This document shows positions 1 through 64,000 of a DNA stretch of 64,000 bases, piece by piece; positions within the stretch are counted from its first letter, which is position 1, and each line of letters opens with the position of its first letter. The stretch is taken from the NCBI GenBank assembly GCA_029261895.1, contig JAJDAK010000011.1, positions 3,424-67,423 on the forward strand, in the 5' to 3' direction. The position numbers were made by a program, and so were the translations under genes. The notes under the pieces were generated by a model. That model was not told where the DNA came from, did not search any database, and saw nothing but the letters and a program-made list of their open reading frames with translations. The DNA comes from Deltaproteobacteria bacterium. GTDB taxonomy: Bacteria > Myxococcota_A > UBA9160 > SZUA-336.

Positions 1-485
1 AGGGCAGCGCAGAGTTCGAGGATTTCGCCTTCTTCCAAGAGAAACCGCTGCGATGGTCGCGCATGCCGCTCGAGATTGAGGCGTGTAGGAATTTCACAGA
101 TAAAACAGCCACCTGGGGCGAGTGCTTCAATCACCGCCGCAAAGAGGTCTCGCTGCAGGTAGTGAAAGCAACTGATCAAATCAAACCGACCTTCCGGTAA
201 CGATTCACTGGCTAAATCAAGCACCTGTATCTTCAGCGCAAGTTCACGCTTCTGCGCTTCTGCGCTGGCACGCTCCAGCCCCACCGCGGACACATCAACC
301 GCGAGGACCGAATAGCCCTGTGCCGCCAGCCAGAGCGCGACCGTGCCGGTACCTGAGGCGAGATCGAGAGCGCGACCGCAGGGTAAATCGAGTTCGAGCT
401 CGGAAATCCAATCCGGTCCAGCGCCCGGTGGATGCGAACCTTCCGCGTATCGCTGATCCCAACGCACGCGATCCTGCTCCGACAA
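1..485 (-). CDS. Class I SAM-dependent methyltransferase (TehB/UbiE-like). N-terminal part only, since the C-terminus runs past the window start.
   Basis: Hand translation of the minus strand gives ...SLSEQDRVRWDQRYAEGSHPPGAGPDWISELELDLPCGRALDLASGTGTVALWLAAQGYSVLAVDVSAVGLERA...GRFDLISCFHYLQRDLFAAVIEALAPGGCFICEIP. This contains SAM-binding motif I (LDLASGTG). A TTG start lies immediately after the TAG stop of the upstream gene. The 3' end is outside the window. Confidence 0.55.
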   Translation of the reverse strand, partial: MSEQDRVRWDQRYAEGSHPPGAGPDWISELELDLPCGRALDLASGTGTVALWLAAQGYSVLAVDVSAVGLERASAEAQKRELALKIQVLDLASESLPEGRFDLISCFHYLQRDLFAAVIEALAPGGCFICEIPTRLNLERHARPSQRFLLEEGEILELCAA

Positions 486-486
486 G

Positions 487-1644
487 CTAGTGATGAAACA
501 GACGGATGCCGCTGTGCACCATCGTGATGCCGTACTCTTCGCAGGCGGCGTTGACATCGTCGTCACGGGCCGAACCACCGGGTTGCGCGATAAAGCTCAC
601 ACCGTGCTTCGCACAGTGGTCGATATTATCGCGAAACGGAATGAAGCCATCGGAAACCATCGACACGCCGTTGAGTTTGGCGGCCCAGTCGCGCTTCTCC
701 TCTGAACCGAGCGCGGGTTTCGGCTGCTCCAATACGTCATTGAATGCGGCTTGTTCAGACGTGGTGAGATCGCCCTCGATAAAGCGGACGCGCCAATTGA
801 TACGATCCTGACGCCTCACACCTTTCTTGAAGCGTAAGCCGAGCACACGCGGATGACGTCCCATATGCCAGACATCCGCCTTAGCGCCCGCAAGCTTGGT
901 GCAATCAACACGGGACTGTTGTCCGGCGCCGATGCCGATCATCTGACCATCCAACGCATAGCCGACTGAGTTGGATTGCGTGTACTTCAAGGTGATCAAA
1001 CCCAGGACAAGATCACGGCGAGCTGCATCGGTCAGTTCGCCGGTAACGACGGACGCAAGATCGTCCAGCGTGATCACGCGATTGTTACGGTCTTGCACCA
1101 AGCGCATGCCATAGATCTCTCGGGTCTCACGTTCTGGCGGGATAAAACCTGGATCCGCCTTCATCACAATGAACGAGCCGCCCTTCTTGGCAGCCAAGGT
1201 CTTGAGCGCAGCAGAATCATAGTCGGGCGCCACGATGCCATCGGAGATCACGCCTTTGAGAAAGTCAGCGGTGCTCTGATCGACAGGGGTCGACAGCGCA
1301 ACAAAATCGCCAAACGAACTCTTCGGATCGGCGCCCCGCGCCCGGACATAGGCCAATGCAGCGGGCGTAAGCTCGCGTCCCTCGACCTCGTAGGCGCGGG
1401 ATAACTCGGCGGGCAGCTCAACCGCCACCGCCGCACCCGCTGGCGAAACATGTTTGAAGCTCGCAGCTGCAGGCAAGCCGAGCGCTTCCCCGGCCTCGGC
1501 AGCCAGCTGCCAAGCATTCAACGCATCGAGCAGATTGATGATTGAGGGCGTGCCGTTTAAGACCTCAAGCGGCCGCGTACCTTCAGTCAAAGGCTCCGCA
1601 GACGCATAGGCTTGATGTGGGTTGCAACCGTACTTGAGTCGCAT
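487..1644 (-). CDS. AICAR transformylase-domain protein: the PurH C-terminal domain only, with no IMP cyclohydrolase (MGS-like) domain
   Basis: ORF track 487..1785. The protein from MRLKYGCNPHQ onward matches the PurH AICARFT domain (YGxNPHQ, FKHVSPAGAAVAV, and a C-terminal SDGFIPFRDNIDHCAKHGVSFIAQPGGSARDDDV...HSGIRLFHH). The ATG at 1644 has a GGAGGA ribosome-binding site 5-6 nt upstream. The in-frame extension to 1785 has no MGS-like sequence and would overlap the next gene. Confidence 0.75.
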   Translation of the reverse strand: MRLKYGCNPHQAYASAEPLTEGTRPLEVLNGTPSIINLLDALNAWQLAAEAGEALGLPAAASFKHVSPAGAAVAVELPAELSRAYEVEGRELTPAALAYVRARGADPKSSFGDFVALSTPVDQSTADFLKGVISDGIVAPDYDSAALKTLAAKKGGSFIVMKADPGFIPPERETREIYGMRLVQDRNNRVITLDDLASVVTGELTDAARRDLVLGLITLKYTQSNSVGYALDGQMIGIGAGQQSRVDCTKLAGAKADVWHMGRHPRVLGLRFKKGVRRQDRINWRVRFIEGDLTTSEQAAFNDVLEQPKPALGSEEKRDWAAKLNGVSMVSDGFIPFRDNIDHCAKHGVSFIAQPGGSARDDDVNAACEEYGITMVHSGIRLFHH

Positions 1645-1676
1645 GGAATCCTCCGTCGCTGCGCGCGGAGCATACC

Positions 1677-2636
1677 CTAGGAGATCGGCGCTTGTCTCAT
1701 CAGTTCGATTCCCGCGTGTGGAGCGTCGGTGGTATGCACCACGGTAAGCGCAACCCCGCCAGCGGTATGTTCGGTGCGGATGCAAATTGGGATGCTCGGC
1801 TCAGAGCTTTCGACTGCATCTCGAATCAACTGTTCGAGCATGGGTCCAACTTCAGCGGGGTCGAATCCGAGTTTCGGCAGGTCTTCTACCAGCGAGAGTT
1901 CGACCACCAATTTATGGTCTTCGAGTAACGCACGACTGCGGTCGACCGCGGTGATGACCAAATCATTGAGCGTGGCCGGCCATTGCCGCGAAACCGTGGG
2001 GACCGAAGAAGTCGTGGCGTCTCGAATCGCGGTTGCGCAGCGCCGCGTCATGCGGAGCACATCGCGTAACGCGCGCTCCATCGCCTGAAAAGAGTCCGGA
2101 CCTGAACGCTCCATCAACGCGCACTCTGCCGCCATCTGAATGGTCGCTAGCCGATTGTTGAGCGAATGCGCGAGCTGGTCGATCGCCTGCACGGCCGGTT
2201 CAGCCCCGATCGCGGGCTCATCGTGTACTCGATCCAGCATCCGCCCGACACCGACAATCTGGGTACTGCCATCGTTCGATAGCGTGGCTGTTACTAAAAT
2301 CTCATAGAGGCAGCTCTGGCCTTCGCGTTTCTTCAAGCGAAGCTTGAAACATCGAGGCAACCGACTCGAACGCAGCTCGGTCAACTCCTGTGTCAGCTGT
2401 TTCCAATCCTGCACATGCACGATGTCGGAAATCGGCGCGCCGTGGAGTTCTTCCTGGGTGTAACCCAGGCGCTCTGAACCACCGCGATTCGTGAAGGTGA
2501 CATGATCTTCAGCATCGAGCTCGAAGACGAGATCGGAGATCGCATCCAGGATTCGGCGTGAACGATCCCGCTCCGCGCCGAGGTTCTCACGCGGTGCACC
2601 CCCTCTGGGCGGGCGGCTGGGATCGTCATATAGCAT
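1677..2636 (-). CDS. PAS-domain sensor histidine kinase-like protein, with HisKA-like dimerisation and an apparently incomplete ATPase domain
   Basis: ORF track 1677..2723 with a GTG start. The internal ATG at 2636 is my preferred start. It has a PAS-like block (ILDAISDLVFELDAEDHVTFTN...), an H-box region (AHSLNNRLATIQMAAE) and an N-box-like C-terminus. No G1/G2 glycine boxes are visible. It is transcribed divergently from the four-domain fusion gene. Confidence 0.5.
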   Translation of the reverse strand: MLYDDPSRPPRGGAPRENLGAERDRSRRILDAISDLVFELDAEDHVTFTNRGGSERLGYTQEELHGAPISDIVHVQDWKQLTQELTELRSSRLPRCFKLRLKKREGQSCLYEILVTATLSNDGSTQIVGVGRMLDRVHDEPAIGAEPAVQAIDQLAHSLNNRLATIQMAAECALMERSGPDSFQAMERALRDVLRMTRRCATAIRDATTSSVPTVSRQWPATLNDLVITAVDRSRALLEDHKLVVELSLVEDLPKLGFDPAEVGPMLEQLIRDAVESSEPSIPICIRTEHTAGGVALTVVHTTDAPHAGIELMRQAPIS

Positions 2637-2755
2637 GAGCCAATACCCCCGGCGCCAATTCTCGCAGGATACCCTTTTTCGACGCCAACGGAGTCCCAGC
2701 CGTTGTAGAATATCGTCTGACACACCGTCAGTTTTCTGTGAAGGGAAAGGATCAG

Positions 2756-5700
2756 ATGCCAGCGCGGTACCTCATGGGCTTGGACCTCGGCGGCAGCGGA
2801 GGGCGCTGCCTATTACTGGATCCGGATTCCGGAGAGCAGTTCGTGAGCACGCGCGCCTGGCGCCACGCTCCGGTTCAAGACCAGGGCAATCTCGCTTTCA
2901 ACCTTAACTTTAATGAAATCGATCAAGCCCTTACCAACACCATTGCTGAGGCGCTGGAGCTGGCGGGAGCACAGGCTTCGGACATCGCTGGAATCGCGTG
3001 TACCGGAATGCGCCACGGCATGGTCCTGACCGATCGCGACCTGCAACCCATCTTCGCGGTCCCGACCCGCGATACACGAGCTGCGCTCAGCATCGGCGAA
3101 CTGGTGAACAGCGTCGGACCGCGCTGTTTGGAAGAATGCGGTTCCTGGCCGAACCCGGTTCATCTGGCTACCCGACTGCGCTGGCTCGCAACCACCCAAG
3201 ACGAGCTTTGGCGAGAGGCGAGCTGCGTGCTCGGCATCGGCGAATACTTTGCAGCGCGGCTCAGCGGCGAAGCCGCTGCGGAGCCCTCCCAAGCCAGTGC
3301 CAGCGTGTTGTTGAATCTCGCGAGCCGCGATTGGGCCTGGAACTTAATAGATGACTTGAACTTTCCACGTGAACTCTTTCCAGCAGTTCGTGTTGCAGGA
3401 TCTCCGCTTGGACATGTCACAGACGAGGCCGCCTCGGCGCTTGGATTGACGCCCGGCACGCCGGTGATCATCGGCGCTGGCGATACGCATGCTGCGTTGC
3501 TGGCGGCTGGCGTTGTGGAGCCCGGGCAGATAGGTATCTGTGCCGGTAGCACGGCTCCGCTCATGGGCGTTCTCGAGACGCCGCGCATCGATCCCGACGG
3601 TCGCCTTTGGGTCGAACCCCATATCATTCCTGGACGCTCGGTCGTTGAAAGCAACGCCGGTGGCGTCGGTGAAGCGCTCGAATGGTTCGCCCGCTTGCTC
3701 TTCCGCGATGAGATCTACCCGATGGATCACCTCTTTGCGAACGCCGCCGAAGCCAGGCTTGGATCCCGCGGGGTGCTTTCGACTTTAGGGCCGCAGGTGA
3801 TGGACGGAAAGTCGCTCGCTTTCCCCCTCGGCCGTATTCACCTCACACCGTTTTCACTGATCGACACCGCAGCCGATCGCGCGGATCTCGCGCGTGGTGT
3901 GGTGGAAGGGATCGCCTATGGGTTGCGCGCTAACGCCGAACAAATCATCGCGCATATGGGGACGGTCCCCGAGGAAATCGTAATTACCGGTGGACTGGCG
4001 AGGAATACATTCTTCACTCAACTCTTGAGTGATGTATTGAATCGCCCTGTTGCGGTAGCCAAAGGCGAGCAGACCACGGCGCTGGGAGCTGCACTCTCTG
4101 CCGGGGTCGGTGTAGGCGTATTCGAGAATCTCAGCCAGGCCAGCGCAGTCACGCGTGCTGTGGAACGCCGACATGAACCCCATCCCGATCACGCCGCCGC
4201 CTACGAGTCGATCTACCAAGGTTGGTCGCGTGTTCGTAATGCGGCGATGCCCGGGGATGCCGAGGCGGCCGGCTTGACGATCCAGACTTCGCTGCGTGAA
4301 GCACCAGCGGTCCAATCCTCAGCCGCGCTGCGTTTTCGTCCGAAGATTCTGGTGACCGCTGAATTGGATGCGTTGAGCCTCGAGCGGCTGCAGAATTTGG
4401 GTGACGTCGAGTACGCGAGTTTTCGCGACGCCATGCGGTTGCTCACGGGACCCGACTTGGTCGAAGCCCTCAAAGGCGTACACATCTTCATCACGGAAGT
4501 GGATGTTGTTGACGCTGCGGTGCTCGAACAAGCGACAGACCTCCGGGCGATCGCCATCTGTCGCAGCGACGCGGTAAACGTGGACCTCGAAGCCTGTACC
4601 GCCGTTGGCATCCCCGCGTTGCACGCACCCGGTCGCAATGCCGACGCGGTGGCGGATCTCACACTCACCTACATGCTCACACTGGCGCGCAAATGGGTCG
4701 ATGCCACGCAGTTTCTGCAGCGTCCCGGCGGCGAGGCCGGCGACATGGCGCGGATGGGTCAGGCGTTTCAGGAACTCCTGGGTCACGAGCTTTGGCAGAA
4801 AACCGTCGGCTTGGTTGGCCTGGGTGCCGTGGGTCGACAGGTCGCGAAACGTCTGCAAGCATTCGGCGCAAAGCTCTTGGTCTTCGATCCATATCTCCCG
4901 TCTCAGGCCGCGCGTGTGCTTGGCGCAGAACCCGTTGATTTAGACGAGCTACTCACGCGCAGTGATTTCGTCAGCCTGCACGCTCCCGTTACTCCCACGA
5001 CTGAAGGGATGATCGGTGGGCCCGAGTTCGGACGCATGAAACAGGGTGCGATGTTGATCAACTCGGCTCGCGCTGCGTTGGTCGACTACGACGCGTTGAT
5101 CACGAGTTTAAAGAGCGGTCACTTGGGTGGCGCCGCGGTGGATGTCTTTCCGATCGAACCGCCCGCGGCCGACGACCCGCTGCTCTCCATACCCAATTTG
5201 ATCGCGACGCCACATATCGGTGGGAACACCGTGGAGGTCGGCGCCCACCAGGGCGAGATTATTACGGACGATCTCACACGCATGCTCCGCGGCGAAGCGC
5301 CGCAGCACGCGTTGAATCCCGCTGCACTCGAGCGGTTCCGTTGGGACGGAAGTCGGGAAACCCTGGACACCGACACCTGGGATGACCTCAAGCGCGCCGC
5401 AGGTCCGACGGTCTCGGGTCCACAGAGGGCACCCGCCGTTGCAGCGGTTGCGGCAAAGCCCGAGACGGATCCAGCCTCGCGCCGCGACGACGCACAGTAC
5501 GTGAACGCGCGAGCCAAGATGCAGCCGCTTCTCGGAGCATTCGTGGCGGATTGTCTGGACGATGATGCGCTCGGCACGTTCGCTAACGGCAAATCCGTCA
5601 TCCTGCATTTCATCTTGAACGATCTCGACTTGGACTTTCAGCTGGGCTTTGCGGGTGACCGTGTCATCGGTGAGCTAGGCGCACCGAATCCAGATCCTGA

Positions 5701-6580
5701 CGTACAGCTAAAAATGAAAGCCGATATTTTCGACGGCATGTTCACGGATCGCGTCAATCCAATGCAGGCTGCGATGAACGGAAAGCTCAGCTTCAGCGGC
5801 GATACCGCGAAAGCGATGACGCTGCAACAGATTCAAGCGGATCTCTCACGAATCTACAGCGCCACACGCGAGAGAGTTGGAGATCCCGGGGATCTCGGCG
5901 CGCTCGAGCCTGCTTCGGCCGCGGTTTCGGTCCCGGAAGGCGGCGAGGGCCAAGCGTTGAAACAGGAATTGGTCGACGTGGTGAACGAACTCTATTCCAC
6001 ACAGTTGATCACGGCGACCGGCGGGAACGTCAGCGCGCGAATTCCGGAAACGGACGAACTCTGGATCACACCCAGCCAACTCTTTAAGGGCGACCTCTCG
6101 CCCGAAATCCTGGTGCGCATCGATATTGAGGGCAAGGCGGTGGGAGACCAAGCCCTCTCGGCGTCGAGCGAACGTATGATGCACTGCGCGATTCTGAAAG
6201 CGAAACCGGAAGCGCAGGCCGTTGTTCACGCGCACGCCCCCCATGCGACCATTCTTGCCAATACCGGCCTCCCCTTCTTACCGATCTCCACTGAAGCGGC
6301 GTTCTTCTCGGAGATCCCACGCATACCGTTCATCATGCCGGGTACGAACGAGCTCGCAGAGGCTATCGCGGAAGCGATCGGTGATGGTTGGGCGGTCTTG
6401 ATGCAAAATCATGGGTTGTTGGTCGCGGGTCGCAGCCTGCGCCGAGCCGCAGACATGGTCGAAATCATTGAACGCACCTGTGAAGTGATTCTGGGTTGCT
6501 ACGCCGTCGGTAAAGAACCGCCCGTGCTACCCGAAGAAACCGTTGCGATCTTGCGAGAGATGGGCGACCTCGTCGCCTAG
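2756..6580 (+). CDS. Four-domain fusion protein: FGGY carbohydrate kinase, D-isomer-specific 2-hydroxyacid dehydrogenase, SCP2 sterol-carrier domain, class II aldolase/adducin domain
   Basis: One continuous frame (ORF track 2738..6580 from a GTG start). The ATG at 2756 follows the AGGA-rich stretch ending at 2751. Kinase: GLDLGGSGG...IGAGDTHAALLAAG...GGLARNTFFTQLLSDVLNRPVAVAKGEQTTALGAALSAG. Dehydrogenase: VGLVGLGAVGRQVAKRLQAFGAKLLVFDPY...NLIATPHIGGNT. SCP2: NPMQAAMNGKLSFSGDTAKAMTLQQI. Aldolase: ATGGNVSAR...SSERMMHCAILKA...VVHAHAPHATILA. Confidence 0.8.
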   Translation: MPARYLMGLDLGGSGGRCLLLDPDSGEQFVSTRAWRHAPVQDQGNLAFNLNFNEIDQALTNTIAEALELAGAQASDIAGIACTGMRHGMVLTDRDLQPIFAVPTRDTRAALSIGELVNSVGPRCLEECGSWPNPVHLATRLRWLATTQDELWREASCVLGIGEYFAARLSGEAAAEPSQASASVLLNLASRDWAWNLIDDLNFPRELFPAVRVAGSPLGHVTDEAASALGLTPGTPVIIGAGDTHAALLAAGVVEPGQIGICAGSTAPLMGVLETPRIDPDGRLWVEPHIIPGRSVVESNAGGVGEALEWFARLLFRDEIYPMDHLFANAAEARLGSRGVLSTLGPQVMDGKSLAFPLGRIHLTPFSLIDTAADRADLARGVVEGIAYGLRANAEQIIAHMGTVPEEIVITGGLARNTFFTQLLSDVLNRPVAVAKGEQTTALGAALSAGVGVGVFENLSQASAVTRAVERRHEPHPDHAAAYESIYQGWSRVRNAAMPGDAEAAGLTIQTSLREAPAVQSSAALRFRPKILVTAELDALSLERLQNLGDVEYASFRDAMRLLTGPDLVEALKGVHIFITEVDVVDAAVLEQATDLRAIAICRSDAVNVDLEACTAVGIPALHAPGRNADAVADLTLTYMLTLARKWVDATQFLQRPGGEAGDMARMGQAFQELLGHELWQKTVGLVGLGAVGRQVAKRLQAFGAKLLVFDPYLPSQAARVLGAEPVDLDELLTRSDFVSLHAPVTPTTEGMIGGPEFGRMKQGAMLINSARAALVDYDALITSLKSGHLGGAAVDVFPIEPPAADDPLLSIPNLIATPHIGGNTVEVGAHQGEIITDDLTRMLRGEAPQHALNPAALERFRWDGSRETLDTDTWDDLKRAAGPTVSGPQRAPAVAAVAAKPETDPASRRDDAQYVNARAKMQPLLGAFVADCLDDDALGTFANGKSVILHFILNDLDLDFQLGFAGDRVIGELGAPNPDPDVQLKMKADIFDGMFTDRVNPMQAAMNGKLSFSGDTAKAMTLQQIQADLSRIYSATRERVGDPGDLGALEPASAAVSVPEGGEGQALKQELVDVVNELYSTQLITATGGNVSARIPETDELWITPSQLFKGDLSPEILVRIDIEGKAVGDQALSASSERMMHCAILKAKPEAQAVVHAHAPHATILANTGLPFLPISTEAAFFSEIPRIPFIMPGTNELAEAIAEAIGDGWAVLMQNHGLLVAGRSLRRAADMVEIIERTCEVILGCYAVGKEPPVLPEETVAILREMGDLVA

Positions 6581-7650
6581 GACTGAACCGTTCGCTTGCC
6601 CAAGAGATTGAGCTTGTAGCGACGTATCGTCTCGGGGGCGATCCGTTGACCATCGGTGCTCTCAAATGCGAGCGCGTCCATCGGGCATTGCACGACGCAA
6701 GCACCACAGCGCACACAACGATCGTCATGAGCCAAAATCGCTTTACGAGGCTCTGATTGTTTTTCGAAGCACGCTTCCGGACAAACCTCCCAACATGAGA
6801 ACACGCCCTGGCAACGATCCCGGTCTAGAGAGATCCGCCACTCGCGCTCCGCAAAATGACTTCCACCTTCAATAGGCGTTGAACCGGAGTAATCGAATGT
6901 CAGTACACCGGACAAAAACCATGTCGAGAGAAATGCAGCAGCCCAGGTGCTCGGACCCCCATGGATACAAAGGACCACGAGTGCAGCGACCGCAGTTGCA
7001 AGTAGCGTGAACAAGGTTCTTCGCGGTTCTGGCAAGCGGTCATAGAACTGAAACATGGTGATCGCAAGGACGACCGCCCAAATGACAATCGGCAAGGCGA
7101 ACTCGGAAAATGCAAACGCCCCAACGCCACCGACTACGATCGCCGTAGGAGTCGCCCAGGCGGCCGCCATTTCCAAGCGTTCACGCGTGCCGAAGCGTAC
7201 GCGCCGCATTGCGTCGTCTTTCTTCGCGCCACGCGCGAGATAGCGCGGAATATCTACTGCATCCACGGGACCGAAACGAACCTTCCAACCACAGCGGCGT
7301 GACACCTCGCGTGCTTCAACGCCCGTCGCCGCCAGTTGAGGCAAGATCGCACGCCGATGGGTGACTCGATCTTCGATGCCCGAAGTTTTGAGCGCACTCA
7401 CGACCTGATGCGTGCTGAAGTGTCCTCCCGCAGCCGCGCACCAGATATTGATGCCCGAACTCGGCGCAACGACCAGCCACGCGTCCATACCTTTGAGGGC
7501 TCGGATCACAGACCGAACCGTGAAATCGTAGTTCCCGGTCACGAGTACCGGACTGCTCGAATCCGGTTGCCCGATCGCTCGCAGGCCCGGTTCGGTCGAC
7601 CAGGGAAAAAGACGAAAGCCGGTTTGCATGACGTTGCGCAAGAGACTCAT
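6577..7650 (-). CDS. HgcA-like corrinoid-binding membrane protein fused to an HgcB-like 2x[4Fe-4S] ferredoxin (fused HgcAB-like)
   Basis: ORF track 6577..7893. The ATG at 7650 forms an ATGA overlap with the stop of the upstream methyltransferase. The N-terminal domain has the HgcA-family signature VLVTGNYDFTVRSVIRALKGMDAWLVVAPSSGINIWCAAAGGHF and the downstream DRVTHRRAILPQLAATGVEAREV motif. About 4 predicted TM helices follow. The C-terminus has CQGVFSCWEVCPEAC and CVRCGACVVQCP. Confidence 0.75.
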   Translation of the reverse strand: MSLLRNVMQTGFRLFPWSTEPGLRAIGQPDSSSPVLVTGNYDFTVRSVIRALKGMDAWLVVAPSSGINIWCAAAGGHFSTHQVVSALKTSGIEDRVTHRRAILPQLAATGVEAREVSRRCGWKVRFGPVDAVDIPRYLARGAKKDDAMRRVRFGTRERLEMAAAWATPTAIVVGGVGAFAFSEFALPIVIWAVVLAITMFQFYDRLPEPRRTLFTLLATAVAALVVLCIHGGPSTWAAAFLSTWFLSGVLTFDYSGSTPIEGGSHFAEREWRISLDRDRCQGVFSCWEVCPEACFEKQSEPRKAILAHDDRCVRCGACVVQCPMDALAFESTDGQRIAPETIRRYKLNLLGKRTVQS

Positions 7651-8300
7651 GGGTTTGGCTGCGCGACAATAACGACGAGCGTTCCAAACAAAAACCGCTG
7701 CTCGTGATGGATACGAAACCCGGCGCCCGTAATTTCTTCGACAAGATTGGGAATCGGTCGTGACACTGAACCGACCCAGAACCAACCCAACAAGGCTTGC
7801 GGAACACGCATGAAGGCAAATGTAATGCGTGCAAACACGCCAGATGGGCGCACTTCGTCGGCGATAACCAACAATCCACCGGCGCGAATACATTCGCGCG
7901 CGGACTTGAGCACGTGGTGACGCTCTAGACGCGAGAGTTCAGAGAATGCAAAACTTGCAACGACGGCATCGAACTCTCCGGGTTCAAACTGATCGACCTC
8001 GGCAGCGGTTTGTTCGAGCCAGCGTAAGTTTTGGGCATCCACGAGACGTGTTTTTGCAATCGCAAGCATCTCCGGATTCTGGTCCAGCGCCACCACACGG
8101 GCACCGCGAGCCACCAGCTTCGCCGTAAGCGATCCCGTACCACAACCGATTTCGAGTACGTGAGTTCCGTGCACCGATACCGCAGCGTCTGCGACCGCAC
8201 GATGTATCCGTCTTGCCCGTCCCAACGTTAGTATGTTCATACCCACGTCGTAGCGTTCGGGCGTCGACTCGAGCCATCGCATCAGCGCAAGCGAACTCAT
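7647..8300 (-). CDS. Class I SAM-dependent methyltransferase (Methyltransf_11/25-type)
   Basis: 217 aa. Motif I is VLEIGCGTGSLTAKLVARGARVVALD. The gene has 4-nt ATGA overlaps with the upstream TetR (8297..8300) and the downstream HgcAB-like gene (7647..7650). Confidence 0.8.
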   Translation of the reverse strand: MSSLALMRWLESTPERYDVGMNILTLGRARRIHRAVADAAVSVHGTHVLEIGCGTGSLTAKLVARGARVVALDQNPEMLAIAKTRLVDAQNLRWLEQTAAEVDQFEPGEFDAVVASFAFSELSRLERHHVLKSARECIRAGGLLVIADEVRPSGVFARITFAFMRVPQALLGWFWVGSVSRPIPNLVEEITGAGFRIHHEQRFLFGTLVVIVAQPNP

Positions 8301-8878
8301 GCTGCTAGCACCTTGCGAACACTCATCACTAAGGCTGTTTCAAGTCCGCCGATATCATCAAACGCTCGCCGATCCGCCAGGTACTGCAGAAGCAGACCAT
8401 CCATCGACGCGATCAAAAACGACGCCGTCCAAACTGAATCGAGGTTCGAATCAATCGATCCATCGCGCTGGCCTTCAGCGATCACCTCGGCGAGCAATTG
8501 ACGAATACGCCGAAAAAAATTTCGAAAGTCCAATGCTCGCAACGTGTGCAGGTCGAGCGTGATCGATCCGTTCCGCGACCAGGCTTCAAAGACGTGGCTC
8601 ATTCCAGTCATCAACTGCTCGATACGGCGCGTCGATTCGCCTTTCGACTCCAAGACGCCCCGGAATAGCTTTTCTTCGCTCTCGAGGAGATCACGCGCGA
8701 TGTCGCGAACCAACGACGACTTGTCGGGGTAGTAGTGGTACAGACTTGATCGACCCATACCGGCCGCATCCGCCACCGCGGCAAGCCCGGTGCCTTTGAT
8801 ACCCCGACGTCCAAACACACGCCGAGCGGCAGTTCGAATCTCGGCTTTCTGCGCCACACCATCGACGATCTTTGGCAT
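8297..8878 (-). CDS. TetR/AcrR-family transcriptional regulator
   Basis: 193 aa. The N-terminal helix-turn-helix is RRVFGRRGIKGTGLAAVADAAGMGRSSLYHYYPDK. It is the first gene of the TetR-MTase-HgcAB-like operon. Confidence 0.8.
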   Translation of the reverse strand: MPKIVDGVAQKAEIRTAARRVFGRRGIKGTGLAAVADAAGMGRSSLYHYYPDKSSLVRDIARDLLESEEKLFRGVLESKGESTRRIEQLMTGMSHVFEAWSRNGSITLDLHTLRALDFRNFFRRIRQLLAEVIAEGQRDGSIDSNLDSVWTASFLIASMDGLLLQYLADRRAFDDIGGLETALVMSVRKVLAA

Positions 8879-8890
8879 TGCTTCCTCGTT

Positions 8891-8908
8891 TTCGACAGTA
8901 TTGTCGAA
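8891..8908. promoter_or_regulatory. Inverted repeat TTCGACA-GTAT-TGTCGAA, a candidate TetR operator, 13 bp upstream of the TetR start
   Basis: 7-bp arms read directly from the sequence (ttcgacagtattgtcgaa). It lies in the 91-bp gap between the amidohydrolase stop (8970) and the TetR start (8878). Confidence 0.35.
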
Positions 8909-8969
8909 ATAAACCCAACGGTCAATCGAAACATCTCAGTGATTCGAATCGAGGGATCGCCCGGGCGGG

Positions 8970-9788
8970 CTATGAATTGCGCGAAAAGAAGAGCCGCTTC
9001 GCGTTCATGTAGAGATACTTGTCGAGCACGCCTTCGCGCAGATCGAGCCCAGCGGCTTCTTCAAGACAGCGCACCATCGAGAGTGCTGGGTGGTCGGAAG
9101 CAAAGATCACTTTGTCCTGGCCGCGCGTATTCATGTAGTGGATGAGCTCGGGCGGAAAATACTTTGGCGCGTACGCACTGGTCTTCAGATACAGGTTCTT
9201 ATATTTCAGCATCAACCGAATGGCTTCCTGCCACCAGGGGTCGGTGCCATGCGCCATCACCAGCTTCAACTCCGGAAAATGAAGGCATACTTTGTCGAGG
9301 TGCATCGGGTGCTGACATTCGCCGGGCACAGGCGGCCCAGGAATCCCCGTGTTGATCGTCACCGGTAAATCGAGCTCGATGCACTTGGCATAGACGGGAT
9401 AGTAAATCGGATCGCACCCCGGTCGATCGATCCAGAACGGCGTGACCCGCGCGAGAACGACCGGATAATTTTCCGCGAAACTCTCGAGCGCCCGAATGAC
9501 TTTCATCCCGCGGCGAGGATCCACCTGCGCGCCCAGCGAAAAGCGATCGGGATGGGCCTTGGGAAATGCGAGCACGTGGTCCGATGGCCGCTCGGGCTCC
9601 GTGGTGACGATCGCGCGTTCCACTCCCAAGCGATCCATTTCCTCCACGACTTCCTCGACTGAGTAATCGCGAAAAAAATCTTCGCCGCCATTGAACAGGT
9701 CTTCCGCCACGCGCACCAGGTAGTCGGGGCGGCCCAACTCGCTCATGTTGACGTTGATCCAGGTATCGATCGCCCGGAGATCAGTCAT
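8970..9788 (-). CDS. Amidohydrolase-2 family metal-dependent hydrolase (ACMSD/LigJ-like)
   Basis: 272 aa with PF04909-like features (HGTDPWW..., a C-terminal FASDHP motif). It overlaps the Rieske oxygenase gene by 8 nt. Confidence 0.7.
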   Translation of the reverse strand: MTDLRAIDTWINVNMSELGRPDYLVRVAEDLFNGGEDFFRDYSVEEVVEEMDRLGVERAIVTTEPERPSDHVLAFPKAHPDRFSLGAQVDPRRGMKVIRALESFAENYPVVLARVTPFWIDRPGCDPIYYPVYAKCIELDLPVTINTGIPGPPVPGECQHPMHLDKVCLHFPELKLVMAHGTDPWWQEAIRLMLKYKNLYLKTSAYAPKYFPPELIHYMNTRGQDKVIFASDHPALSMVRCLEEAAGLDLREGVLDKYLYMNAKRLFFSRNS

Positions 9789-10752
9789 CGCCGCGTAGAA
9801 TTGGCACGCTGAAAAACTGCTTCATCCAGCGTCGGTAGGTACCAATCTGGCCGTCTCCATCGCAGAGCAGTGGTCGGCTGTAGTAGTGCTTGTTCTCCCA
9901 AATGACGATGTCCTCCGCCATTTGTTTTTCCAAGTCTTTAACCAGCGCCGCTCCCACGCCCCGAGTGGCCGAAACCCCGTCGACCTCACGTACCGCGTAC
10001 GCGAAACTCACGTCAGTTGTGTCTTCATCAATCGGCGTTGAGGTATTGACCATCAAAGTTTCCGCGATTCCCGAAACATCAACGGTTTGCAACCCCGGCC
10101 CATAGTCCGTCGTATCGATCCCACCAGTGATCTCACCCTGCGGCGTACCCATCTTCATACGCGATCGGCAACGCAGAATATGACCGTCGATGTCGACTTC
10201 GGTCTCGGGAGACGTATGCGTGCCGTGCACGTAGCGGAAATGAATTTGATCGACAGCGTTCTCGTTCATATCCAGCCAACGACTCTTCACCGTCCAGCGT
10301 CGGATTTGATACGGCGACCATTCCGAAGACCCACATTGCCATAGCTCGGGCACCTCATACGAAGGCGGCTCGTCCTGATCGTGATACCAAGTAAAGAGCA
10401 AGCCGTTACGTTCGACCAAAAGCCATGCACGCATCTTCGCCGTACGAGGAATTTTCTTCGCATACGGAATCTCGATACAGCGCCCTTCTCCATCCCAGAG
10501 CCATGCGTGGAACGGACAGCGAATTCCCTTGCCATCTACCGTACCTCCAAAACCGAGATGCGCGCCCAGGTGAGGACAGTGCGCGTCGAGCAGATGTGCC
10601 TCGCCTTCTTCATCACGAAAGAGCACCAGATGCTGACCGAAGTAGTGCAACGCTTTGACCTCGCCGGCCGCGATGTCATCCGCATACGCGATGCGAAACC
10701 AACCGTTCGCATAGGCGGGAAACGGAAAACGTTGAGAAATCTGACGATCCAT
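9781..10752 (-). CDS. Rieske [2Fe-2S] non-heme iron oxygenase alpha subunit (phthalate-dioxygenase/KshA/VanA-like family)
   Basis: 323 aa. Rieske motif CPHLGAHL...CPFHAW, followed by a catalytic domain. Confidence 0.8.
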   Translation of the reverse strand: MDRQISQRFPFPAYANGWFRIAYADDIAAGEVKALHYFGQHLVLFRDEEGEAHLLDAHCPHLGAHLGFGGTVDGKGIRCPFHAWLWDGEGRCIEIPYAKKIPRTAKMRAWLLVERNGLLFTWYHDQDEPPSYEVPELWQCGSSEWSPYQIRRWTVKSRWLDMNENAVDQIHFRYVHGTHTSPETEVDIDGHILRCRSRMKMGTPQGEITGGIDTTDYGPGLQTVDVSGIAETLMVNTSTPIDEDTTDVSFAYAVREVDGVSATRGVGAALVKDLEKQMAEDIVIWENKHYYSRPLLCDGDGQIGTYRRWMKQFFSVPILRGDD

Positions 10753-10803
10753 CAGATACGACGATATCTGTGGTGCGTCCGCAACGCAAGCGCTTTTCCG
10801 TGG

Positions 10804-11985
10804 TTAGGAATCGAAAAGTACCGGGACGCGATCGGGACCCCGAAACATGAGACCCACCACCCCGCATTGCTGGTCCAGATCGAGCCGAAGGCCAGGCAAG
10901 CGTTCGAAGAGCGCGCGCATGCCGATCTCCGCCTCCAGATACGCCAGGCGAGATCCCGCGCAATAGTGCTTCCCGAAGCCAAACGCGATGTGATCTTTGG
11001 CATCGCGATGGATGTCGAAACGAGCCGCGTCTTTGAAGTGTGATTCGTCGCGGTTCGCGGAACCGATCCCTACCAAGACTTGAGAACCGGCTGGAATCAT
11101 CGTGCCGGCAATCTCCACGTCCTCCAATGCCCGACGGGTCACGAGCTGCACCGGAGACTCCCAGCGCAGTCCCTCATCCAACGCAGGCCGCAGCATGTCG
11201 GGTACCTTGAGAACTTCATCGAACTGCGCAGGATCCCGGAGCAAACCGAGAAACGTGGAACCCATCAGATGATACGTCGTCTCCGCACCCGCGAGCACGA
11301 GCAGTCGGATGAAGCTCACGATCTCCTCTTCCGTCATCCGCTCACCGTCGATCTCCGCGTGGACCAGCCGTGTAATCAAGTCATCGGTCGGCTGCTGTTT
11401 TCGTTTTTCGACGACGGGACGCAGGTAGTCGGCCATACGTTGGGACGCTTCAAGACCACGATTCGCATCCACGGTAACGTGCGTGAGCGAAATCGCCCAG
11501 CGATGAAATTCGGCAACGTCGTCCACGGGCAAACCAAGAAGTTCGATAAATACTTTCAACGGATACACGAACGTAAACGCTTCCACCAAATCCGCCATGC
11601 CGTCATCAGCGAACTGATCAATCAGCTCATGCGCGATCGACTCAACGAGTTTTGGGAAGTCGCCGCGCAGCGCTCTCGGGGCTAACGCGGGTGTCACGAT
11701 ATTTCGATGCTTGAGATGCTCTTCACCATCCATCGCCACGATGGTGCGCCCCATCACCAGACTGATCCCTACGTCATTCGAGCTATTGGAAAACACCCGA
11801 TCGTCACGAAGCGCACGCGCTACATCGTCGTAGCGCGTGATGAGATACCCGTCGCCACCAATGGTTTGTATTTTCAGCACGGGGTGATCGCGTCGAAGCC
11901 GGGTATATGCCGAAAAAGGATCGCGCACCGCATCGAGTTCGCTGCCACCAAATACATCGATAAATGTCGGCGCGGCATCCGTCAT
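10804..11985 (-). CDS. Cytochrome P450 monooxygenase
   Basis: 393 aa. Heme-binding loop FGFGKHYCAGSRLA. ATGA overlap with the upstream TetR. Confidence 0.85.
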   Translation of the reverse strand: MTDAAPTFIDVFGGSELDAVRDPFSAYTRLRRDHPVLKIQTIGGDGYLITRYDDVARALRDDRVFSNSSNDVGISLVMGRTIVAMDGEEHLKHRNIVTPALAPRALRGDFPKLVESIAHELIDQFADDGMADLVEAFTFVYPLKVFIELLGLPVDDVAEFHRWAISLTHVTVDANRGLEASQRMADYLRPVVEKRKQQPTDDLITRLVHAEIDGERMTEEEIVSFIRLLVLAGAETTYHLMGSTFLGLLRDPAQFDEVLKVPDMLRPALDEGLRWESPVQLVTRRALEDVEIAGTMIPAGSQVLVGIGSANRDESHFKDAARFDIHRDAKDHIAFGFGKHYCAGSRLAYLEAEIGMRALFERLPGLRLDLDQQCGVVGLMFRGPDRVPVLFDS

Positions 11986-12584
11986 GACAATGTCCTTCGC
12001 CCTTGCTGCGGTGCTTGAGCGATCAGCCGATAGACGGTGCCTAAGCCTTCGGCTGGATCGTCGGCTTCAGGACTGGGAAAAATCAACATCGAGAGCAACG
12101 CGCGGGTGATCCAATCCACCAACTGGCCGACACTCACTTGGCCACTCACCACGAGGCTCGTGTCCTTCAAGAGCGGGCCCATCAAACCCAGCAACCCATC
12201 GCGAATCAACGGAAACTCTCCGCGCAGCCACTCAAACATCAGCGGCATGTCGGTCTCGCGCAGGCGATTAAGAACAGGGTGCGCACGCATGTAGCGCGCG
12301 GTTTCGTCGAGCACATACTGAATCGCGTCCTCGCTCTCATCAATCGTCTCGAGTAGCTCGATAATCCGAGCGCGGTAGCGCTCGACTTCGTGCTCTGTCA
12401 GTGACGCGTAGACGGCGTCGCGGGTCGGAAAGTAACGGTACAGCGTGCCGCGTGAGACTCCCGCCGCGGCACTGATTTCACCCATGCTGAGCTTGCTCGC
12501 ACCATGGGTCGCGATAGCGCGCAAGGCCCCGGCGAGAATACGTATTCGGGTCTTTGGGCGTAGCTCAGGACTGCTGGATTCCAT
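11982..12584 (-). CDS. TetR-family transcriptional regulator
   Basis: 200 aa. N-terminal helix-turn-helix is ILAGALRAIATHGASKLSMGEISAAAGVSRGTLYRYF. A short ATTTG-T-CAAAT palindrome lies in the 36-bp upstream gap. Confidence 0.8.
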   Translation of the reverse strand: MESSSPELRPKTRIRILAGALRAIATHGASKLSMGEISAAAGVSRGTLYRYFPTRDAVYASLTEHEVERYRARIIELLETIDESEDAIQYVLDETARYMRAHPVLNRLRETDMPLMFEWLRGEFPLIRDGLLGLMGPLLKDTSLVVSGQVSVGQLVDWITRALLSMLIFPSPEADDPAEGLGTVYRLIAQAPQQGRRTLS

Positions 12585-12620
12585 AGGTCAAATTGAACAA
12601 AATATGCCTAATTTGTCAAA

Positions 12621-13865
12621 TCAGCTCGAAGCGCCATCCAGGCCGTAGTCGAAGAGCACCTTCACGGCGGAAGTTCTGCCCTGCCGATAACAGGTCAGAA
12701 AGGCTCGGCTGTAATCCTCGAGCGCAAAGCGATGCGTAATGATCGGCGTCACGTCGATATGCTTGTCGCGGATGAATTCGAAATACCATTCCATCGCGTG
12801 CTTGCGTCGCCCCTCGTATTCCTCGGTCGCGAATGCATTCGAGCCAATCACCCGCAGTTCTTTAAAGTAGAGCGGCGTCCACTCGAATCGCTTGGGCGTC
12901 TCAACGCCGGTCACCACGATTCGACCCCGTGGTCGTGTGATCCGTACACCAATTTCCAAGGTTTCCGCTTTGCCGACCGTGTCATAGATCAGGTCGACTC
13001 CACCATTGATCATCGGAAGCCCACGCCAGGGCGTGTAGAGTTTCTGTTCCAATAACTCGGCGACGTTCTCGACCACTTCATCCTTGGGCCAGTGTTTTAT
13101 GATCTTCTCTGCACCGAACTTTTCGGCCAGCACTGCTTGATGGGCGAACCGTGCGACGGCAAACACACGCACCGTTGGAAAGAGCGCATGTAAAATGGTG
13201 ATCGTCAGTAACCCTAAGGTGCCGCAGCCATAGACCAATGCAACGGAGTCCGCTTGTGGTGGATCGCGAAGCACCGCATGCAACGCCACGGCAAAAGGAT
13301 CCGCGAGAACCGCTGAGCTATCGGAGATGTGATCCGGAATTGGAATACATTGCGATTCGTGCGCAGGAACGAATTTTGCGAACCCGCCCGTCGCTTGCAC
13401 ACTATTGCCGTGATGCAAACCTGCATCGATTGAGCCGTTGGTGAAATTCAAACACTGCGCGAACTCACCGCGTTGACACCAATCGCAGAGCGGCAAGCCA
13501 CGGGGTATGCAGGACAACCATGGATTCAACACGACCCTTTCACCGATGCGACGGCGTGTAACACCTGGCCCCACCCGCTCGATCGTACCGACGACTTCAT
13601 GACCCAATACCTGTGGGAATGAGATCAACGCCGTCATGGGGTTGTCCGAGGCACCGTTCAAGAAGACCTGTTTGGAATCGCTACCGCAGATCCCGCAGAG
13701 GTGCGTACGAATCACCACCCAGTCCGCAGCGGGTACGACCGGATCGGGAATCCGGCGCAATTGAAGCGGCGCTGTTGGGCCCACGTACGCGCCGGCCGTA
13801 AACAAACCGAGTGCACGGGTCGTCGCAAGTCGCGGCAATCTATGATCAAAGACCAGTGCACGCAT
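12621..13865 (-). CDS. Zn-dependent alcohol dehydrogenase (MDR superfamily)
   Basis: 414 aa. Catalytic-zinc region CGICGSD...GHEVVG. Confidence 0.75.
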   Translation of the reverse strand: MRALVFDHRLPRLATTRALGLFTAGAYVGPTAPLQLRRIPDPVVPAADWVVIRTHLCGICGSDSKQVFLNGASDNPMTALISFPQVLGHEVVGTIERVGPGVTRRRIGERVVLNPWLSCIPRGLPLCDWCQRGEFAQCLNFTNGSIDAGLHHGNSVQATGGFAKFVPAHESQCIPIPDHISDSSAVLADPFAVALHAVLRDPPQADSVALVYGCGTLGLLTITILHALFPTVRVFAVARFAHQAVLAEKFGAEKIIKHWPKDEVVENVAELLEQKLYTPWRGLPMINGGVDLIYDTVGKAETLEIGVRITRPRGRIVVTGVETPKRFEWTPLYFKELRVIGSNAFATEEYEGRRKHAMEWYFEFIRDKHIDVTPIITHRFALEDYSRAFLTCYRQGRTSAVKVLFDYGLDGASS

Positions 13866-13867
13866 CG

Positions 13868-15076
13868 TTAGGCGATCACCTCCGTGGCGATCATGCGCTG
13901 AATCTCTGTTTGAGACAACCCGAGAATCTCACCCAATACCATCTCGTTGTGCTCGCCGAGACAGGGTCCGGGGCGCCGAAGCTCTGCGCTGCTGCTCCGA
14001 TGTCGAATCGCACTATGTTCGAAACGCAACGTTCCAAGATGAACGTGATCGAGGGATTGAAAATGTTCCCGATGTTCGAGTTGTGGATCGCCGTTCAGAT
14101 CTTGAAAATTCTGCACTGCACCGGCTTCGATACCCGAGTCTTGAAGTCTCTGCATTAACTCGTGTGCATCATAATCCGTGGTCCACACTCGTAGCCGTTC
14201 TTCGATCATATCTTCGTTGCGCCGACGACCCGCTAATGTTTCGAATTCGACATTCAACACCCAGTCCGGATTGCCCATGAAACGCACCAAGGCTTTCCAG
14301 TCGGCGTCGGTGTGCACCGCGATCGCGATCCACCGATCCACACCACGACAAGGATAGATTCCATGCGGCACCGCAAACTCAGAGCGATTCCCCATGCGTG
14401 TCACGGATTCACCACGGGCCGATTGGCGCGCCACCATTTCGGACAGACTGTAGACGGCGGCCTCAATCTGCGAGAGGTCGATGTATTGCCCCTCGCCCGT
14501 GCGATCGCGATGAAACAGCGCGGCAATCAATGAGAGCGCCACATACTTGGGTGAAAGTGAATCCGTAATCGTTGCGTACGGGCCCACGGCCTCACGATCG
14601 GGCCAGCCAGTAAGATGGTTAAAACCCGAGAGTGCGGAACCCTGGCCGCCGAAGCCGGGATACATGCGCTGGGGTCCGGTTTGCCCAAAGAGACAACTGC
14701 TCACCATGATGAGATCGGGTTTGAGCTCGCGTAAACGCGGATAGTCGAGACCCCATTTCGCCATCGCCTTCGGTGAGAAGTTCTCAGATACTACATCCGC
14801 CCAAAGGACGAGGCGTTTTACCAACTCGATCCCTTCAACCGTAGACATATTGATTGAAACACTGAGTTTGTTCGCGTTGAGTAGAACAAACATCGGCGCG
14901 GAGTCGAGCTCAGCATCGGAGTTCTTTGTCTGGGTGAGTGTGCGGAGAAAGTCGGGCCGCTTCGTACTCTCCACGCGTAAGACAGTCGCGCCTTGATCCG
15001 CTAGATATCGTGTGGCGACCGGGCCCGCCGCACCCGCACCAAGTTCCAGTACCTTGATACCGTCGAACGCGCCCAC
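13868..15076 (-). CDS. Family III CoA-transferase (CaiB/BaiF)
   Basis: 402 aa with the N-terminal IKVLELGAGAAGPVATRYLADQGATVLRVE pattern. Confidence 0.85.
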   Translation of the reverse strand: MGAFDGIKVLELGAGAAGPVATRYLADQGATVLRVESTKRPDFLRTLTQTKNSDAELDSAPMFVLLNANKLSVSINMSTVEGIELVKRLVLWADVVSENFSPKAMAKWGLDYPRLRELKPDLIMVSSCLFGQTGPQRMYPGFGGQGSALSGFNHLTGWPDREAVGPYATITDSLSPKYVALSLIAALFHRDRTGEGQYIDLSQIEAAVYSLSEMVARQSARGESVTRMGNRSEFAVPHGIYPCRGVDRWIAIAVHTDADWKALVRFMGNPDWVLNVEFETLAGRRRNEDMIEERLRVWTTDYDAHELMQRLQDSGIEAGAVQNFQDLNGDPQLEHREHFQSLDHVHLGTLRFEHSAIRHRSSSAELRRPGPCLGEHNEMVLGEILGLSQTEIQRMIATEVIA

Positions 15077-15077
15077 G

Positions 15078-16289
15078 TCAGATGATTTCCTGCGCCTGAA
15101 GCGTTTCGAGTTCAGACAAGTCTATGCCGAGCTCGGCATAGACTTCGTGATTGTGCTCACCGATCCGTGGCGCACGTCGGCGCACGCCGATCTTGCGCGC
15201 CGTCGATTTGGCAAAAAAACCCGGGATTTCAAAATCTTCGCCCAACTCAGTTTCAATCGTGACGAAGAAATCCCGTGCACGAAGCTGAGGTTGGTCAACA
15301 ATCTCCGCCGCGTTATTGCACGGCGCGAGCAGGATCCGCCTCTTCAGGGCTTCCTCATAGAGTTCTCGCATGGTCTTGGTTGCGAAAAACGTGGTGAACA
15401 CCGCTTCGAACCGCGCGATCTCAGCATCCGCGAGCGTATTATGGTTGTACTTCGACCAATCGTATTCGCGCAGCCAATCCGGAGCGAGGTCGTTCTCATG
15501 CATGTACTCAACGGCCGCGATCAGGTTGGGGATACGTGCCGCGCCGCCGCGCAGTCCGAAGGAGACATAACCATCTTTGGCTCGCCAAATTTCGCGCGTT
15601 CGTCCAAGCACCGCACCCGAACGCGTACCGAGTCTCTCTGTATATGCGTACTGTGCCGCGCCGGTAATCAGTGAAGAAAGCTGGGCTTCCTGCATCGACA
15701 CATCGATGTAATCCCCCTGCTGGCTTCGACCCCGCGCATAGAGCGCGGTCAAGACACCGATCACGGCTTCGGGTCCAGCGTGATAATAGGCGGTCGGCAT
15801 GCTGCATCGAATCGGCGGGCGATCGGGATCTCCGGTCATCGATGGGTTGCCCCCCATCGCGACCGCAACCAAGTCATGCGCACGATACATCGCGTATGGA
15901 CCCGTCTGGCCGAACGGCGTGATCGATGCCCAAACGATGCCAGAATTCTTTGCACGTGCGTCCGCGTAACCGAGGTTCATTGCATCAAGCGTTCCGGGGG
16001 CAAAGGTTTCCAAGAGCACGTCTGCAACGCCGATCAGTTCACGCAATAACGCGCGACCTCGCTCGAATTCCAAACTTAACGTGATGCCTCGTTTGCTGCT
16101 GTTGAGCGCATGCCAGAGCAGGCTGCGCTCGGGGTCGTCGACACCCCCTAAGAACGGACCTCGACGCCCAGACAAATCGCCGGACGGCGGTTCGATCTTG
16201 ATGACATCGGCGCCGAGCTCCGCGAGGATCTTGCCCGCGAGGAAACCCGGCTCCTGTGTCAGGTCCAATACGCGAATACCCGAGAGCAC
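15078..16289 (-). CDS. Family III CoA-transferase (CaiB/BaiF), second paralogue
   Basis: 403 aa. IRVLDLTQEPGFLAGKILAELGADVIKIE. Confidence 0.85.
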   Translation of the reverse strand: MLSGIRVLDLTQEPGFLAGKILAELGADVIKIEPPSGDLSGRRGPFLGGVDDPERSLLWHALNSSKRGITLSLEFERGRALLRELIGVADVLLETFAPGTLDAMNLGYADARAKNSGIVWASITPFGQTGPYAMYRAHDLVAVAMGGNPSMTGDPDRPPIRCSMPTAYYHAGPEAVIGVLTALYARGRSQQGDYIDVSMQEAQLSSLITGAAQYAYTERLGTRSGAVLGRTREIWRAKDGYVSFGLRGGAARIPNLIAAVEYMHENDLAPDWLREYDWSKYNHNTLADAEIARFEAVFTTFFATKTMRELYEEALKRRILLAPCNNAAEIVDQPQLRARDFFVTIETELGEDFEIPGFFAKSTARKIGVRRRAPRIGEHNHEVYAELGIDLSELETLQAQEII

Positions 16290-16354
16290 GCTAGAATTCT
16301 AACACCTCGTCAGATTTCGTTGGGGTATGCTATCTCCCCGGAGGAACACGTGTT

Positions 16355-17134
16355 TTGAGGCTCCAAGAGCTCTTTGATTTGACCGGCAGAAACGCCCTCG
16401 TCACGGGAGGCGGGCGCGGCATCGGGCGCCACCTTGCACTCGGGCTCGCGGAAGCCGGCGCGAACGTCGCCGTCGCCTCGCGCAAAATCGAAAACTGCCA
16501 GGCCACCGCCGTTGAGATCGAACGACTCGGGCGGCGCGGACTTGCGATCGGAACCGACTTAAGCCGTGAGGACGATATCGCGGCACTTGCAGCGCAGGTC
16601 ATCCACGAGTTTGATCACGTCGATATTTTGGTCAATAACGCGGGCGCGATCTGGGGTGAAGACACCCTGGAATACTCGATCGAGGGCTGGGACAAAGTTT
16701 TCAATGTGAATGTCCGTGGACTCTGGCTGCTTTCCCAAGCGATCGCTCGACATATGAAAGCAATCGGTTCAGGCAGCATCATTCACATCGGCTCTGCATC
16801 TGGGCTTCGCGGCGAGCGCGAGGAAGACATGCCGGCGATCGCGTACAACGCGAGCAAAGGTGCAGTAGCGACACTGACTAAGGACATGGCGGTCAAACTG
16901 GCACGCTACGGCATTCGCGTGAATTCGATCGCACCCGGCGCATTTACCACAGACATGATGAGTCACATCACTTCCGACCCGGACAAGCTCGACGCGTTCA
17001 ATGCGAAAATTCCGTTGGGTCGTTCCGCAGGCGAGGACGACATTAAGGGCGCGGTTGTATTCTTGGCCAGCGACGCAGCCGCGTACGTCACGGGCCACAC
17101 CCTCGTTGTAGACGGCGGAACGCTCGCGCTCTAA
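16355..17134 (+). CDS. Short-chain dehydrogenase/reductase (FabG-like)
   Basis: 259 aa. TGGGRGIGRHLA Rossmann motif and SDR catalytic region. Confidence 0.85.
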   Translation: MRLQELFDLTGRNALVTGGGRGIGRHLALGLAEAGANVAVASRKIENCQATAVEIERLGRRGLAIGTDLSREDDIAALAAQVIHEFDHVDILVNNAGAIWGEDTLEYSIEGWDKVFNVNVRGLWLLSQAIARHMKAIGSGSIIHIGSASGLRGEREEDMPAIAYNASKGAVATLTKDMAVKLARYGIRVNSIAPGAFTTDMMSHITSDPDKLDAFNAKIPLGRSAGEDDIKGAVVFLASDAAAYVTGHTLVVDGGTLAL

Positions 17135-17395
17135 TAACTGCGTATGCTTTGCATGGCGGTGTTTTGACTCAAGTTCCACCAACGTCATCCCGATGTAGGG
17201 CATGACCAATACGACACATAACAGTGTCCGCCATCAGGTGACAGAACTCCTTAAAATGGTTCTGTCCCACGAAATGGCAAACCCGTCGTAATACGGGGAC
17301 GCAAAGCCAGTGCCCTACCGCGGTAGTCTTCGAATATCGCGCGGGTCGAACGGTTGGCGAATGGGTCAGATGATGAACTGCATTGAAGGAGATCT

Positions 17396-17473
17396 ATGTC
17401 CCTACCATACCTTTCAACGTTACCCCATGTGAGCACCGTGTTCCGCTACTTCGGCCATAGCGACGGCCTCTAA
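17396..17473 (+). CDS. Candidate small ORF (25 aa, MSLPYLSTLPHVSTVFRYFGHSDGL) with a consensus Shine-Dalgarno sequence
   Basis: AAGGAG at 17386..17391 sits 4 nt before the ATG. The ORF is below the ORF-track size cutoff. A strong hairpin follows 30 nt downstream. Confidence 0.3.
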   Translation: MSLPYLSTLPHVSTVFRYFGHSDGL

Positions 17474-17503
17474 CATATTGGCGTAACCCACAGCAGAACC
17501 TTG

Positions 17504-17551
17504 GTGGCACCGCTCCCTGTACTCTGGAGCGGTGCCACTTTGCTTCTATAT
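17504..17551 (+). terminator. Intrinsic-terminator-like hairpin: 13-bp GC-rich stem (gtggcaccgctcc / ggagcggtgccac), 9-nt loop, T-rich tail
   Basis: Read directly from the sequence. The tail is tttgcttctatat. It sits between the small ORF and the START-domain gene start at 17592. Confidence 0.4.
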
Positions 17552-17591
17552 GAGTCGCTGACGATCGGCGGGAGCGCTACGCTCAATCGCT

Positions 17592-18284
17592 ATGAAGCGA
17601 ATTGCCTGTTTGATCGGTGCGGCGTATTTCCTATCGTCTGCCGCTGCGGCCGAATCACTCCGCGTTACCGAGCCACTCTCGATTACCGAACAAGACTGGG
17701 AATTCGTTGCCAAGAAGAACGGCATCGTGGTTTCCCAGCGACTCCACCCTGATGGTTTTCCCATCTTCCGTGGCGTCACGACCCTCGATGCGAGTCCGTG
17801 TGCATTGCTCGCTGTGATGCACGATGTCCCGCGTCATACCGAGTGGATGGAGCGATGTGCTGAGTCCAAGACGTTGAAGGTCGAATCGAAGTATCGTCGA
17901 ATCGTTTACAACCGGACCGACCTGCCCTGGCCTGCTGCCGATCGCGACACTGTGACACGTTCAATCGTGCGTGTGATCAAAACCGCGAGCACGATCGACC
18001 TTGAGTTTAAAGCGATACCAGACGTTCTAGATCCAATCGAAGATGTGGTTCGCATGCCCCGCCTTGAGGGGCGGTATCAGCTTCGTTCGACCGATCGGGG
18101 AACCGAAGTTACATATCAGGTTGCGGCGCATCCGGGTGGCCGTATTCCGGGCTGGCTCGTCAATCAGATCGTGCGGTCGATGCCGATCAAGACGCTAAGC
18201 CGACTGCCGGAGCAGGAAGCGAAACATCATGAGACCTATCAGTCATTTCGCGAGGAGTGTCAGGCCTGGCCTGCAACCAAGTAA
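17592..18284 (+). CDS. Secreted START/SRPBCC lipid-binding domain protein
   Basis: 230 aa. N-terminal signal peptide MKRIACLIGAAYFLSSAAAA. The START-like block is DVPRHTEWMERCAESKTLKV...RSIVRV. Confidence 0.6.
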   Translation: MKRIACLIGAAYFLSSAAAAESLRVTEPLSITEQDWEFVAKKNGIVVSQRLHPDGFPIFRGVTTLDASPCALLAVMHDVPRHTEWMERCAESKTLKVESKYRRIVYNRTDLPWPAADRDTVTRSIVRVIKTASTIDLEFKAIPDVLDPIEDVVRMPRLEGRYQLRSTDRGTEVTYQVAAHPGGRIPGWLVNQIVRSMPIKTLSRLPEQEAKHHETYQSFREECQAWPATK

Positions 18285-19924
18285 CCATGGCCATCAATCG
18301 TCACAGCGTCGGTGGCGAGGCGCTTTTCCGCGGCTGCACGCAGGGGACCCAGTTGAACCTTCTCCGTACCTGTGAGTTCGAGTTCCCCGGGTTCAAAGAA
18401 GAGCACGGCTTTCGGAACCTTGTATGCCGCAAGTTTACTGCGTAAAAACTCGCGCAGCTCCGCCTCTTGAATCGATGAACCTTCCACACGTACGACGCAG
18501 AGAACTACCGCTTCTCCAAGCGTCGGATGCGGAACGCCGACCGACCTACCGAGTCGAACATCGGGATGCATTTCAATATGCCCATCAATCTCGACCGGCG
18601 ATACATTCGCACCCCCGGTCTTGATCAAGCTTGAAAGTCGCCCGGTCCAATGCAGATAACCCTCCGCGTCCAGCCAACCACCGTCTTGCGTGTGGAAGTA
18701 ACCGTTCGCGTCGAAAGTTTCTTCGGGCGGCACTTTGTAATAACCACTCATCAGGGTGACGCCGCGTATGACGATCTCGCCCGTCTGCCCCGGCGATAGA
18801 ATCTCTCCGCTCTCCGCATCCATGATCCGCAGCTCCACACCCGGCAGTGGCCGGCCATGCGTCTTCTTCCGCAGTTCGAGCGCGGCATCGGCCGGGATCG
18901 AACTTGCGATCGTGAAGCTTTCGCTACAGCCATACGAACCCTCGGGATCCCAAAGGTCTTCCGTGAGCCCCGCGAACTTCGCCAACGGGTTGCTGAATTT
19001 AACCTTCTGAAGCGCGGATAAATCTCGCGTGGCCGCTGTGGGATGTTCACCAAGCTGCTTCTCCTGATGCGGCCAGGCATGTAGCGTCGTGACAGCTTCG
19101 CTTTCGATCAGATCGAGGGCCGCACCCGCTTCAAAAACCTCCTGCAAAACCAGGCATGCGCCCGCGGCGAACGTCGCACCCAAAGACATCGCGATCCCGG
19201 CTGTCCAGAAAAATGGTTGCGCAGTCCACACAACATCATCGGGTGCCAAGCGCATCTGCTCGGCGAAACGCCAGCTCTGAATCACCGGGGTACGCTGTCG
19301 ATGCATCACGCCCTTCGGCATGGCGGTGGTGCCTGAGGTGTAGATCAGCAGCGCTGGGTCGGTGGGCTTAACTTCAAGCATCACACTCTCGAGAAATTCA
19401 TCCGATACTTCGTGCCCAAGCTGAAGAAACTCGCTCGGCTCATCCATGCATTGAACACGACGCAACATCGGCAAAGCATTGGTTCGAATTCGACCCGCCG
19501 GCGCTTTTCGAATCTCGGGATATTCTTCGACAAGCTCGTCGAGATATTGATGTTTCAACAACTGTGATTGCAGCAGCAGCACTTCCGCGTCGCTATGCCG
19601 CAGAATATGATTCCGTTCCTCGCGATTCGCGAACGTATTCACCGGGACGATGACCGCTCCGATCATCCCGGCACCCAGCATATTGAAAACCCACTCTGGG
19701 CGGTTTCCAAAGAGCAGCGCGACGTGCTGCCCCTTGCCGACACCGGCGGCGAGCAGCGCTTTGGCGCGCTGTCGTGCTTCCCATTCTAAATCACGGTAGG
19801 TCCAGACACGATCTTCGAAGCGAATGCAGGCGCGATCCGCGTGGTGACCCGAAATGCGACGCAGAAACTGACCGAGTGTGAGTTCCGCTTCCGCTTGCCC
19901 CACCCACGCATCGGAAGCTTGCAT
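18260..19924 (-). CDS. AMP-dependent acyl-CoA synthetase/ligase
   Basis: 554 aa. AMP-binding motif LIYTSGTTAMPKGV. Confidence 0.85.
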   Translation of the reverse strand: MQASDAWVGQAEAELTLGQFLRRISGHHADRACIRFEDRVWTYRDLEWEARQRAKALLAAGVGKGQHVALLFGNRPEWVFNMLGAGMIGAVIVPVNTFANREERNHILRHSDAEVLLLQSQLLKHQYLDELVEEYPEIRKAPAGRIRTNALPMLRRVQCMDEPSEFLQLGHEVSDEFLESVMLEVKPTDPALLIYTSGTTAMPKGVMHRQRTPVIQSWRFAEQMRLAPDDVVWTAQPFFWTAGIAMSLGATFAAGACLVLQEVFEAGAALDLIESEAVTTLHAWPHQEKQLGEHPTAATRDLSALQKVKFSNPLAKFAGLTEDLWDPEGSYGCSESFTIASSIPADAALELRKKTHGRPLPGVELRIMDAESGEILSPGQTGEIVIRGVTLMSGYYKVPPEETFDANGYFHTQDGGWLDAEGYLHWTGRLSSLIKTGGANVSPVEIDGHIEMHPDVRLGRSVGVPHPTLGEAVVLCVVRVEGSSIQEAELREFLRSKLAAYKVPKAVLFFEPGELELTGTEKVQLGPLRAAAEKRLATDAVTIDGHGYLVAGQA

Positions 19925-19928
19925 CAGC

Positions 19929-21083
19929 TCAACCCGCCGGAAGCATGACCTCGGCTGCCCCGATTGCCATCAGATTGTCGTCCTGATTCGTCATTCTGAT
20001 TTGTAAGGTCGCGATCGGGCTTCCCGACGGATCATCGTAGTTGAGATTGGAGACCTCGCCATCGATGTACGTCACATCGCCCGTCAGCGCGGGTGCGCGG
20101 AACTTCATATCCGAGTGCACGACGAATCCCCACTCGCCCGCCCAATTGGTCAGGTAGTCGACGATCCACGCCCCCATGGATGCGCCGTAGCCGTAGCCGC
20201 GTGGCATGCCAATCAATTGCGCGTACTTCGGCTGCACGTGTCCGCGGGATGGCCCTTTGTAAAGACCGTCATTATGCGACGGGTCAACGGCCGCGCCTTC
20301 ATCGTCGCGAGACATCTCAGGCAACCAACCGGCCTCATAGGTCGAGGACCGACCTTCGTCGTAACTCGCGCCCCAAACCGTCATTAGATACGACCGCCAC
20401 TCGGTTGTGAATGTCATAAGCGAATGCGGACCGATCACGCGCCGCGGAAGTTTGTCGCCGACTTGAACAAAGAGCCGCTTTTCATGACCCAGATCAAGAA
20501 AGCTTCGGTAATACTCCAGCTTCTGACGCTCGACTTCTTCAAGTTCCTCGTCGGTCCACTGTTTCTCTTGCTGGTCTTCGAACGAGGCTCGCTTGCGAGC
20601 TTCCTCGGCCAGGTAGCGAATCGAGGTCGAGCGCTGCTTGCACACGACCTCGCCCGTTTGACCGATGTATGTGGTATCGCCACGCGAAAACATCGTGGGT
20701 CCGGCGAATTTCGTATCTTTGACTGAATAGTCAAAAAGCATCCGCTCGGAACGAATTTTATCGCCGGGCCGAATTCGTGGACCAAAGAACCACCACTCAT
20801 CGCCGCCAAAGAGCATATGCGTGCCGGGGATATTGCCTTGAATCGCCGGAACCGCGCCGTGTCCGACCGTGGTGCAAACTGCAAACGACTGCGGCGCGAC
20901 GAGTTCGCCGAAGTGACCTTCCGCTGCAAATCTCTCGTCGTAGAAGAGCGGATTGGGATTTTGCATTCCCTGCGCCCAGCGTCGGATATCGTTGACGTGA
21001 ATCGGGTCTTTGAACTGGCCGCCACCGATCGGCACGCCCACCCACCGATCAACGTCGCTTGTATCGAACGGGATCTCACTCAT
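19929..21083 (-). CDS. MaoC-like (R)-specific enoyl-CoA hydratase, double hotdog fold
   Basis: 384 aa. Sits between an acyl-CoA ligase and an amidohydrolase. The two hotdog-like halves resemble ChsH-type hydratases. Confidence 0.6.
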   Translation of the reverse strand: MSEIPFDTSDVDRWVGVPIGGGQFKDPIHVNDIRRWAQGMQNPNPLFYDERFAAEGHFGELVAPQSFAVCTTVGHGAVPAIQGNIPGTHMLFGGDEWWFFGPRIRPGDKIRSERMLFDYSVKDTKFAGPTMFSRGDTTYIGQTGEVVCKQRSTSIRYLAEEARKRASFEDQQEKQWTDEELEEVERQKLEYYRSFLDLGHEKRLFVQVGDKLPRRVIGPHSLMTFTTEWRSYLMTVWGASYDEGRSSTYEAGWLPEMSRDDEGAAVDPSHNDGLYKGPSRGHVQPKYAQLIGMPRGYGYGASMGAWIVDYLTNWAGEWGFVVHSDMKFRAPALTGDVTYIDGEVSNLNYDDPSGSPIATLQIRMTNQDDNLMAIGAAEVMLPAG

Positions 21084-22198
21084 TGGTCAAGACCATAGAT
21101 GCGCTTCACGTTGCCACAGATAATCAGTTCCTTTTCGTCTTGGGGAACATTCTGAAAGAGTTCCCCGATCACTTTGCGGCTGTACGGCCAATCGCAACCG
21201 TGGTGAGGAAAGTCCGTCGACCACGCCATATTGCGAACGCCGACGTCATAGCGATTGCGAATACCGACATGATCGCTCAGAAACGTACACATGAAGTGTC
21301 GATGGAAGTAGTCGCTCGGCAGGCCGCGAATGGTGAGCCCGGTATGGGTTCGGTTGCGCCAATAGAAATTGTCGAGCTGCTCGAGCGCGGTCGGAATCCA
21401 GCCGATATCGACCTCAACACCGCAGATGAAGGCGTTCGGCACGCGATCAAAGAGACCTGAGGTAATCAGCTCGGCCATGATGGGCGGGAAGTTCAACATC
21501 CCCGCCAACGCCATATTGCCAATCGCCGCATGTCCCTCGAGCGCACCCGTCGTGGTGCGACTGCGCTGAATATTGATATGAATGCTAACCGGCAAACCCA
21601 TCTCGGCAGCCGCGGCAAAAAAACGATCGTCTTCATTCGTGAGTTGGTCGCCACCCGCCGGCCACGCGGAGATGATGACGCCGCGCACACCTTTCACCTT
21701 GCAACGTTCCATTTCGGCGATCGCTTCGTCGACACCGAGGTTGGGCATCTGCGCCAGATGAAATAGCCGCTCCGGATCCGCGGCGCAGAACTCGTCCATC
21801 ATGAAATTGTTGTAGGCCTGAATGCCCGAACGATGAAACTCCGTGTCCTTGTTATGCATGTAGTAGTACATCGTGCGCTGACTCGGATAGAGAAACTCGG
21901 CGTCGATGCCATCGAAGTCCATGTCCTCCAATCGCGCTTTGGCCTCAAAGCATGACTGTCGAATCGATTCGTAGGTATTGCCCGACCACTTCATGTCCTC
22001 GTAACTCTGGCCAGCCGTCGTTACCAAACCAATCTTCATCGGCGGTCGACCGTCGTTGAACTGCCACGCATCACCGCCGGCTTCGTCTTTCACCAAGCGC
22101 GGGGCGTCGTCTCGAAACTTACTCGGTAGGTAGGTGTCCCAAATATGCTTGGGTTCGAGCACGTGACAATCGGCGTCGATGATTCTGTAATCCCGCAT
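21080..22198 (-). CDS. Amidohydrolase-2 family metal-dependent hydrolase
   Basis: 372 aa. Begins IIDADCHVLEP. The C-terminal WSTDFPHHGCDWP motif is typical of PF04909. Confidence 0.75.
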   Translation of the reverse strand: MRDYRIIDADCHVLEPKHIWDTYLPSKFRDDAPRLVKDEAGGDAWQFNDGRPPMKIGLVTTAGQSYEDMKWSGNTYESIRQSCFEAKARLEDMDFDGIDAEFLYPSQRTMYYYMHNKDTEFHRSGIQAYNNFMMDEFCAADPERLFHLAQMPNLGVDEAIAEMERCKVKGVRGVIISAWPAGGDQLTNEDDRFFAAAAEMGLPVSIHINIQRSRTTTGALEGHAAIGNMALAGMLNFPPIMAELITSGLFDRVPNAFICGVEVDIGWIPTALEQLDNFYWRNRTHTGLTIRGLPSDYFHRHFMCTFLSDHVGIRNRYDVGVRNMAWSTDFPHHGCDWPYSRKVIGELFQNVPQDEKELIICGNVKRIYGLDQ

Positions 22199-22296
22199 GA
22201 GGCCTCCTCGGATGCAAAATCTGACGGTCTGTCAGATTCTACTTTATATCCCCGATCTGGCCGAAAATCAAGCGATTCCTATGCTAGCGTGGCGCT

Positions 22297-22734
22297 GTGC
22301 CCATCGATGCCATCAGCCATATCGGGATCTGTGTATCCGACCTCGAAAGGTCTCTCACCTTCTACTGCGACCGGCTCGGCTTTCGCGAAGTCGCGGATCT
22401 CGAAATTGCGGGCGCCCAAGCCGAGCGCTTGCTGCAACTATCGAACGTGAAGCTGAAAGCCGTTTACCTCGAACGCGACGGCACACGGATCGAGCTGCTG
22501 AGTTTTGATCAACCCGGCACGGTGGATGACGATGAGGGTCGGCGGCTCAATCGTTTGGGACTGACACATCTCAGTTTCGCCGTTCATGATCTCGATGCGC
22601 TGGTCACCGAACTCGAGCGCGAGGGCGTACGCGTGCTTCACGAAACCCGGATCGGTGATGCGGCCGTTATGGTCACCGATCCCGACGGCACACGAATCGA
22701 GCTCTATCATTCGGACCGCGTGCCTAAGTCGTAG
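22297..22734 (+). CDS. VOC/glyoxalase-family protein
   Basis: 145 aa. ISHIGICVSDLERSLTFY and THLSFAV blocks. Confidence 0.7.
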   Translation: MPIDAISHIGICVSDLERSLTFYCDRLGFREVADLEIAGAQAERLLQLSNVKLKAVYLERDGTRIELLSFDQPGTVDDDEGRRLNRLGLTHLSFAVHDLDALVTELEREGVRVLHETRIGDAAVMVTDPDGTRIELYHSDRVPKS

Positions 22735-23845
22735 CGTTTAATCCGAGGCCGTGGCGCGCGATCACGCCGCGCATCATTTCCGATGTACCGCCACCGATGG
22801 TTTCCCAAATACTTTGACGCCACAGTAGTTCGACTGTGCCACCAGCGGCAATGAGCTCGGCTCCCCCGATTTCCTGTGCAAAACGTGCGATGTTTTGACA
22901 GCTAGTGGTCCAGGCGAGTTTGTTGCGCGCGGCTTCAATCGTGGAATTCCGTCCCGCCTCGACGGCGGCGACCACCGAGAGTGCGTGCATCTCAACCTCT
23001 CGAACCTCGACCACAAGCTCTGCCAGCCTTCTCCGTACGAAGTCATCGTCCGTGAGCTGGAGCCGACCCGCAAACGCGATCACGTCTTCGAGATCGCGGC
23101 GCAGACGCTTCGGCGGAAACTGCACGTGACGTTCGGCCGCCAGCGCATCTGCCATCAGTTTCCACGCCCCGTCCTCGGGCCCGACGCGATTGGCCGCGGG
23201 AACCTCGACACCATCGAGTCTGATTTCATTGAGTTGCTCGCCATCCATCAAGGGCAGCGGTTGGATCGATACACCCGCAGCGTGGAGATCGACGATGAAG
23301 AGGCTGAGTCCACGACCTCGGCTCTCTTGCGTGCCGGTTCGCGCCAAGAGCCAGAGGTAATCGGCGTCCTGTGCATACGAAGTCCAACATTTCTCGCCAT
23401 GCATCACGTAGGAGTCGCCTGTCTTTTCCGCGCGGGTACGCACCGAGGCAAGGTCCGACCCTGCCTCGGGTTCCGAATACCCGAGTGAAAAATGCATCTC
23501 ACCCGAGGCAATGCTCGGTAGAAAACGCGCACGTTGTTCGTCGCTGCCATGCTGGATCAATGTCTTCGCGACGATGCCAGGTGCGAGCGGCGGTCGTGCC
23601 GCACGCGTGTATGCCATCTCGTCCCAAAGAATAAATTCAAAACTCGCGGGGCGGTCCAGTCCACCCACCGCCTCTGGCCACGATAGCGAGAGCCAGCCTT
23701 TTCTCCCCATGGCCTCAAAGAGCGCCCGCACTTCCGGCCATCGCCGATCCTGATACAGGAATCCGTTAAGCTCGCGATAGTCGGCTAAGAACTCCCGCAC
23801 TTCGGCACGAAAGCGTTCTGCATCGTCGGGAAACCTAAAGTTCAT
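22724..23845 (-). CDS. Acyl-CoA dehydrogenase
   Basis: ORF track 22724..23968. The ATG at 23845 forms an ATGA overlap with the upstream crotonase stop. Sequence: MNFRFPDDAERFRAEVREF...SLGYSEPEAGSDLASV. Confidence 0.8.
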   Translation of the reverse strand: MNFRFPDDAERFRAEVREFLADYRELNGFLYQDRRWPEVRALFEAMGRKGWLSLSWPEAVGGLDRPASFEFILWDEMAYTRAARPPLAPGIVAKTLIQHGSDEQRARFLPSIASGEMHFSLGYSEPEAGSDLASVRTRAEKTGDSYVMHGEKCWTSYAQDADYLWLLARTGTQESRGRGLSLFIVDLHAAGVSIQPLPLMDGEQLNEIRLDGVEVPAANRVGPEDGAWKLMADALAAERHVQFPPKRLRRDLEDVIAFAGRLQLTDDDFVRRRLAELVVEVREVEMHALSVVAAVEAGRNSTIEAARNKLAWTTSCQNIARFAQEIGGAELIAAGGTVELLWRQSIWETIGGGTSEMMRGVIARHGLGLNATT

Positions 23846-24711
23846 ACGTCGGACTCGGTGTTCCGCGCATTCGGATCTGGATTCCACTTGGGTTTGCGTT
23901 TTTCCGCGAACGCACACGGCCCTTCCTTGAAGTCTGGGTGTGCCCAGTGCAGGCGAAGCAACGCCCATGCATGCTCGAGCGCGTCTTGGTAGCTGCGCTC
24001 AAGAGAACCCCAAACGGCCTGCTGTGAAAGTGACATCGCCTGTGGGGAATTCTCCAGCATCGCTCGCGCCATTTCCTCCGCGGTTTTGAGCAGTGCATCG
24101 GCAGGAACCAATTCATCCACCAAGCCGAGTTCATAAGCGCGTTTAGCGGGCATCCGATAGTGACGACCCATCAAAGTCATTCTCAGCGCGGAACCCAGCG
24201 GTAGACGTTTCGCGAGACCCACATTCTCAAGCGCACCCACCATTCCCACATTCACGTGCGTATCCATGAACGCGGCGTTCTCGGTTGCGATCACGATATC
24301 TGCGTCGACAACGAAATGAAGACCGGCACCTACCGCGAGTCCGTTGACGGCACAAATCGTCGGCTTCCAGACATCGTTATGTCGCGGTGACCAGAATACG
24401 TCCTCTTTGAACGGTAGATTGTTTGCGACGGCTCCCGATTCATCGATCGACGTAACGTCGAAGCCCGTCGAAAAATGTCGCTCACCCGCCGCGGTCACGA
24501 TTGAGACGCGGACGTCGCCGTCCTCACGCACATCCCGCCAAATCGCACGAAAGATCTGCTCCATCCTCTTCGTGAGTGAATTACCCTTGTCCGGACGGTT
24601 GATGGTGATGAACGCGATTCCATCCCGTTTCTCGTAGAGAATTCCATCGAGTGGGGCCTCGAGGTCAATATCCTCGTATCGAAATTTCACCATGGATGAT
24701 TCTCCCTTCAA
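23842..24711 (-). CDS. Enoyl-CoA hydratase/isomerase (crotonase family)
   Basis: 289 aa. ...GIAFITINRPDKGNSL...AVNGLAVGAGLHFV. Confidence 0.85.
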   Translation of the reverse strand: MKGESSMVKFRYEDIDLEAPLDGILYEKRDGIAFITINRPDKGNSLTKRMEQIFRAIWRDVREDGDVRVSIVTAAGERHFSTGFDVTSIDESGAVANNLPFKEDVFWSPRHNDVWKPTICAVNGLAVGAGLHFVVDADIVIATENAAFMDTHVNVGMVGALENVGLAKRLPLGSALRMTLMGRHYRMPAKRAYELGLVDELVPADALLKTAEEMARAMLENSPQAMSLSQQAVWGSLERSYQDALEHAWALLRLHWAHPDFKEGPCAFAEKRKPKWNPDPNARNTESDV

Positions 24712-25637
24712 TCCGAGAACGACTCGAACGCGCGCGTAGCGGCGTTCGCATCGGCAATCGGTGCTGAAATCAACTCACGAATACGACGACCCTGTAGATA
24801 GACTGGCCCTTCGATCGTAATGCCGATCGCGCCAAAGACCTGATGGCAGGTGTAGAGCGTTTCGAGCGCGTTCTTGGCTGCAGATACGCGCGCGGTCGCA
24901 GCAACCGAGGAGGCTTGACCCGTCGCATCGAACTCGTCCGCCGCTGCACGCGCGAGCCATCGACTGGCATGCAGCGATGTGGAGCGGTCGGCCAAGGGAT
25001 AGCTCACGGCTTGAAACTCCCCGATCGCGCGGCCAAACTGCTGCCTTGTCCGCGCGTGTTCGACGGTGCGGGTCAGCAGCGAATCCGCCGCAGCACCCAA
25101 GTACGCCGCCATCGCAATATCGGTCAGTGTGCGCGCGCGCCCAAGACCTGTGAGCTCTCGCTGCCGTGTGACGTCACCTTCAAACCAATCCCCGAGCGCG
25201 GTATTCAAGACGCGCGGCGGGGTGGCGAACTCCACCTGCCACGCGCGCTCGTCGTCGAGCTCAATAAAAACGCCGGCAAGATCCGCCCAGGGGAATAAGC
25301 CTCGCGCACCGACAGTGACCATCCGCTCCCCACTTACAATCGCCTCTACGGTTTCCGGCAGCATGACCTGGCTCGCGTAAACCGTTTCCAGTAGTGGGCC
25401 CGGAAACAACGCACGGCCCAAGGATTCCATGACGGCAGCGAGCTCGATCGCGCCCGATCCGCTCTCGGGCATCATCACGCCGAGAACGCCCAAATCTGCG
25501 AGCGAACGCCAAAGATCATCCGGAAATTTTTCAAGCGCTGCGTGCAAGACCGCTTCATCGCAGTGATCACGGCAAAAGAGATCGATCGACTCTGCGATCG
25601 CCGATTGTGCGTCGTCGTATTCGAGATCCAGACTCAA
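24708..25637 (-). CDS. Acyl-CoA dehydrogenase-family protein, probable partner subunit of a heteromeric ACAD
   Basis: ORF track 24708..25658 (TTG start). I shortened it to the TTG at 25637 so that it does not overlap the upstream gene. The ACAD C-terminal fold includes QQFGRAIGEFQAV. Confidence 0.6.
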   Translation of the reverse strand: MSLDLEYDDAQSAIAESIDLFCRDHCDEAVLHAALEKFPDDLWRSLADLGVLGVMMPESGSGAIELAAVMESLGRALFPGPLLETVYASQVMLPETVEAIVSGERMVTVGARGLFPWADLAGVFIELDDERAWQVEFATPPRVLNTALGDWFEGDVTRQRELTGLGRARTLTDIAMAAYLGAAADSLLTRTVEHARTRQQFGRAIGEFQAVSYPLADRSTSLHASRWLARAAADEFDATGQASSVAATARVSAAKNALETLYTCHQVFGAIGITIEGPVYLQGRRIRELISAPIADANAATRAFESFSD

Positions 25638-26566
25638 GAAATGGCTCCCGCTTGCCAACGCGCCTTGCTCAATGCGAGGTGGTGCGCGCTGACTCCGCCC
25701 AATTCGAGTCGAAGTGCCTGCAGACGCATACTCCAGACATGCAAATCATGTTCGCGTGTATATCCGATGGCGCCGCTGAGTTGATGCGTTTCATTAAAGA
25801 CCTGGCTCGCGGCCAACATACTCTGCGCGGCGGCAGCCGCGACCGCTTCTTCAGGCGCGCCAAGCCAGGCGGCCTCATAGGTCAGCCACCGGCTGCCTTC
25901 TACCAATACGTGACAGTCGGCAAGGCGGTGCTGCACGGTCTGGAATGATCCGATCGCACGGCCGAACTGCTTGCGTGTCTTCAAATAATCCAACGTGCAC
26001 TGCAGAGCGCTCTGCATCGTGCCAACCGCTTCCGCCGCGATGCCCAGGCGCCACCATCGCCGAAGTTTGCTCCCACTGCCGATACCAAGACCTTCACCCC
26101 GAACGCTTTTCAGTCGACCCATCGGATACCCGAAATTCGACGGCACCGGCATCGCATCACCCGCATCAAGGGCCATCAGCTCGGCTTCTTCACCGCGATC
26201 CACGAGGACGGTCCGAGCTTGCGCGGCGAAGCGAATCGGTGCAGCTACATCGCCACTCGCCAGCGCGACGGGCGTACTGGGTTCGTGACGCAACACAGCC
26301 GGCACAACCAGCAGCGACGCCATCGAGGCAACGGTACCCGCCGCAGCTGCACAGGCTTCGACTACAAGTACGGCTTCGAGCGGCCCGGTTTCGCCGCCAT
26401 TCATAAGCTCAGCGAAGCCCGCGCTGATGAGCGCTTCCTCTAGCTCGAAATCGTATTCGGTTTTTCGCGCCAACTCGATCGCGCGTTTGGCACCCGCGCG
26501 TCGCGCAAGCAGTGTCTGCACGGCTTCGAGGATCGCGCGCTGTTCATCGCCGAGTTCAAAATCCAT
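25634..26566 (-). CDS. Acyl-CoA dehydrogenase-family protein (short form)
   Basis: 310 aa. KQFGRAIGSFQTVQHRLAD. Confidence 0.7.
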   Translation of the reverse strand: MDFELGDEQRAILEAVQTLLARRAGAKRAIELARKTEYDFELEEALISAGFAELMNGGETGPLEAVLVVEACAAAAGTVASMASLLVVPAVLRHEPSTPVALASGDVAAPIRFAAQARTVLVDRGEEAELMALDAGDAMPVPSNFGYPMGRLKSVRGEGLGIGSGSKLRRWWRLGIAAEAVGTMQSALQCTLDYLKTRKQFGRAIGSFQTVQHRLADCHVLVEGSRWLTYEAAWLGAPEEAVAAAAAQSMLAASQVFNETHQLSGAIGYTREHDLHVWSMRLQALRLELGGVSAHHLALSKARWQAGAIS

Positions 26567-26568
26567 CG

Positions 26569-27714
26569 CTACCCCTTCGGCAAGCCGAGCGCGCGCGAGG
26601 CGATCAGACCCAATTGAATCTCGGTTGTTCCCACGGCCACACCGGCCGTCATCGCCATACGGAAATTCTTATCCGCGAAGCCGCCGTACTCGAGCGCATC
26701 CGCGCCATGAACCTGGAGTGCCAACTCGGCAATCGCGCGATCGGCGCGGGTACCAGCGACCCGTGCAACGTTGGAATCCGGCGTCGGTGGTAAACCATGC
26801 GCGCGTTGATCCACCACGCGATACGTCAGTACCCGCGCAGCTTCACAGAGCGCCCGCGCCTCCCCCAAACGCTCCTGAATACGTAGATCATCAAGCAGGC
26901 CGCGCTCGCGCGCGTGCTCTGCGATTTCATCGAGCGTCTTGGCCGCGCGTGCATACCTGGGAGCACCGACACGCTCGTACTGCAGCGCGTAACTCACGAT
27001 CGACCAACCCTCGTGCTCCGGTCCCAAGAGACATCCAATAGGAACCCGTACATCTGTCAAAAAGACTTCGTGGAAGTAGCGATCCCCCACAACCGCTGGG
27101 ATTTCTCGAACCTCTATTCCGGGAAGATCCATGGGCATGAGGAGCACAGAAATACCGCGATGACGCTGCGACTCTGGATCCGTCCGCACCAGCAAGAAAC
27201 AATACTGCGCGTTGTTCGCGTACGAAGTCCAAATTTTCGAGCCGTTCACGACGTAGTCATCACCATCGCGAAGTGCCAGCGTACGCAATGCGACTAAATC
27301 CGAACCCGCTTCGGGCTCAGAAAAACCCTGACACCAAAGCACCTGCCCGCTTGAAATCAAAGGAAGGTGGTGGGCCTTCTGTTCCTCGGTTCCGTACTGC
27401 ATGATCGTCGGACCGATCCAATTCACGTTCATGTACTGCGGACCCCGAGGTTCGCCACGCGCCCACATCTCTTCGCTGAGAACGATATGCCGCCACGCGG
27501 TCGCATCGCCACCACCGTATTCGCTCGGCCAATGCTGCGTGAGCCAGCCGCGTTCGGCGAGTTTACCGGCGAACTCGTAGGAGAACTCCGCCTGCGCGTC
27601 GCTACCGGGGCCGTCTGCGGATAGCTCCGACCATGTTTCGGGCAGCGCTTCCTCAACGAACGCGATCAGCTCGCGTCGATAGCGTCGATCTTCTTCGGAC
27701 CAACCGAACTCCAT
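26569..27714 (-). CDS. Acyl-CoA dehydrogenase
   Basis: 381 aa. QGFSEPEAGSDLVALRT...VVNGSKIWTS. Confidence 0.85.
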   Translation of the reverse strand: MEFGWSEEDRRYRRELIAFVEEALPETWSELSADGPGSDAQAEFSYEFAGKLAERGWLTQHWPSEYGGGDATAWRHIVLSEEMWARGEPRGPQYMNVNWIGPTIMQYGTEEQKAHHLPLISSGQVLWCQGFSEPEAGSDLVALRTLALRDGDDYVVNGSKIWTSYANNAQYCFLLVRTDPESQRHRGISVLLMPMDLPGIEVREIPAVVGDRYFHEVFLTDVRVPIGCLLGPEHEGWSIVSYALQYERVGAPRYARAAKTLDEIAEHARERGLLDDLRIQERLGEARALCEAARVLTYRVVDQRAHGLPPTPDSNVARVAGTRADRAIAELALQVHGADALEYGGFADKNFRMAMTAGVAVGTTEIQLGLIASRALGLPKG

Positions 27715-27719
27715 GCCGA

Positions 27720-28394
27720 CTACCCTCTTTTTGAGTCCGCCATCAGCTGCTCAACAACATCGGCGTACATCTGCCGCTTCATCGCGCCGTAGGTCTTGCG
27801 ATCCTTGCTCGCGAGCGCGGCTGCACGCTCCAACGCACGTGCACGTAGGTTTTCTTCGGGTACCGCTTCGTCGGCGATCCCCGCTATGACCGCGGCAGCG
27901 GCAGCGTAGCGCGCGCCCGTCAGCGTGGCATCGCGCCAGATGTTGGGCGTTAGCGCCGACTTCACCAGCGCCATCATTCCCGGACGAAACTGAACCTTCA
28001 AGTCAATCTCCGGTAGACAGATGTAGCCACGCTCCTGTCGCATGATGCGGAAATCATGCGCGAGCACGTGCACGGCACCCGCACCGAACGCGTGGCCGTT
28101 GATCGCCGCAATGGTAGGCATCGGAAAAGTAAGGAGTCGCGCCCAGAGCGCCTGGGTATCGGCAAGAAAGCCGATCGCCTCACGGCCAAGCTCGAGAACT
28201 GTCTGCAGATCGAAGCCGTTGGAAAAAAACTTTCCCTCGGCCGTCGTGATCAGCGCCGCAGCGCCCTCCGAAGCCTCGACCTCATCCAGCGCGTCATGGG
28301 TCGCTGTTAGAAACTCGGGCGTGATACGGTTTTCATCCGACCCGAGATTCAATACGAAGACTTCCTTCTCGCGGACCAAACTGATTTGACTCAT
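27720..28394 (-). CDS. Enoyl-CoA hydratase/isomerase (crotonase family)
   Basis: 224 aa. ...AAINGHAFGAGAVHVLAHDFRIM. Confidence 0.75.
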   Translation of the reverse strand: MSQISLVREKEVFVLNLGSDENRITPEFLTATHDALDEVEASEGAAALITTAEGKFFSNGFDLQTVLELGREAIGFLADTQALWARLLTFPMPTIAAINGHAFGAGAVHVLAHDFRIMRQERGYICLPEIDLKVQFRPGMMALVKSALTPNIWRDATLTGARYAAAAAVIAGIADEAVPEENLRARALERAAALASKDRKTYGAMKRQMYADVVEQLMADSKRG

Positions 28395-30457
28395 TTCGCT
28401 ACCTCTACGACGTAATTACCCAGATGATCTAACTCTGCCGACTGTCCTGGATACAGAACAATCGTTGTAAAACGTTCCTCGATGATGGCCGGACCATCCA
28501 CGCGATGCCCCGCGCGGAATAGATCGCCGTCATACACCGGGGTATCGACGTAACCATCGCCGAAATATGCCGGACGGCGTTCGCGTAACGCGGACTCCAC
28601 CGCTGAGCCTCCCGCATCATATTCAAGCGGCGTCGGCTTTTCCGTCTGACCGATGGCCTGGATGCGCACGGCGCGTAGCACGGGTGCCTCATCGCGCTGT
28701 GCGTAGGTGTGGAGCTCTTCGTGTTGGTCGTGGAAACGCACGATCGTTGCTTTCAGGTCGGCTTCGCGCATTCGCGTGTCGGTCAGCACCATCGGCACGG
28801 CCATATCAAAGGTTTGACCCGGATAGCAGATATTCAAACTGCGCACGAATTCAATATCCTCGCGCCCCAAACCCGCAACCTCCAACTCAGCAATCGACTG
28901 CGCTTCAGTCTCGTCCAATATCCGGTTGATGTAGTTCACATCCGCCTGTGCGGCGGGAGAAATGTAGGACCGCTGAATATCCACCAAGTAGTCTGCGACC
29001 AGGAGTCCCAATGCGGAAAACGCGGGCGAGGTCTTTGGCACGATGTAAGACTTAATTCCCAATTCTGCAGCCTGCATGCCGGCATGCATCGGACCATTTC
29101 CGCCGTAGACGACCATTTGAAACTCGCGTGGATCGAATCCTGCCTGAGATGAAACGCGGCGAATCGCGTTCGCCATATTGGCGTTGACGATTCGAAAGAT
29201 TCCGTACGCGGCTTTGACGAGCTCAAGATTCAGCGGCTTGGCGATTTTTTCTTCGATAGCTTCGCGAACGCCTTCCGACGACAACTTAAAATCGCCACCG
29301 CAGAGCGCGCCCGGATTGAGGTAGCCCAAAACGAGATTAGCGTCGCTCACCGTCGGTTCGGTGCCGCCGCGTCCGTAGCAGATTGGACCCGGATTCGCTT
29401 TCGCGCTGCGCGGACCGACCTTCAGCGCTCCCGCTTCAACATACGCGATCGAACCGCCCCCGGCACCAATGGAATGCATCTCCAACATCGGCAGCCCAAC
29501 AAGGTATCGATGCTGCCAATTCCAATAGCTTCGAATCGTCGGCGTGCCGCCATGCACGAGACAGGCTTCGTAACTGGTTCCACCCATGTCAACAGCAATG
29601 AAATTCTCGATGCCCGCGCGCTGCGCAGTTTCACACGCGCCCTTAACCCCGGCAGTCGGACCCGAGCCGAGCGCCGACACCGCACGGCGAGACATGCCCT
29701 CGGCCGTCGCGAGTCCGCTATTGGATTGCATGATCAAGAGGTCATGCGCATAGCCCGCGTTACGAAGCGCAGCTTGCAAATTCTTGAGATACGTCTCCAC
29801 ACGCGGGCCCACGTAGGCATCGACCAACGTGGTCGAAGTTCGCTCGAACTCCGGTGCGGTGGGCATCACCTCATGCGAAAGCGAAACCCGGACTCCAGGA
29901 TATTCCTCTTCGATCAACTCGCGAACGCGTTTTTCATGGGCGGCGTTGATGAACGAAAACAGCAGCACCACCGCAATCGACTCAACCCCCTGCTGCTTAA
30001 GCCGACGAATCGCTACTCGGGTCGCGGCTTCGTCTAACGGACGCACAACCTCACCTCGGAAATTCAAGCGTTCAGGAACGCCCAAGCGACGCCGCCGCGG
30101 CGCAATCGGCACCGGAGGTGGAGCCGAAGGATCCCAAATGTCTTCTTTGAAGCCCCGTCGAATATCAATTTCGTCGCGATGACCTTCGGTGGTCAGCAGG
30201 CCTGTTAACGCGCCACTCATTTCGATCATCGTGTTATCTGCGGTGGTGGTGCCGTGGACAATCAAGTCTGTGGCTGCGAGAAATGCCGCGGTGTCGAGTC
30301 CTTCGCGCGACGCGAGCTCCTGAATTGCATTCATTACACCGAGCGATTGATCTTCGAGTGTCGTCGGTGTTTTCGAGAGGATTAGCTCGCCATTCGTTCG
30401 AACCAGGACGAAATCCGTAAACGTACCGCCGACGTCGATGCCGATTCGATAACCCAT
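28391..30457 (-). CDS. Hydantoinase A / acetone carboxylase beta / 5-oxoprolinase A-type ATP-dependent subunit (HyuA family)
   Basis: 688 aa. Starts MGYRIGIDVGGTFTDFVLV. Confidence 0.85.
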   Translation of the reverse strand: MGYRIGIDVGGTFTDFVLVRTNGELILSKTPTTLEDQSLGVMNAIQELASREGLDTAAFLAATDLIVHGTTTADNTMIEMSGALTGLLTTEGHRDEIDIRRGFKEDIWDPSAPPPVPIAPRRRRLGVPERLNFRGEVVRPLDEAATRVAIRRLKQQGVESIAVVLLFSFINAAHEKRVRELIEEEYPGVRVSLSHEVMPTAPEFERTSTTLVDAYVGPRVETYLKNLQAALRNAGYAHDLLIMQSNSGLATAEGMSRRAVSALGSGPTAGVKGACETAQRAGIENFIAVDMGGTSYEACLVHGGTPTIRSYWNWQHRYLVGLPMLEMHSIGAGGGSIAYVEAGALKVGPRSAKANPGPICYGRGGTEPTVSDANLVLGYLNPGALCGGDFKLSSEGVREAIEEKIAKPLNLELVKAAYGIFRIVNANMANAIRRVSSQAGFDPREFQMVVYGGNGPMHAGMQAAELGIKSYIVPKTSPAFSALGLLVADYLVDIQRSYISPAAQADVNYINRILDETEAQSIAELEVAGLGREDIEFVRSLNICYPGQTFDMAVPMVLTDTRMREADLKATIVRFHDQHEELHTYAQRDEAPVLRAVRIQAIGQTEKPTPLEYDAGGSAVESALRERRPAYFGDGYVDTPVYDGDLFRAGHRVDGPAIIEERFTTIVLYPGQSAELDHLGNYVVEVAK

Positions 30458-32247
30458 TAGGCGCTTGGCTCCACGCGGCGGGATTTACGCAGGCGGGTGG
30501 TCGCGCCGACATCCACCTGCAAATCCAAAGCCTCGACGCTGCCGCTGAAGACAACGCCGTAGTCACGTTCGGCTGCTTCGATGGAAACAAGCTCATCGAG
30601 CACATCATCCTTGACCGCTTCAGGTTCACGCTTTAGAGCATCACCCCAACCACCGCCGCCGCCATACAGGTATTCAACCCCTTCGCCCGCAGCGTGCGGT
30701 ACAAAGTTTGCCATGCGTTCGACCCGCGTGGGCGTGTCGCCGCCGTAGTTGACGGTCAGCTGGTTCGGACTGCCGTTCTGGCCTCCGGCGATTCCGGGCA
30801 TCGGATAACGAATCCCCACCATGTAGGTCTGAATCGCCGCTGGCGCGGTCACGCGTTTCACATAACGCGAGCCAGGACAACCACGCCATTGGCCCGCTCC
30901 CCCGGAATCCATTTCATAGTCGCAACATTCGTGCAGCGTGGGAAAGATGGACTCACTGATCTCCGCCGGTGCGCGTACCAGGTTCCCAAACGACGCCGGC
31001 ATCGAGCCCCAGCCGTCTTGTCCATACACGGCGCCGCAGTAGGCGGAAAGCGTGTCCACCGAATGATCGACAAACATCTGACCTGTCTCGGGATGATCGC
31101 CAATCACGACTGTGGGCATTCCGAGCTTGTAAATCTGCGGGCACGCGCGCTCCGGAATTACCTTCGCAAGCGCCAAACAAATCGCCTCGCCGACCTCCAC
31201 GCCTGGGTGATGCGTTCCCGCAGCGACTGTTTTGCCATCCTCGGGATTGAGACAGCAGCCCTTGGGCACCACCAGCTCAATCGAGTCAAAGAAGCCTTCG
31301 TTTTTAGGAATCGCGGGATCCATCATCGACGCCAGCTGTGCAACAACGTAGCCACGTGTATTGCCGAAACTCGAATATGCTTGCAGGTTTTGCCGCATAT
31401 CCGAACCCGTGAAGTCGACCTTGAGTCTTTCGCCATCGACGGTAACCGCGCAGTGGACATGAATATCCAAGTTACCAGCAGGATCATGGTCGACGTAGAC
31501 ATCCGCTTCGTAGCTACCATCGGGCCAACGCGAGACTTCCTCGCGAAAACGTCTCGCCGCGTAATCGATCGAGTGATCCACTGCCGCTCGCACCGCATCG
31601 ATTCCGTAGCGCTCAATAATTTCGCCCAGACGCTTGGCGCCCAATTGGGCTGCACCGACCTGCGCACGAATATCACCGATGAATGTCGGCGTACGGTTAT
31701 TTATTCGCAGCATGTACATGACATCCCGCCGCTCCACGCCACGGTCGTAAACCTTTAGCGCGGGGAAACGCACGCCCTCGGCCCAGATATCGATCGCCTC
31801 CGCGTTGTACCCACCCGGCATGCCGCCACCCGTATCCGCGTGATGGCATTGAATCGACGCGATCAAGACCACTTCATCGCCAACGAGCACTGGCGCAAAC
31901 ACGTTGTAGTCCGGTAGATGTCCGCCGCCGTGATACGGATCGTTCGCTACGAAGACATCGCCCGCGCTAAAACCTTCATCTGCAAAAAACTCCAGCGCGA
32001 AACGCACCGGTAAAGTCGAAGAAAGCATGAACTGCGGAATTCCAACCGAAAGTGCGGCCAATCGGCCCCGTTCATCCAAAATGGTCGCGTTCCGTTCGTT
32101 GGACTGGTTAAGTATGGGAGTGGTCGCTGTCAGAGAAACATGGGTCGCCATTTCGAATGCGACCGTCTCCATTGCGCCCCGAATCACTTCGGCGGTCACG
32201 GAATCGATCCGATCGGCTTTGCGGGCTGAATTTCGGCGATCTGACAT
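30457..32247 (-). CDS. Hydantoinase B / oxoprolinase B-type subunit (HyuB family)
   Basis: 596 aa. It abuts hyuA directly. Confidence 0.85.
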   Translation of the reverse strand: MSDRRNSARKADRIDSVTAEVIRGAMETVAFEMATHVSLTATTPILNQSNERNATILDERGRLAALSVGIPQFMLSSTLPVRFALEFFADEGFSAGDVFVANDPYHGGGHLPDYNVFAPVLVGDEVVLIASIQCHHADTGGGMPGGYNAEAIDIWAEGVRFPALKVYDRGVERRDVMYMLRINNRTPTFIGDIRAQVGAAQLGAKRLGEIIERYGIDAVRAAVDHSIDYAARRFREEVSRWPDGSYEADVYVDHDPAGNLDIHVHCAVTVDGERLKVDFTGSDMRQNLQAYSSFGNTRGYVVAQLASMMDPAIPKNEGFFDSIELVVPKGCCLNPEDGKTVAAGTHHPGVEVGEAICLALAKVIPERACPQIYKLGMPTVVIGDHPETGQMFVDHSVDTLSAYCGAVYGQDGWGSMPASFGNLVRAPAEISESIFPTLHECCDYEMDSGGAGQWRGCPGSRYVKRVTAPAAIQTYMVGIRYPMPGIAGGQNGSPNQLTVNYGGDTPTRVERMANFVPHAAGEGVEYLYGGGGGWGDALKREPEAVKDDVLDELVSIEAAERDYGVVFSGSVEALDLQVDVGATTRLRKSRRVEPSA

Positions 32248-32295
32248 AGTGTCAGCATTCTATCATCTCGCTCGCTTTGCTAGTCTTCGGACCGC

Positions 32296-33873
32296 ATGAA
32301 CTGGCCCGAACACGTCGCGACCGTTCCAGCCGCACTCGAAGCCTGGGGCGGAAAATTCGGGTCGCGCACCGCCTTGGTGGACGGAGCGCGCCGCCTCACC
32401 TACGCCGCGCTCGATCATGAGTCCGCAAAACTCGCAGCCGGGCTCATCTCCCAGGGTGTCGGTAAAGGCCATCACGTCGGGCTGCTGATGCCAAACGGAG
32501 CCGATTGGGTGCTCGCATTTCTGGCAGCCGCCCGAATCGGCGCCGTGATCGTGCCGATCAACACGTTCTACCAAAGCCGCGAGTTGAGACGCACGTTGAA
32601 CCATGGCGATGTCGAAACCCTGCTGATGACTCAGCGCTTTGCCAACCACGATTACCCGGCATTGCTCGAGGACACGGTTCCCGGACTTTGCGATCAGACC
32701 GATTTGATTTGCTGCCCCGAGGTTCCATGCCTGCGACGTGTGTTTATTTGGGGAAACGTCGAAGTTCCCTGGGCGCGATCCGCCACCAATCTCTTGCAGT
32801 TCGGTTCTGCGTACGGGCCCTTGCAAGCTGGTCTCTCGAAGAACGTCGTACCCGCGGATCGCCTACTGCTCATGCATACGTCGGGCAGCACTGGCGAACC
32901 CAAAGCGGCAATCCATACGCATGGCTCAGTGATCCGACATTCGTACCAACTCGCCATGACCCGCGATCTAAGGGAAGACGACTGCGTTTGGTCGCCGATG
33001 CCGTTCTTCTGGATCGGTGGTTTGGTCTTTAGCCTGCTTGGAGCCCTGCACCGCGGCGCATGCTTCGTCGCGCAGGGCAAGTTCGATCCGCGCGCAACAC
33101 TCGAAATCATGGAGAAAGAACGCGTTACGTTGGCACTCGCATGGCCACATTACGGGCGCGCGCTGGCTGAGGACCCTTCGTTTAAGGCCCGTGACCTTTC
33201 CGCGCTTCGCGGCGGCAACCTCCAGGAAATTTTACCGAACGATCTTAAACCGTCGGATCCAAGCTTACGTGCGAATAGCTTAGGCATGACGGAAACCTGT
33301 GGGCCCCATACCTTCGCCGAGGGCACGTTGCCCGAACGGCTGCGCGGCTCTTTTGGCCCAGCACTTCCGGGTCTTGAACATCGCATCGAAAACGATGAAA
33401 TCTTGGTTCGCGGTTACGCGTTGATGCAAGGTCTCTATAAGGAAGAGCGCGAAGACACCTTCGATGCCGACGGTTTCTATCACACGGGTGACTCGGGCCA
33501 CTTCGATTCTGAAGGTCAGCTCTTTTTTACCGGTCGCTTGACCGAACTCATCAAGACCGCGGGCGCGAACGTCAGTCCAGCCGAAGTTGAAACCGTGCTG
33601 CTGGAGCGCCCAGAGATCGAGCAGGCCTATGTCTTTGCCATACCGGATCCCGAACGCGACCAAGTGGTCGGCGCCGCCTTGGTGTTATGCGAGGGCGCAA
33701 GTGTTGATGCTGAAGCCCTGCGCGTGCACCTCAAATCCCTGATCGCGAGTTATAAAATTCCGTCTCGAATTTTCTTTCTCGAACGCAGCGCGCTCCCCCT
33801 CACCGACACCGGCAAGGTAAATCGCCACGAGCTCTCGCGCGCACTACAAGGCTTAGAACAGCACCGCCGCTGA
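32296..33873 (+). CDS. AMP-dependent acyl-CoA synthetase/ligase
   Basis: 525 aa. LMHTSGSTGEPKAA. Confidence 0.85.
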   Translation: MNWPEHVATVPAALEAWGGKFGSRTALVDGARRLTYAALDHESAKLAAGLISQGVGKGHHVGLLMPNGADWVLAFLAAARIGAVIVPINTFYQSRELRRTLNHGDVETLLMTQRFANHDYPALLEDTVPGLCDQTDLICCPEVPCLRRVFIWGNVEVPWARSATNLLQFGSAYGPLQAGLSKNVVPADRLLLMHTSGSTGEPKAAIHTHGSVIRHSYQLAMTRDLREDDCVWSPMPFFWIGGLVFSLLGALHRGACFVAQGKFDPRATLEIMEKERVTLALAWPHYGRALAEDPSFKARDLSALRGGNLQEILPNDLKPSDPSLRANSLGMTETCGPHTFAEGTLPERLRGSFGPALPGLEHRIENDEILVRGYALMQGLYKEEREDTFDADGFYHTGDSGHFDSEGQLFFTGRLTELIKTAGANVSPAEVETVLLERPEIEQAYVFAIPDPERDQVVGAALVLCEGASVDAEALRVHLKSLIASYKIPSRIFFLERSALPLTDTGKVNRHELSRALQGLEQHRR

Positions 33874-36800
33874 GAGGCAGACCTCTGACTCCCCCTTGCT
33901 TGCTAGTTCTTCGGGTCCGAATTGCGGGTGCACGTGAATATTCGAGCGCTTGGTATGCGCGGCTTGCTTCGGAGCACGCTTCGCCCGGTAGCAAAGCAGG
34001 TGTCGAGCCGCGTCCTTCACGCCTTCTCCGTTCTTATCCGTCGCGTTGCAAAGATGCGTCGGCCGGATGATGTCATAGAGTCGATCTTCGAACTGATCCA
34101 AGATCGGCACGTCTTCAACCCTATCGAATCCGCCCACCCGCTTGAGTTTGTAACAAAGATAGTGATCGACCTGATGGGTCGACGAGTCGATCGGTTCTGG
34201 CAGCGGCTGCGCGAGGTCTTTCAGCGTCGGAACCAGCAAGCGGTCCGCCTTGAGGGTATCGACCGAAACAGTTCCCAATAGCGTCGTCACTTGAATTCCG
34301 CTGCGCTTCGTATGCTTTGGCTGACCGCCGAGCAGGCTAACGAGATAACCTTCAAGGTGCGTCGCCGAGTCTTCAACGGCAGTACCGTCATAATCAGCCG
34401 GGAGCGCGAGTCGCAACGCGCGTCTCACTTTGAAGTTCGCCGATTCTGCGAAAGTCGGATCTTCAAGGCTGACGTCAACCGTGGAAAACTTCGGCGTCCC
34501 TTTGCTCTTGGCAACGCGATAGCTCACAAAAGGATCGCCACCATCGCACGCATCACCGACGCCATCGGCATCGAAATCCAGCTGAGAGGGATTTGCGGTG
34601 ATCTCACAATTATCATCGCCGTCCAGTACCGCGTCTTCGTCGCGATCAATACCGATGCGAACGCCAGACGCAGGAGGCACGCATGTATAGGTCAACTCAG
34701 TCCCGCCGCCCGCGAGGCCACGTAGCGCAGCATCCGTCAACGGCGCTTCGTTTGCGCGGTCCGAGACGAAGTCGCCGCTGCCATTCATCACCCAGCCACG
34801 CGCCTCACCGCCGAACAAACCTTTGACCACCAGGTCACACTCATTTGCCGATGGATCGTCCGCTTTGACGAACGGCGTAGACGCGCGCGCCACCAGGAGA
34901 TCGATGCGTGCGTTCTGATCGATATCGTTTGGATCATCGAGCGTCATCTGTTGCCCGACGATGGGTGCCAGGTCGGTTTCAAACGCCAACGCAAACGCTT
35001 CCACCTGGCGCCGCTTCACATCTCCGTCGTCGGGACCATCAAATCCCACGCCCTCCTGGGAGCCAGGAATGATATCGGGGAAGGGGTTTACGTTTGGATC
35101 GGAACTGAACACATCCGCGCGCAAAAACCGAAAGAGGGTATCGGTGCTGCCATCGTGCAAGAAACCAAAGCCCCGTACCTGATCGCCCTTGTGGTCGTTA
35201 TCTCCGGCTTCAAAGAACTGCACGAGCGGCATCCCAAACATGCCTATTTTCGTATACATATTGCGCAGATGCGGAATCTTCATAAACTGCGGCTCGTTTT
35301 CGAAACTCGCGCCACCATCGGTGCCAAAGAAGCCTTGACTTGGGTCAAGCACGTGGCAACCCACACAGTTAAAGCCAAGCTGTATACCGGGAAGATCGAA
35401 ATCCGCGCCGTCGGAACGGCGAGACCCCGTCATGAAATCGCGACCCGCCTGCTCGTCCGCTGTCAAAGAGTTGTCGAGATTGCGAATCGGATTCGGTGGT
35501 AGCGTGACGTCAAGGATGAAATCTGTAAAAGCCTGCATCTCTTCGTCGCTGAGATCGCCTTCATCGCGGCCGACGAGCCCGCCGAACGCGACGTTAAACT
35601 TTTTAAACGCCGCGTCGGAATCGAATGGATCGCCGTTCGGGTCGTTACCCCCGGTACGATCCCCGCGCCAATGCATCGAACCCGAATTGAGCATGCCGCG
35701 CAGTGTTTGCGTCGTCATCGGTCCCTTCATGGGATGATGCTCGTTCGTGACATTGAAAAACGACGCCGCGATTTCCAAGCGTGTGGGTATCGGGTTGGCA
35801 ACGATGGAGCCATCGGGGTCGCCCAAGTCCCAGCCGAGTTCGTCCTTGTCGGCGAAGATATGACATGACGAACACGACGCTTCCCCATTGCTCGAGGTGA
35901 AATTCGCGTCATAGAGAAAGCGACGACCGGCGATGACGTGGTCGGGCTCCGGATTATGAAGCACATGATGGGCGATCTCATCATGCGTCGTGGTATCGAT
36001 CACGCTCAGGCCGTTGTCAAAGCGTGTGAGTACGTAGAGCTGCTGCCGCGCTTCGTCAAGAACCAAACCCGCGGGGCCGCCACCCGAAACAATGACATGA
36101 TCGTTTGGGTCCGGCGCGAAGGTATTGCTCTCCAACTCGGCAGTGCTGAAGATCCCCACTTTGCTAGAACCGAAGGCCGCGACATATATCGTGGTCCCGT
36201 CGCTCGTCAGCGCCATTTCGACGGGCGTTGCCAAACTCTTGCCCTTGACGTCCGCTGGCATTGGCGATGCGGCATACGGAATATGCTTGTTCAAATGGCG
36301 CGGCAACACCGCAGCACCGTCGAGAATCGTGATTCGGGACTGCGCGAGTTGACCACGAACCGTCGTGGCGATCGTCCCCGGCCCTTCAAAACGTACGTGG
36401 TTTTGTGAGTCGGTATTGCTGACGTAGACCTTTCCATTCACCGGGTTGACCGCCATATTGAACAGAATGGTTCCGACATGCGCGTAACGCCCCGCCGGAT
36501 CTTCAACGGGAGGATTCGCGAGTGCATCCAACGTAAAGACGTCGTAGTCAGGAAGATCGAAGCGCACGGCGTTATCCCAAACACGGTCGAGCTCATCGAC
36601 CCAGTGGGTACCGTCGTATTTGACCACCAGTCCTGTTTCCGGCGCGTCATCGCCCTCCACCGATTGATTCGGCAGCGGCGATCCGCCGGGCATGTTGACG
36701 CCTTCAATCACACACGGACCGACTAAACCACCGCCGTCGCAAACCGCACCTTCAGAAACCGACGTCGTCTGATTTCCAGACATGAAGACGCCCGCGTACA

Positions 36801-37422
36801 CCGTGCTTCCATCCGGCGTTGCCGCGAGCGCGCGCGGCGTATCCCCAAACACGGTAATAATGGTGAGCGGCGTGCCCCCCGCCGGTGCGCCCAGACTATT
36901 CGCATCAAAGACCCAGATGTCGGCGCGCCCAATGCCTTCGGTGGTTAACTGGGGATCCATGGGGCTGTTTTGACCACGATGCGCAGTGGTGATGAACGCG
37001 CGCGGAAACGGTTGATTCGGATCCGTGCGCATACCCGCAAAAACGATGTCACGCGGTTCGTCACCGGTGTGCAGCGTACGGACGACCCGCGCCGGCATGG
37101 TGGAAGCGTCAATAATCGAAACGCTGTCGGAAAGATGATTGACGACCCAAATCTCAGTGTTCGTGCGCGCAGCGATTGCGACGGGTTCGAGACCAACAGG
37201 AATCGAATGCAGATGACTGAGACCGGCAGAGGTGATTGCGAAAACCTCGACGCGATTGTCCGGCGTATTGGTCACGTAGAGCCGGCTACCATCCGGAGAA
37301 AGTGCCATCGGCCGCACCGAGCCCGACTCGAACGCGACAAACGATTGCGCCGCTTGCGCGAATGCCGGTAGCGCGAATGCCATCAATAGGATCAAAACGC
37401 CAGATCGAATACGCCGTGCCAT
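33853..37422 (-). CDS. Large secreted multidomain protein: signal peptide, YVTN-type beta-propeller, di-heme cytochrome c peroxidase/MauG-family domain, TSP3-like Ca-binding repeats, C-terminal repeated Cys modules
   Basis: ORF track 33853..37524. The start at the ATG at 37422 is the one that gives a signal peptide (MARRIRSGVLILLMAFALPAFAQA). Two CxxCH motifs: CSSCH...MHWRGDRTG and CVGCH...KIPHLRNMY. Also DRDEDAVLDGDDNCEITANPSQLDFDADGVGDACDGGD. Confidence 0.75.
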   Translation of the reverse strand: MARRIRSGVLILLMAFALPAFAQAAQSFVAFESGSVRPMALSPDGSRLYVTNTPDNRVEVFAITSAGLSHLHSIPVGLEPVAIAARTNTEIWVVNHLSDSVSIIDASTMPARVVRTLHTGDEPRDIVFAGMRTDPNQPFPRAFITTAHRGQNSPMDPQLTTEGIGRADIWVFDANSLGAPAGGTPLTIITVFGDTPRALAATPDGSTVYAGVFMSGNQTTSVSEGAVCDGGGLVGPCVIEGVNMPGGSPLPNQSVEGDDAPETGLVVKYDGTHWVDELDRVWDNAVRFDLPDYDVFTLDALANPPVEDPAGRYAHVGTILFNMAVNPVNGKVYVSNTDSQNHVRFEGPGTIATTVRGQLAQSRITILDGAAVLPRHLNKHIPYAASPMPADVKGKSLATPVEMALTSDGTTIYVAAFGSSKVGIFSTAELESNTFAPDPNDHVIVSGGGPAGLVLDEARQQLYVLTRFDNGLSVIDTTTHDEIAHHVLHNPEPDHVIAGRRFLYDANFTSSNGEASCSSCHIFADKDELGWDLGDPDGSIVANPIPTRLEIAASFFNVTNEHHPMKGPMTTQTLRGMLNSGSMHWRGDRTGGNDPNGDPFDSDAAFKKFNVAFGGLVGRDEGDLSDEEMQAFTDFILDVTLPPNPIRNLDNSLTADEQAGRDFMTGSRRSDGADFDLPGIQLGFNCVGCHVLDPSQGFFGTDGGASFENEPQFMKIPHLRNMYTKIGMFGMPLVQFFEAGDNDHKGDQVRGFGFLHDGSTDTLFRFLRADVFSSDPNVNPFPDIIPGSQEGVGFDGPDDGDVKRRQVEAFALAFETDLAPIVGQQMTLDDPNDIDQNARIDLLVARASTPFVKADDPSANECDLVVKGLFGGEARGWVMNGSGDFVSDRANEAPLTDAALRGLAGGGTELTYTCVPPASGVRIGIDRDEDAVLDGDDNCEITANPSQLDFDADGVGDACDGGDPFVSYRVAKSKGTPKFSTVDVSLEDPTFAESANFKVRRALRLALPADYDGTAVEDSATHLEGYLVSLLGGQPKHTKRSGIQVTTLLGTVSVDTLKADRLLVPTLKDLAQPLPEPIDSSTHQVDHYLCYKLKRVGGFDRVEDVPILDQFEDRLYDIIRPTHLCNATDKNGEGVKDAARHLLCYRAKRAPKQAAHTKRSNIHVHPQFGPEELASKGESEVCLSAAVLF

Positions 37423-37552
37423 GAACCATCCCTCCCAGCTTTGAAAAGCGCGTGCCTCTCGGAAAACTACATACATGCACGCGGCTCTACTCGAATGTAG
37501 TCTGAGCAGGAAGAAAAGTGGCATAATTTTATAAATTTACAGTATGAATGCA

Positions 37553-38509
37553 TTATCGATAGATGCTATGAGTCACGCAGTGGACGGCGCCGTACTTTCG
37601 CATCATGGCTCGGGCAGGAATCGGTATCACCGCAAAGCCAATCTCACGATAGGCCGCAAGCGCGGCTTCATCACCGGGCAGATGATAGACCGGAACAAAA
37701 CCATCGGAGTCAATGAGCAAACTATTGATGTAGCTCGCATAGACGCCGTCGCCCGGTACGGCGTGTGGAATCTTTAGTAGCTGGTATCCCGCACGGCGTA
37801 GTCGCGCGTAATTGATTTCCATCACGTGCTGCGCCTGACTGCCCGCGGGAAACGCCGCAACCAACGCACGTTGGTCGGCCAAGATCTGCGTGTGAAGATC
37901 GATGTGGCCCGTGCGCTCGCCCGGAAGGGCTTTCAACGACACCGCTTCCCGACAACCGAGTTGCCGTAGCACACGCGAACGCGTCGTCTGCGCCCGCGGA
38001 TTTTTGAATACGGTTTCACCAAGGAAACAGCGCCCGGAAGCATCGGCCTGGAAGTTTCCACCCGCCAAGTTTACCTGCCATCCGACACCAGTCGCGTGTG
38101 CCACGCCCTGCTCCACTGCAATACGCCGCGGCAAATCGTCATCACCACCACTACGTCCGTAGTGATGATCGATCACGCGGAGCTCATGCTGGTCACGCAC
38201 CCAAAACGGTCCATAATCGCGAATCCAATACGTACGAAGGTCCGCGACTCGCAGCTCCGCCGCCGGCAGGCGAGCTTGTACAGCGACACGACACGCCGCA
38301 GACACGTAGACGACCAACGGATACTTCGCCGCGATCCGCTCCGCTAGAAAACTGACTTCTTCAGTAACCGCAGCATCGCCATCCCCACAGCCAGGAAAAG
38401 CCATCATGACTTTTTCGGGATGCGTGAAGGTCGGGACGGGAAACAGCGTCGATGATGAAGTCGCACAGCTGCAGAGAAGGAGCATCGCTAGCGGCCTATA
38501 CCAGCTCAA
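37553..38509 (-). CDS. Agmatine deiminase / Porphyromonas-type peptidyl-arginine deiminase family protein, secreted
   Basis: 318 aa. IRDYGP...GGNF...HIDL...YGAVHCVTH with the catalytic Cys near the C-terminus. N-terminal signal peptide. Confidence 0.65.
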   Translation of the reverse strand: MSWYRPLAMLLLCSCATSSSTLFPVPTFTHPEKVMMAFPGCGDGDAAVTEEVSFLAERIAAKYPLVVYVSAACRVAVQARLPAAELRVADLRTYWIRDYGPFWVRDQHELRVIDHHYGRSGGDDDLPRRIAVEQGVAHATGVGWQVNLAGGNFQADASGRCFLGETVFKNPRAQTTRSRVLRQLGCREAVSLKALPGERTGHIDLHTQILADQRALVAAFPAGSQAQHVMEINYARLRRAGYQLLKIPHAVPGDGVYASYINSLLIDSDGFVPVYHLPGDEAALAAYREIGFAVIPIPARAMMRKYGAVHCVTHSIYR

Positions 38510-39492
38510 CGATTCGGCGCGACCTCACCTTCGAAGTAGCGACGCGGATTCTCCTCGAAAATCACTCGCTCGTCTTCTTCGGTCAGCCCTTGATTCCGCA
38601 TCTCGGGAAGAATGCGTTTGAAGAGATGTGTCGCGTTCCAATCCGGCGCGAGCCGTTCCACGATTCCCGCAGGGAATACCTTGCCGTCAATAATCGGACG
38701 ACCCAACCAGGTACAGATCGAATCGTGAGAGAGAAAGATCGAGCGTCGATAGCCGGCTTGAACCATCGCCATCACACTCTTGATCCGTTCTTCATCGGGA
38801 ATAATGGTGTGGATCCCAAAGCGATCGAACCCAAGATATGCGCCCGCGTCGGCCAGACTGCGATGATACGCGTGATCACTTCGTCCGTCGGAATGCCCCA
38901 CCATGATTCGATGCGCTGGAACGCCTGCGTCGATCAGAATCTGCAATTGCTCTTGGCCACAGCACGCATCGTCGGTGTGGGTCAAAACCGGGCAGCCGAC
39001 TTCGGCGGCCGCCATTCCGCCCGCGGTGAGGAGTTTGAGTTCATACGGTGAAATTGTGGGTGAGCCTGTTGCGACTTTTACGAGTCCCGCACGAATGCCA
39101 GTATCACCGACTCCCTCGGTCAGCTCCTTGATGTAAATATCGCGAATCTCTTCCATCGGTAGGGCCGCAAAGGTGTACGTGAGTCCTTGATCTTCTTTGT
39201 AAGCGCCCGTCGCGCAGATCACCCTCATGCCAGATCGCTGCGCAACCTCGGCCATGAATTCGACGTCGCGACCGAGGTCGACCGGGCATGGATCCAGGTA
39301 GGTGGCAACACCGTGTCCCTGGAGCTCTTGAAGCTTATCGATCGCACGCACACGAACTTCTTCGCGGGTGTACGTCGGTGCGAGCCCGTCCATCTCCCAC
39401 CCCGGGAAGCCGATTTTCAAATGCTCGTGCACCAGTGTTGTGCCGAGTTCCGAGGAGTCACAGGGACCGGTGACGGTTTGAACCTTCGCCAC
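38506..39492 (-). CDS. Phosphotriesterase-family (PTE/PHP) metal-dependent hydrolase
   Basis: 328 aa. TLVHEHL near the N-terminus, with the rest of the amidohydrolase-superfamily pattern. Confidence 0.75.
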   Translation of the reverse strand: MAKVQTVTGPCDSSELGTTLVHEHLKIGFPGWEMDGLAPTYTREEVRVRAIDKLQELQGHGVATYLDPCPVDLGRDVEFMAEVAQRSGMRVICATGAYKEDQGLTYTFAALPMEEIRDIYIKELTEGVGDTGIRAGLVKVATGSPTISPYELKLLTAGGMAAAEVGCPVLTHTDDACCGQEQLQILIDAGVPAHRIMVGHSDGRSDHAYHRSLADAGAYLGFDRFGIHTIIPDEERIKSVMAMVQAGYRRSIFLSHDSICTWLGRPIIDGKVFPAGIVERLAPDWNATHLFKRILPEMRNQGLTEEDERVIFEENPRRYFEGEVAPNR

Positions 39493-39493
39493 C

Positions 39494-39874
39494 TCAGGCG
39501 TTCTCCGCTCGCGTGAACATGTACGCCCAGGCGATCAATAGGAACTGAAACGGCAGGCGGATCCAATTGATTATTCCACCGTCGCTCATTTCACCCAGTG
39601 GGATATTGTTCAACGCGACATGAATATTGGCGGGGAAAATCGCAATGAATAGTGCAATCAAGCCCCAGGCCGCGAGCACACGAAAGCGGGGAATCAGTAC
39701 AGCAGCGCCAAGCGCGATTTCCGCCACACCGGACAACCAAATCAGGAAGTCATGCGCGGGCAAGTACGGCGGCATCATCGGTTGATAGAACTCTGGACTT
39801 ACGAAGTGAGGCACACCGGCGCCGATCATCACGACACCTAGAAGCCAAAGAAGAATGCGTTTGGTTAGACTCAT
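39494..39874 (-). CDS. DoxX/YqjF-like small membrane protein
   Basis: 126 aa with 4 hydrophobic segments. Confidence 0.45.
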   Translation of the reverse strand: MSLTKRILLWLLGVVMIGAGVPHFVSPEFYQPMMPPYLPAHDFLIWLSGVAEIALGAAVLIPRFRVLAAWGLIALFIAIFPANIHVALNNIPLGEMSDGGIINWIRLPFQFLLIAWAYMFTRAENA

Positions 39875-39914
39875 CGCGACATTATCGCGCGAAAGTCCGC
39901 AGGACGGTGAATTT

Positions 39915-40880
39915 TTAGTGGAGCGTGTCCTTCAGCTCTTCCGCGGCCTCATAGATACGCTTCATCTGTTGCTCGTTGAGGCCGAGCAATTCCCGTGCTT
40001 CGTCGAGCACTCGTTCCGGCGTCCGGTCGACACTCGATAAACCGGTCAGGCACGCGACTTCGACTTCGCTGACCCCTTCCGGCGTCTCATCCTCTCCCGG
40101 CACCACGCCCAGTCCCAACTCGTGCGCGATGTGATCTGCGAGCGCGACCGTGGCGGCCATGGGATGTCCTTGACCGTCGATCTTGACTCGGTGGTGTGCG
40201 CTTACAACGAGCTGAATGTCCAGCGGCAGATCCCAAAACTTTGCCATCAGAACGCCGGCTTCATGATGCATTCGGTGGATACCTGGCCAGACAGAGATCA
40301 GGTCAGGTCGCTTCCACTTGCCATTGGGTTCACTGAGCGCGACCAGCGTTCCCGCGATGCCGACATCGTGCATCAGGCCACAGAGAAACGCGAACTCACC
40401 CTCGATCGAAGTGTACTTGCAAATCGTTCGGCAAAGATGTGCCGTGAACGCGCTATGACGGCGCAGGCGTTCCATCGTGTCGGTGTACGCATCGGATCGA
40501 AAGACGCGCATGTTCATCGAAACTTCAATCACGATGTCACGCAACGTGTTAAGCCCTAGGCGCACAACGGCGTTTTTCAGTGAGGTGATCTCCACGGCGC
40601 CACAGTAAATCGGTGAGCGAACCAGCTTGAGCACTTTGCCCGCAAGCATGGTGTCTTGTTCAAGTACAGCTACGACTTCTTCGAAACGAACATCCGGTTT
40701 TTGCGAGAGTTCCATCAACTCCATCGCAACTTTCGGCAACGTGGGCGGCCGGTAACCTGGCGCGGTAAAAATCTCGAGTAATCGACCGGTGAATTCGTCG
40801 TCCGCGATCAGCGCGTCGTCATCATCCGAGAGCTGAACCTGTCCCTCTCCGTAGCCCTCATCTGTTTTTCGCTTGCCCAT
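39915..40880 (-). CDS. HDOD-domain signalling protein
   Basis: ORF track 39915..41009 (TTG start). The ATG at 40880 is my preferred start. HD-related motif LCGLMHDVG. Confidence 0.6.
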   Translation of the reverse strand: MGKRKTDEGYGEGQVQLSDDDDALIADDEFTGRLLEIFTAPGYRPPTLPKVAMELMELSQKPDVRFEEVVAVLEQDTMLAGKVLKLVRSPIYCGAVEITSLKNAVVRLGLNTLRDIVIEVSMNMRVFRSDAYTDTMERLRRHSAFTAHLCRTICKYTSIEGEFAFLCGLMHDVGIAGTLVALSEPNGKWKRPDLISVWPGIHRMHHEAGVLMAKFWDLPLDIQLVVSAHHRVKIDGQGHPMAATVALADHIAHELGLGVVPGEDETPEGVSEVEVACLTGLSSVDRTPERVLDEARELLGLNEQQMKRIYEAAEELKDTLH

Positions 40881-41077
40881 AGAGGTCGTCTCGCCGTTTT
40901 CTGCGCCAATCTTGAATGTCCCGGCATCGATCCAGACTCGGAAGTGCTGAGCATTACCTATCCTATTGAATTTAATAGACTTTTCTACTTTCCGACTGGG
41001 CGGTGTCAACCCAATTGCGGGCTCTGCGTTCTATCTCCTAGCAGCCCGGATTTTCGGGCGCAAAGGAAGGGACCAAG

Positions 41078-41503
41078 ATGAAGTACGGAATTGGGGCCGC
41101 AGCCCTTATGGGCGTGATAATCGGACCGCTTCATGCGGATGCGAGCGATGGGCATCGCATTGAGGATCGCTTTGATCGCAAGGGCGACAGAATTGAACGC
41201 CGCCTCGACCGCAGGGGTGATCGCATCGATCTGCGTCTGGATCACAAAGGCGACCGCATAGAAGCTCGTTATGATCGAAAGGCCGACCGCGCCCGCGCGC
41301 ACGGCAAGGATCGGTTGGCGAATCGCCTCGAGCGCAAGGGCGACCGCATCGATCGGCGCCTTGATCGCAAAGGCGATCGCATTGATCGGCGTTTGGATCG
41401 TCGCGGCGATCGTGCGGACCGACGTTGGGACCGAAAGGGCCGAAGGCACCAGCGCCACCACAACCGTCGGCATCACCGACGGCATTACCGTCGGCATCAC
41501 TAG
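41078..41503 (+). CDS. Secreted repeat protein: about 9 tandem decapeptides (RLDRKGDRID consensus) and a His/Arg-rich C-terminal tail
   Basis: 141 aa. Ribosome-binding site AGGAAGG. Signal peptide MKYGIGAAALMGVIIGPLHADA. The tail is RRHQRHHNRRHHRRHYRRHH. Confidence 0.6.
   Translation: MKYGIGAAALMGVIIGPLHADASDGHRIEDRFDRKGDRIERRLDRRGDRIDLRLDHKGDRIEARYDRKADRARAHGKDRLANRLERKGDRIDRRLDRKGDRIDRRLDRRGDRADRRWDRKGRRHQRHHNRRHHRRHYRRHH
41160..41450 (+). repeat. 30-bp tandem coding repeats (about 9 units) inside the repeat-protein gene
   Basis: Visible periodicity of gatcgcaaaggcgatcgcattgatcggcgc-like units. Confidence 0.55.
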
Positions 41504-41624
41504 ACCCGGCAAGGGCCTGCGCACATTGGATGGACTGTGCGCAGGCCCTTGAGGCAGACTAAAGTGATTCAGAATTTATCAGGGGGATGCCGCGCTGTCC
41601 GACACTCAGGCGCTGAATCGTTTC

Positions 41625-42128
41625 TTGGCCGGAATCGAACGGCGCGCGTTTCGGATTGCCGAAATCTCGGTGGGCGATCGCGAGGACGCACTCGATATCG
41701 TGCAGGACGCGATGTTCAAGCTAGTCGAGCGCTATCGTGATCGCGACGAATCGGAATGGCGCCCCCTGTTCTACAAAATACTGCAAAGCCGAATTCGAGA
41801 TCGTTATCGTCGAACGGCGGTTCGAAATCGTCTGCGCGGTTTCTTTTCCCGCGGCGATTCCGCAGACGAGGATCCGATCCAAACCGCCCCAGACCCGAAG
41901 GGCGAAACACCGGAGCGGCAGCTCGAGCAGACCCAGACCATGGACTCGATCGACCAGGCATTGCGAACCTTGCCTACGCGACAACAACAAGCTTTTCTAC
42001 TTCGGGCATGGGAGGGGATGGCCGTCGCCGAAACCGCGGCGGCCATGGGATGTTCCGCAGGTAGCGTAAAAACCCACTATCATCGTGCCGTACATGCGTT
42101 GCGAGCCATACTAGAGAGCACGGAATGA
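41625..42128 (+). CDS. ECF-type RNA polymerase sigma-70 factor (RpoE-like). The true start probably lies about 30-50 nt upstream at a non-ATG codon.
   Basis: ORF track TTG start. Region 2 reads ALDIVQDAMFKLVERY...WRPLFYKILQSRIRDRYRR and region 4 reads AFLLRAWEGMAVAETAAAMGCSAGSVKTHYHRA. The in-frame upstream stretch SDTQALNRFLAGIERRAF looks like sigma region 2.1 but has no ATG or GTG. Confidence 0.7.
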   Translation: MAGIERRAFRIAEISVGDREDALDIVQDAMFKLVERYRDRDESEWRPLFYKILQSRIRDRYRRTAVRNRLRGFFSRGDSADEDPIQTAPDPKGETPERQLEQTQTMDSIDQALRTLPTRQQQAFLLRAWEGMAVAETAAAMGCSAGSVKTHYHRAVHALRAILESTE

Positions 42129-42469
42129 GTCGAAATCGAGACGAAGAAGAATTCACAGATCGTGTGAAGGCGAAGCTGGACCAAACGGCCGACCCGCTCG
42201 ATGCGAATACGCTCACGCGATTGCAGCAGATTCGTCTCGCTGCTCTAGCACGCGCGGAAACGGAGAAACGTCCACGCAGCTGGCTGCCCGTGGGTGGGGT
42301 CTTGGCGGCGACAGCTGCGTTAGCACTTTTCCTGCTCAACAAGGACTCGATTCCAAACGCTGAGCTTGATGCGAATGAGCTCGACATCCTCGCTTCGAGT
42401 GACGAAGTCGAACTGTACGAAGACTTAGAATTTTACCAGTGGCTGGACGCCGACGAAGAGCAAAGCTAA
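42125..42469 (+). CDS. DUF3619-like single-pass membrane protein, putative anti-sigma factor
   Basis: 114 aa. ATGA overlap with the sigma stop. One TM helix (VGGVLAATAALALFLL) and an acidic C-terminus. Confidence 0.5.
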   Translation: MSRNRDEEEFTDRVKAKLDQTADPLDANTLTRLQQIRLAALARAETEKRPRSWLPVGGVLAATAALALFLLNKDSIPNAELDANELDILASSDEVELYEDLEFYQWLDADEEQS

Positions 42470-43060
42470 ATGGCTCGCCCTCCTGTTACTCATACTGGCT
42501 CCGTACGTGGTCACAAGAGCTGCGGGTTCCTGCTCGTTGGGCTGCTGGTTTTCGCGACCGTGGCGAACGCCGACGAGGCCGTGCCTTGGGAATCTTTGAG
42601 CGAATCCGAACGCGAAGTATTGGCACCGCTAGAAGAGACATGGTCCGAGCTTCCGGCAAAACGTCAGCGACGTTTGCAACGTGGAGCGGCGCGTTGGGAG
42701 ACGATGGACAAGGGTGAACGCGACGGTGCGCGTAAAAAGATGCAGCGCTGGCGTGGCCTTTCAGCTGAGAAACGACAGCGCATACGCCAACGCTTCGATC
42801 GTTTCCAAAGCCTGCCAGCTGAAACCCAGGAACGTTTACGAAAGCGTCGGCGCTGGTTCCAGAGCTTGCCCAAAGAGCGCCAAGATAAGTTGCGGGAGAA
42901 ATGGCGCGGCATGACGGCAGAGGAGCGTCGGGATACTGCGAGAAAATGGAATCAGAAACGCCGAGAGCGTTTGCAGAAGAAAAAACGCTACAAGAAGAAG
43001 CTCCGACAGCAGCAGCGTGACCAGAAACAGCAGCGCCGTCAGGGCCGTGACAGCGAATGA
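42470..43060 (+). CDS. DUF3106-family periplasmic repeat protein
   Basis: 196 aa. Signal/TM segment, then repeated W..L.PE.R..LR..W motifs (WSELPAKRQRRLQRGAARW; LSAEKRQRIRQRFDRFQSLPAETQERLRKRRRWFQSLPKERQDKLREKWRGMTAEERRD). Confidence 0.6.
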   Translation: MARPPVTHTGSVRGHKSCGFLLVGLLVFATVANADEAVPWESLSESEREVLAPLEETWSELPAKRQRRLQRGAARWETMDKGERDGARKKMQRWRGLSAEKRQRIRQRFDRFQSLPAETQERLRKRRRWFQSLPKERQDKLREKWRGMTAEERRDTARKWNQKRRERLQKKKRYKKKLRQQQRDQKQQRRQGRDSE

Positions 43061-43449
43061 GCGAACGCGCCACCGGTTTCCTGCTCTGGCTTATCTTCGT
43101 TTGTGTGCTCCCGCTACCGTTCTTTCTGGTCGTAACGGGTTGGGTTCCCGTCTGGCGGCTATTTCAACTCAGTACCGCACTTGTCGAGGTACGGATCGAG
43201 CAAGGGGGTCAAGGAGCGATTGACTTCGCGCTCGTGATCTTACTCACGCAGGCGGTCGTCGGGACAATGCTATGGGGGTATCTCGCAAAACGCGCCGCGG
43301 CCTTATTGCCCAACTCGACGCGCATGAGATTGATCAGCGTTCTTATGATCGGCGTCGTGTCATTCACGCTCGCGAGTCAATTCGACGTCTACGGCACGCC
43401 TTTCAGGCAAAAGGCGTTACGTGGGACCCTGCTTGAGGTCGCGGAGTGA
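43057..43449 (+). CDS. Small integral membrane protein, function unknown
   Basis: 130 aa with 4 hydrophobic segments. 4-nt overlaps with both flanking genes. Confidence 0.45.
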   Translation: MSERATGFLLWLIFVCVLPLPFFLVVTGWVPVWRLFQLSTALVEVRIEQGGQGAIDFALVILLTQAVVGTMLWGYLAKRAAALLPNSTRMRLISVLMIGVVSFTLASQFDVYGTPFRQKALRGTLLEVAE

Positions 43450-45248
43450 TTCGCAAGCTCTTCGGCATCTGGATGCTCGTACTATTGCCGCTCGGTGCCC
43501 CTGCAGAACCGCAACGTTGCGATGACTATAACGCCGAACGGAACGCCTACTTCGGCGACACCCACGTTCATACCGCGCTCAGCTTCGACGCAAACGCATT
43601 GGGCGTGCGCAACACGCCCTACGATGCGTATCGCTTTGCTCAGGGTGAACGTGTCGGCCTACAGCCCTACGATCCCAACGATCGCCCGCTTCGTTCGGTA
43701 AAGCTTGGGCGACCGCTCGACTTCGCCATCGTCACAGATCACGCGAGTTTGCTAGGTGAGATTCGACTTTGCCAACAGCCCGACTCGGGAGCGCACGAAT
43801 CTGCGGTCTGCCGGTTGTATCGACGCTGGCCGCTCCTCGCTTACTTCGTGGTCAACAGCCGGACATTCAACGTAGCCAACCCGATGCGCTACTCGTTCTG
43901 CGGAGAAAACGGTCAGCTCTGCCGCGATGCGGCCGCGGCACCGTGGAAAATGATCCAAGACGCGGCGGATGCGGCAGATGATCCCTCCCCTATGTGTCGT
44001 TTCACCAGTTTTGTTGGTTACGAATGGAGTGGCGGCCCCGAATCCAAAATGATTCACCGTAATGTGATCTTTCGGAACCGGGTCGTTCCGGACCATCCGG
44101 TCGGCTATATCGACGAACCCACAGTCAAGGGCTTATGGTCATCGCTTCGCAAGAATTGTCTCGACCGGGATAACGGCTGCGACGTACTCACAATTCCTCA
44201 TAATTCAAATTTAAGCGGCGGCCTACTCTTTCAACATTCACCCGCAGATGCGAAAGAACGTGCCTTCTTCGAACCTCTCGTTGAAATCATGCAGCATAAG
44301 GGCGACTCGGAATGTAGTGTTGAGACCAGCCCAACCGAAGACGAACTCTGTGGTTTCGAAAAACTTCCCTTCGCACAGATGGATCAACAACCCTTTAAAT
44401 TTCTTTGGTCGCAAGCGAACTCGCAAAGTTACGTACGCGATGCACTCGGACGCGGCTTGATCGAAACTCAAAACGGCCGCGCCAATCCCTTCAAGTTTGG
44501 CATCATCGCTTCCACCGATTCGCATCTGGGTACCCCCGGGCTGGTGGATGAATCCGCTTATCCCGGGCACGGTGCCGGCGGCGATACGAGTCGGGTTGAA
44601 ATCGCGGCACGTCCTGACGCGGCCGAGTTCAACCCGGGCGGTCTCGCGGTGGTCTGGGCGGAAGAAAACTCCCGCGAGGCGATTTTTAAAGCCATGCGCC
44701 GTCGCGAAACCTATGGCACGAGTGGCCCTCGCATTCGGCTACGTTTTTTCGCGGGGAGCGGTCTCGCTGAGGACCTCTGTGAACGCTCCGATTTCGTAAG
44801 TCAGGGTTATGCCCATGGCGTGCCGATGGGTGGCACGTTAAAGCTGGAGCCTGGCGGGGCGGCGCCACGCTTCGCCGTCTGGGCGGGTCAGGATCCCGAC
44901 GGCAACCTCCTGCGGAAAATCCAAATCGTTAAACTCAGTGTTCGTGGCGACGAAATCTTAGAACGTGTGCATGACGTGGCCACCCATCCGGGTCAGGAGG
45001 CGAGCGTCGATCTCAACACCTGTAAGACCTTCGGCTCCGGCGCCTCCTCACTTTGCGCCGTTTGGCGCGACCCCGACTATCAAGCACACGAACAGTCCAC
45101 CTACTATGTTCGCGTGCTCGAGAACCCCAGCTGCCGCTGGACGCAGCACCTCTGTATTCGTAATCCTAACGCCTGCTCGGACGTGCCGCCGATCCAGCAA
45201 GAGCGTGCGTGGAGTTCTCCTATCTGGCTGGGCAATCCGGTACACTAG
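43446..45248 (+). CDS. Secreted DUF3604-like protein (PHP-type metal-dependent phosphoesterase fold predicted)
   Basis: 600 aa. Signal peptide, then YFGDTHVHTALSFDA close to the N-terminus. Confidence 0.55.
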   Translation: MIRKLFGIWMLVLLPLGAPAEPQRCDDYNAERNAYFGDTHVHTALSFDANALGVRNTPYDAYRFAQGERVGLQPYDPNDRPLRSVKLGRPLDFAIVTDHASLLGEIRLCQQPDSGAHESAVCRLYRRWPLLAYFVVNSRTFNVANPMRYSFCGENGQLCRDAAAAPWKMIQDAADAADDPSPMCRFTSFVGYEWSGGPESKMIHRNVIFRNRVVPDHPVGYIDEPTVKGLWSSLRKNCLDRDNGCDVLTIPHNSNLSGGLLFQHSPADAKERAFFEPLVEIMQHKGDSECSVETSPTEDELCGFEKLPFAQMDQQPFKFLWSQANSQSYVRDALGRGLIETQNGRANPFKFGIIASTDSHLGTPGLVDESAYPGHGAGGDTSRVEIAARPDAAEFNPGGLAVVWAEENSREAIFKAMRRRETYGTSGPRIRLRFFAGSGLAEDLCERSDFVSQGYAHGVPMGGTLKLEPGGAAPRFAVWAGQDPDGNLLRKIQIVKLSVRGDEILERVHDVATHPGQEASVDLNTCKTFGSGASSLCAVWRDPDYQAHEQSTYYVRVLENPSCRWTQHLCIRNPNACSDVPPIQQERAWSSPIWLGNPVH

Positions 45249-45282
45249 CGCCAGCATTTTTTCTCAGAGCTAGGGAGGACTG

Positions 45283-45759
45283 ATGAGTACAACGATCGCT
45301 TCGCCTTCACCGATCGACACAAGTCTTGTTTCGTACGACGCGATTCCTTGGGCCGAGCTCATTCCTGGAATTGAAATCCGCATGCTGAGAACCGGGGAAG
45401 GCTCTGGAACCTACACGGTAATGAGTCGTTTTGCGCCAGGCACGGTTCTGCCCAAGCACTACCATCTGGGTTGCGTGCATGCGTATACGATTTCAGGCGA
45501 GTGGTTTTACCAGGAATACGATTGGGTCGCCGGTCCGGCGTCCTACATCTACGAACCCCCGGGGTCGACGCATACACTGGCGGTGGCAGACGCTGCCACT
45601 GAGCCCGCAGTAATCATCTTCGTGATCGATCAAGGCATGGAAATCTATGGCCCCAGCGGTGAGGTGCTCACTGTTGAGACGGCCGAAACAATCACCCAGA
45701 TGTATCGTGATGTGCTCAAGACAAAGGGGATTCCACTGCCGACTGGAATCCTCCCCTAA
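45283..45759 (+). CDS. Cupin-fold protein, 2,4'-dihydroxyacetophenone dioxygenase (Dad)-like family
   Basis: 158 aa. PKHYHLGCVHAYTISGEW. Confidence 0.55.
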   Translation: MSTTIASPSPIDTSLVSYDAIPWAELIPGIEIRMLRTGEGSGTYTVMSRFAPGTVLPKHYHLGCVHAYTISGEWFYQEYDWVAGPASYIYEPPGSTHTLAVADAATEPAVIIFVIDQGMEIYGPSGEVLTVETAETITQMYRDVLKTKGIPLPTGILP

Positions 45760-45773
45760 CTCGACTTTGGGTT

Positions 45774-46868
45774 CTACGAATCCCCGCCCACCCGAGCGAG
45801 CTCGGCATCAATGACGCGCGTGAACGCGCTCAGCGGTTGTGCACCCGAGAGCGGAATCCCGTTAATGAAAAAGTGCGGTGTACCGTTTACGCCTGCCGCT
45901 GCTCCCGCTTGAGTGTCCACATTCACCTGCTCAGCAAAACGATTCTCACTCACGCAAGCTTTGAAGCCGTTGAGATCCAGACCCGCTTTCTCGGCCACTT
46001 TTTCTAGATCTTCCGCCGCGAGACTTCCCCCCACGTCGGTGAAAATCAACTTGTGATATTCCCAGAACTTCCCCTGGTCATCCGCACAGGCCGCAGCTTC
46101 CGCCGCAGGCTTTGCGCGCGCGTGAAACTCCAATGGATAGTGGCGGTACACCAGGCGGATCTTGCCCTTATAGCGCTCCATCACCTGCTTGACGGTGGGC
46201 TCAGCGCGCTTGCAGAACGGGCATTCGTAGTCGCTGAATTCCACCAATGTAATCGGAGCATCCGCGGGTCCCATCGAGGGTCCGGTTGGATCTACCGGAA
46301 TTCGCGGCGGTTCGATATTGACCGCAACCCCCGCGTCCACGCGCAAACCGGAGACAAACTTTTCAATCGACTCGCCACGACGCAGCTGACCGAGATAGAT
46401 GCCGATTCGCTCAGACATGTCGTCGAAACTCGCTTCACCGAATCGCTCAGCGTTTTCTTCATAGAAACTCTGCACTTCTGCTTCGGTTACCTCACCCACC
46501 TTCTCGGATTCGCGCGTGAGTAGCTCCTCCGCTGTTAACCCTTCTTTCGCAGCCGCAGCCTCGATCAAGCGCTTTTGGATCAGTCGATCCAAACCGGTGG
46601 ATCGCAGTTCATACAGACCCGACTCATCCAGTTCTTCCGTCTGTTGTTCCCAGAGTTCTTCTTTGAGATGGGTGGTGAGTTCGGCCTCGCTGATCGGAAC
46701 CCCGTTCAACTCTGCGACAATGGTGTTACCGCTTTCAGCGATCGATCCGGCTGCAGCTGCTTCTGGATTGGAAGCATCGGTAGGCGCTGAAGAATCCGCG
46801 GTCCCCTGGGGCTCACATCCGAGCGCCAGTGCGGCAATAATGAAGGCGGAGAAACACACACGGATCAT
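45774..46868 (-). CDS. DsbA-family thiol:disulfide oxidoreductase lipoprotein with an N-terminal SurA-like chaperone domain
   Basis: 364 aa. Lipobox LALGC. Thioredoxin motif EFSDYECPFCKR. Confidence 0.75.
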   Translation of the reverse strand: MIRVCFSAFIIAALALGCEPQGTADSSAPTDASNPEAAAAGSIAESGNTIVAELNGVPISEAELTTHLKEELWEQQTEELDESGLYELRSTGLDRLIQKRLIEAAAAKEGLTAEELLTRESEKVGEVTEAEVQSFYEENAERFGEASFDDMSERIGIYLGQLRRGESIEKFVSGLRVDAGVAVNIEPPRIPVDPTGPSMGPADAPITLVEFSDYECPFCKRAEPTVKQVMERYKGKIRLVYRHYPLEFHARAKPAAEAAACADDQGKFWEYHKLIFTDVGGSLAAEDLEKVAEKAGLDLNGFKACVSENRFAEQVNVDTQAGAAAGVNGTPHFFINGIPLSGAQPLSAFTRVIDAELARVGGDS

Positions 46869-46935
46869 CTGGGGGTTCCTTTCGATACGGTTTCGGAATC
46901 GCTCCGAAACGCGGCAAGAGTATCACGAGGGGTAT

Positions 46936-48531
46936 TCACCTGCTCGACACAGGCTGTAAATCCGCTTCGCCGTTCCGGTAGAGCGGTTCCATCAAGCCGA
47001 CGACGTCTGAGTTCAAATAGTCGGCGTGTGCACCGATCGGATCCAACCAGCCCAAGGTAAAGTCGACCATCGGTCGTGCAAGGTTTTCAAAGAAGATCCC
47101 CTCCTGGATCTCGTCCGAAGCGTCTACCGCGAAAGCGCCGCTACAAATCGGCAGGTGGCAGCCGTCCGCGAGCGAGCGCTGAAACTCTTCCATCGAAAAA
47201 ACCGGAGGAACATCTCGCTCGAGAATTCCGTGCGTCACAACGCGCCCAACGGATTCATGCAACACCCCAAGATTGAAAAAGCCTTTACTGCGTCGACCCC
47301 AGGGTACTTCCTTACCCGCCACGCGCGAAAGCGCCTCGACTGGAATTTCGACCAGCGGGATCTGCGCCAAGGTGTCCATCACATGATCAACGGGATGCGT
47401 CGCTAGCCCGCGCGTCTGCGTGTACGCATAGCTGATCGGTGTCGACACGATGGTAAATGCCAAACTCGCCGGAATACTCAGGACTTCGGCAAGCGAGCGT
47501 CGCAGTCGAAACCCGGTATCGCCAGGCAGAGACATATGCGGCCGCGGGATTCGAACGTTCGAATTCGGATCCATCGGTCGCATGCGCTCCGGCAGCGGCG
47601 CCTGCATGATGTCCTTCATCATATCTGCCGTGACTTCCATGGTCGACATCGTCGTATCGACTGCGGTACCCACGCCACTTTCGACGTAACTGAAGACGTA
47701 ACGCCGAAAGAACGCCTCAAAAAGCGTAAAACTAAATGCGTTCAAAGGAATATTGGCGACGGGAAACAAGAAACCGTTGGCATGGTCGTGCGCACTTTGG
47801 GTAACGAGAATCGGATACTCGGCGTCGTTGTGCAGACTCGGTCGTGCGAGCGCTGGCTGAATCATCAATGCAGCACTTACACGACTCGCACCGGCGAATG
47901 GTTCGGCTTTAACGGGGAACGGACCGAGGCGATTCTGCATCAGCCCCGACAAGACACGCGTGCCAAAACTATGACCGATCAGATACACGGGTGGCGATTT
48001 TTCGACATCGGGGTAGACGGAGGAAAAAATCACGTTGAGTGCGCTACGGAGACCCCCGAAGCCAATGCGGTCGGCCATCGCAGCTTTCGACCAAAATGAA
48101 ATCGGAAACAAGAGCTGGTCCGGAATGAAAGCGAGTGAATCCGCGATGATGGGGAGCGGAATCACATCGTTCAAAAGTTTGCGAAAACCTGTTTGTGACG
48201 AATCCCAACCAACAGCGATAACCGCGGTTTCACGGAGATCGAGCGCCGACTCCTTACTGAAGTCATCCAACAAGTGCCGATACGTCGAATACGAGACCTC
48301 ACCGTCATTCGCCCAGCCGTAACTGATGACCAAAATACGCTTGATCCCGAGATGAGCGCGCATTTCCTGAACGGCGAGTTCGACCTCGAAGGGGTCCACG
48401 AGATTTCCCCAACGATTAAAGGACAACACGTAGAGCCCGTGAAACATGGGCTCTTGCGCCTTCGCGGCGCTGGCCATCAGGCCCGCGGTCGCGATCAAAA
48501 GCACCAATAACGTGGCGGATAGATTTTTCAC
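46936..48531 (-). CDS. Secreted alpha/beta-hydrolase-fold protein (DUF900-like esterase/lipase)
   Basis: 531 aa. Signal peptide. GxSxG nucleophile motif VYLIGHSFGTRV. Confidence 0.55.
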   Translation of the reverse strand: MKNLSATLLVLLIATAGLMASAAKAQEPMFHGLYVLSFNRWGNLVDPFEVELAVQEMRAHLGIKRILVISYGWANDGEVSYSTYRHLLDDFSKESALDLRETAVIAVGWDSSQTGFRKLLNDVIPLPIIADSLAFIPDQLLFPISFWSKAAMADRIGFGGLRSALNVIFSSVYPDVEKSPPVYLIGHSFGTRVLSGLMQNRLGPFPVKAEPFAGASRVSAALMIQPALARPSLHNDAEYPILVTQSAHDHANGFLFPVANIPLNAFSFTLFEAFFRRYVFSYVESGVGTAVDTTMSTMEVTADMMKDIMQAPLPERMRPMDPNSNVRIPRPHMSLPGDTGFRLRRSLAEVLSIPASLAFTIVSTPISYAYTQTRGLATHPVDHVMDTLAQIPLVEIPVEALSRVAGKEVPWGRRSKGFFNLGVLHESVGRVVTHGILERDVPPVFSMEEFQRSLADGCHLPICSGAFAVDASDEIQEGIFFENLARPMVDFTLGWLDPIGAHADYLNSDVVGLMEPLYRNGEADLQPVSSR

Positions 48532-48656
48532 GGGCCGCAGTATCCCTCTGTAGCACTCGCTTGGATAGGCATGGCAGCTCGAGACCGGGATTTTCCTTGA
48601 CCTCCCCCGGGCTCATTCGTATGCTTGGACGAAATTTGAGGAGGACTCAATTTTAA

Positions 48657-50240
48657 ATGACCCGCCCTCACGACTTCAAACGGAACTCGTCCCAAGACTG
48701 GCCCTTCCCCTTTTCAGCACCGGGGCGACCCAAGAAGCGTGCACTACCTGCGCGCACCGAATCCCGATGGCCTTTCACAAGCATCGACGCGCTGGACTCC
48801 GAACAGCCCCCACCCGTATTTGTGCGCAGTCCGGTTTCGGTCGAAAGTCTCAAGAAGGAACTGCTCGGCTTCGCCGATGATGTCGGCGTCATCTCGATCG
48901 ACCATCCTGCGATCGCACACGAGCGCGATGAGATTCGTTACGTCTACCCGCATGCAAAGTCGTTGATCTGTCTGATTGGCAAAGAAAATAAGGCGGCCAT
49001 GCAGTCGCGCTACCTACCCACGGCCAATCACGAGCTCTACACCTGCGAAGAGCGCATCTTCGAAATGGGTCGTCGCACGATCGAATATATCGAAACACTT
49101 GGCGGCGCGGGACTCACCACGACCATTGGCTGGCCACAAGAAGTTTCTCAACGCTGGGCGGATAAAATCTGGCCGCTGTCGCATAGGTTGGTCGCGCAGG
49201 CGGCAGGTCTTGGCGTGATCGGAACCAGTCGAAATTTCTTACACAAGAAGTTCGGTGCCTATTGCTTGATCGATACCGTCGTATCGAACTTGGAATTTCC
49301 CGATCGTGAATTCGACCAGACCTCGGAATGGAATCCGTGCCTCAACTGCAATCTATGTGTGGCATCCTGCCCAACCGACGCCATTAAAAGCGACGGTGAT
49401 TTCGACTTCTTCGCCTGTTACAACCACACCTACCGCGATTCGATACCGGGGTTCCTCGATCTCGTACAGGATCTTGGCGCTGCCAAACCGAAGCGCTTCG
49501 CCAAGCGCTGGAACGACTCCGAGATCGCGGCACTTTGGCAATCCCTTTCGTTCAAGGTCGAGTACCGCTGCTTCAACTGCGTGGCAACGTGTCCTGCAGA
49601 AATTCACGGACCGTTCCATGCTGACCGTGGCGTGCGGCGCGACTACCTCGATCATGTGATGAAGCCGCTCGCCCATACCCGTCGTCATGTCGAGGAACAG
49701 TTCGTCATCGACACACCATCGGCGCGCGAAGAATTCGGCATACCGCCCGGACAGTGGCGAACGCGTCCAGATATTACGCGCCCCAACGCGCGCGGCACCC
49801 GGCTCGTCAACCTGCAGCGCATCCGCACATCGAATATCGATTCGATGATGCGTAATATGCCGCATTACTTTCGCGGGACCGAAGCGCGCGGCCTCGACTT
49901 CGTGGCCCACCTCGCGTTTAGCGGCGATGGGGGTGGTGACTGGACATTGCGCATCGCCGAACAACGCTGTCAGGTCGTTCCCGAAGCGCCGCCGAAAGCC
50001 GACCTTCGACTACGCTGCGATGGCAGCCTGTTCTTACGCATTCACCGCGGCGAAACGAGCCCTGTTTGGGCACTGATCACAGGTCGATTGCGCCTCGATG
50101 GCCGGCGCGAACTCTTTCTTCATTTCGCTCGACTCTTTCCCTCAACGCTTGGGAATACTCTGCTCGAGCGAGCACAGTGGTATGGGAGACGGATATGGCA
50201 GCGCATTCAGAAACCTTGGCGGAAAAACCGAACGACGTAA
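48657..50240 (+). CDS. QueG/reductive-dehalogenase-like 2x[4Fe-4S] protein fused to a C-terminal SCP2 lipid-binding domain
   Basis: 527 aa. CLNCNLCVASCPTDAI and CFNCVATCPAE cluster motifs. The N-terminal block LLGFADDVGVISIDHPAIAHERDEIRYVYPHAKSLICL resembles QueG/RdhA. The SCP2-like block is DWTLRIAEQRCQVV...LITGRLRLDGRRELFLHFARLFP. Confidence 0.6.
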   Translation: MTRPHDFKRNSSQDWPFPFSAPGRPKKRALPARTESRWPFTSIDALDSEQPPPVFVRSPVSVESLKKELLGFADDVGVISIDHPAIAHERDEIRYVYPHAKSLICLIGKENKAAMQSRYLPTANHELYTCEERIFEMGRRTIEYIETLGGAGLTTTIGWPQEVSQRWADKIWPLSHRLVAQAAGLGVIGTSRNFLHKKFGAYCLIDTVVSNLEFPDREFDQTSEWNPCLNCNLCVASCPTDAIKSDGDFDFFACYNHTYRDSIPGFLDLVQDLGAAKPKRFAKRWNDSEIAALWQSLSFKVEYRCFNCVATCPAEIHGPFHADRGVRRDYLDHVMKPLAHTRRHVEEQFVIDTPSAREEFGIPPGQWRTRPDITRPNARGTRLVNLQRIRTSNIDSMMRNMPHYFRGTEARGLDFVAHLAFSGDGGGDWTLRIAEQRCQVVPEAPPKADLRLRCDGSLFLRIHRGETSPVWALITGRLRLDGRRELFLHFARLFPSTLGNTLLERAQWYGRRIWQRIQKPWRKNRTT

Positions 50241-50836
50241 GAAAACCGCGTTCGCGGGCCTGGCGTTGGGACCCTGAAGGGCGACGTGCACGCATTCTCC
50301 ACGCCGCCGCGCACGAGTTTGGCCGCAAGGGTTATCACGCAACCCGCGTGGAAGACATTGCGAAAGCCGCGGACGTCGCGGAGGGAACGGTCTACCACTG
50401 GTTTCGTACCAAACGCGGCTTGCTCATCGCCGTGGGCGACCGTTACGGACAAAGGCTAGCTGAGGCTGCGTTCGGCGGAATTGGGGCATCGCCGCAGCCA
50501 TCCGACGTGGAATCGGTCGTACAGAGCGTTTTTGCATTCGTGCGTGAAACCGAACAACCACTCGCGGCATTCATACTCTCGAACCAAACGGATGAAGGTG
50601 CACCCGCACAAGCCGCGAGTCGTGCACAGATGCTCGAAGCTATTCAGTCCGTACTCGACCTCTGGGTTCGAAGCGGCGAGGCGCCCGCGATGAATACGCA
50701 GATCGCCGCCAAGGTGCAATACGGTTTGGTCGAAGCCGCGCTGCGCACATGCTTTCTCGAGGAAGGCGGTGCGGATGAGGCCGCGTATCAAACTGAAGTC
50801 ACGCGTGCGCTACGCGCATCTCTGCACAAGCGCTAA
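50195..50836 (+). CDS. TetR-family transcriptional regulator
   Basis: ORF track 50066..50836. The ATG at about 50195 gives MAAHSE...ILHAAAHEFGRKGYHATRVEDIAKAADVAEGTVYHWF. It overlaps the preceding gene by 46 nt. Confidence 0.6.
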   Translation: MAAHSETLAEKPNDVRKPRSRAWRWDPEGRRARILHAAAHEFGRKGYHATRVEDIAKAADVAEGTVYHWFRTKRGLLIAVGDRYGQRLAEAAFGGIGASPQPSDVESVVQSVFAFVRETEQPLAAFILSNQTDEGAPAQAASRAQMLEAIQSVLDLWVRSGEAPAMNTQIAAKVQYGLVEAALRTCFLEEGGADEAAYQTEVTRALRASLHKR

Positions 50837-50849
50837 GACCTAAGCCGCG

Positions 50850-51269
50850 CTAGGGCTCCAGATCGTCAACGTCTAGCTGTCCACTCACGCGCCGGCGAAC
50901 CAATGACCAGCTCAGCCCTGCGGCTAGTACCCCGGACAGTACGAAGATCACGAGGTACGACACCACGCGAACGCTGTCGGTAGGCAATCCCGCGTACTCG
51001 ATCAGCAACCAGACGAGCGTGCCAAAAAAGGCCAGCGCTAGCGCCAATCCAAACGCGCCGAGCGAGCGCATGGTGGCGCGGAGAAAGACCGTCCAGGCGA
51101 TCAAGAGCACGACGCCGGCGAAGGCCTTCAGCGCGTCGAAATCGGGCAAGCCCGCGAGCGCCCAATGGTAGTAGGAGAATCCCTCCGGATTGTACGTAGC
51201 CAGAATGAGCAGCACCGCGGCCAAAAAGCGTATCCCCGCACCCGCCCAAGTGAATTCTCGATCCGACAT
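50850..51269 (-). CDS. Small integral membrane protein, function unknown
   Basis: 139 aa with 4 hydrophobic segments. Confidence 0.4.
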   Translation of the reverse strand: MSDREFTWAGAGIRFLAAVLLILATYNPEGFSYYHWALAGLPDFDALKAFAGVVLLIAWTVFLRATMRSLGAFGLALALAFFGTLVWLLIEYAGLPTDSVRVVSYLVIFVLSGVLAAGLSWSLVRRRVSGQLDVDDLEP

Positions 51270-51370
51270 CCCCCCTCCCCTTTTTCAAATGGAATCATAG
51301 CGTGTTACCGATGTCGCCAACCGGCATCAGAGTCTGAAACGGGTAAGATGCCCTGCACCTGGAGGAACAC

Positions 51371-52117
51371 GTGATGCTGAACGAGAAACAGATCAAACAA
51401 TGCGAGGACAGCCGCTGGGACTTTTCAGATCTCAACGCTCTGTTTTTGAATTGCACTTTAAAACGATCCCCCGAGCGTTCCCATACAGATGGGTTGGTTC
51501 AAATCTCGCGCGCGATCATGGAGAAAAACGGTGTGACGGTCGATGCGCTGCGACCTATCGATCATCAGCTCGCGTTTGGCGTCTACCCGGATATGACTCA
51601 AAAGGGTTGGGACCGCGACGATTGGCCGGAGATTTACGAAAAGGTAAAAAAGGCAGATATCTTGGTTCTCACTATGCCTATCTGGCTTGGCGAAAAATCT
51701 TCGGTCTGCACGCAGGTGATCGAGCGGCTCTACTCATCGTCGGGTGATCTGAACGCCAATGGCCAATACGCCTACTACGGACGTGTTGGCGGTTGCTTGG
51801 TCACGGGTAACGAGGACGGTGCGAAGCATTGCTCGATGAACGTGCTGTATTCGTTGCAACATTTAGGATACGTGATTCCCCCGCAAGCCGACGCCGCGTG
51901 GCTCGGCGAAGCTGGACCCGGTCCGTCCTATCTCGATGAAGGTTCCGGCGGGCCTGAGAATGAATTTACCAATCGCAATACCACCTTCATGACTTGGAAC
52001 TTGATGCACATGGCGCGCATGATTAAGGACGCGGGTGGTATTCCTGCACACGGCAATCAACGCTCGGAATGGGATGCCGGCTGTCGCTTCGATTACCCGA
52101 ACCCGGAGCATCGATAG
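51371..52117 (+). CDS. Flavodoxin-like fold NAD(P)H-dependent FMN reductase family protein
   Basis: 248 aa. ...ADILVLTMPIWLGEKSSV... Confidence 0.55.
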   Translation: MMLNEKQIKQCEDSRWDFSDLNALFLNCTLKRSPERSHTDGLVQISRAIMEKNGVTVDALRPIDHQLAFGVYPDMTQKGWDRDDWPEIYEKVKKADILVLTMPIWLGEKSSVCTQVIERLYSSSGDLNANGQYAYYGRVGGCLVTGNEDGAKHCSMNVLYSLQHLGYVIPPQADAAWLGEAGPGPSYLDEGSGGPENEFTNRNTTFMTWNLMHMARMIKDAGGIPAHGNQRSEWDAGCRFDYPNPEHR

Positions 52118-52120
52118 CCA

Positions 52121-53008
52121 TTGAGCCAAGGCAATGACGCGATCGATCGACCTATCATCGTGCTCGGTACGGGACGAAGCGGGACGTCGTTGTTTTTCGA
52201 CCTTCTCGCCTTTCACCCGCAGCTCGCTTGGTTTTCAAATTACGATGAGCGTTTCGGCTGGCCTCCATTCTGGGGGCTGCTGAACCGCGTCCACGACCTA
52301 CCGGGGATTTCGAATCGACTGAATCATACTTCGCGCTATATACCGCGACCGGTCGAGTCTTATCGAATGCTCGACCGCTGCACGTTTGGCTTGTTCACTG
52401 AAAATCGAGACCTTACGCGCAGCGACGCCACGGATCGTGTGCGCAAACGGTTTCGGAAGCAAGTCAGATGGCAGATGCAGCTACAGGGGAAACGGCGCTT
52501 CATTACCAAGTACACGGGCGTGCCGAGAACCGACTTCGTTCGAGAGATTTTTCCCGATGCCCGCTTTATCCACGTCTACCGTGATGGTCGTTCGGTCGCA
52601 AATTCGTTCTTGAACGTCGACTGGTGGCCCCAGGACGAAACGGGTTGGTGGTACGGCGAGATGCCGGCTGAAGTGCGAGAACGCTATGAAGCCTCTGGCC
52701 GTTCCCCCGTGGTGCTCGCGGGATTGGTTTGGTCCACGCTCGTCACCGCGATCGATCAGGAATTGAAAGCGATGCCCGAGAACCAAACGCTCAGCATTCG
52801 TTATGACGAACTCATCCGCGATCCGGTCGCGACGTTACAGCGGGCAACGGATTTCTGTGGTCTCAATCGATCTGACGACTTCGAAAATCATGTGCGTTCG
52901 ATACGCGTGAATGATCGCGACAATAAGTGGAAGCACGACCTAACCCCGGAGCAGCAGCGATTGCTTGAGGGTACGATCGAAGAAACCCTACGATGTTTCA
53001 ATTACTAA
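52121..53008 (+). CDS. Sulfotransferase-family protein
   Basis: 295 aa. PAPS 5'-phosphosulfate-binding loop IIVLGTGRSGTSLFF. Confidence 0.7.
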   Translation: MSQGNDAIDRPIIVLGTGRSGTSLFFDLLAFHPQLAWFSNYDERFGWPPFWGLLNRVHDLPGISNRLNHTSRYIPRPVESYRMLDRCTFGLFTENRDLTRSDATDRVRKRFRKQVRWQMQLQGKRRFITKYTGVPRTDFVREIFPDARFIHVYRDGRSVANSFLNVDWWPQDETGWWYGEMPAEVRERYEASGRSPVVLAGLVWSTLVTAIDQELKAMPENQTLSIRYDELIRDPVATLQRATDFCGLNRSDDFENHVRSIRVNDRDNKWKHDLTPEQQRLLEGTIEETLRCFNY

Positions 53009-54723
53009 TTAAAAGAAATCGATTTCGACGCCTGACTTCCCGCGGTACCGGAGCCTTGATAGGTGAGCGTTCCGGATTGGACGTTCGATCCGATCAAGCG
53101 CCAGGTCCGTACCCAGCCACCAATCACATTGGATCCCTGGCAGAAAACCTTCTCGGAGCCAATCTGTTCCATTTGAATTCCATTGACGGTCATGGAATTC
53201 GACAGCGCATAACCGAATTCGAGGGTGGAGACAAAGATATTGCCACCGTGATTCCCCGCGTTAAACGCCCCGAAAGAAATTGGAACCCATTGGTTGTTGG
53301 AGATGCTTGAACCCACGGCCATGATCTCTACCTGACGTAACGTCGGCACCACAGGACACGCGGAAATTTCGGACCCTTGCGGGAACCACGAGGGATACGG
53401 ATTCCCAATCGGCAAGGTGCCGCCGCCCCCACCATTGAGGACCACGAGGTAGGTGATGTCTTGGCGCGCCTTTACCTCGGTTGAACCCGTCGAAAACCCA
53501 GACTTCGACGCGCGCATTACGTGCACGTCTACAAAATCTTGGTTGTTCCAGGAAAAGAAACCGGGAATCAGAAAACGTTCCTCGGTCAAGCCGAACGCAC
53601 CCGTTGTCGAGACGCCGAGGTTTTCGCCCATAACATTGGTCATCGTCACCGTCGCGCCGACAACCCCGGTGCGAGACGACGTTTCCACCACACCGCCAAC
53701 CGAATACCACGCGTCGAGAATCGAGTTTTCATCGGTTTCGACCGAACTCCGTTCACCGACGATCGGATCGAGCACACGAGGCATGTAGAGACCCACGGTA
53801 CGATTGACCGCGACCGATATCCCCTCAGGCAATGCGTCCGCAGTTGCCAGGACATGACGAAAATCCGTTCCACAGCGAATGCTGCCGGAATCAAACACGT
53901 TATCCCAGGTATTGCGTAGCTCGATGCACGGGCCGACGGCAGCATCGAAGTCCACGCGGCTGAAGTGATTGGCGACCGGATACCCCACTACGCCGGGTGC
54001 TACCTCGGTCGCAGCGATCAAGAGCTGCCCCATTTCATCGCGATAAAATCGATTTTCAAACGCATTGCCCGCGATCAGCGTGAGATCGCGAAGCTGATTA
54101 CTATGGAGCCGGGCGCCTTCGGTACTGTCCAATACCAACCCGATCATCGCGCCCTCAGAACTGACCGAACTCACCTTGGCCTTCTGCGAACCGTCCAAGA
54201 AAATGTTTATGACCCTGTTGTTGGAGAATTCGGAGCGTTGAAGATCCAATCGCGTCACGGCCGGATCGGCATAGAGACCGATATTGGTATTGTCGTGGAC
54301 GTTGATTCCCCTGATCCGCGCACGTTTGGTGGCGCCGTAGATTTCGATGCCGTTCTGGTTTCCCGAAAGCTCGGTATCCCTCAACGTAATCGACCGAACG
54401 TTGGCGAAGAGTAGACCGGTTTGAAAGCGTTCGACTTTCACGTCGCGGACATAGCCACGTTTCTGGTCCTCCACGAGGATACCGATCGTACCCGCCTCAC
54501 CGTTACCGCTGACGCGGAAGCCGCGTCCATCCAAATACGCGCGCGCGGCGATCTTCAACGCGTAGGGAGTGGAACAGGGACCTAGGTTCTTGGTGAGGCG
54601 CGCGCGGCGCACCACGGTATCGCCGCATTCGCAGCTCACCCTGCCACCGCAGTCACCGGCGAATACGCCGTCTGCGAGCGGGCTCAAACCCAGTACCAGC
54701 AACAAGAAAAGGCTGCGCATCAT
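53005..54723 (-). CDS. Secreted right-handed parallel beta-helix repeat protein
   Basis: 572 aa. Signal peptide. Repeats of the type NxIxxNxxxGIxI. No catalytic assignment. Confidence 0.55.
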   Translation of the reverse strand: MMRSLFLLLVLGLSPLADGVFAGDCGGRVSCECGDTVVRRARLTKNLGPCSTPYALKIAARAYLDGRGFRVSGNGEAGTIGILVEDQKRGYVRDVKVERFQTGLLFANVRSITLRDTELSGNQNGIEIYGATKRARIRGINVHDNTNIGLYADPAVTRLDLQRSEFSNNRVINIFLDGSQKAKVSSVSSEGAMIGLVLDSTEGARLHSNQLRDLTLIAGNAFENRFYRDEMGQLLIAATEVAPGVVGYPVANHFSRVDFDAAVGPCIELRNTWDNVFDSGSIRCGTDFRHVLATADALPEGISVAVNRTVGLYMPRVLDPIVGERSSVETDENSILDAWYSVGGVVETSSRTGVVGATVTMTNVMGENLGVSTTGAFGLTEERFLIPGFFSWNNQDFVDVHVMRASKSGFSTGSTEVKARQDITYLVVLNGGGGGTLPIGNPYPSWFPQGSEISACPVVPTLRQVEIMAVGSSISNNQWVPISFGAFNAGNHGGNIFVSTLEFGYALSNSMTVNGIQMEQIGSEKVFCQGSNVIGGWVRTWRLIGSNVQSGTLTYQGSGTAGSQASKSISFN

Positions 54724-54886
54724 TCAACTCCAAAGACCGTAACCGTATGTGGATGGATGCATGATACAGGCCGAAAGAGATGAGTCTATCACGAGTCGGC
54801 AAGCGAAGAGCAGGTGGGTACCGATCTGGAGCCTCGCACTGGCGAAATTACTTCCCTGGGCCTACCCCCGCGCGTAGTATCGGAGC

Positions 54887-56143
54887 ATGCAATCAGCCAT
54901 TCCTAAATCGATTGATGTCATCAACGCTGCCCAATATGGGCAGACGGGTTACCCGCATGATGAATGGACTCGGATGCGGCGCGAATCGCCGGTTCACTAT
55001 TGTGAGCCTCCGGGTTACAAGCCTTTTTGGGCGATCACCAAGCACGCCGACATCACAGAGATTTCAAAGCAGCCTGAAAAATTTCGCAGCTTCGGGCGCT
55101 TCATTCTGTTTCCAGAGGCCATGGGCGAGGCAGAGCAACTGACTGAAAATCCACCGCTGCGCATGCTCGTCAACATGGATCCGCCCGAACACCGCGACTA
55201 TCGCAAGCTCGTGAGCCATTGGTTCACACCGCGAGCCATCGGAAACTTGAAACCGCGACTCGAGGAAATCACCGCGGAGATTTTTGACGACCTGGCAAGA
55301 GACGGTAGTACCTATGAATGCGATTTTGTTTACGAGATCGCGGTCAAGCAACCCCTCCGCATGATCACCGAACTACTTGGCATTCCCCGCAACGACGAGG
55401 ATTTTGTACTTCGTATCACCAACGAGAATTTCGGTCAGGAGGATCCAGAATTCCAACGCAAAGGTGAAACGCCGGAAGAGCGCCTTGGTTTTCTACAGGA
55501 GGCGTTTGGGTACCTGGCGAAAATCACTGAAGAGCGTCGACTCCAACCTCGGAACGATCTTACAACCGTGCTCGCAAATGCGACGTTCGACGGGGAACCC
55601 GTGCCGCAGTTTGAACTTTTCTCACTGTATTTTTTGATTATGGTCGCCGGACACGATACGACACGAAACGCCATCTCCCATGGCATGCAAGCGCTCTTCG
55701 AACATCCGGATCAACTCCATGAGCTGCTGGAAAATCCCGGGCTTGCTGGTACCGCGGCAGATGAGATCGTGCGTTGGACCACACCGGTCAATCATTTCGC
55801 ACGAACCGCCACTGCCGATTACGAACTACGCGGACAGAAAATTCGCGAAGGCGATTCAGTGGCGCTCTTTTATGCATCAGCCAATCGAGACGAAGAGGTT
55901 TTCGAAGATCCGTTCGCGTTCCGTCTTGACCGATCACCGAATCCCCATCTTGGCTTTGGCATTGGGGAACATTTCTGCCTCGGCGCGCATTTGGCTCGAA
56001 TCGACCTTCAGGTATTCTTTCGGCAATTCGCAGAGCGCGTCGAGTCGATCGAGCTCGCGGGACCGATCGAACAGTTACAGTCGAGCTTCGTTTGCGGACC
56101 CAAGCGGCTGCCCGTGCGCTACCGCTTCAAGCCGAGAGTGTAA
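54887..56143 (+). CDS. Cytochrome P450 monooxygenase
   Basis: 418 aa. FGIGEHFCLGAHLA. Confidence 0.85.
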   Translation: MQSAIPKSIDVINAAQYGQTGYPHDEWTRMRRESPVHYCEPPGYKPFWAITKHADITEISKQPEKFRSFGRFILFPEAMGEAEQLTENPPLRMLVNMDPPEHRDYRKLVSHWFTPRAIGNLKPRLEEITAEIFDDLARDGSTYECDFVYEIAVKQPLRMITELLGIPRNDEDFVLRITNENFGQEDPEFQRKGETPEERLGFLQEAFGYLAKITEERRLQPRNDLTTVLANATFDGEPVPQFELFSLYFLIMVAGHDTTRNAISHGMQALFEHPDQLHELLENPGLAGTAADEIVRWTTPVNHFARTATADYELRGQKIREGDSVALFYASANRDEEVFEDPFAFRLDRSPNPHLGFGIGEHFCLGAHLARIDLQVFFRQFAERVESIELAGPIEQLQSSFVCGPKRLPVRYRFKPRV

Positions 56144-56148
56144 TTTCG

Positions 56149-56949
56149 ATGATCGAAACACCCCATCAGCCATCGGCCGAACTTCATTCCATCGGCACCT
56201 ACGTTCGACTCGTATCCACGCCCCTGGATCGCGTGTTTGAGAATGCGTACGACTGGGAGCACCTGCCCTGGCTCCATGCCCAGGACTTTGCATCGATCTC
56301 ACTTCACGAGAGCGGTCCCTGGGGTTGGCGCGCGCAAATCGGACTGCGACCCGACAGCCGAGGCACACTCGATTTAGAACTTCTCGTCAATCGAGAACAT
56401 TCGTGTTGGGTGTCACGCCCGTGCGGCGGCGAAAGTATGGGCGAAGTATGGACCTATGCGAAAGCCTCGAGTCCGACGGAAACACGCTTGGAGATCAGTT
56501 TTCACGTACCCGTCAAACTCCTGCCCGCAAAAGAGATCCTTTTCGAACAGTATCAGGCGCTGTATCGGCGACTTTGGAATCAAGACGAAGAGATGGCTTG
56601 GCTTCGCGAACGACGTTCATCACGACCACCGTCCGCTGCAACAGAGTTGGATCTTGGATCGGTGAAATCGGTCCGCGCGAGCCTGCCCCTGCAAGTTGAG
56701 TTCGGCGGCCGCCCTTTCCGCCTGGTAGACCTCGACGGCGAACTGGTCGTGCATTCCGCGACCTGTCCGCATTGGTTGGGCCCGTTACAGAATGCCAGTG
56801 TTGTGGACGGCTGCGTGACCTGCCCATGGCATGGCTATCGATTCGATATTCGTACGGGCGAGAACGTGGAAGGACGGAAACTCAAACTTGCGAAAGCGCC
56901 CGCGGTCATCATCGAAGATCATCGCGTGCTGCTTCGAAGTACGGACTAA
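56149..56949 (+). CDS. Rieske [2Fe-2S] protein with inverted domain order: N-terminal SRPBCC/oxygenase-catalytic-like domain, C-terminal Rieske domain
   Basis: ORF track 56092..56949. The ATG at 56149 is 6 nt after the P450 stop. The C-terminus has CPHWLGPL...CPWHGYRF. The N-terminus has ENAYDWEHLPWLH, a D-x2-H-x4-H pattern. Confidence 0.6.
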   Translation: MIETPHQPSAELHSIGTYVRLVSTPLDRVFENAYDWEHLPWLHAQDFASISLHESGPWGWRAQIGLRPDSRGTLDLELLVNREHSCWVSRPCGGESMGEVWTYAKASSPTETRLEISFHVPVKLLPAKEILFEQYQALYRRLWNQDEEMAWLRERRSSRPPSAATELDLGSVKSVRASLPLQVEFGGRPFRLVDLDGELVVHSATCPHWLGPLQNASVVDGCVTCPWHGYRFDIRTGENVEGRKLKLAKAPAVIIEDHRVLLRSTD

Positions 56950-57422
56950 AAACGCCGACGCAGGAAGTACCCGATCGGCAAAGCGAGCAACATCGCTGCC
57001 ATCGACAACGCGACCGGGTGATCAAATCGGGCCAAATGACCCGCGATCGCCGCTCCGCCGAATGCCGCGAGCCCGAGTGGCAGTACGCAGAAAAGAAACA
57101 CACTCAGCCCCAACCCGAGACCACCGGCTTTCAGCGCGGACTTGATGCGACTCGGCGCCACGCCATCCACACTGAGACTCAGCGTAGACGGGCCCTCCGA
57201 TAGATCCCAGTCAAGACCGCTGCAACACTGGCGCTCGAACTCCACAAGTTCTTCCAGCTTACGCTGCAACTCCGGGTTGCGCTCAAAGGTCCACGTACAA
57301 CCATTTGCGCGCTCGTCCTTCCCCGTTGCGAGCGGAAGCAACTCGCTGCGGATCATTTTGATTCGTTCCTGGAGCTCATCCTCCGGAAGATTGCAGAAAT
57401 CAGTGGACTGGCAGTTTCCCAT
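56946..57422 (-). CDS. Hypothetical Cys-containing protein with a C-terminal membrane anchor
   Basis: 158 aa. No family recognised. Confidence 0.35.
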   Translation of the reverse strand: MGNCQSTDFCNLPEDELQERIKMIRSELLPLATGKDERANGCTWTFERNPELQRKLEELVEFERQCCSGLDWDLSEGPSTLSLSVDGVAPSRIKSALKAGGLGLGLSVFLFCVLPLGLAAFGGAAIAGHLARFDHPVALSMAAMLLALPIGYFLRRRF

Positions 57423-57556
57423 GTCATCGATCCTTTCGGCAGAATGATGCGCTGAAGATAGCGCTTCAAGTTAACTTTAAGTCAATAGGTAGATTGCGTC
57501 GCCAGCGCGCTGGTGATAAGAGGGGAAGGTATCGCTCCCCAAGCCAAGGAGAAAAC

Positions 57557-59053
57557 ATGGCCGCGCCTCAAATCCTCGAACCCGTTCAAGATTTTCTAAA
57601 CCAATCTCAAACGTTGCTCATCGATGGCAAATGGGTTGCGCCCGCGAACGGCGAGACTTTCGTGGTGGAAAACCCCGCCACCGAGGCCCATATCGCGACG
57701 GTCGCCCGTGGCGGGCCCGCGGATGTCGAGCGCGCCGTCACAGCCGCGCGCCGGGCGCTTGAGACAGGTCCTTGGCTACGTCTCAACCCCAACGAACGCG
57801 GCAAAATGCTTTGGCGCCTGGCGGATTTGATTGAACAGCATAGCGAGGAATTCGCTCAGCTCGAAAGCCTCGACAACGGCAAACCCCTGACCATGGCGCG
57901 TGCCGCCGACGTCGCTCTTACGATTGATCACTTCCGCTACTACGCAGGTTGGGCGACCAAAATTGAGGGAGAAACCATCCCGATCAATTCGCCAACCGGC
58001 GGCATGTTTCTCGATTACACCTTACGCGAACCCGTTGGAGTCGTTGGCCAGATCATCCCCTGGAACTTCCCACTGCTGATGGCCGCGTGGAAACTCGGTG
58101 CAGCGCTCGCGTGTGGTAACACCGTGGTGTTGAAGCCCGCCGAGCAAACACCACTCACAGCGATCCGCCTGGGGCAGATGATCTGTGAGGCGGGTTTCCC
58201 CGATGGCGTGGTCAACGTGGTCACGGGATTCGGCGACGCCGGGGCCGCATTGGCGCAACACCCCGGCGTAGACAAGGTGGCGTTCACGGGCAGTACTGAA
58301 GTTGGACACGAAATTGTTCGCGCTTCGGCAGGCAACCTGAAGCGCGTCTCACTTGAACTCGGCGGCAAGAGCCCCGCGATCGTTTTCGATGACGCCGATC
58401 TCGAACTCGCCGCAGCTGGCGTGGCGGGAGCGATCTTCTTCAACCACGGTCAATGTTGCGCGGCCGGGTCTCGCCTCTTTGCGGGACCGAAAATTCGTGA
58501 AGAGTTGATCGAACGCGTACGCAAGATCGCGGCGGATACTCGACTCGGTGATGGCTTCGACCCCTCAACCGATATGGGCCCGCTGGTCTCACGCGACCAA
58601 TACAATCGAGTCACCGACTACATCCGGTCAGGAACCGAACAAGGCGCAGCCGTGATTCACGGCGGCGACGCGCGCCCGAAGTCGCTCGAAAAAGGACATT
58701 TCGTGAAGCCCACGATCTTCGGAAGCGTCACCAATGAGATGCGCATCGTCCGCGAAGAAATTTTTGGGCCGGTGGTTTGCGTGCAGGACTTCGAAGACCT
58801 GGATGAGGTCATAGGCCGTGGCAACGATACGCCCTACGGTCTTGCGGCAAGCGTCTGGACCCGCGATATCAACAAAGCGCATCGCGTGGCCGCAGGCTTG
58901 AAAGCGGGAACCGTGTGGATCAACTGCCACAACGTGTTCGACGCTGCAGCACCTTTTGGCGGCTATAAGAAGAGTGGGTACGGACGCGAGATGGGTCGGC
59001 ACGCGCTCGAACTCTACACCCAAACCAAGAACGTGGTCGTCAATCTGGGTTAG
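57557..59053 (+). CDS. NAD(P)-dependent aldehyde dehydrogenase
   Basis: ORF track 57494..59053. The ATG at 57557 has an AAGGAG site 5 nt upstream. ALDH motifs include ELGGKSP and a catalytic Cys region FFNHGQCCAAGSR. Confidence 0.85.
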   Translation: MAAPQILEPVQDFLNQSQTLLIDGKWVAPANGETFVVENPATEAHIATVARGGPADVERAVTAARRALETGPWLRLNPNERGKMLWRLADLIEQHSEEFAQLESLDNGKPLTMARAADVALTIDHFRYYAGWATKIEGETIPINSPTGGMFLDYTLREPVGVVGQIIPWNFPLLMAAWKLGAALACGNTVVLKPAEQTPLTAIRLGQMICEAGFPDGVVNVVTGFGDAGAALAQHPGVDKVAFTGSTEVGHEIVRASAGNLKRVSLELGGKSPAIVFDDADLELAAAGVAGAIFFNHGQCCAAGSRLFAGPKIREELIERVRKIAADTRLGDGFDPSTDMGPLVSRDQYNRVTDYIRSGTEQGAAVIHGGDARPKSLEKGHFVKPTIFGSVTNEMRIVREEIFGPVVCVQDFEDLDEVIGRGNDTPYGLAASVWTRDINKAHRVAAGLKAGTVWINCHNVFDAAAPFGGYKKSGYGREMGRHALELYTQTKNVVVNLG

Positions 59054-59054
59054 T

Positions 59055-60560
59055 TTGAAACTGCACTGGCTCGATGGCGCGCTGCTCCTTGCTTATTTCG
59101 GCGGGATCGCGGCACTCGGATTATTCTTCGCCAAGAAAAACCAAGATACCGAGGAGTATTTTCTTGGAGGTCGAGGTTTTTCTGGCTGGGTGATCGGCCT
59201 CAGCATGGTCGGAACCGCGATCAGTTCGATCACGTTTCTATCGATGCCCGCCGATTCTTTTAAAACCTATTGGTTACGCTTTCTCCCCTACGCCTTCGTG
59301 CCGATCGCCGCACTGTTCGCCATCGTGTTCTTCATCCCCCTCTTTCGGGCGCAGCGCATCACATCCGCCTACGAGTACTTAGAAACGCGTTTCGGCCCAT
59401 CGATTCGGACCTATGGTGCGGCGACATACATCGTCGCGCAGTTGCTCCGGATTAGCCTGGTGCTCTACCTCGTCGCCCTGCTCCTCCACCGGCTCACGGG
59501 CCTTGATCAAACGCTCTGCATCGTGATCGCGGGTGCTTTCGTGGGGCTGTATACGGTGGTGGGCGGGATCGATGCAGTGATCTGGACAGACGTGATCCAG
59601 ACCGTCGTTCTCGCGTCGGGCAGCCTGCTCTGTCTCGCCGTCATCATCTACAAATTACCAGGAGGGCTTTCGCAGATCTTCGAGGTCGCGAACGCGCACT
59701 CAAAGTTCGCGCTCGCAAGCTTGGTCGACGGCAAACCCTTGCCGATGTCCTGGGGACTCAACCTCGGGGAGAAAACCATTCCCTTGATGGTGATGATGAG
59801 CGCGACGTTTTTTTTGACCGAATACGCGACGGCCCAGCATTTCGTGCAGCGCTATTGCGCAGCGCGCAGTACCCGCGAGGCGCGAAAGGCGATGCTTGTG
59901 CAAGTCGCCATCGCGATGCCCATTTGGTTGTTCTACATGTTCCTCGGTACCGCGCTCTTCGTTTTCTTCCATGTCTTTCCTGCGACCGAAGCCAGCGAGA
60001 TGCTCAACGGCACGCGACGCGCCGAAGGCATCGTGCCCTTCTTTGTGCTCAACCACTTGCCCCCAGGAATCGCTGGATTGGTGATTGCCGCAGCGCTCGC
60101 CGCCGGCATGTCGTCACTCGATTCAAGCATCAACGCGGTTGCGACCGTTGCGGTCGTAGACATCTACAAGCGTCATTGGGCTAAGGACCGAGAAGATCGT
60201 CACTACCTTCGCGTCGCTTGGGTTGTCGCTGCTGCCGCTTCCGTTCTCATGTTGATCGGGGCGTCACTCCTGCTTCACGCGGAAAGCACCACGCTTCAAG
60301 ACACCTCGATCAAATTGACTTCACTCGTTGGCGGCGGCATTCTCGGCGTCTTTCTCTTGGGATTTTTCACACGCGTCGGCGATACGCGCGCGGTTTGGTG
60401 CGGCATTCTCTGCACGCTGGGCTTTACACTCTGGACGATGTTCGGAAGCGTGCCGTTCGACAGCTACTACACCGCCACAATCGGCAATCTACTCATGTTC
60501 GCCATCGGTGCAATCCTGGGGACGGTCCTTAAAAAGTTGCAGAAATCTGCAACTTTTTAA
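59055..60560 (+). CDS. Sodium:solute symporter family transporter
   Basis: ORF track 58956..60560. A TTG start at about 59055 begins right after the ALDH stop. 12-13 TM segments. Confidence 0.65.
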   Translation: MKLHWLDGALLLAYFGGIAALGLFFAKKNQDTEEYFLGGRGFSGWVIGLSMVGTAISSITFLSMPADSFKTYWLRFLPYAFVPIAALFAIVFFIPLFRAQRITSAYEYLETRFGPSIRTYGAATYIVAQLLRISLVLYLVALLLHRLTGLDQTLCIVIAGAFVGLYTVVGGIDAVIWTDVIQTVVLASGSLLCLAVIIYKLPGGLSQIFEVANAHSKFALASLVDGKPLPMSWGLNLGEKTIPLMVMMSATFFLTEYATAQHFVQRYCAARSTREARKAMLVQVAIAMPIWLFYMFLGTALFVFFHVFPATEASEMLNGTRRAEGIVPFFVLNHLPPGIAGLVIAAALAAGMSSLDSSINAVATVAVVDIYKRHWAKDREDRHYLRVAWVVAAAASVLMLIGASLLLHAESTTLQDTSIKLTSLVGGGILGVFLLGFFTRVGDTRAVWCGILCTLGFTLWTMFGSVPFDSYYTATIGNLLMFAIGAILGTVLKKLQKSATF

Positions 60561-62341
60561 GGACCGTCCCCGCGAATGAGCTTTCCGGGCAAGAAACCCG
60601 TCGGTTCGCCGTTTTCATAGATCACGTGGCCTGAAACCAGGGTGTAGTCATAGCCCCGGGCGCCTTGAAAAAGTCTGCGACCCCCTGCGGGTAGATCAAA
60701 GATCATTTCGGGACGAGTCAGATCGAGGCGCTCAAAGTCAATCACGTTGACGTCAGCCTTCATTCCCGGCGCAAGTAGGCCGCGATCCCAGAGCCCGTAT
60801 TGTTCGGCGGTATCGCGGGTTTGTCGACGCACAATGAATTCCAACGGTAGGCGTTCACCGCGTTTTCGATCACGCACCCAGTGCATCAACATGAACGTGG
60901 GTGTACTCCCATCACAGATGGCGCCACAGTGCGCACCACCATCAGCGAGGCTCAGTCCGGTCTGCGGATGTTTCATGGTTTCGAGAATTGCGTCGAAGTT
61001 CCCTTGCGCGTAGCCAAAAAGCGGAAAGTAGAGGAACCCCTTGCCGTCCTGATCGAGCATGGCGTCATAAACCAGCTCAGCGGGGCTGCGACCACTGCTT
61101 TCGCAAAGCCCAGCAATCGACTTCGATGCGTCGGGCTCATAGTCGTGCTCACCACGCATCGGAAACATCTTATGTGTACTCGCAACCAGGAACTCGAGAA
61201 AGATCGGGGGAATCGGCGGGTCCTCGGGGAGGCCGTCGGTTCTGAGCTTGCCACCATCAATGAGCCGAGCGCGCACCTCTGGCCGTCGGAGTTGCGCGAG
61301 TCTTTGCTGGAACGGCAACTCCGCAAGCTTGGCGTATTCGGGGTGCCCGATAAACGGGTGAACCGTCGTCTGCCAACCCATCAAGACGCCAACCGGCCGA
61401 CCTGAAAATTGACCACGCAACTGCGTAATGCCTTCGGCCCGTGCTTCATCGAGCAAGCGCAGCCCCTCCTTATAAAGTTCCGGCGCTTCATCGATCTGCT
61501 GCAAATTAAACGTGACGACACGCCCTGTTTCGCGCGCGAGATCCTTCATCCACTTCATCTCGTTCGGAACTTCACGATGTGTGACGCTCATTTGGAACAC
61601 GCCGGCTTCCAATTCGCCTAAGACACGACCGATGCCAAAGAGCTCCTCACGGTTCGCGAAGGTTCCCGGCACAGCGTCGCCTGTAAGCGTGCGATGGAGT
61701 TCCGTACGGGATGTTGAAAATCCGAGTGCACCGGCACGAATGCTTTCCCGCACAATCTCACGCATCGCCTCGATATCTTCCCCCGTGGCATCCTCATTGC
61801 GCACGCCGCGATCACCCATGACGTAGGTACGCAGTGCGCAATGCGGGACCTGCAGCCCATAATCGATCGCATGCAGGCGACGCTCGAGCGCATCCATGTA
61901 CTCGGGGAAACTCTCCCACTCCCACTCGATGCCTTCGTGCATCGCGGAACCGGGAATATCTTCAACCGCTTCCATCAGGTCGATCAGGTCGCCGCGCTGC
62001 GCCTCGTGAACCGGCGCGAAACCAACGCCGCAATTTCCCATCACGACAGTCGTTACACCGTGGTTCGATGACGGTGTGAGGTAAGGATCCCACGTCGCTT
62101 GTGCATCGTAGTGTGTGTGAATGTCGACCCACCCGGGCGTAACAAGTTTGCCCTGAGCATCAATTTCCCGGGCACCCGAACCTACATCTGTACCAACCGC
62201 GTCGATTTTGCCCTTGGAAATACCAAGATCAGCTTCGAAGGGGGCCGCCCCACTACCATCGACCACCGTCCCGCCACGTATCACGACATCATACTGACTC
62301 ACGGAAACCTCCTGATCGGCACATCCTATCAAACCCAGCAC
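60557..62341 (-). CDS. D-aminoacylase / N-acyl-D-amino-acid deacylase family amidohydrolase
   Basis: 594 aa. GTG start. YDVVIRGGTVVDGSG...VDIHTHYD. Confidence 0.8.
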   Translation of the reverse strand: MLGLIGCADQEVSVSQYDVVIRGGTVVDGSGAAPFEADLGISKGKIDAVGTDVGSGAREIDAQGKLVTPGWVDIHTHYDAQATWDPYLTPSSNHGVTTVVMGNCGVGFAPVHEAQRGDLIDLMEAVEDIPGSAMHEGIEWEWESFPEYMDALERRLHAIDYGLQVPHCALRTYVMGDRGVRNEDATGEDIEAMREIVRESIRAGALGFSTSRTELHRTLTGDAVPGTFANREELFGIGRVLGELEAGVFQMSVTHREVPNEMKWMKDLARETGRVVTFNLQQIDEAPELYKEGLRLLDEARAEGITQLRGQFSGRPVGVLMGWQTTVHPFIGHPEYAKLAELPFQQRLAQLRRPEVRARLIDGGKLRTDGLPEDPPIPPIFLEFLVASTHKMFPMRGEHDYEPDASKSIAGLCESSGRSPAELVYDAMLDQDGKGFLYFPLFGYAQGNFDAILETMKHPQTGLSLADGGAHCGAICDGSTPTFMLMHWVRDRKRGERLPLEFIVRRQTRDTAEQYGLWDRGLLAPGMKADVNVIDFERLDLTRPEMIFDLPAGGRRLFQGARGYDYTLVSGHVIYENGEPTGFLPGKLIRGDGP

Positions 62342-62573
62342 ATGCCACGCTGGATCCTCACCGACGTTCTATGCACATGGGCAGCCCGTCCTTCGGGCGG
62401 ATGCACTGGCGTGCGCCGCCACCAAAGGGGAATACGCGAAGCGCGCTCGAAAAAGTTTCGCTTTGTGCTCGACCCAGGGCAAGTCAGTCATATAACCGAT
62501 GACCTCCCCGGTCCGTCTACCCCCTGCACGCTGGTACTGCTAAAAGCCGACCTCTATGACTTCAGCTCTAGCC

Positions 62574-62605
62574 TTGACTCTGTAGTAAGGTACAGGGTCT
62601 ACAGT
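62574..62605 (+). promoter_or_regulatory. Candidate MerR-type promoter: TTGACT, 20-bp spacer, TACAGT, with an imperfect dyad across the spacer
   Basis: Read directly from the sequence. The over-long 20-bp spacer is typical of MerR-family promoters. It lies about 30 nt upstream of the merR-like start. Confidence 0.35.
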
Positions 62606-62633
62606 ATCAGCATTGGAGATCGCGGTGGAATCC

Positions 62634-63038
62634 ATGACAATCGGACAAGTGGCCAAGCAGACCGGTGTCGGTATCGAGACCGTTCGCTTCTACGAGCGCG
62701 AGCGGATGATTCCCAAGCCGCCTCGTCGGTCTTCCGGGTACCGCGCCTATCCGCTGGAAACCATTGCTCGCGTGGCATTTATCCGCAACGCGAAGGAGCT
62801 GGGCTTCTCGCTGCGAGAAATTCGGGAACTACTCTCCCTCCACGTGGACTCGCGCGCAAACTGCAAAGCGGTAAAGCAAAGGGGCGAAGAGAAAATCGAG
62901 GATATCAACAGCAAGCTCCGACGCCTTCAACGCATGAAACGCGAACTCACCAAACTCTTGCATGCATGCAATGAGCGGCAGCCAACTGGCCCCTGCCCAC
63001 TCCTCGATGCGCTCGACCACAAAGACCTCGGCCTTTAG
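62634..63038 (+). CDS. merR: MerR-family metalloregulator with the mercury-type three-cysteine site
   Basis: ORF track 62613..63038 (TTG). The ATG at 62634 gives MTIGQVAKQTGVGIETVRFYERERMIPKP. Cys77, Cys112 and Cys121 (RANC ... LLHAC-x8-CPLLD) are spaced exactly as Cys82/117/126 in Tn501 MerR. Confidence 0.8.
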   Translation: MTIGQVAKQTGVGIETVRFYERERMIPKPPRRSSGYRAYPLETIARVAFIRNAKELGFSLREIRELLSLHVDSRANCKAVKQRGEEKIEDINSKLRRLQRMKRELTKLLHACNERQPTGPCPLLDALDHKDLGL

Positions 63039-63046
63039 ACGGTGCG

Positions 63047-63253
63047 ATGATGGAAATAACATCAACCATCACCTGCCCGCATTGTCAGCATACGAAGGTC
63101 GAGGAAATGCCGACGAACAGTTGCCTCTTCTTTTACGAGTGTGCCGGTTGCCAGCGTCGGTTAAAGCCGAAGTCGGGAGACTGTTGCGTATTTTGCTCGT
63201 ACGGAACTATTCGCTGTCCACCAAAACAACAGGAAGAAGGGTCCGACACATGA
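63047..63253 (+). CDS. Small Cys-rich GDCCVxC-motif protein (68 aa, 9 Cys)
   Basis: CPHC...CLFFYECAGC...SGDCCVFCSYG...CP. Starts 8 nt after the merR stop. Confidence 0.65.
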   Translation: MMEITSTITCPHCQHTKVEEMPTNSCLFFYECAGCQRRLKPKSGDCCVFCSYGTIRCPPKQQEEGSDT

Positions 63254-63633
63254 CGAGTTCCATCACAGCACTGGATTGGGTCGCTCGAAGGCGCAGCTGG
63301 TTTCTGTTTTGGGGTGCACCCTCGATTGCAATCGCGGTTTCTGTCGTAGTGACATCAGATCAAATGACGCTAGGAATCATCTGGAGTGCAGCATTACTTC
63401 TTATGAGCGGTGCGTGCTTGATGAACGCTCGTCGCTGCGGCCGCCTGCACTGCTACCTCACCGGCCCATTTTTCCTCGTGATGGCTCTACTGTCGATGGC
63501 GGAGGGATTGGGGATCATCTCCCTCGGCCCCCACGCATGGCCACGGCTTGGTGCGATCCTAGTCGCCGGTGGCGCTTTCCTTCACTTCGTCCCCGAAAAG
63601 CTCTGGGGCAAATATCGGCAGCGACAGGACTGA
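63250..63633 (+). CDS. 4-TM membrane protein with an intramembrane/loop Cys cluster (C-x7-C-x4-HC)
   Basis: ATG at about 63250 forms an ATGA overlap with the stop of the GDCCVxC gene (reading frame of ORF track 62962..63633). Sequence: MTSSITALDW...SGACLMNARRCGRLHCYLTGP.... Confidence 0.5.
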   Translation: MTSSITALDWVARRRSWFLFWGAPSIAIAVSVVVTSDQMTLGIIWSAALLLMSGACLMNARRCGRLHCYLTGPFFLVMALLSMAEGLGIISLGPHAWPRLGAILVAGGAFLHFVPEKLWGKYRQRQD

Positions 63634-63806
63634 CCCGACACTCACCGGCACATCCGCCGAGACCGAGTCACCCTGAAACCTGACCCGGGCTGGGGTGTGT
63701 CGATCATGGCATCACTTACTGATGCTCTTCCTCGGGATGCCTTCCTCAGATTCTTCCGTATGGATCCTATGGGACCCTTCGAGTAATGTGTTGATCGGAG
63801 GAACCC

Positions 63807-64000
63807 ATGTCCCACCAAGACATCGTTGAAGATTTACCCTTTAAGCTTGGACAACTCGACCACGTGGTGCTCCGGACAATCAACGTTCAGACGATGCTGG
63901 ATTTCTATGCTGCGCTCGGTTGCAACGTCGTGCGCAGCAGTGAGAAACTGGGTATGCATCAGCTAAGGGCCGGGTCCTCAATGATTGACATCGTCGACGC
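63807..64000 (+). CDS. VOC/glyoxalase-family protein. N-terminal part only, since it continues past the window end.
   Basis: MSHQDIVEDLPFKLGQLDHVVLRTINVQTMLDFYAALGCNVV... Confidence 0.5.
   Translation, partial: MSHQDIVEDLPFKLGQLDHVVLRTINVQTMLDFYAALGCNVVRSSEKLGMHQLRAGSSMIDIVD

Follow-up and report, generated by a model that had tools for sequence, protein, structure and literature searches.

Does the propeller–cytochrome protein encoded in the 64,000-nucleotide stretch of Deltaproteobacteria DNA analysed here (the window) represent a genuine single gene, and if so, to which enzymes is it related and what could it do? An initial annotation, made from the sequence alone, had described a secreted protein of 1189 amino acids at 33853–37422 which combines a beta-propeller, a di-heme domain of the cytochrome c peroxidase/MauG family and thrombospondin type-3 calcium repeats. 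We followed up this description by profile, structure and neighbourhood comparisons.

The gene and its product

The reading frame could be confirmed by the ORF list and by translation. It is located on the minus strand, which had been left unstated, and runs from an ATG at 37422 to a stop codon at 33853–33855; translation of the plus strand of the same interval is riddled with stops. The product is identical to database protein P0001, with a computed mass of ~125 kDa and a pI of 4.7 for the mature form. The mechanical ORF reaches 37524. We prefer the ATG at 37422 as start codon because it has the sequence GGGAGGG 7 nt on its 5' side, because relatives have an equivalent Met (M1 is conserved to at least 90% in the alignment), and because a signal-peptide-like N-terminus follows. 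This N-terminus, MARRIRSGVLILLMAFALPAFA, continues with QAAQ. By inspection it is a putative Sec-type signal peptide, in agreement with the initial annotation, with cleavage presumed before QA; residues 2–20 are helical in the AF2 model.

33853..37422, minus strand: complete CDS, 1189 aa plus stop (ORF list and translation)
37430..37436, minus strand: Shine–Dalgarno-like GGGAGGG, 7 nt upstream of ATG 37422 (read from the sequence)
37354..37422, minus strand: predicted signal peptide of Sec type, residues 1–23 (translation, inspection; AF2 helix at residues 2–20)

A universal fusion in a very large family

The fusion is universal among the relatives: the propeller precedes the heme domain in all 68 representatives whose N-terminus is long enough to tell. 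This architecture occurs in hundreds of contigs and in complete chromosomes of cultured Sorangium strains, and the identical protein is encoded on an independently assembled Logan contig. Joining of two genes during assembly, which had been named as a possible objection, is excluded by these data, and the chance that an assembly or gene-calling artefact joined two genes, one for a propeller and one for a cytochrome, is negligible.

With clustering at 50% identity, the heme domain has at least 2578 matching clusters at E ≤ 1e-3 and 590 at the stricter limit of E ≤ 1e-30. Relatives are encoded in at least 587 stretches of a species-representative genome set, complete Sorangium genomes included; hosts named among the matches are Sorangium, Myxococcus, Hyalangium and Nevskia. 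Family members number in the thousands and come from Binatia, Myxococcota, Gammaproteobacteria and Acidobacteriota; they are 950–1570 residues long, share 43–63% identity across phyla over ~900 residues and carry just the database label 'beta-propeller protein'. That the protein belongs to a very large existing family, and is not a one-off, goes beyond what had been noticed in the sequence.

Of the homologue search suggested at the outset, one half gave a positive answer, as the same architecture was found widely; the other half did not, no conserved gene neighbour (electron donor and substrate-related genes included) being found across 76 loci. There is no other CxxCH-containing ORF of at least 150 aa in the 64-kb window, and the locus shows neither a mau or mbn operon context nor methylamine dehydrogenase genes. 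A MauE/DoxX-like ORF two genes upstream (29.3 bits, cut-off 27; E 1.2e-6) is not kept beside the relatives, as revealed by neighbourhood comparison.

The propeller half

The YVTN-like propeller proposed initially is borne out by the TIGR02276 repeat model (67.9 bits versus a cut-off of 27.85, three stretches) and by a match to PDB 1l0q (E 1.7e-15). In the AF2 model, pLDDT of the propeller is mostly above 90. Foldseek gave the beta subunit of hydrazine synthase (HZS-beta, 5c2v_B) as top hit (E 1.6e-16, TM 0.72 on the target), with 1l0q and YncE as further structural matches.

35953..37335, minus strand: seven-bladed YVTN-type beta-propeller, residues ~30–490 (TIGR02276, PDB 1l0q, AF2, Foldseek)
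36547..36756, minus strand: ~70-aa insertion in the fourth propeller repeat, residues 223–292 (AF2 strand order, conservation)
36226..36303, minus strand: loop at the blade 5/6 junction, residues 374–399, PRHLNKHIPY... (conservation, AF2 secondary structure)

Across 57 relatives, ~100 positions of the propeller do not vary. Within the insertion, the motifs PGGxPxP and PExGLIVK as well as W274 are conserved, and the pair C228/C237 is kept in only ~45%. His380 (nt 36283–36285), in the 374–399 loop, is the sole propeller His retained in all 56 diverse representatives examined; in the same set H380, W92, Y209, W274 and Y413 are conserved to 93–100%.

Placement of the di-heme domain

The Pfam model PF03150 (CCP_MauG) remained below threshold for the heme region (14 bits versus a cut-off of 25.6, E 0.079, residues 499–525 only), and precomputed matches to it exist in only three of 120 relatives. 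The CCP context therefore stands on profile and fold evidence. According to the initial annotation, lack of a CCP-family HMM match would speak against the assignment. Formally this is the situation at the PF03150 threshold, and it is outweighed by the hhalign and Foldseek results.

34978..35952, minus strand: divergent di-heme cytochrome c domain of bCCP/MauG/HZS-gamma type, residues ~491–815 (profile, hhalign, AF2, Foldseek)

When the family profile was compared with PDB sequences, HZS-gamma was found best (E 8.9e-10, two stretches spanning both hemes), followed by MbnH (3.7e-5), Nitrosomonas CCP (2e-3) and then CcpA and BthA. The hhalign comparison with HZS-gamma yielded a probability of 98.8% (E 1.1e-16) and covered gamma residues 61–339. 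With the AF2 model of the heme domain, which is heme-free (pLDDT 89.1), ranks 1–13 of the Foldseek search were all of the di-heme peroxidase/MauG type, with HZS-gamma first and BthA, YhjA, MbnH, MauG and CCPs among the others; TM-scores to solved di-heme enzymes were modest (0.3–0.5). On the basis of these profile and model comparisons we assign the heme region to the bCCP/MauG superfamily despite the PF03150 miss. The family is a widespread, unannotated and very divergent branch of this known superfamily. A Pfam-based similarity network of the bCCP/MauG superfamily has been published (PMC6405878), and the present family would have been missed there since it falls below the PF03150 threshold.

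Heme sites and their surroundings

Members of the superfamily have two CxxCH motifs in two cytochrome-c-like lobes, ~150–200 residues apart. The protein shares with bCCP, MauG, MbnH, BthA and YhjA the fold, the two CxxCH motifs (here ~170 residues apart), the inter-heme Trp and the LRN and HDG motifs. All four sequence motifs listed in the initial annotation were recovered, CSSCH at 517–521, MHWRGDRTG at 583–591, CVGCH at 686–690 and KIPHLRNMY at 715–723.

35860..35874, minus strand: heme 1 attachment motif C517-S-S-C520-H521 (100% conserved)
35668..35670, minus strand: Trp585 in MHWRGDR (96% conserved in 56 representatives; motif comparison)
35353..35367, minus strand: heme 2 attachment motif C686-V-G-C689-H690 (conservation, alignments)

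Two CxxCH motifs are present in 110 of the 114 representatives with a complete heme domain, and exactly two in each of the 120 closest relatives. Both motifs are conserved to 100% in the 56 diverse representatives, as are W531, K566, Y723 and the propeller residue H380. CSSCH is followed by WDLGD (W531-D-L-G-D), a motif common to HZS-gamma (SCASCHY...WDLGD in the alignment). After CVGCH we found K715-IPHLRNM-Y723 and L755-HDGS, counterparts of the CCP motifs FKVPxLRN and PYFHDG. The KGPMTTQ and KIPHLRN segments appear to align with the segments of the interdomain Ca2+ site of CCP. Trp585, matched by motif to the reference residues Trp94 of Pa-CCP and Trp93 of MauG, probably corresponds to the Trp between the hemes of bCCP (QFWDGRA) and MauG.

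The heme ligands and the distal pocket differ from those of the characterised enzymes. In canonical bCCP the Met ligand of the C-terminal (electron-transfer) heme is located ~14 residues past the HDG motif. The alignment of relatives has no conserved Met, His or Tyr at positions 765–800, the usual place of the heme 2 sixth ligand, and the segment is variable and gappy; thus, neither the Met of bCCP nor the Tyr of MauG and BthA has a conserved equivalent at the expected place. In canonical enzymes the distal Gln/Glu lies, after the conserved Trp, in a segment of the pattern QAxGPxxNPxEM, represented in Nitrosomonas CCP by EQAAGPIANPKEM. In a manual alignment of low confidence, this stretch is shortened here, the segment from W585 to the AFxxFNxAFG helix lacking ~18 residues relative to Nitrosomonas CCP, so that the distal segment looks deleted. 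A conserved D601-E602 pair might substitute for the distal acid. Residue 602 is Ser in the window protein versus Glu in 48 of 56 relatives, and the window copy may be atypical if Glu602 is indeed this acid. His563 (91% conserved) lies roughly at the place of the bCCP distal His71 in an alignment made by eye. With no conserved sixth ligand of heme 2 and an apparent deletion of the distal Gln/Glu segment, we rejected an assignment as canonical peroxidase; the fusion to a propeller is a further difference from bCCP and MauG.

Relation to hydrazine synthase

The closest solved relative of the fusion is the beta–gamma part of anammox hydrazine synthase, a resemblance that had not been noted in the initial annotation. 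The full-length family profile matches chains B and C of a single PDB entry, 5c2v, while no match to chain A (alpha) was obtained with the family profiles against PDB. In HZS-beta/gamma, which is one fused protein in Ca. Scalindua, a seven-bladed YVTN-type propeller precedes a bCCP/MauG-like di-heme domain in the same order as here. Further common features are a loop inserted towards the end of the propeller, the WDLGD motif behind heme 1 and LRxxY...HDG in the vicinity of heme 2. Identity to HZS-gamma is low (~16% in the Foldseek alignment, 25% over hhalign columns).

There are clear differences. The third heme link of HZS-gamma, made by gamma-Cys165, is absent, the aligned position being Asn610 (hhalign); since no Cys occurs between residues 521 and 686, there is no third thioether of this kind. 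Gamma-His144 is replaced by Trp585, a bis-His-type distal ligand is missing at the gamma position, and gamma-Asp168 aligns with the near-invariant Phe613 in a region of low alignment confidence. The propeller is larger than HZS-beta owing to its 70-aa insertion, and a beta-rich domain and C-terminal modules are added. The locus has no gene for an alpha subunit, and the hosts are not anammox bacteria. An identity as hydrazine synthase was rejected because of the missing heme-linking Cys, the Trp in place of His144 and the lack of an alpha-subunit partner.

Non-anammox homologs of the fused HZS beta–gamma subunit have been described (Hagglund et al., 2025; PMC12758564). They have a Trp in place of gamma-His144, and the article judges them non-equivalent to HZS. 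They resemble the present family in combining propeller and di-heme domain outside anammox bacteria and in this Trp. However, the proteins compared from that article are ~600–690 aa long with 24–30% identity to the Scalindua protein, and many of them are encoded next to HZS-alpha-like and CRTAC1/FG-GAP genes, whereas the present family is more remote by far and lacks neighbours of this kind. Sorangium, Myxococcus, Hyalangium and Nevskia are absent from the supplement entries compared. By analogy, the position of the His380 loop may be comparable to that of the HZS-beta blade-6 loop described in the same article.

The C-terminal domains

34648..34977, minus strand: family-specific beta-rich domain, residues 816–925 (both AF2 models, conservation)
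34528..34647, minus strand: one thrombospondin type-3 (TSP3) calcium-binding repeat unit, residues 926–965 (PDB, NCBIfam, motifs)
33889..34311, minus strand: DUF7450 region, residues ~1038–1178 (Pfam PF24247)

Two of these, the beta-rich domain and the DUF7450 tail, are additional to the domains initially described. The beta-rich domain is predicted with a pLDDT of ~95 in both AF2 models, contains the invariant residues G823-Q-Q825 and probably has a C862–C914 disulfide. It has no Pfam match, and Foldseek matches to PDB folds were significant only for the heme domain.

TSP3 repeats are defined by DxDxDxxxDxxDNC ... DxDxDGxGDxCD with conserved Cys. The Asp-rich stretch noted initially belongs to such a unit, consisting of DRDEDAVLDGDDNC at 926–939 and DFDADGVGDACD at 949–960, which matches the type-3 repeats of thrombospondin-2 in PDB (E 1.2e-6) and NCBIfam TSP3-containing models (E 5e-9). 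There is only one unit, not several, and the pattern has Ala where Gly had been given.

In a scan of the tail by itself PF24247 reaches 30.3 bits (cut-off 27), as against 25.2 bits in the full-length scan. AF2 confidence is low over this region. The DUF7450 tail is common only to a subset of relatives (P0022, P0026 and P0046), with a precomputed PF24247 match in two relatives. The C-terminal tails of the relatives are modular and include TSP3, PT-linkers, Cys-rich repeats and PEP-CTERM-like or membrane anchors, which agrees with an exported and often surface-tethered protein. The interchangeable tail, here TSP3 repeat plus DUF7450, probably serves localisation or tethering.

Possible function

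We consider it probable that the protein is a Sec-exported c-type cytochrome enzyme with a core of propeller, divergent di-heme domain and beta-rich domain (~30–925) and an interchangeable tail, which would use an oxidant to oxidise a substrate outside the cytoplasm. This reaction is the most likely one by analogy, although a guess. The two roles put forward in the initial annotation, an extracellular redox enzyme for a bulky or insoluble substrate and a peroxide-dependent enzyme that modifies proteins, are likewise conjectural. If the protein works like bCCP, MauG and HZS-gamma, electrons would pass between heme 2 (C686/C689/H690) and a partner or substrate, Trp585 would relay electrons or holes from one heme to the other, and the small molecule that reacts at heme 1 (C517/C520/H521) would be H2O2, O2 or an N-oxide. 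The propeller may pack on the heme domain as HZS-beta does on gamma, and the invariant His380 loop might shape or gate the active-site channel or provide a ligand. Since the sixth ligand typical of bCCP and the residues specific to HZS are missing, and the distal Gln/Glu segment appears to be missing as well, the chemistry is expected to be unlike plain peroxide scavenging or hydrazine synthesis.

RoxA and the fatty-acid di-heme dioxygenases are exported, and RoxA homologs occur in myxobacteria. The rubber oxygenase RoxA and the Pseudomonas fatty-acid di-heme dioxygenases are reportedly divergent members of the bCCP superfamily which catalyse oxygenation and not peroxide removal (PMC4496055). 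The analogy is functional only; these enzymes have no propeller, and RoxA is found neither among the PDB sequence matches (E up to 10) nor among the 50 fold matches listed.

An ordinary periplasmic cytochrome c peroxidase, which would remove H2O2, be fed with electrons by a small cytochrome and bear propeller and tail as accessories, would agree with the CCP-type fold, with the motif correspondences (FLYDA...SCxSCH; MHWRGDR and QFWDGRA; KIPHLRN and FKVPxLRN; LHDGS and YFHDGS) and with the position of His563. We regard it as unlikely, in view of the ligand and distal-pocket differences described above and the sub-threshold PF03150 score; moreover, the many invariant propeller positions are hard to square with mere decoration, and several MAG assemblies contain two copies on separate contigs. 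Little more than a tenth of our confidence at best goes to a MauG/MbnH-like maturase acting on its own polypeptide, which would oxidise propeller Trp, Tyr or His residues to a cofactor or metal site so that the propeller becomes the real catalyst. The substrate of MauG is methylamine dehydrogenase, the large subunit of which is a propeller, and the gene encoding SBP56, a methanethiol oxidase, is reportedly found together with a MauG-like gene. Fold and sequence searches both placed MbnH and BthA high among their matches, the inter-heme Trp and several aromatic propeller residues are conserved together with His380, and the absence of a separate partner gene fits a self-contained system. Against this, the MauG-type Tyr ligand is missing at the expected position, a single invariant propeller His makes a multi-His metal site unlikely, and the idea is purely analogical.

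Nitrogen-oxide chemistry of the HZS-gamma type, such as reduction of NO to hydroxylamine by a stand-alone beta–gamma module, is suggested by the closest solved structures of both halves and by the shared WDLGD and LRxxY motifs. It is nevertheless improbable, given the lack of a third thioether, Trp at the His144 position, Phe613 at Asp168 (in the low-confidence alignment region), and the lack of an alpha-like gene nearby and of a further CxxCH-containing ORF of at least 150 aa in the window. The hosts, moreover, include Sorangium, Myxococcus and Nevskia, which are aerobes. The verdict of non-equivalence for the non-anammox homologs in PMC12758564 points in the same direction. A non-catalytic surface protein (an adhesin or an extracellular electron conduit), with hemes that only carry electrons and tail modules that attach it, could account for the TSP3 unit, the variable tails and their partly anchor-like ends. 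This is very improbable, as the strong conservation across phyla extends over ~900 residues, the conserved residues resemble those of an enzyme active site, a conduit would need more than two hemes, and the closest relatives found by Foldseek are all enzymes.

A more speculative reading, to which we give a small chance, is that the fusion is a self-contained extracytoplasmic oxidase of a new type. By analogy, the MauG-like di-heme module would act over a long range, oxidising a site of its own propeller (the invariant His380 loop and conserved Trp/Tyr) or working together with it, and would thereby create or drive a protein-derived cofactor or metal centre. If true, the reaction of the family would be one so far unassigned among di-heme enzymes, and the family would represent the kind of widespread ancestral beta–gamma module from which hydrazine synthase was recruited.

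The di-heme gene and its product

The di-heme gene is an uninterrupted frame of 1189 codons on the minus strand, running from an ATG at 37422 to a stop codon at 33853–33855 as revealed by translation. The plus-strand reading of 33853–37422 was ruled out, its translation being riddled with stops. Mechanical ORF calling extends the frame upstream to 37524. We dropped this start and prefer the ATG at 37422, because a GGGAGGG sequence lies 5' of it with a spacing of 7 nt, because it aligns with the first Met of the relatives, and because the N-terminus beginning there is, by inspection, a typical signal peptide (MARRIRSGVLILLMAFALPAFA/QAAQ). A protein identical to the product was found on an independently assembled contig. 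A promoter and terminator scan gave sites no more numerous than in shuffled controls.

Features of the product (residue numbers; gene on the minus strand at 33853–37422)
Residues 223–292: insertion of 70 residues in the fourth propeller repeat (strand order of the AF2 model)
Residues 374–399: propeller loop of 25 residues where the fifth repeat meets the sixth (strand order of the AF2 model)
Residues about 491–815: heme region, between the propeller and a beta-rich domain
Residues 926–965: TSP3 unit

The coordinates of the initial annotation thus enclose a real gene, the strand of which had been left unstated. All motifs quoted there were found (CSSCH at 517–521, MHWRGDRTG at 583–591, CVGCH at 686–690 and KIPHLRNMY at 715–723). 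The TSP3 repeats it described need amending: the Asp-rich segment exists at 926–960, but it is a single unit and has Ala where Gly was written.

The N-terminal 460 residues form a YVTN-type propeller (TIGR02276, 67.9 bits versus a cut-off of 27.85), which is matched by the archaeal S-layer YVTN propeller 1l0q (E 1.7e-15) and has an AF2 pLDDT mostly above 90. Seven repeats were counted from the strand order in the model. The top Foldseek match of the full-length AF2 model is the beta chain of anammox hydrazine synthase (HZS-beta; E 1.6e-16, TM 0.72 on the target). Among 56 diverse representatives of the family, i.e. bacterial relatives with a propeller fused to a di-heme domain, His380 in the loop 374–399 is the sole invariant propeller His, which makes a multi-copper or multi-His propeller site like that of NosZ or thiocyanate dehydrogenase unlikely; that reading was rejected.

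Residues 816–925 form a beta-rich domain (AF2 pLDDT about 95) with neither a Pfam match nor a PDB fold match. Scanned alone, the C-terminal 150 residues exceed the cut-off for DUF7450 (30.3 bits versus 27). Beyond residue 930 or so, the tails of family members differ in a modular way: some relatives have two TSP3 repeats only, others PT-rich linkers and unknown domains, DUF4215-like Cys-rich repeats, dockerin-like segments, PEP-CTERM-like or membrane-anchor ends, or DUF7450 as in the window protein.

Placement of the heme region

On the heme region, the Pfam model CCP_MauG (PF03150) reaches 14 bits against a cut-off of 25.6 bits and covers 27 residues, and a precomputed PF03150 match exists in only three of 120 close relatives. 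Scanning Pfam and NCBIfam for a direct family name returned generic propeller, TSP3 and sub-threshold CCP, HZS and MbnH matches only, and NCBIfam holds no family-specific model.

A profile built from 22 diverse heme regions was searched against the PDB sequences. Its best match is the gamma chain of hydrazine synthase (HZS-gamma, 5c2v_C; E 8.9e-10) in two stretches spanning both hemes, followed by MbnH (3.7e-5), Nitrosomonas CCP (2e-3), and then Shewanella CcpA and BthA. Aligned with hhalign to an HZS-gamma alignment, the same profile gives 98.8% probability (E 1.1e-16), residues about 489–813 covering nearly the whole of HZS-gamma, last helix included. The full-length sequence profile matches both chain B (HZS-beta) and chain C of 5c2v.

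In the full-length AF2 model the heme region is poor (pLDDT 50–80), and propellers dominate its fold search. A second model, restricted to residues 476–935 and built on a deeper alignment of 109 sequences, has a pLDDT of 89.1 and a pTM of 0.88. Its first 13 PDB matches in Foldseek are all di-heme enzymes of the superfamily of bacterial cytochrome c peroxidase (bCCP) and MauG, led by HZS-gamma (E 1.2e-6) and continuing with BthA, YhjA, MbnH, MauG and the Geobacter and Rhodobacter CCPs.

The tests on the heme region, the HZS-beta fold match and the profile matches to 5c2v chains B and C all point to one predicted architecture, in which a bCCP-like di-heme domain comes after a propeller, as in the HZS beta–gamma pair. 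That pair is one fused protein in Ca. Scalindua, according to PMC12758564. The initial annotation had made its CCP assignment depend on a CCP-family HMM match; at the PF03150 cut-off the assignment could count as refuted, but the profile search, hhalign and Foldseek say otherwise. Together with the TIGR02276 and TSP3 matches, they bear out its domain-level description.

Comparison with hydrazine synthase, bCCP and MauG

For comparison, the HZS-gamma sequence was reconstructed, the full 5c2v_C being taken from the PDB alignment, and its defining residues were mapped following PMC12607021 and PMC12758564. Cys165 of HZS-gamma, which provides the third heme thioether, is without counterpart: the window protein has no Cys at all between 521 and 686. 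Asp168 aligns, in a low-confidence part of the alignment, to the near-invariant Phe613. His144 corresponds to Trp585, which is 96% conserved and agrees with bCCP, with MauG and with the non-anammox HZS homologs described in PMC12758564. There is no HZS-alpha-like gene near the di-heme gene, and the window contains no other CxxCH ORF of at least 150 aa, paralog or other cytochrome.

The Met ligand of bCCP, the Tyr ligand of MauG and the distal His of HZS-gamma all map to a variable, gappy segment (773–800) with no conserved His, Met, Tyr or Lys. In the window copy, a 22-residue insertion absent from most relatives follows the HDG motif here (778–799, nt 35026–35091). The stretch bearing the distal Gln/Glu of bCCP is about 18 residues shorter in the window protein, as seen in a manual comparison with the Nitrosomonas sequence. 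At this shortened stretch most relatives conserve a D601–E602 pair. Glu-602, a possible distal acid, is present in 48 of 56 representatives, and the window protein has Ser602 (nt 35617–35619). Outside the CxxCH motifs, the only other potential ligands that are 100% conserved in the 56 representatives are Y504, K566 and Y723.

Judged by its sequence, the family protein is neither a hydrazine synthase nor a canonical peroxidase nor a MauG. The survey of HZS homologs (PMC12758564) describes shorter (600–690 aa) and closer beta–gamma homologs, and the host genera of the family are absent from the available part of its supplement.

Proposed mechanism

The gene product is exported. It has two attachment sites for c-type heme within a fold like that of bCCP and MauG, a conserved Trp lies between the two sites, and the propeller fused to this fold is tightly conserved. 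By analogy with the superfamily, heme 2 would exchange electrons with a partner or substrate, Trp585 would serve as electron relay, and heme 1 would be the site at which a small oxidant or N-oxide reacts. As in HZS, the propeller may pack on the heme domain, with the late insertion loop near the active-site channel. His380 is a candidate for the sixth ligand that is missing, or else for a residue that acts distally or as a gate, because it is the sole invariant propeller His and lies in the late loop likened to that of HZS. The absence of the usual sixth ligand and the apparent absence of the usual distal residues, together with the invariant propeller His, predict an atypical heme environment.

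The most plausible reaction class is an oxidant-dependent oxidation of an extracytoplasmic substrate. Four other readings were considered. A plain peroxidase or an intramolecular MauG-like maturase would agree with the fold and with Trp585, and HZS-like NO reduction with the likeness of both halves to HZS; the ligand positions of all three enzymes fall in the unconserved segment. Since the canonical ligand of bCCP is lacking, as are the residues specific to HZS, and the distal residues of bCCP appear to be lacking too, we would expect the reaction to be neither routine peroxide scavenging nor hydrazine synthesis. A non-catalytic surface cytochrome would be in keeping with the TSP3 unit and the variable tails. 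Oxidation of an extracytoplasmic substrate is preferred to these four.

A large family that escapes annotation

With the heme region alone, a search of 1.84 billion cluster representatives gave at least 2578 clusters (50% identity) with an E-value of 1e-3 or lower, of which 590 reach 1e-30 or lower. The initial annotation had proposed a search for homologues; in a scan of one genome per species, at least 587 stretches encode a relative. Hosts are Binatia, Myxococcota, Gammaproteobacteria (Sulfuricaulis, Thiohalobacter, Nevskia), Entotheonella and Acidobacteriota. The Myxococcota include complete chromosomes (Sorangium cellulosum So0157-2 and other Sorangium strains) as well as Hyalangium and Myxococcus qinghaiensis. 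In several MAG assemblies there are two copies, each on its own contig. Identity of the core is 43–63% across host phyla over about 900 residues. A family match also lies at 10001–12865 of a contig of 87 kb (CAXQPB010000037.1) that binning had assigned to the archaeon Nitrosopumilus sp.; all other hosts are bacteria, and this contig is probably mis-binned, the alternative being a transfer event.

An assembly fusion of two genes, the other outcome against which the initial annotation had to be checked, is excluded. The propeller–di-heme fusion is a family trait, because the propeller is present in 68/68 representatives with enough N-terminal sequence, exactly two CxxCH motifs occur in 110 of the 114 with a complete heme region, and the shorter representatives look like truncated gene fragments, most of which keep a partial propeller.

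Database labels on family members are YncE, YVTN, lactonase or accidental ones such as 'anti-sigma factor'. Misleading names among the relatives P0089, P0002, P0003 and others are 'Anti-sigma-I factor RsgI2', probably due to the PT-rich linker, 'sugar lactone lactonase YvrE' and 'DNA-binding beta-propeller fold protein YncE'; none of the relatives so named is annotated as a cytochrome. A literature search found no paper on the family, and the Pfam-based network of the bCCP/MauG superfamily (PMC6405878) would have missed it by construction.

Within a known enzyme superfamily, the family is a variant that is new, unannotated and strongly divergent, though not categorically new; its architecture has previously been discussed only for hydrazine synthase and nearer homologs. 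Standard annotation and Pfam-based bCCP/MauG surveys thus overlook a family of c-type di-heme proteins that is very large and crosses phyla; recognising it extends the range of sequences known for a class of enzymes with a reputation for unusual high-valent heme chemistry. It is debated whether HZS arose de novo or evolved from periplasmic heme proteins that already existed (PMC12758564). The two halves of the family protein are most similar to HZS-beta and HZS-gamma. The family supports a widespread propeller-plus-di-heme module and bears on the origin of HZS. Metagenomic studies take remote HZS-like genes as signs of anammox potential in other phyla (PMC11828985); the family is a concrete HZS-like protein that should not be read as an anammox marker.

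Gene neighbourhood

Two neighbourhood analyses covered 76–81 loci; one took in ORFs from 90 aa upwards within 10 kb, the other those from 60 aa upwards within about 4 kb. Neither revealed the conserved partner gene that had also been looked for. The most shared neighbour family is a generic histidine kinase (10 loci); otherwise sharing reflects synteny of close relatives around the rpoN region.

In the window, genes for an HDOD protein, a MauE/DoxX-like membrane protein, a phosphotriesterase-family protein and a PAD_porph-type deiminase lie upstream on the same strand, and an acyl-CoA ligase gene is convergent downstream. This context recurs at no other locus, so no functional inference is drawn from it. 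The MauE/DoxX-like ORF (126 aa, 39494–39874, minus strand), two genes upstream, scores 29.3 bits for MauE, slightly more than the cut-off of 27 bits. Since MauE is part of the MauG gene cluster, this ORF is suggestive, yet it is not conserved beside the relatives. The ligase gene (AMP-binding, 32296–33873, plus strand) overlaps the 3' end of the di-heme gene tail-to-tail by 21 nt (33853–33873). A few kb upstream, two plus-strand genes encode members of function-unknown families, a DUF3106 protein (42470–43060) and a DUF3604 protein of 600 aa (43446–45248; 540 bits).

A hydantoinase B/A pair (oxoprolinase or acetone-carboxylase-like), followed by genes for an enoyl-CoA hydratase and three acyl-CoA dehydrogenases, lies at 27720–32247 on the minus strand and further downstream. 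With the CoA-transferase, SDR, acyl-CoA ligase and MaoC-like dehydratase genes at 15078–21083, it makes up a lipid/acyl-CoA catabolic neighbourhood. A c-di-GMP-I riboswitch aptamer (RF01051, 17266–17361, plus strand; 51.9 bits versus a gathering score of 35) precedes a 230-aa START/SRPBCC (polyketide-cyclase-like) ORF (17592–18284, plus strand), an uncommon type of downstream gene for this riboswitch.

Follow-up and report, generated by a model that had tools for sequence, protein, structure and literature searches.

In Escherichia coli, the tightly spaced genes rpoE-rseA-rseB-rseC encode an autoregulated ECF sigma factor, a single-pass membrane protein with its N-terminus inside (N-in) and a periplasmic protein. 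CnrYXH of Cupriavidus metallidurans is a three-component ECF system that combines a short class II anti-sigma factor with a periplasmic sensor. The locus analysed here, which lies in a 64,000-nucleotide stretch of contig JAJDAK010000011.1 (referred to as the window), seems to follow the E. coli operon in outline, i.e. in the succession of sigma factor, single-pass protein and periplasmic protein and in the tight spacing of the genes. It also resembles the loci of the NF006550 (PRK09047) sigma family: its sigma factor passes the curated score cut-off, the order sigma/DUF3619-like/DUF3106 (65 loci) is the same, and so is the promoter motif. It differs from them in the genes placed around this triad, namely (i) a leading repeat-protein gene, shared with 6 of the 81 sigma loci, and (ii) three trailing genes (for a membrane protein, a DUF3604 protein and a cupin), which follow the triad at none of the other loci. 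The features of the locus are the following (window coordinates, + strand throughout):

41005..41030, +, predicted ECF-type autoregulatory promoter GTCAACC-N14-GCGTT (-35/-10-like), 47 nt upstream of ATG 41078
41078..41503, +, leading gene, 141-aa protein with a signal-peptide-like N-terminus (sequence analysis)
41510..41551, +, perfect 16-bp hairpin, G+C-rich and without a T tract, between the leading gene and the sigma gene
41595..42128, +, ECF sigma factor of the NF006550/PRK09047 family (possible start; in-frame stop at 41565-41567)
42125..42469, +, DUF3619-like single-pass membrane protein, 114 aa (DUF3619 (PF12279) profile, topology, position)
42470..43060, +, third triad gene, DUF3106 protein of 196 aa carrying a signal peptide
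43057..43449, +, 130-aa membrane protein without a described family, conserved partner of DUF3604
43446..45248, +, DUF3604 protein, 600 aa, PHP-like metal-hydrolase domain and C-terminal Ig-like beta-sandwich (Pfam, structure model)
45283..45759, +, stand-alone ChrR-type cupin (Cupin_7) with its own AGGGAGGA ribosome-binding site

The family assignments proposed in the earlier note agree with the Pfam and NCBIfam profile matches. The sigma factor matched NF006550/PRK09047 over the whole protein (241.7 bits, cut-off 173) as well as both Sigma70_r2 and Sigma70_r4_2, and is 56–64% identical to 34 relatives. Its named relatives are Gammaproteobacteria and Nitrospirota. The first canonical start of its gene is TTG 41625, and homology to the relatives extends upstream to approximately 41592; CTG 41595, with AGGGGGA 7 nt ahead of it, is a possible start, since conserved N-terminal residues are encoded upstream of the TTG. 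The DUF3619 match of the second protein (24.4 bits, threshold 22.2) covers only profile positions 2–43 of 130 (the N-terminal 42). Positional orthologues, which directly follow the sigma gene at 81 of 81 sigma loci, score 21–39 bits or give no profile match, and retain the position, topology and C-terminal motif. The protein is predicted to comprise a ~50-aa cytoplasmic N-terminus, a transmembrane segment (residues 52–72) and an acidic periplasmic tail (net charge -14.5) with the conserved motif LExxEDLEFYxWL. It contains neither a Cys residue nor the HxxxCxxC zinc-binding anti-sigma motif, gave no anti-sigma Pfam match even at E≤10, and a profile search of the PDB returned no relative; judged from its position and topology, it is most likely an anti-sigma factor. 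The DUF3106 (PF11304) match is of full length (90.6 bits, profile positions 1–104 of 104), and the mature protein is built of helical repeats and very basic (net charge +27). We also considered whether its basic C-terminal tail could be a fusion artefact, and rejected this, such a tail being typical of the family. The triad loci were collected through homologues of the sigma factor (a search for DUF3106 homologues gave 2 matches), and the claim that the triad is a conserved ordered module was borne out: of 81 sigma loci, 65 have the three genes in order, and contig ends cut most of the others.

The promoter motif (core GTCAAC-N16-CGTT) was derived in this analysis from the sigma loci; of these 84 loci, 64 carry it on the + strand ahead of the sigma gene. 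The window contains one exact core match (41005-41030; 0.01 expected by chance) and no second ECF motif; the score of this site, 17.6, ranks near the bottom of the training set (median 30.5). It lies upstream of the leading gene and not of the sigma gene itself, which is likewise the case in all six relatives that have a leading gene (loci L086, L096, L108, L118, L146 and L164, where the homologue is located directly upstream of the sigma gene). The leading protein, for which no Pfam or NCBIfam match was obtained, carries about nine copies of an 11-residue repeat (DRKGDRIxRRL) and a His/Arg-rich C-terminal tail, with a mature net charge of approximately +22. The hairpin that follows its gene is a candidate partial terminator or transcript stabiliser. 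L086 has a similar hairpin at the same place (a perfect one of 16 bp), as does L146 (23 nt, 83%), and none was detected at the corresponding place in L096 or L118.

Reading of the sequence confirmed all four gene junctions reported previously: (i) the sigma stop TGA (42126-42128) overlaps the DUF3619 start ATG 42125 (ATGA 42125-42128), (ii) the DUF3619 stop TAA (42467-42469) abuts the DUF3106 start ATG 42470 (TAA|ATG 42469/42470), (iii) the DUF3106 stop TGA (43058-43060) overlaps the membrane-protein start ATG 43057 (ATGA 43057-43060), and (iv) the membrane-protein stop TGA (43447-43449) overlaps the DUF3604 start GTG 43446 (GTGA 43446-43449). The triad is thus extended in the window by two tightly joined genes, as had been claimed. 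The second junction is closer than in other NF006550 loci, where DUF3619 and DUF3106 are usually separated by 25–330 nt (commonly ~100–330 nt). Four consecutive tight junctions indicate an operon, yet they are ordinary among bacteria. The limits given for the cluster (41565-45248) have to be revised: positions 41565-41567 are an in-frame TGA and not a start codon, and the sole promoter motif sits upstream of the additional leading gene. The transcription unit most likely begins earlier, with the motif at 41005-41030 followed by the leading gene (41078-41503), and may reach as far as 45759. The cupin gene starts 34 nt after the end of DUF3604, no convincing terminator was found between the two, and the gene after it is convergent; the cupin gene is a possible last member of the unit. 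Elsewhere the two genes are not linked (such a cupin gene occurs at 1 of 84 DUF3604 loci, 7.7 kb away). None of the seven genes has a paralogue elsewhere in the window.

The conserved unit at the end of the cluster is the pair formed by the membrane protein and DUF3604, which in other genomes is set behind unrelated genes. The membrane protein, with three strongly hydrophobic stretches and no Pfam family, has about 77 representative relatives of uniform length (~130 aa), and is 39% identical over its full length to a 131-aa protein encoded upstream of the closest DUF3604 gene. Its gene is located directly upstream of DUF3604 in 9 of the 9 closest relatives, with a 4-nt overlap of the called genes in the five of these for which gene calls exist, and in 24 of 84 DUF3604 loci overall. 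The upstream neighbours of this cassette elsewhere all differ (an epimerase, MMPL, an AMP-binding enzyme, an acyl-CoA dehydrogenase, an SDR, GH20, TerC and polyphosphate kinase), and several of the joins between them and the cassette are likewise tight.

The DUF3604 protein matched PF12228 over its full length (540.2 bits, profile positions 2–589 of 591), carries the motif YFGDTHVHT at residues 35–43 and belongs to a family with more than 7999 relatives at E≤1e-10, the nearest of which are found in Myxococcota and Binatia, and also in Gammaproteobacteria. Its structure model (pLDDT 89.3, pTM 0.91) gave PDB entry 3E38 as the best fold match (E 5e-7, probability 1.0, TM 0.49 on target). Together with the HxH and DxH motifs (H40, H42, H99, E193, H252, D358 and H360 show little or no variation), this match supports the PHP-like fold suggested earlier. 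The proposed secretion likewise stands as a prediction: the N-terminus is signal-peptide-like and all 16 cysteines of the mature protein are conserved, so the protein is very likely exported. Its phosphoesterase or hydrolase activity is putative and is read from the fold. The NCBIfam CehA/McbA profile gave a weak match below its cut-off (18.8 bits), a sequence search of the PDB gave none, and no characterised DUF3604 relative was found in the literature or by that search.

Taken together, these observations make it fairly likely that the locus is an autoregulated ECF sigma operon which has been joined, in this lineage only among the sampled loci, by the membrane-protein/DUF3604 cassette, and that DUF3604 is co-transcribed with it. 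The promoter of the sigma factor itself (41005-41030) would drive the gene of the secreted basic repeat protein, and transcription would then cross the hairpin, which may reduce read-through, and continue into the genes of the sigma factor, the single-pass DUF3619-like protein and the periplasmic basic DUF3106 protein. The DUF3619-like protein would most likely act as the anti-sigma factor, and DUF3106 may bind its conserved acidic tail, as RseB binds RseA. A pre-existing cassette of two genes, encoding the 130-aa membrane protein and DUF3604, a putative metallohydrolase with a PHP fold that would be exported and rich in disulfides, would have been fused to the operon end through overlapping stop and start codons, with the cupin gene coming after it. 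As the cassette is joined to the end of the sigma operon, DUF3604 is probably transcribed and induced along with the sigma factor in this organism. We infer co-transcription, autoregulation and the DUF3619–DUF3106 interaction alike. Terminator-like sites in 40900-46000 are at chance level (7 found, 5.0 expected). The hairpin could end most transcripts before the sigma gene, in which case this gene and those behind it would need an unrecognised promoter.

The strongest competing explanation, which we regard as unlikely, is that the membrane-protein/DUF3604 pair is expressed apart from the sigma factor, from a promoter within the 3' portion of DUF3106, in which case the overlap would be compact packing after a rearrangement. 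It is in line with the occurrence of the cassette behind many unrelated genes, at times equally tightly joined, which means that tight joins need not signify shared function. However, a consensus scan of 40900-46000 found no sigma-70-like promoter (2.2 expected by chance), there is no second ECF motif and no terminator after DUF3106, and the 4-nt overlap leaves no intergenic space, so that read-through from upstream would happen anyway. The scan is insensitive and covers sigma-70-type promoters only; a promoter within the DUF3106 coding region that escapes it is conceivable.

More speculative, and rather doubtful, is an extension of the co-transcription reading: DUF3604 and its membrane partner would have been taken over by the ECF system of this lineage, to work as an envelope enzyme made under stress, and, separately, the highly basic periplasmic proteins (+22 and +27) might, together with the acidic tail of the anti-sigma factor (-14.5), constitute an envelope sensor based on charge, of a kind undescribed so far.

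The earlier note had suggested DUF3604 as the output of the sigma system and had proposed a search for DUF3604 extensions of triad operons. The tight coupling in the window would fit a family-wide role of DUF3604 and its partner as regulated output of the sigma/DUF3619/DUF3106 system, but comparison with other genomes makes this very improbable. The sample comprised about 80 members of each of two families of more than 8000 members, all of them from species other than this one. Within 10 kb of the DUF3604 relatives, no gene for the sigma factor, DUF3619 or DUF3106 was found (0 of 84 loci), and neither DUF3604 nor the membrane protein was found downstream of the triad in the loci with enough downstream sequence (0 of 28); the extension was thus seen in the window alone. 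The genes that follow the triad elsewhere vary (pntA, nadE, an L,D-transpeptidase, an outer-membrane channel-like protein and others). Nor do DUF3604 genes elsewhere show an excess of the promoter motif ahead of them: the right strand gave 1 match among 82, and so did the control strand. The single right-strand case, an exact GTCAACC-N14-GCGTTA located ~115 nt upstream of the likely start of a DUF3604 gene in a Binatia MAG (L011, 8854-8879), was dropped as a sign of wider regulation, the opposite-strand control match being equally good. Since 0 of 84 DUF3604 loci and 0 of 28 triad loci combine both, the outcome that the note itself had listed as speaking against its reading, DUF3604 is not a conserved member of the regulon or operon of this sigma family, and the arrangement therefore tells little about the general role of either family.

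That the DUF3106/cassette junction is an assembly chimera of two metagenome organisms is hardly credible: the nearest named relatives of the sigma factor (Gammaproteobacteria, Nitrospirota) do differ from those of DUF3604 (Myxococcota, Binatia), but DUF3604 relatives occur in Gammaproteobacteria too, a second assembly (Logan, SRR15505518), possibly of the same reads, matches the region without a difference over 7598 nt, the reading frames run through a clean ATGA overlap without interruption, and G+C is uniform (0.55–0.60) over 42000-44000.

If the co-transcription is real, induction of a single ECF sigma factor should induce the DUF3604 enzyme, i.e. the locus is a natural experiment, which could help to show under what condition the proteins of a very large exported PHP-fold family without a known function are used. 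Recruitment of the cassette, if true, would provide the first regulatory handle on both the DUF3604 family and the NF006550 sigma/DUF3619/DUF3106 module. The fusion is nevertheless weak evidence on function, because it occurs in one lineage only and the cassette stands behind many unrelated genes elsewhere; it mostly reflects ordinary operon shuffling. By-products of the analysis are (i) a promoter sequence, GTCAACC-N14-GCGTTA, predicted as the target of the uncharacterised NF006550 sigma factors, (ii) the recognition of the membrane protein and DUF3604 as a conserved pair, and (iii) the observation that some operons of the sigma family are led by the gene of a secreted basic repeat protein.

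A literature search for DUF3106, DUF3619, DUF3604, PRK09047 or a GTCAACC ECF promoter found nothing relevant, nor a source for the note's statement that the triad is best known in Betaproteobacteria, and the text of the ECF reclassification paper (PMC7826278) contains no mention of these domains. For DUF3604, the only confident fold match, 3E38 (BVU_3505, a predicted 'PHP-like metal-dependent phosphoesterase', itself functionally uncharacterised), shares the two-domain plan and the HxH and DxH motifs. It differs in sequence (9% identity; TM 0.30 on query and 0.49 on target) and in size, the DUF3604 protein being larger by ~250 residues and having 16 conserved cysteines. The resemblance to the E. 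coli rpoE operon does not extend to the promoter motif, which is another one, and neither DUF3619 nor DUF3106 showed a relation to RseA or RseB in sequence or fold. CnrYXH differs in its gene order, in the lack of detected homology, and in metal sensing, which is not indicated here save for the His-rich tail of the leading repeat protein; what the two systems appear to share is a small single-pass protein with a cytoplasmic N-terminus of ~50 aa and a periplasmic partner.

Inspection of the ORF list and the raw sequence confirmed that five consecutive ORFs are joined by four tight junctions, as reported in an earlier note. The first three ORFs (the triad) encode an ECF sigma factor, a DUF3619-like protein and a DUF3106 protein, and the last two (the cassette) a 130-aa membrane protein (43057-43449) and a DUF3604 protein (43446-45248), in which the motif YFGDTHVHT occupies residues 35-43.

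Junctions, read from the sequence, and family assignments of the five ORFs
Sigma / DUF3619-like, +: stop TGA 42126-42128 overlapping ATG 42125
DUF3619-like / DUF3106, +: TAA 42467-42469, ATG 42470 directly after
DUF3106 / 130-aa gene, +: TGA 43058-43060 overlapping ATG 43057
130-aa gene / DUF3604, +: TGA 43447-43449 overlapping GTG 43446
Sigma factor: Sigma70_r2/r4_2 matches; NCBIfam NF006550 (PRK09047), 241.7 bits vs cut-off 173
DUF3619: 24.4 bits vs 22.2; match limited to the N-terminal 42 profile positions
DUF3106: 90.6 bits, whole length
130-aa protein: without family match
DUF3604: 540 bits, whole length

The sigma gene cannot start at 41565, as had been proposed, since 41565-41567 is a stop codon (TGA) in the frame of the sigma gene. 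Gene callers chose TTG 41625, the first canonical start. Homology of the sigma factor extends upstream to ~41592 (NF006550 match; 34 relatives), and in the alignment ALSDTQALNRFLAG of the window matches ALDNxxxLDxFLxG of the relatives. No sigma ORF beginning with ATG, GTG or TTG takes in the conserved N-terminal ALSDTQALNRF (window 41565-41625). A good Shine-Dalgarno sequence, AGGGGGA, is placed 7 nt before the in-frame CTG 41595; the true start may be this non-canonical codon or ATT 41574.

When bipartite words were counted in the 260-nt regions preceding the sigma genes, one ECF-type motif, TGTCAACC-N14-GCGTTA, proved strongly conserved. Of 84 sigma loci, 64 carry its core (GTCAAC-N16-CGTT) 5' of the sigma gene on the + strand; among the 84 DUF3604 loci the core occurs in just two, once on the + and once on the - strand. 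The window contains a single exact match, GTCAACCCAATTGCGGGCTCTGCGTT (41005-41030; 0.01 expected from shuffles), and a weight-matrix scan identified no second ECF motif site scoring >10 in the window. The match is situated away from the sigma gene and ends 47 nt upstream of ATG 41078, which opens a 141-aa ORF (41078-41503) outside the boundaries given in the earlier note. Elsewhere in the window, a c-di-GMP-I riboswitch aptamer (17266-17361, +; Rfam RF01051, 51.9 bits vs a gathering score of 35) precedes a 230-aa ORF (17592-18284) by ~230 nt.

The product of the leading gene (41078-41503) has a signal-peptide-like N-terminus, about nine 11-residue repeats (DRKGDRIxRRL), a His/Arg-rich tail and a net charge of ~+22. 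Six other loci have a homologous gene directly 5' of sigma; the products lack the C-terminal tail of the window copy, HQRHHNRRHHRRHYRRHH. In all six the promoter motif precedes the repeat-protein gene, and none lies between the repeat-protein and sigma genes. In two more loci this position is taken by a gene for another kind of secreted, charged repeat protein. The leading protein and its homologues are extremely basic, secreted repeat proteins of an undescribed family; in part of the sigma family, their gene is predicted to be the first of the ECF operon after the promoter. The leading and sigma genes are separated by a perfect 16-bp, G+C-rich hairpin without a T tract (41510-41551). Comparable strong hairpins, likewise lacking a T tract, are present in the same place in two other sigma loci (L086, 707-749; L146, 1266-1335), but not in L096 or L118; such recurrent hairpins may be partial terminators or stabilisers setting the ratio of the first product to the regulators.

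At the opposite end, a gene for a stand-alone ChrR-type cupin (Cupin_7; 45283-45759) begins 34 nt after DUF3604, and the gene following it is convergent. Cupin domains of this type are otherwise known from the ChrR anti-sigma factor, where they form the sensor half; the gene found here has its own strong ribosome-binding site, and its product is without a signal peptide. The product of the convergent neighbour (45774-46868, -) is DsbA/thioredoxin-like and has a SurA-like domain at its N-terminus; that its gene lies close to the one for an exported protein with 16 cysteines may be a coincidence. No sigma-70-like promoter was detected in 40900-46000, and the terminator-like sites in this region (7 vs 5.0 expected) are at chance level. 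Taken together, the promoter position, the leading gene, the cupin gene, the lack of a sigma-70 promoter and the chance-level terminators therefore make a transcription unit of seven genes (41078-45759), driven from 41005-41030, the most likely arrangement. The five-gene unit was thus correctly observed, but its boundaries were drawn too narrowly.

The earlier note also suggested that DUF3604 is the regulated output of the sigma system, which would predict that the two co-occur in related genomes. Thousands of relatives of the sigma factor are found at ~60% identity, the named ones in Gammaproteobacteria and Nitrospirota. Of the sigma loci analyzed, 80 came from scanning metagenomes with 35 aligned relatives and three more from neighbourhood look-ups. 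In each of the 81 loci scanned, the ORF directly after the sigma gene is DUF3619-like, and 65 of them have the complete triad in order. Neither DUF3604 nor the small membrane protein was found in any of the 28 informative triad loci (26 with >=2.5 kb past DUF3106, plus L167 and L168). The genes after the triad differ among loci: pntA occurs in ~9 and nadE, reading in the opposite direction, in ~6, and the remainder include gcvP (judged by sequence resemblance alone) and genes for SCO1/SenC, an L,D-transpeptidase and an outer-membrane channel-like protein. The sigma relative listed first as closest (62% identity) is encoded in L167 (Logan SRR15505512, a run number adjoining SRR15505518 of the window), which shows the typical gammaproteobacterial order bamD, sigma, DUF3619, small ORF, DUF3106, nadE (opposite strand), pilS, pilR. 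Unlike L167, the window has an HDOD gene upstream and the DsbA-like gene downstream. Second copies of the ECF motif occur downstream of the triad in L120 (12546-12571, +), 24 nt before the gene for a 630-aa DUF4382 protein, and in L103 (4648-4673, +), ~620 nt before a Cache-MCP chemoreceptor gene; both genes are candidate regulon members in those organisms.

The converse comparison started from DUF3604, whose nearest relatives share just 57-61% identity. In the three nearest on long contigs, the stop of a 131-aa gene overlaps the DUF3604 start by 4 nt, and no sigma, DUF3619 or DUF3106 genes are present in the neighbourhood; end to end, this 131-aa protein shares 39% identity with the 130-aa protein of the window. 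A further 79 loci, from Myxococcota, Binatia, gammaproteobacterial Halieaceae, Spongiibacteraceae and SAR86, among others, were examined (one genome per species, <=10 kb each side). Searches of all six-frame ORFs (tblastn, iterated profiles) revealed no relatives of the sigma factor, DUF3619 or DUF3106 in any of 84 DUF3604 loci. The small membrane protein was detected in 24 of the 84, and its gene is directly 5' of DUF3604 in all nine closest relatives. A full-library search yielded ~77 representative relatives of the membrane protein, almost all ~130 aa long and aligning end to end; the protein therefore represents a real, undescribed small family. The upstream neighbours of the cassette differ throughout (epimerase, MMPL, AMP-binding enzyme, acyl-CoA dehydrogenase, SDR, GH20, DUF7133-cytochrome c protein, TerC, polyphosphate kinase), and in L002, L014, L026 and L009 it is joined equally tightly to an unrelated gene. 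In L002 (closest DUF3604 relative, 59% identity) the cassette lies within a run of tightly coupled genes (5028-13590: phosphodiesterase, epimerase, membrane protein, DUF3604, GH3 glycosidase, sulfotransferase), which hints at a role tied to glycans or sulfate/phosphate esters in that organism. Exact GTCAACC-N14-GCGTTA matches occur in a Binatia MAG (L011, 8854-8879, +; correctly oriented, ~115 nt before the likely DUF3604 start) and in a Myxococcota MAG (L062, 1017-1042, -; directed away from DUF3604). Together they are no excess over chance; the former could be a real ECF-dependent DUF3604 promoter.

In the sample examined (~80 loci per family for two very large families, none of the loci from a close relative of the window genome), DUF3604 and sigma genes were therefore not found together, and on gene content DUF3604 is not a conserved output of the sigma system. 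The proposed link holds only locally: the DUF3604 gene is probably co-induced with the sigma factor in this organism. A chimeric contig is an unlikely source of the arrangement, since the Logan assembly of SRR15505518 is identical over 40397-47994, the G+C content is even across the fusion junction, and none of the seven genes has a paralogue elsewhere in the window. Gene order shows two conserved units, an ECF module and a two-gene cassette, that are fused in this lineage and separate in all other loci examined. For an ECF operon to gain cargo genes is nothing unusual.

The structure model of DUF3604 is confident (pLDDT 89.3, pTM 0.91). Its only significant PDB matches are both chains of 3E38 (E 5e-7, probability 1.0, TM 0.49 on target), a two-domain "PHP-like metal-dependent phosphoesterase" whose fold the model resembles, and structure comparison related the C-terminal part to Ig-like beta-sandwiches. 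Across 42 sequences, conservation extends to 16 cysteines as well as to the His/Asp ligands in the HxH and DxH motifs; these features fit an exported, disulfide-bonded metallohydrolase. In the DUF3619-like protein, an N-terminus of ~50 residues containing a conserved LDxxTxxRLxxxRxxAL helix leads into a single TM segment (52-72), and the tail beyond it is acidic (net -14.5) and bears the best-conserved motif of the family, LExxEDLEFYxWL. The DUF3619-like protein contains no cysteines, and no anti-sigma Pfam match or PDB relative was found; from its position and topology, we infer that it acts as an anti-sigma factor. In DUF3106, a signal peptide precedes a helical repeat region that is very basic (+27), and basic C-terminal tails are common in its family. 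By analogy, DUF3106 would bind the acidic tail of the DUF3619-like protein as RseB binds RseA.

Follow-up and report, generated by a model that had tools for sequence, protein, structure and literature searches.

We describe a 527-aa protein, encoded within a 64-kb stretch of DNA (the window), in which an Fe-S core of the QueG/RdhA superfamily carries an appended C-terminal SCP2 domain. No description of such a fusion was found in the literature searched, nor any curated model for it. Our best reading, held with slightly better than even confidence, is that the protein is an inducible, cytoplasmic and possibly membrane-peripheral class-III-type reductase, probably B12-dependent, that acts on a hydrophobic substrate. 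It probably stands for a third branch of these enzymes, beside QueG and the reductive dehalogenases, with a lipophilic small molecule and not tRNA as its target.

The gene starts with ATG, and both NCBI and Logan data contain an identical protein (features are given in Table 1). The promoter candidate matches the consensus at 9 of 12 positions, and two such sites were found vs 1.1 expected. An AlphaFold (AF2) model built from a deeper alignment (pLDDT 83.7, pTM 0.84) superseded an earlier one based on close homologues alone (pLDDT 70.9) and is used below. The protein lacks signal and TAT peptides (it has no RR motif combined with a hydrophobic region) as well as transmembrane segments, and its highest Kyte-Doolittle value over a 19-residue window is 1.09.

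Table 1. Features of the reductase-SCP2 gene, its product and the adjoining regulator gene (positions in the window).
Feature	Position	Strand	Basis
Sigma-70-like promoter candidate TTGACC-17-TATGCT, 5' of the reductase gene	48597..48625	+	Consensus scan alone, weak
Ribosome-binding site GAGGAGG, ATG 12 nt further on	48638..48644	+	Direct sequence reading
CDS, reductase-SCP2 fusion protein, 527 aa, stop codon included	48657..50240	+	ORF, HMM and homologue matches
N-terminal extension, aa 1-55, motif DWxFPFxxPGRP...RWPF	48657..48821	+	Alignments of close and broad families
Cobalamin-binding-type alpha/beta core, aa 56-225	48822..49331	+	phmmer, hhalign, profile match, Foldseek
2x[4Fe-4S] ferredoxin-type domain, aa 226-316	49332..49604	+	Alignments, hhalign, HMM
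Helical linker, aa 317-390	49605..49826	+	hhalign, alignments
SCP2 / alkylsulfatase-C-type lipid-binding domain, aa ~391-497	49827..50147	+	PF02036, Foldseek
Arg/Trp-rich amphipathic C-terminal helix, aa ~498-527	50148..50237	+	Hydrophobic moment, alignment, model
TetR-family regulator gene, 213 aa from ATG 50195	50195..50836	+	PF00440, gene call in identical contig, sequence reading

The catalytic half has the arrangement of class-III cobalamin enzymes, in which a nitroreductase-like cobalamin-binding fold, related to that of flavin-binding nitroreductases, directly precedes a 2x[4Fe-4S] ferredoxin domain (PMC7585037); the assignment is based on hhalign to the QueG profile (probability 98.7%, E 4e-16) and on Foldseek matches. 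Sequence searches of the PDB returned QueG (5d6s, 8e-8; 5d08, 6e-6), and a family profile matched QueG 5d6s at 8e-11 and PceA 8q4h at 6.8e-7 over the core (positions 71-213). With the AF2 model, which contains a single alpha/beta core (aa 56-225), Foldseek matched QueG at ~3e-7 and NpRdhA at 1e-5 (rmsd ~4 Å, ~219 of 696 NpRdhA residues aligned), and the N-terminal half matched exclusively QueG, PceA and NpRdhA, with no nitroreductases among the matches. Cobalamin binding is predicted from fold and superfamily; the class-III superfamily has no sequence motif that is diagnostic of B12.

Strong purifying selection is seen across the core, with invariant blocks at 116-128, 155-196 and 253-266 that include QSRYLPTANHELY (116-128), WPQEVSQRWADKIWPLSH(K/R) (159-177) and AAGLGVIGxSRNFLH (182-196). 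R177, which is K in most homologues, was aligned by both phmmer and hhalign with QueG Arg141, a residue located under the corrin in B. subtilis QueG (PMC5175355). The first cluster motif, CLNCNLCVASCPTDAI, supplies C228, C231, C234 and C238, and the second, CFNCVATCP, supplies C305, C308 and C312, with upstream C254, aligned with QueG Cys214, as its fourth ligand; all eight cysteines are invariant in 30 of 30 close homologues. The first-pass annotation had called the second motif shortened, which it is not: it is a normal CxxCxxxCP, as in E. coli QueG (CDDCQLICP). A C254-x-x-H257-x-Y259-R260 motif is invariant or nearly so in close and broad families alike, and its residues are candidates for the active site.

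The C-terminal half matches SCP2 domains and the tail of alkylsulfatases. PF02036 (SCP2) matches aa 424-494 with 32.4 bits vs a gathering score of 21.3, relatives match PF14864 (Alkyl_sulf_C), and Foldseek gave TM-scores of 0.6-0.7 (normalised to target) against AF1534, human SCP2 and UbiJ-SCP2 and an E of 6e-8 against the helical-plus-SCP2 tail of alkylsulfatases. Within the helical linker lies a 12-residue insertion, GIPPGxWRTxxD, specific to the close family; the hhalign alignment with QueG extends to aa 370, and W367-R368 (nt 49755-49760) are collinear with QueG Trp294-Arg295, which form the active-site roof of QueG in contact with the substrate (PMC5175355). Taken alone, this segment is no more than suggestive (P = 0.03). 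The C-terminal helix, which spans 502-522 in the model, has the highest hydrophobic moment of the whole protein (muH 0.72), and all 30 close homologues end in a basic, Trp-rich tail. It could possibly serve as a membrane-interface anchor.

Several lines of evidence support the view that the protein differs from genuine, tRNA-acting QueG. The QueG model TIGR00276 has an E of 3.8e-13 but reaches only 49.2 bits, about a quarter of its cutoff of 200, and the match is confined to aa 173-254 (model positions 130-207). The HEAT-like RNA-binding domain of B. subtilis QueG (Leu257-Leu385; PMC5175355) is replaced: only its first ~40 residues, up to W294/R295, can be aligned, and the remainder gives way to SCP2. 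Gln220, which orients the cyclopentenediol in QueG, is not conserved; the residue at this place is S262, and in the broad family F or M. The first-pass annotation, which had proposed a QueG/RdhA-type Fe-S core fused to SCP2 and distinct from QueG, is upheld on both counts by HMM, hhalign and Foldseek results, by the positive SCP2 match and by the absent HEAT domain and Gln220. Its general idea of a reductase acting on a hydrophobic or lipid-bound substrate is likewise supported; its more specific suggestion, a halogenated lipid or a lipid epoxide, is a guess, as neither neighbors nor motifs nor papers point to a particular substrate.

Likewise, the protein does not appear to be a canonical RdhA, since the reductive dehalogenase model TIGR02486 scores 20.6 bits vs a cutoff of 160.35, there is no TAT signal, and there is one cobalamin-type core vs two. 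PF13486 had no match in the protein at E <= 1. No equivalents of RdhA Y426, K488 and R552 were mapped from the ~219-residue NpRdhA alignment, which is not a residue-level superposition.

Homologues fall into a close family (60-72% identity), found in uncultured Binatia-like MAGs only, and a broad family (27-35% identity) of more than 2,000 clusters with the same core and SCP2 architecture from many phyla, including Cyanobacteria, Planctomycetes and Acidobacteria. The broad family comprises proteins of ~445 aa annotated as "SCP2 sterol-binding domain-containing protein", for example WP_010585749.1 of Schlesneria paludicola and homologues in Nostoc and Trichormus. Common to both families are C228, C231, C234, C238, C254, C308, C312, K/R177, R192, H196, H257, Y259 and R260. 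The N-terminal extension (pLDDT 42-75), the GxWR insertion and the basic C-terminal helix are all absent from the broad family, in which H125, D169 and C305 are not conserved. C305 is lost in many broad-family members, and therefore cluster ligation may differ there; a C-terminal cysteine ("CFPS") of the broad family was considered as its substitute and rejected, as several members carry both. Occasional fusions to an FAD/NAD/2Fe-2S (NAD(P)H) reductase module also occur in the broad family (members P0134 and P0140), and PF13484 (Fer4_16) is found at its gathering score in broad-family members.

The only conserved neighbors are regulators. The first 46 nt of the TetR gene (PF00440, 60.7 bits) lie within the 3' end of the reductase gene, and the two genes likely form one operon. 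An adjoining, co-oriented TetR gene is present in 42 of the 49 close-family loci (22 upstream, 17 downstream, 3 on both sides), and the usual partner in the broad family is MarR (at least 25 of 73 loci), with HxlR or TetR in others. Upstream of the reductase gene, no clear palindrome that might serve as a TetR operator was found; the sole palindrome returned, a 13-nt, 77%-complementary one inside a neighboring gene, is unconvincing. Neighbor clustering across the 49 loci found no consistently linked pathway genes, the commonest other neighbors being ABC ATPases (11), enoyl-CoA hydratases (10) and acyl-CoA dehydrogenases (5), and no recurrent RdhB-type membrane anchor gene adjoins the reductase gene in these loci. 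Genes for making or importing cobalamin are not linked to it, which counts against the B12-dependent reading. An HgcA-like corrinoid protein encoded in the window (ORF 6577-7893, minus strand; CdhD domain, NIWCA motif and C-terminal 2x4Fe-4S module), which the first-pass annotation had mentioned, gives no contextual support: its gene belongs to a different cluster, of methyltransferase/TetR type, at a distance of 41 kb, and none of 48 other genomes shows linkage. The conserved TetR partner, the large family spanning many phyla and the reductase-module fusions of distant relatives had all been missed by that annotation.

From these features we infer a mechanism, in which electron transfer towards the cobalt, the task of SCP2, membrane association and control by TetR are all proposals. 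The single nitroreductase-like core would hold a base-off corrinoid, and the two [4Fe-4S] clusters on the eight invariant cysteines would feed low-potential electrons to the cobalt. As in alkylsulfatases, the SCP2 domain would bind a hydrophobic substrate and deliver it to the catalytic site. The Arg/Trp-rich C-terminal helix may tether the protein to the surface of the membrane. Expression would be switched on when the adjacent TetR repressor meets its ligand, which is probably the substrate itself or some related hydrophobic molecule. The reaction would be a reductive cleavage of a C-O or C-halogen bond on a lipophilic molecule.

As an alternative, the protein might be a catabolic (non-respiratory) reductive dehalogenase whose SCP2 domain recruits hydrophobic organohalides, for instance halogenated phenols, alkanes or lipids. 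Such an enzyme would fit the resemblance to PceA and NpRdhA in fold and profile searches, the lack of a TAT signal, as in catabolic RdhAs (PMC10463259), the PDOR-like reductase fusions of distant relatives and the pairing with MarR/TetR-type regulators; we nonetheless consider it unlikely, given the very low TIGR02486 score, the lack of a PF13486 match, the one cobalamin-type core vs the duplicated core of catabolic RdhAs, the lack of a mapped Y426/K488/R552-type triad and the lack of a recurring rdhB-like anchor gene. The sequence is also nearer to QueG than to RdhAs, and this closest kinship favors a QueG-like reductase of an epoxide or other C-O bond, with W367/R368 as the roof over a lipophilic planar-ring substrate such as a prenylquinone epoxide or other lipid epoxide. 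The collinear FGxxxGxWR segment kept by the close family points the same way, as do UbiJ-type SCP2 domains among the fold matches and the close-family-invariant H125 and D169, which lie near the QueG His106/Asp134 relay positions in a by-eye alignment. We give this reading a low probability as well, since the WR segment alone reaches only P = 0.03, the His/Asp equivalences are ambiguous, Gln220 is unconserved and enzymes that form epoxides are not linked in a consistent way, with a P450 nearby in some loci only. The by-eye match of "SRY...NH125" to QueG "SRY...DYH", with D169 as Asp134, was not reproduced by a low-confidence hhalign extension (F135, S164) and is not relied on here; the Asp134 loop equivalent (insertion W159-D169) has low pLDDT, and Asp134 can be aligned with K170, D169 or S164.

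The cobalamin site might also be degenerate, in which case the protein would retain no more than the ancestral fold and would serve in redox chemistry or electron transfer with Fe-S (or flavin), or as a lipid-binding sensor. In favor of this are the very low scores against the curated QueG and RDH models, the unrecognisable catalytic residues of known families, the disappearance of C305 from many broad-family members and the fold kinship to flavin-binding nitroreductases (PMC7585037). However, purifying selection is strong across the whole core, conservation extends to the Arg141 equivalent and to the AGLG motif, the N-terminal half matches B12 enzymes and not nitroreductases, and the reductase-module fusions imply catalytic turnover, so that we regard degeneration as improbable. 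That the protein is a genuine tRNA epoxyqueuosine reductase with an accessory domain is highly improbable and already largely refuted: QueG is the best-scoring curated family and no canonical queG was found elsewhere in the 64-kb window, but the score, the domain replacement and the loss of Gln220 described above all speak against it, as does a patchy, TetR/MarR-regulated gene unlike a housekeeping tRNA-modification gene. A joint reading, quite unlikely in its full form, would make the close and broad families a third functional class-III cobalamin branch that is inducible, driven by NAD(P)H or ferredoxin, and performs cob(I)alamin chemistry on SCP2-delivered lipophilic substrates, in which the Binatia subfamily, having kept the Trp-Arg roof, would act on lipids that bear a ring and reduce their epoxide or a similar C-O bond, candidates being epoxides of prenylquinones, sterols/hopanoids or carotenoids.

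In the literature searched, class-III B12 enzymes have two activities only, organohalide dehalogenation and tRNA epoxyqueuosine reduction (PMC7585037). If the protein is indeed an inducible reductase of a hydrophobic substrate, a widespread, regulator-coupled SCP2 branch would add a substrate class, and possibly a new reaction, to B12 reductive chemistry. It would also suggest that soil and aquatic bacteria, aerobes such as Nostoc and Schlesneria among them, need B12 to an extent that has gone unrecognised. Reductases that are self-sufficient and tolerate oxygen could come from such a branch, for use on hydrophobic compounds in biocatalysis or bioremediation. The TetR and MarR regulators encoded next to these genes give experiments a direct way towards the substrate.

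Compared with known systems, the protein shares with QueG (TIGR00276; PDB 5D08, 5D0B and 5D6S) a single cobalamin-type alpha/beta core followed by a 2x[4Fe-4S] domain, the eight-cysteine pattern (CxxCxxCxxxCP, a cysteine 16 residues on, then CxxCxxxCP), the basic residue below the corrin (Arg141, here R/K177), the AGLG motif and, in the close family only, the FGxxxGxWR segment matching Trp294/Arg295. Unlike QueG, it has a 55-aa N-terminal extension, a conserved insertion in the Asp134 loop, a longer insert between C254 and C305 and, in place of the HEAT-like tRNA-binding domain, a helical linker, an SCP2 domain and a basic amphipathic tail, and its gene is proposed to be controlled by the adjacent TetR.

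Respiratory PceA (PDB 8Q4H, 4UR3) is the best Foldseek match of the catalytic half (8.6e-8, 406 columns), whereas its TAT signal peptide is absent here and the C-terminus is different. Catabolic RdhAs have a duplicated cobalamin-binding core and no TAT signal, and a fused reductase module makes them NADPH-driven (PMC10463259). With these enzymes (NpRdhA, BhbA, JtRdhA; PDB 4RAS, 6ZY1) the protein has in common a predicted cytoplasmic location, the 2x[4Fe-4S] and cobalamin-type core and linkage to small-molecule-sensing regulators, as well as, in its distant relatives, a PDOR-like FAD/NAD/2Fe-2S module; it differs in its one core, its length (~527 aa vs ~700) and its SCP2 domain. The alkylsulfatases SdsA1, Pisa1 and YjcS (PDB 2CFU, 2YHE, 4AXH) share the C-terminal ~260 residues, a helical region plus SCP2-type domain, for which they are the top Foldseek matches. 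Going by the reported SdsA1 structure, their SCP2-type tail probably recruits hydrophobic alkyl substrates, and it follows a catalytic domain of metallo-beta-lactamase fold, in contrast to the cobalamin/Fe-S-type reductase core of the protein described here.

The first-pass annotation read the reductase as a QueG/RdhA-like Fe-S core carrying an SCP2 tail, and this description proved correct, since domain scans and PDB sequence matches agree. In the Pfam scan, SCP2 (PF02036) matches aa 424-494 at 32.4 bits (gathering score 21.3) and several 4Fe-4S models match at around aa 218-247. The top NCBIfam match is QueG (TIGR00276, E 3.8e-13), which covers aa 173-254 only and, at 49.2 bits, falls short of its cutoff of 200; the RDH model TIGR02486 gives 20.6 bits against 160. 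QueG PDB sequences match at 8e-8 and 6e-6, SCP2 proteins weakly. An identical protein is on record in NCBI and Logan data.

Features of the reductase locus and of other parts of the window
Feature	Position	Strand	Description
Reductase ORF	48657-50240	+	527 aa, ATG start
Putative ribosome-binding site, GAGGAGG	48638-48644	+	Precedes the ATG of the reductase ORF
Weak sigma-70-like promoter candidate	48597-48625	+	Upstream of the reductase ORF
TetR gene	50195-50836	+	ATG at 50195; 46-nt overlap with the 3' end of the reductase ORF
Upstream neighbour	46936-48531	-	531 aa, divergent; no Pfam match
Fused HgcA/HgcB-like protein	6577-7893	-	438 aa
UbiE-type SAM methyltransferase	7647-8300	-	Adjoins the HgcA/HgcB-like gene
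TetR gene	8297-8878	-	Adjoins the HgcA/HgcB-like gene
Second, different SCP2 fusion	2738-6580	+	1,280 aa
Oxidation and TetR genes	9781-12584; 54887-59053	-; +	

A first AF2 model built from close homologues (Binatia-like relatives) only was mediocre (pLDDT 70.9); a second, using a 60-sequence alignment of these and the broad family (more distant proteins with the same core and SCP2), reached pLDDT 83.7 and pTM 0.84. Foldseek against PDB divides the model in two, the halves matching different proteins. The N-terminal half matches cobalamin/2x[4Fe-4S] enzymes only, namely PceA 8q4h (8.6e-8, 406 columns), QueG 5d0a/5d08 (~3e-7, ~250 columns), S. multivorans PceA (1.5e-6) and NpRdhA (1e-5, rmsd ~4 Å over ~219 residues). 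For the C-terminal half, the matches are the alkylsulfatase tail, helical plus SCP2 (6e-8), and SCP2 proteins that stand alone (target-normalised TM-score 0.6-0.7). Searched against PDB sequences, the family profile finds QueG (8e-11) and PceA (6.8e-7, profile positions 71-213), and hhalign against a three-sequence QueG profile gives a probability of 98.7% (E 4e-16). Class-III cobalamin enzymes, comprising the RDases and QueG, combine a nitroreductase-like cobalamin fold with two [4Fe-4S] clusters (PMC7585037). Judged by predicted fold and architecture, the reductase belongs to this superfamily.

The second cluster motif, CFNCVATCP, is not shortened as had been noted; it is the normal CxxCxxxCP of the superfamily (CDDCQLICP in E. 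coli QueG), and the first Cys absent from it is supplied by the upstream C254, the counterpart of QueG Cys214 in the alignment. None of the eight Cys (228, 231, 234, 238, 254, 305, 308 and 312) varies among 30 close homologues. Also invariant or nearly so, in both close and broad families, are K/R177, R192, H196 and the motif C254-x-x-H257-x-Y259-R260, which adjoins a cluster ligand; we propose these as active-site candidates. Many broad-family members (alignments A2 and A4), including a major clade with YKAAYCxAVCPAG, lack the equivalent of C305, leaving seven Cys for two clusters.

Among 5.8 billion proteins searched, 238 relatives came up; the top 120 are without exception full length (~510-570 aa), with identities of 61-72%. 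Only a few bear a name, either ‘SCP2 sterol-binding domain-containing protein’ or ‘epoxyqueuosine reductase QueG/putative sterol carrier protein’. Among 185,579 species (one genome each) there are 48 close-family loci, all in uncultured MAGs labelled mostly Candidatus Binatia or ‘Deltaproteobacteria bacterium’. One locus outside this Binatia-like group, L055 from a Candidatus Limnocylindria MAG, has a single ORF (6031-7884) matching the N-terminal half of the reductase (aa 22-279) plus a TetR, perhaps a copy that is truncated, fused or frameshifted. Three features are specific to the close family: an extension of 55 aa at the N-terminus (motif DWxFPFxxPGRP), a 12-residue insertion (GIPPGxWRTxxD) and an Arg/Trp-rich C-terminal helix. 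Such a tail occurs in 30/30 close homologues and is the protein's most amphipathic segment (muH 0.72), which suggests interfacial membrane binding.

When 1.84 billion representatives were scanned exhaustively with HMMER, the close family collapsed to a single one, and the same scan yielded the broad family (26-38% identity, ~420-450 aa). A profile search with the latter returned >2,000 clusters, from KSB1, Planctomycetes (including the cultured Schlesneria paludicola, WP_010585749.1), Cyanobacteria (Nostoc, Trichormus), Acidobacteria, Alphaproteobacteria and others, under generic names only. We found no paper on the fusion of this core with SCP2, and neither Pfam nor NCBIfam has a model spanning the catalytic half.

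Using a TetR HMM, we counted neighbours across 49 reductase loci. A co-oriented TetR adjoins the gene in 42 (upstream in 22, where it is a TetR_C_33-bearing type, downstream in 17, flanking it on both sides in 3), and most of the rest sit on truncated contigs or have their TetR at a distance of 1-2 kb. Beyond TetR, no neighbour is kept across the 49; an ABC ATPase occurs in 11, an enoyl-CoA hydratase in 10 and an acyl-CoA dehydrogenase in 5. Among 80 metagenomic broad-family loci, MarR is the co-oriented upstream gene in at least 25 of 73, a short-chain dehydrogenase adjoins in ~22, and HxlR, TetR or MerR regulators are occasional neighbours. The order in Trichormus is MarR, NmrA-like, reductase, and one further genome has a divergent HxlR gene. 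Thus, a ligand-sensing repressor beside a stand-alone reductase is a family-wide theme, as is usual for inducible genes of catabolism or detoxification. In one subclade (L034, L037, L039, L044 and L047), a second type of TetR comes after the reductase, and behind it lies an efflux cassette made up of an outer-membrane factor, an HlyD-type adaptor and an ABC transporter, which suggests a connection with the export of a toxic, hydrophobic compound.

Elsewhere in the window, the divergent neighbour has a signal-like hydrophobic N-terminal segment and a lipase/esterase-type GHSFG (GxSxG) motif, and is not kept beside the reductase in other genomes. The HgcA-like corrinoid protein invoked earlier is indeed present (CdhD-type corrinoid domain, cap-helix motif NIWCA, C-terminal 2x[4Fe-4S] module) but adds no support, because it lies 41 kb away and is unlinked to the reductase in any other genome. 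With the adjoining genes it possibly forms a corrinoid-dependent methyl-transfer cassette, by position unrelated to the reductase. The second SCP2 fusion joins an FGGY sugar kinase, a D-2-hydroxyacid dehydrogenase, SCP2 (aa 953-1032) and a class II aldolase. Many genes of the window serve the oxidation of hydrophobic substrates (a KshA-like Rieske oxygenase, a Rieske protein, two cytochrome P450s and an aldehyde dehydrogenase, along with several TetR), which fits the hydrocarbon/steroid-type metabolism reported for Binatia.

The reductase is therefore a real, well-conserved, uncharacterised fusion, best filed as a variant within the class-III cobalamin reductase superfamily. Electrons from a ferredoxin/flavodoxin system or a reductase partner would pass through two [4Fe-4S] clusters to a base-off corrinoid in the core; the SCP2 domain, aided at the membrane by the amphipathic tail, would bind a hydrophobic substrate and feed it to the cobalt, where a C-O or C-halogen bond would be cleaved reductively. 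TetR would derepress the operon when the compound is present. Taken whole, this TetR-controlled, B12-type reduction of a hydrophobic substrate is in our judgement somewhat probable. The earlier proposal of a B12/Fe-S reductase acting on a lipid-bound substrate holds in outline. The data show the architecture, homology, predicted fold, ligand residues, regulator pairing and module fusions; from these we infer cobalamin as cofactor, the class of substrate, the chemistry, the membrane association and the regulation. A lipid-directed, widely distributed third branch would be notable to a B12 enzymologist, and through the linked regulators the substrate is within reach of experiment.

A genuine, tRNA-acting QueG is very improbable, as had been anticipated: the TIGR00276 score is far below cutoff, the HEAT-like tRNA-binding domain is missing and Gln220 is not conserved (S262 in the reductase). 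The window holds no canonical queG. QueG Arg141, which sits under the corrin (PMC5175355), is kept in the family as R/K177, as are the eight Cys in the reductase; the Asp134 loop bears a conserved insertion (W159-D169, low model confidence) that makes the alignment of Asp134 and His106 ambiguous. A QueG-style lipid-epoxide reductase is unlikely. W367-R368 of the GIPPGxWRTxxD insertion are collinear with QueG Trp294-Arg295, which lie stacked on the Q base and touch U35 (PMC5175355), an equivalence only suggestive because the segment alone gives P = 0.03. We also doubt a degenerate Fe-S or flavin protein working without B12, as Foldseek matches the N-terminal half of the model to cobalamin enzymes only.

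A true catabolic dehalogenase is similarly a minor prospect, and it and the lipid-epoxide reductase are special cases of the B12-type reductase that we favour. RdhA proper was rejected: the TIGR02486 score is far under cutoff, the reductase has no TAT signal or TM segment, no rdhB-like neighbour recurs across the 49 loci, and its model shows one core where catabolic RdhAs have a duplicated one. Among distant relatives, P0134, P0140 and P0174 (571 aa) have a PDOR-like module at the C- or N-terminus, or a cupin replacing SCP2; such self-sufficient, module-bearing versions would be simplest to assay. In two broad-family members (P0134, 826 aa; P0140, 811 aa) the fused module is FAD_binding_6/NAD_binding_1/2Fe-2S, the same PDOR-type module that makes most catabolic RdhAs NADPH-driven (PMC10463259), and this likeness supports a catalytic redox role with electrons from NAD(P)H.
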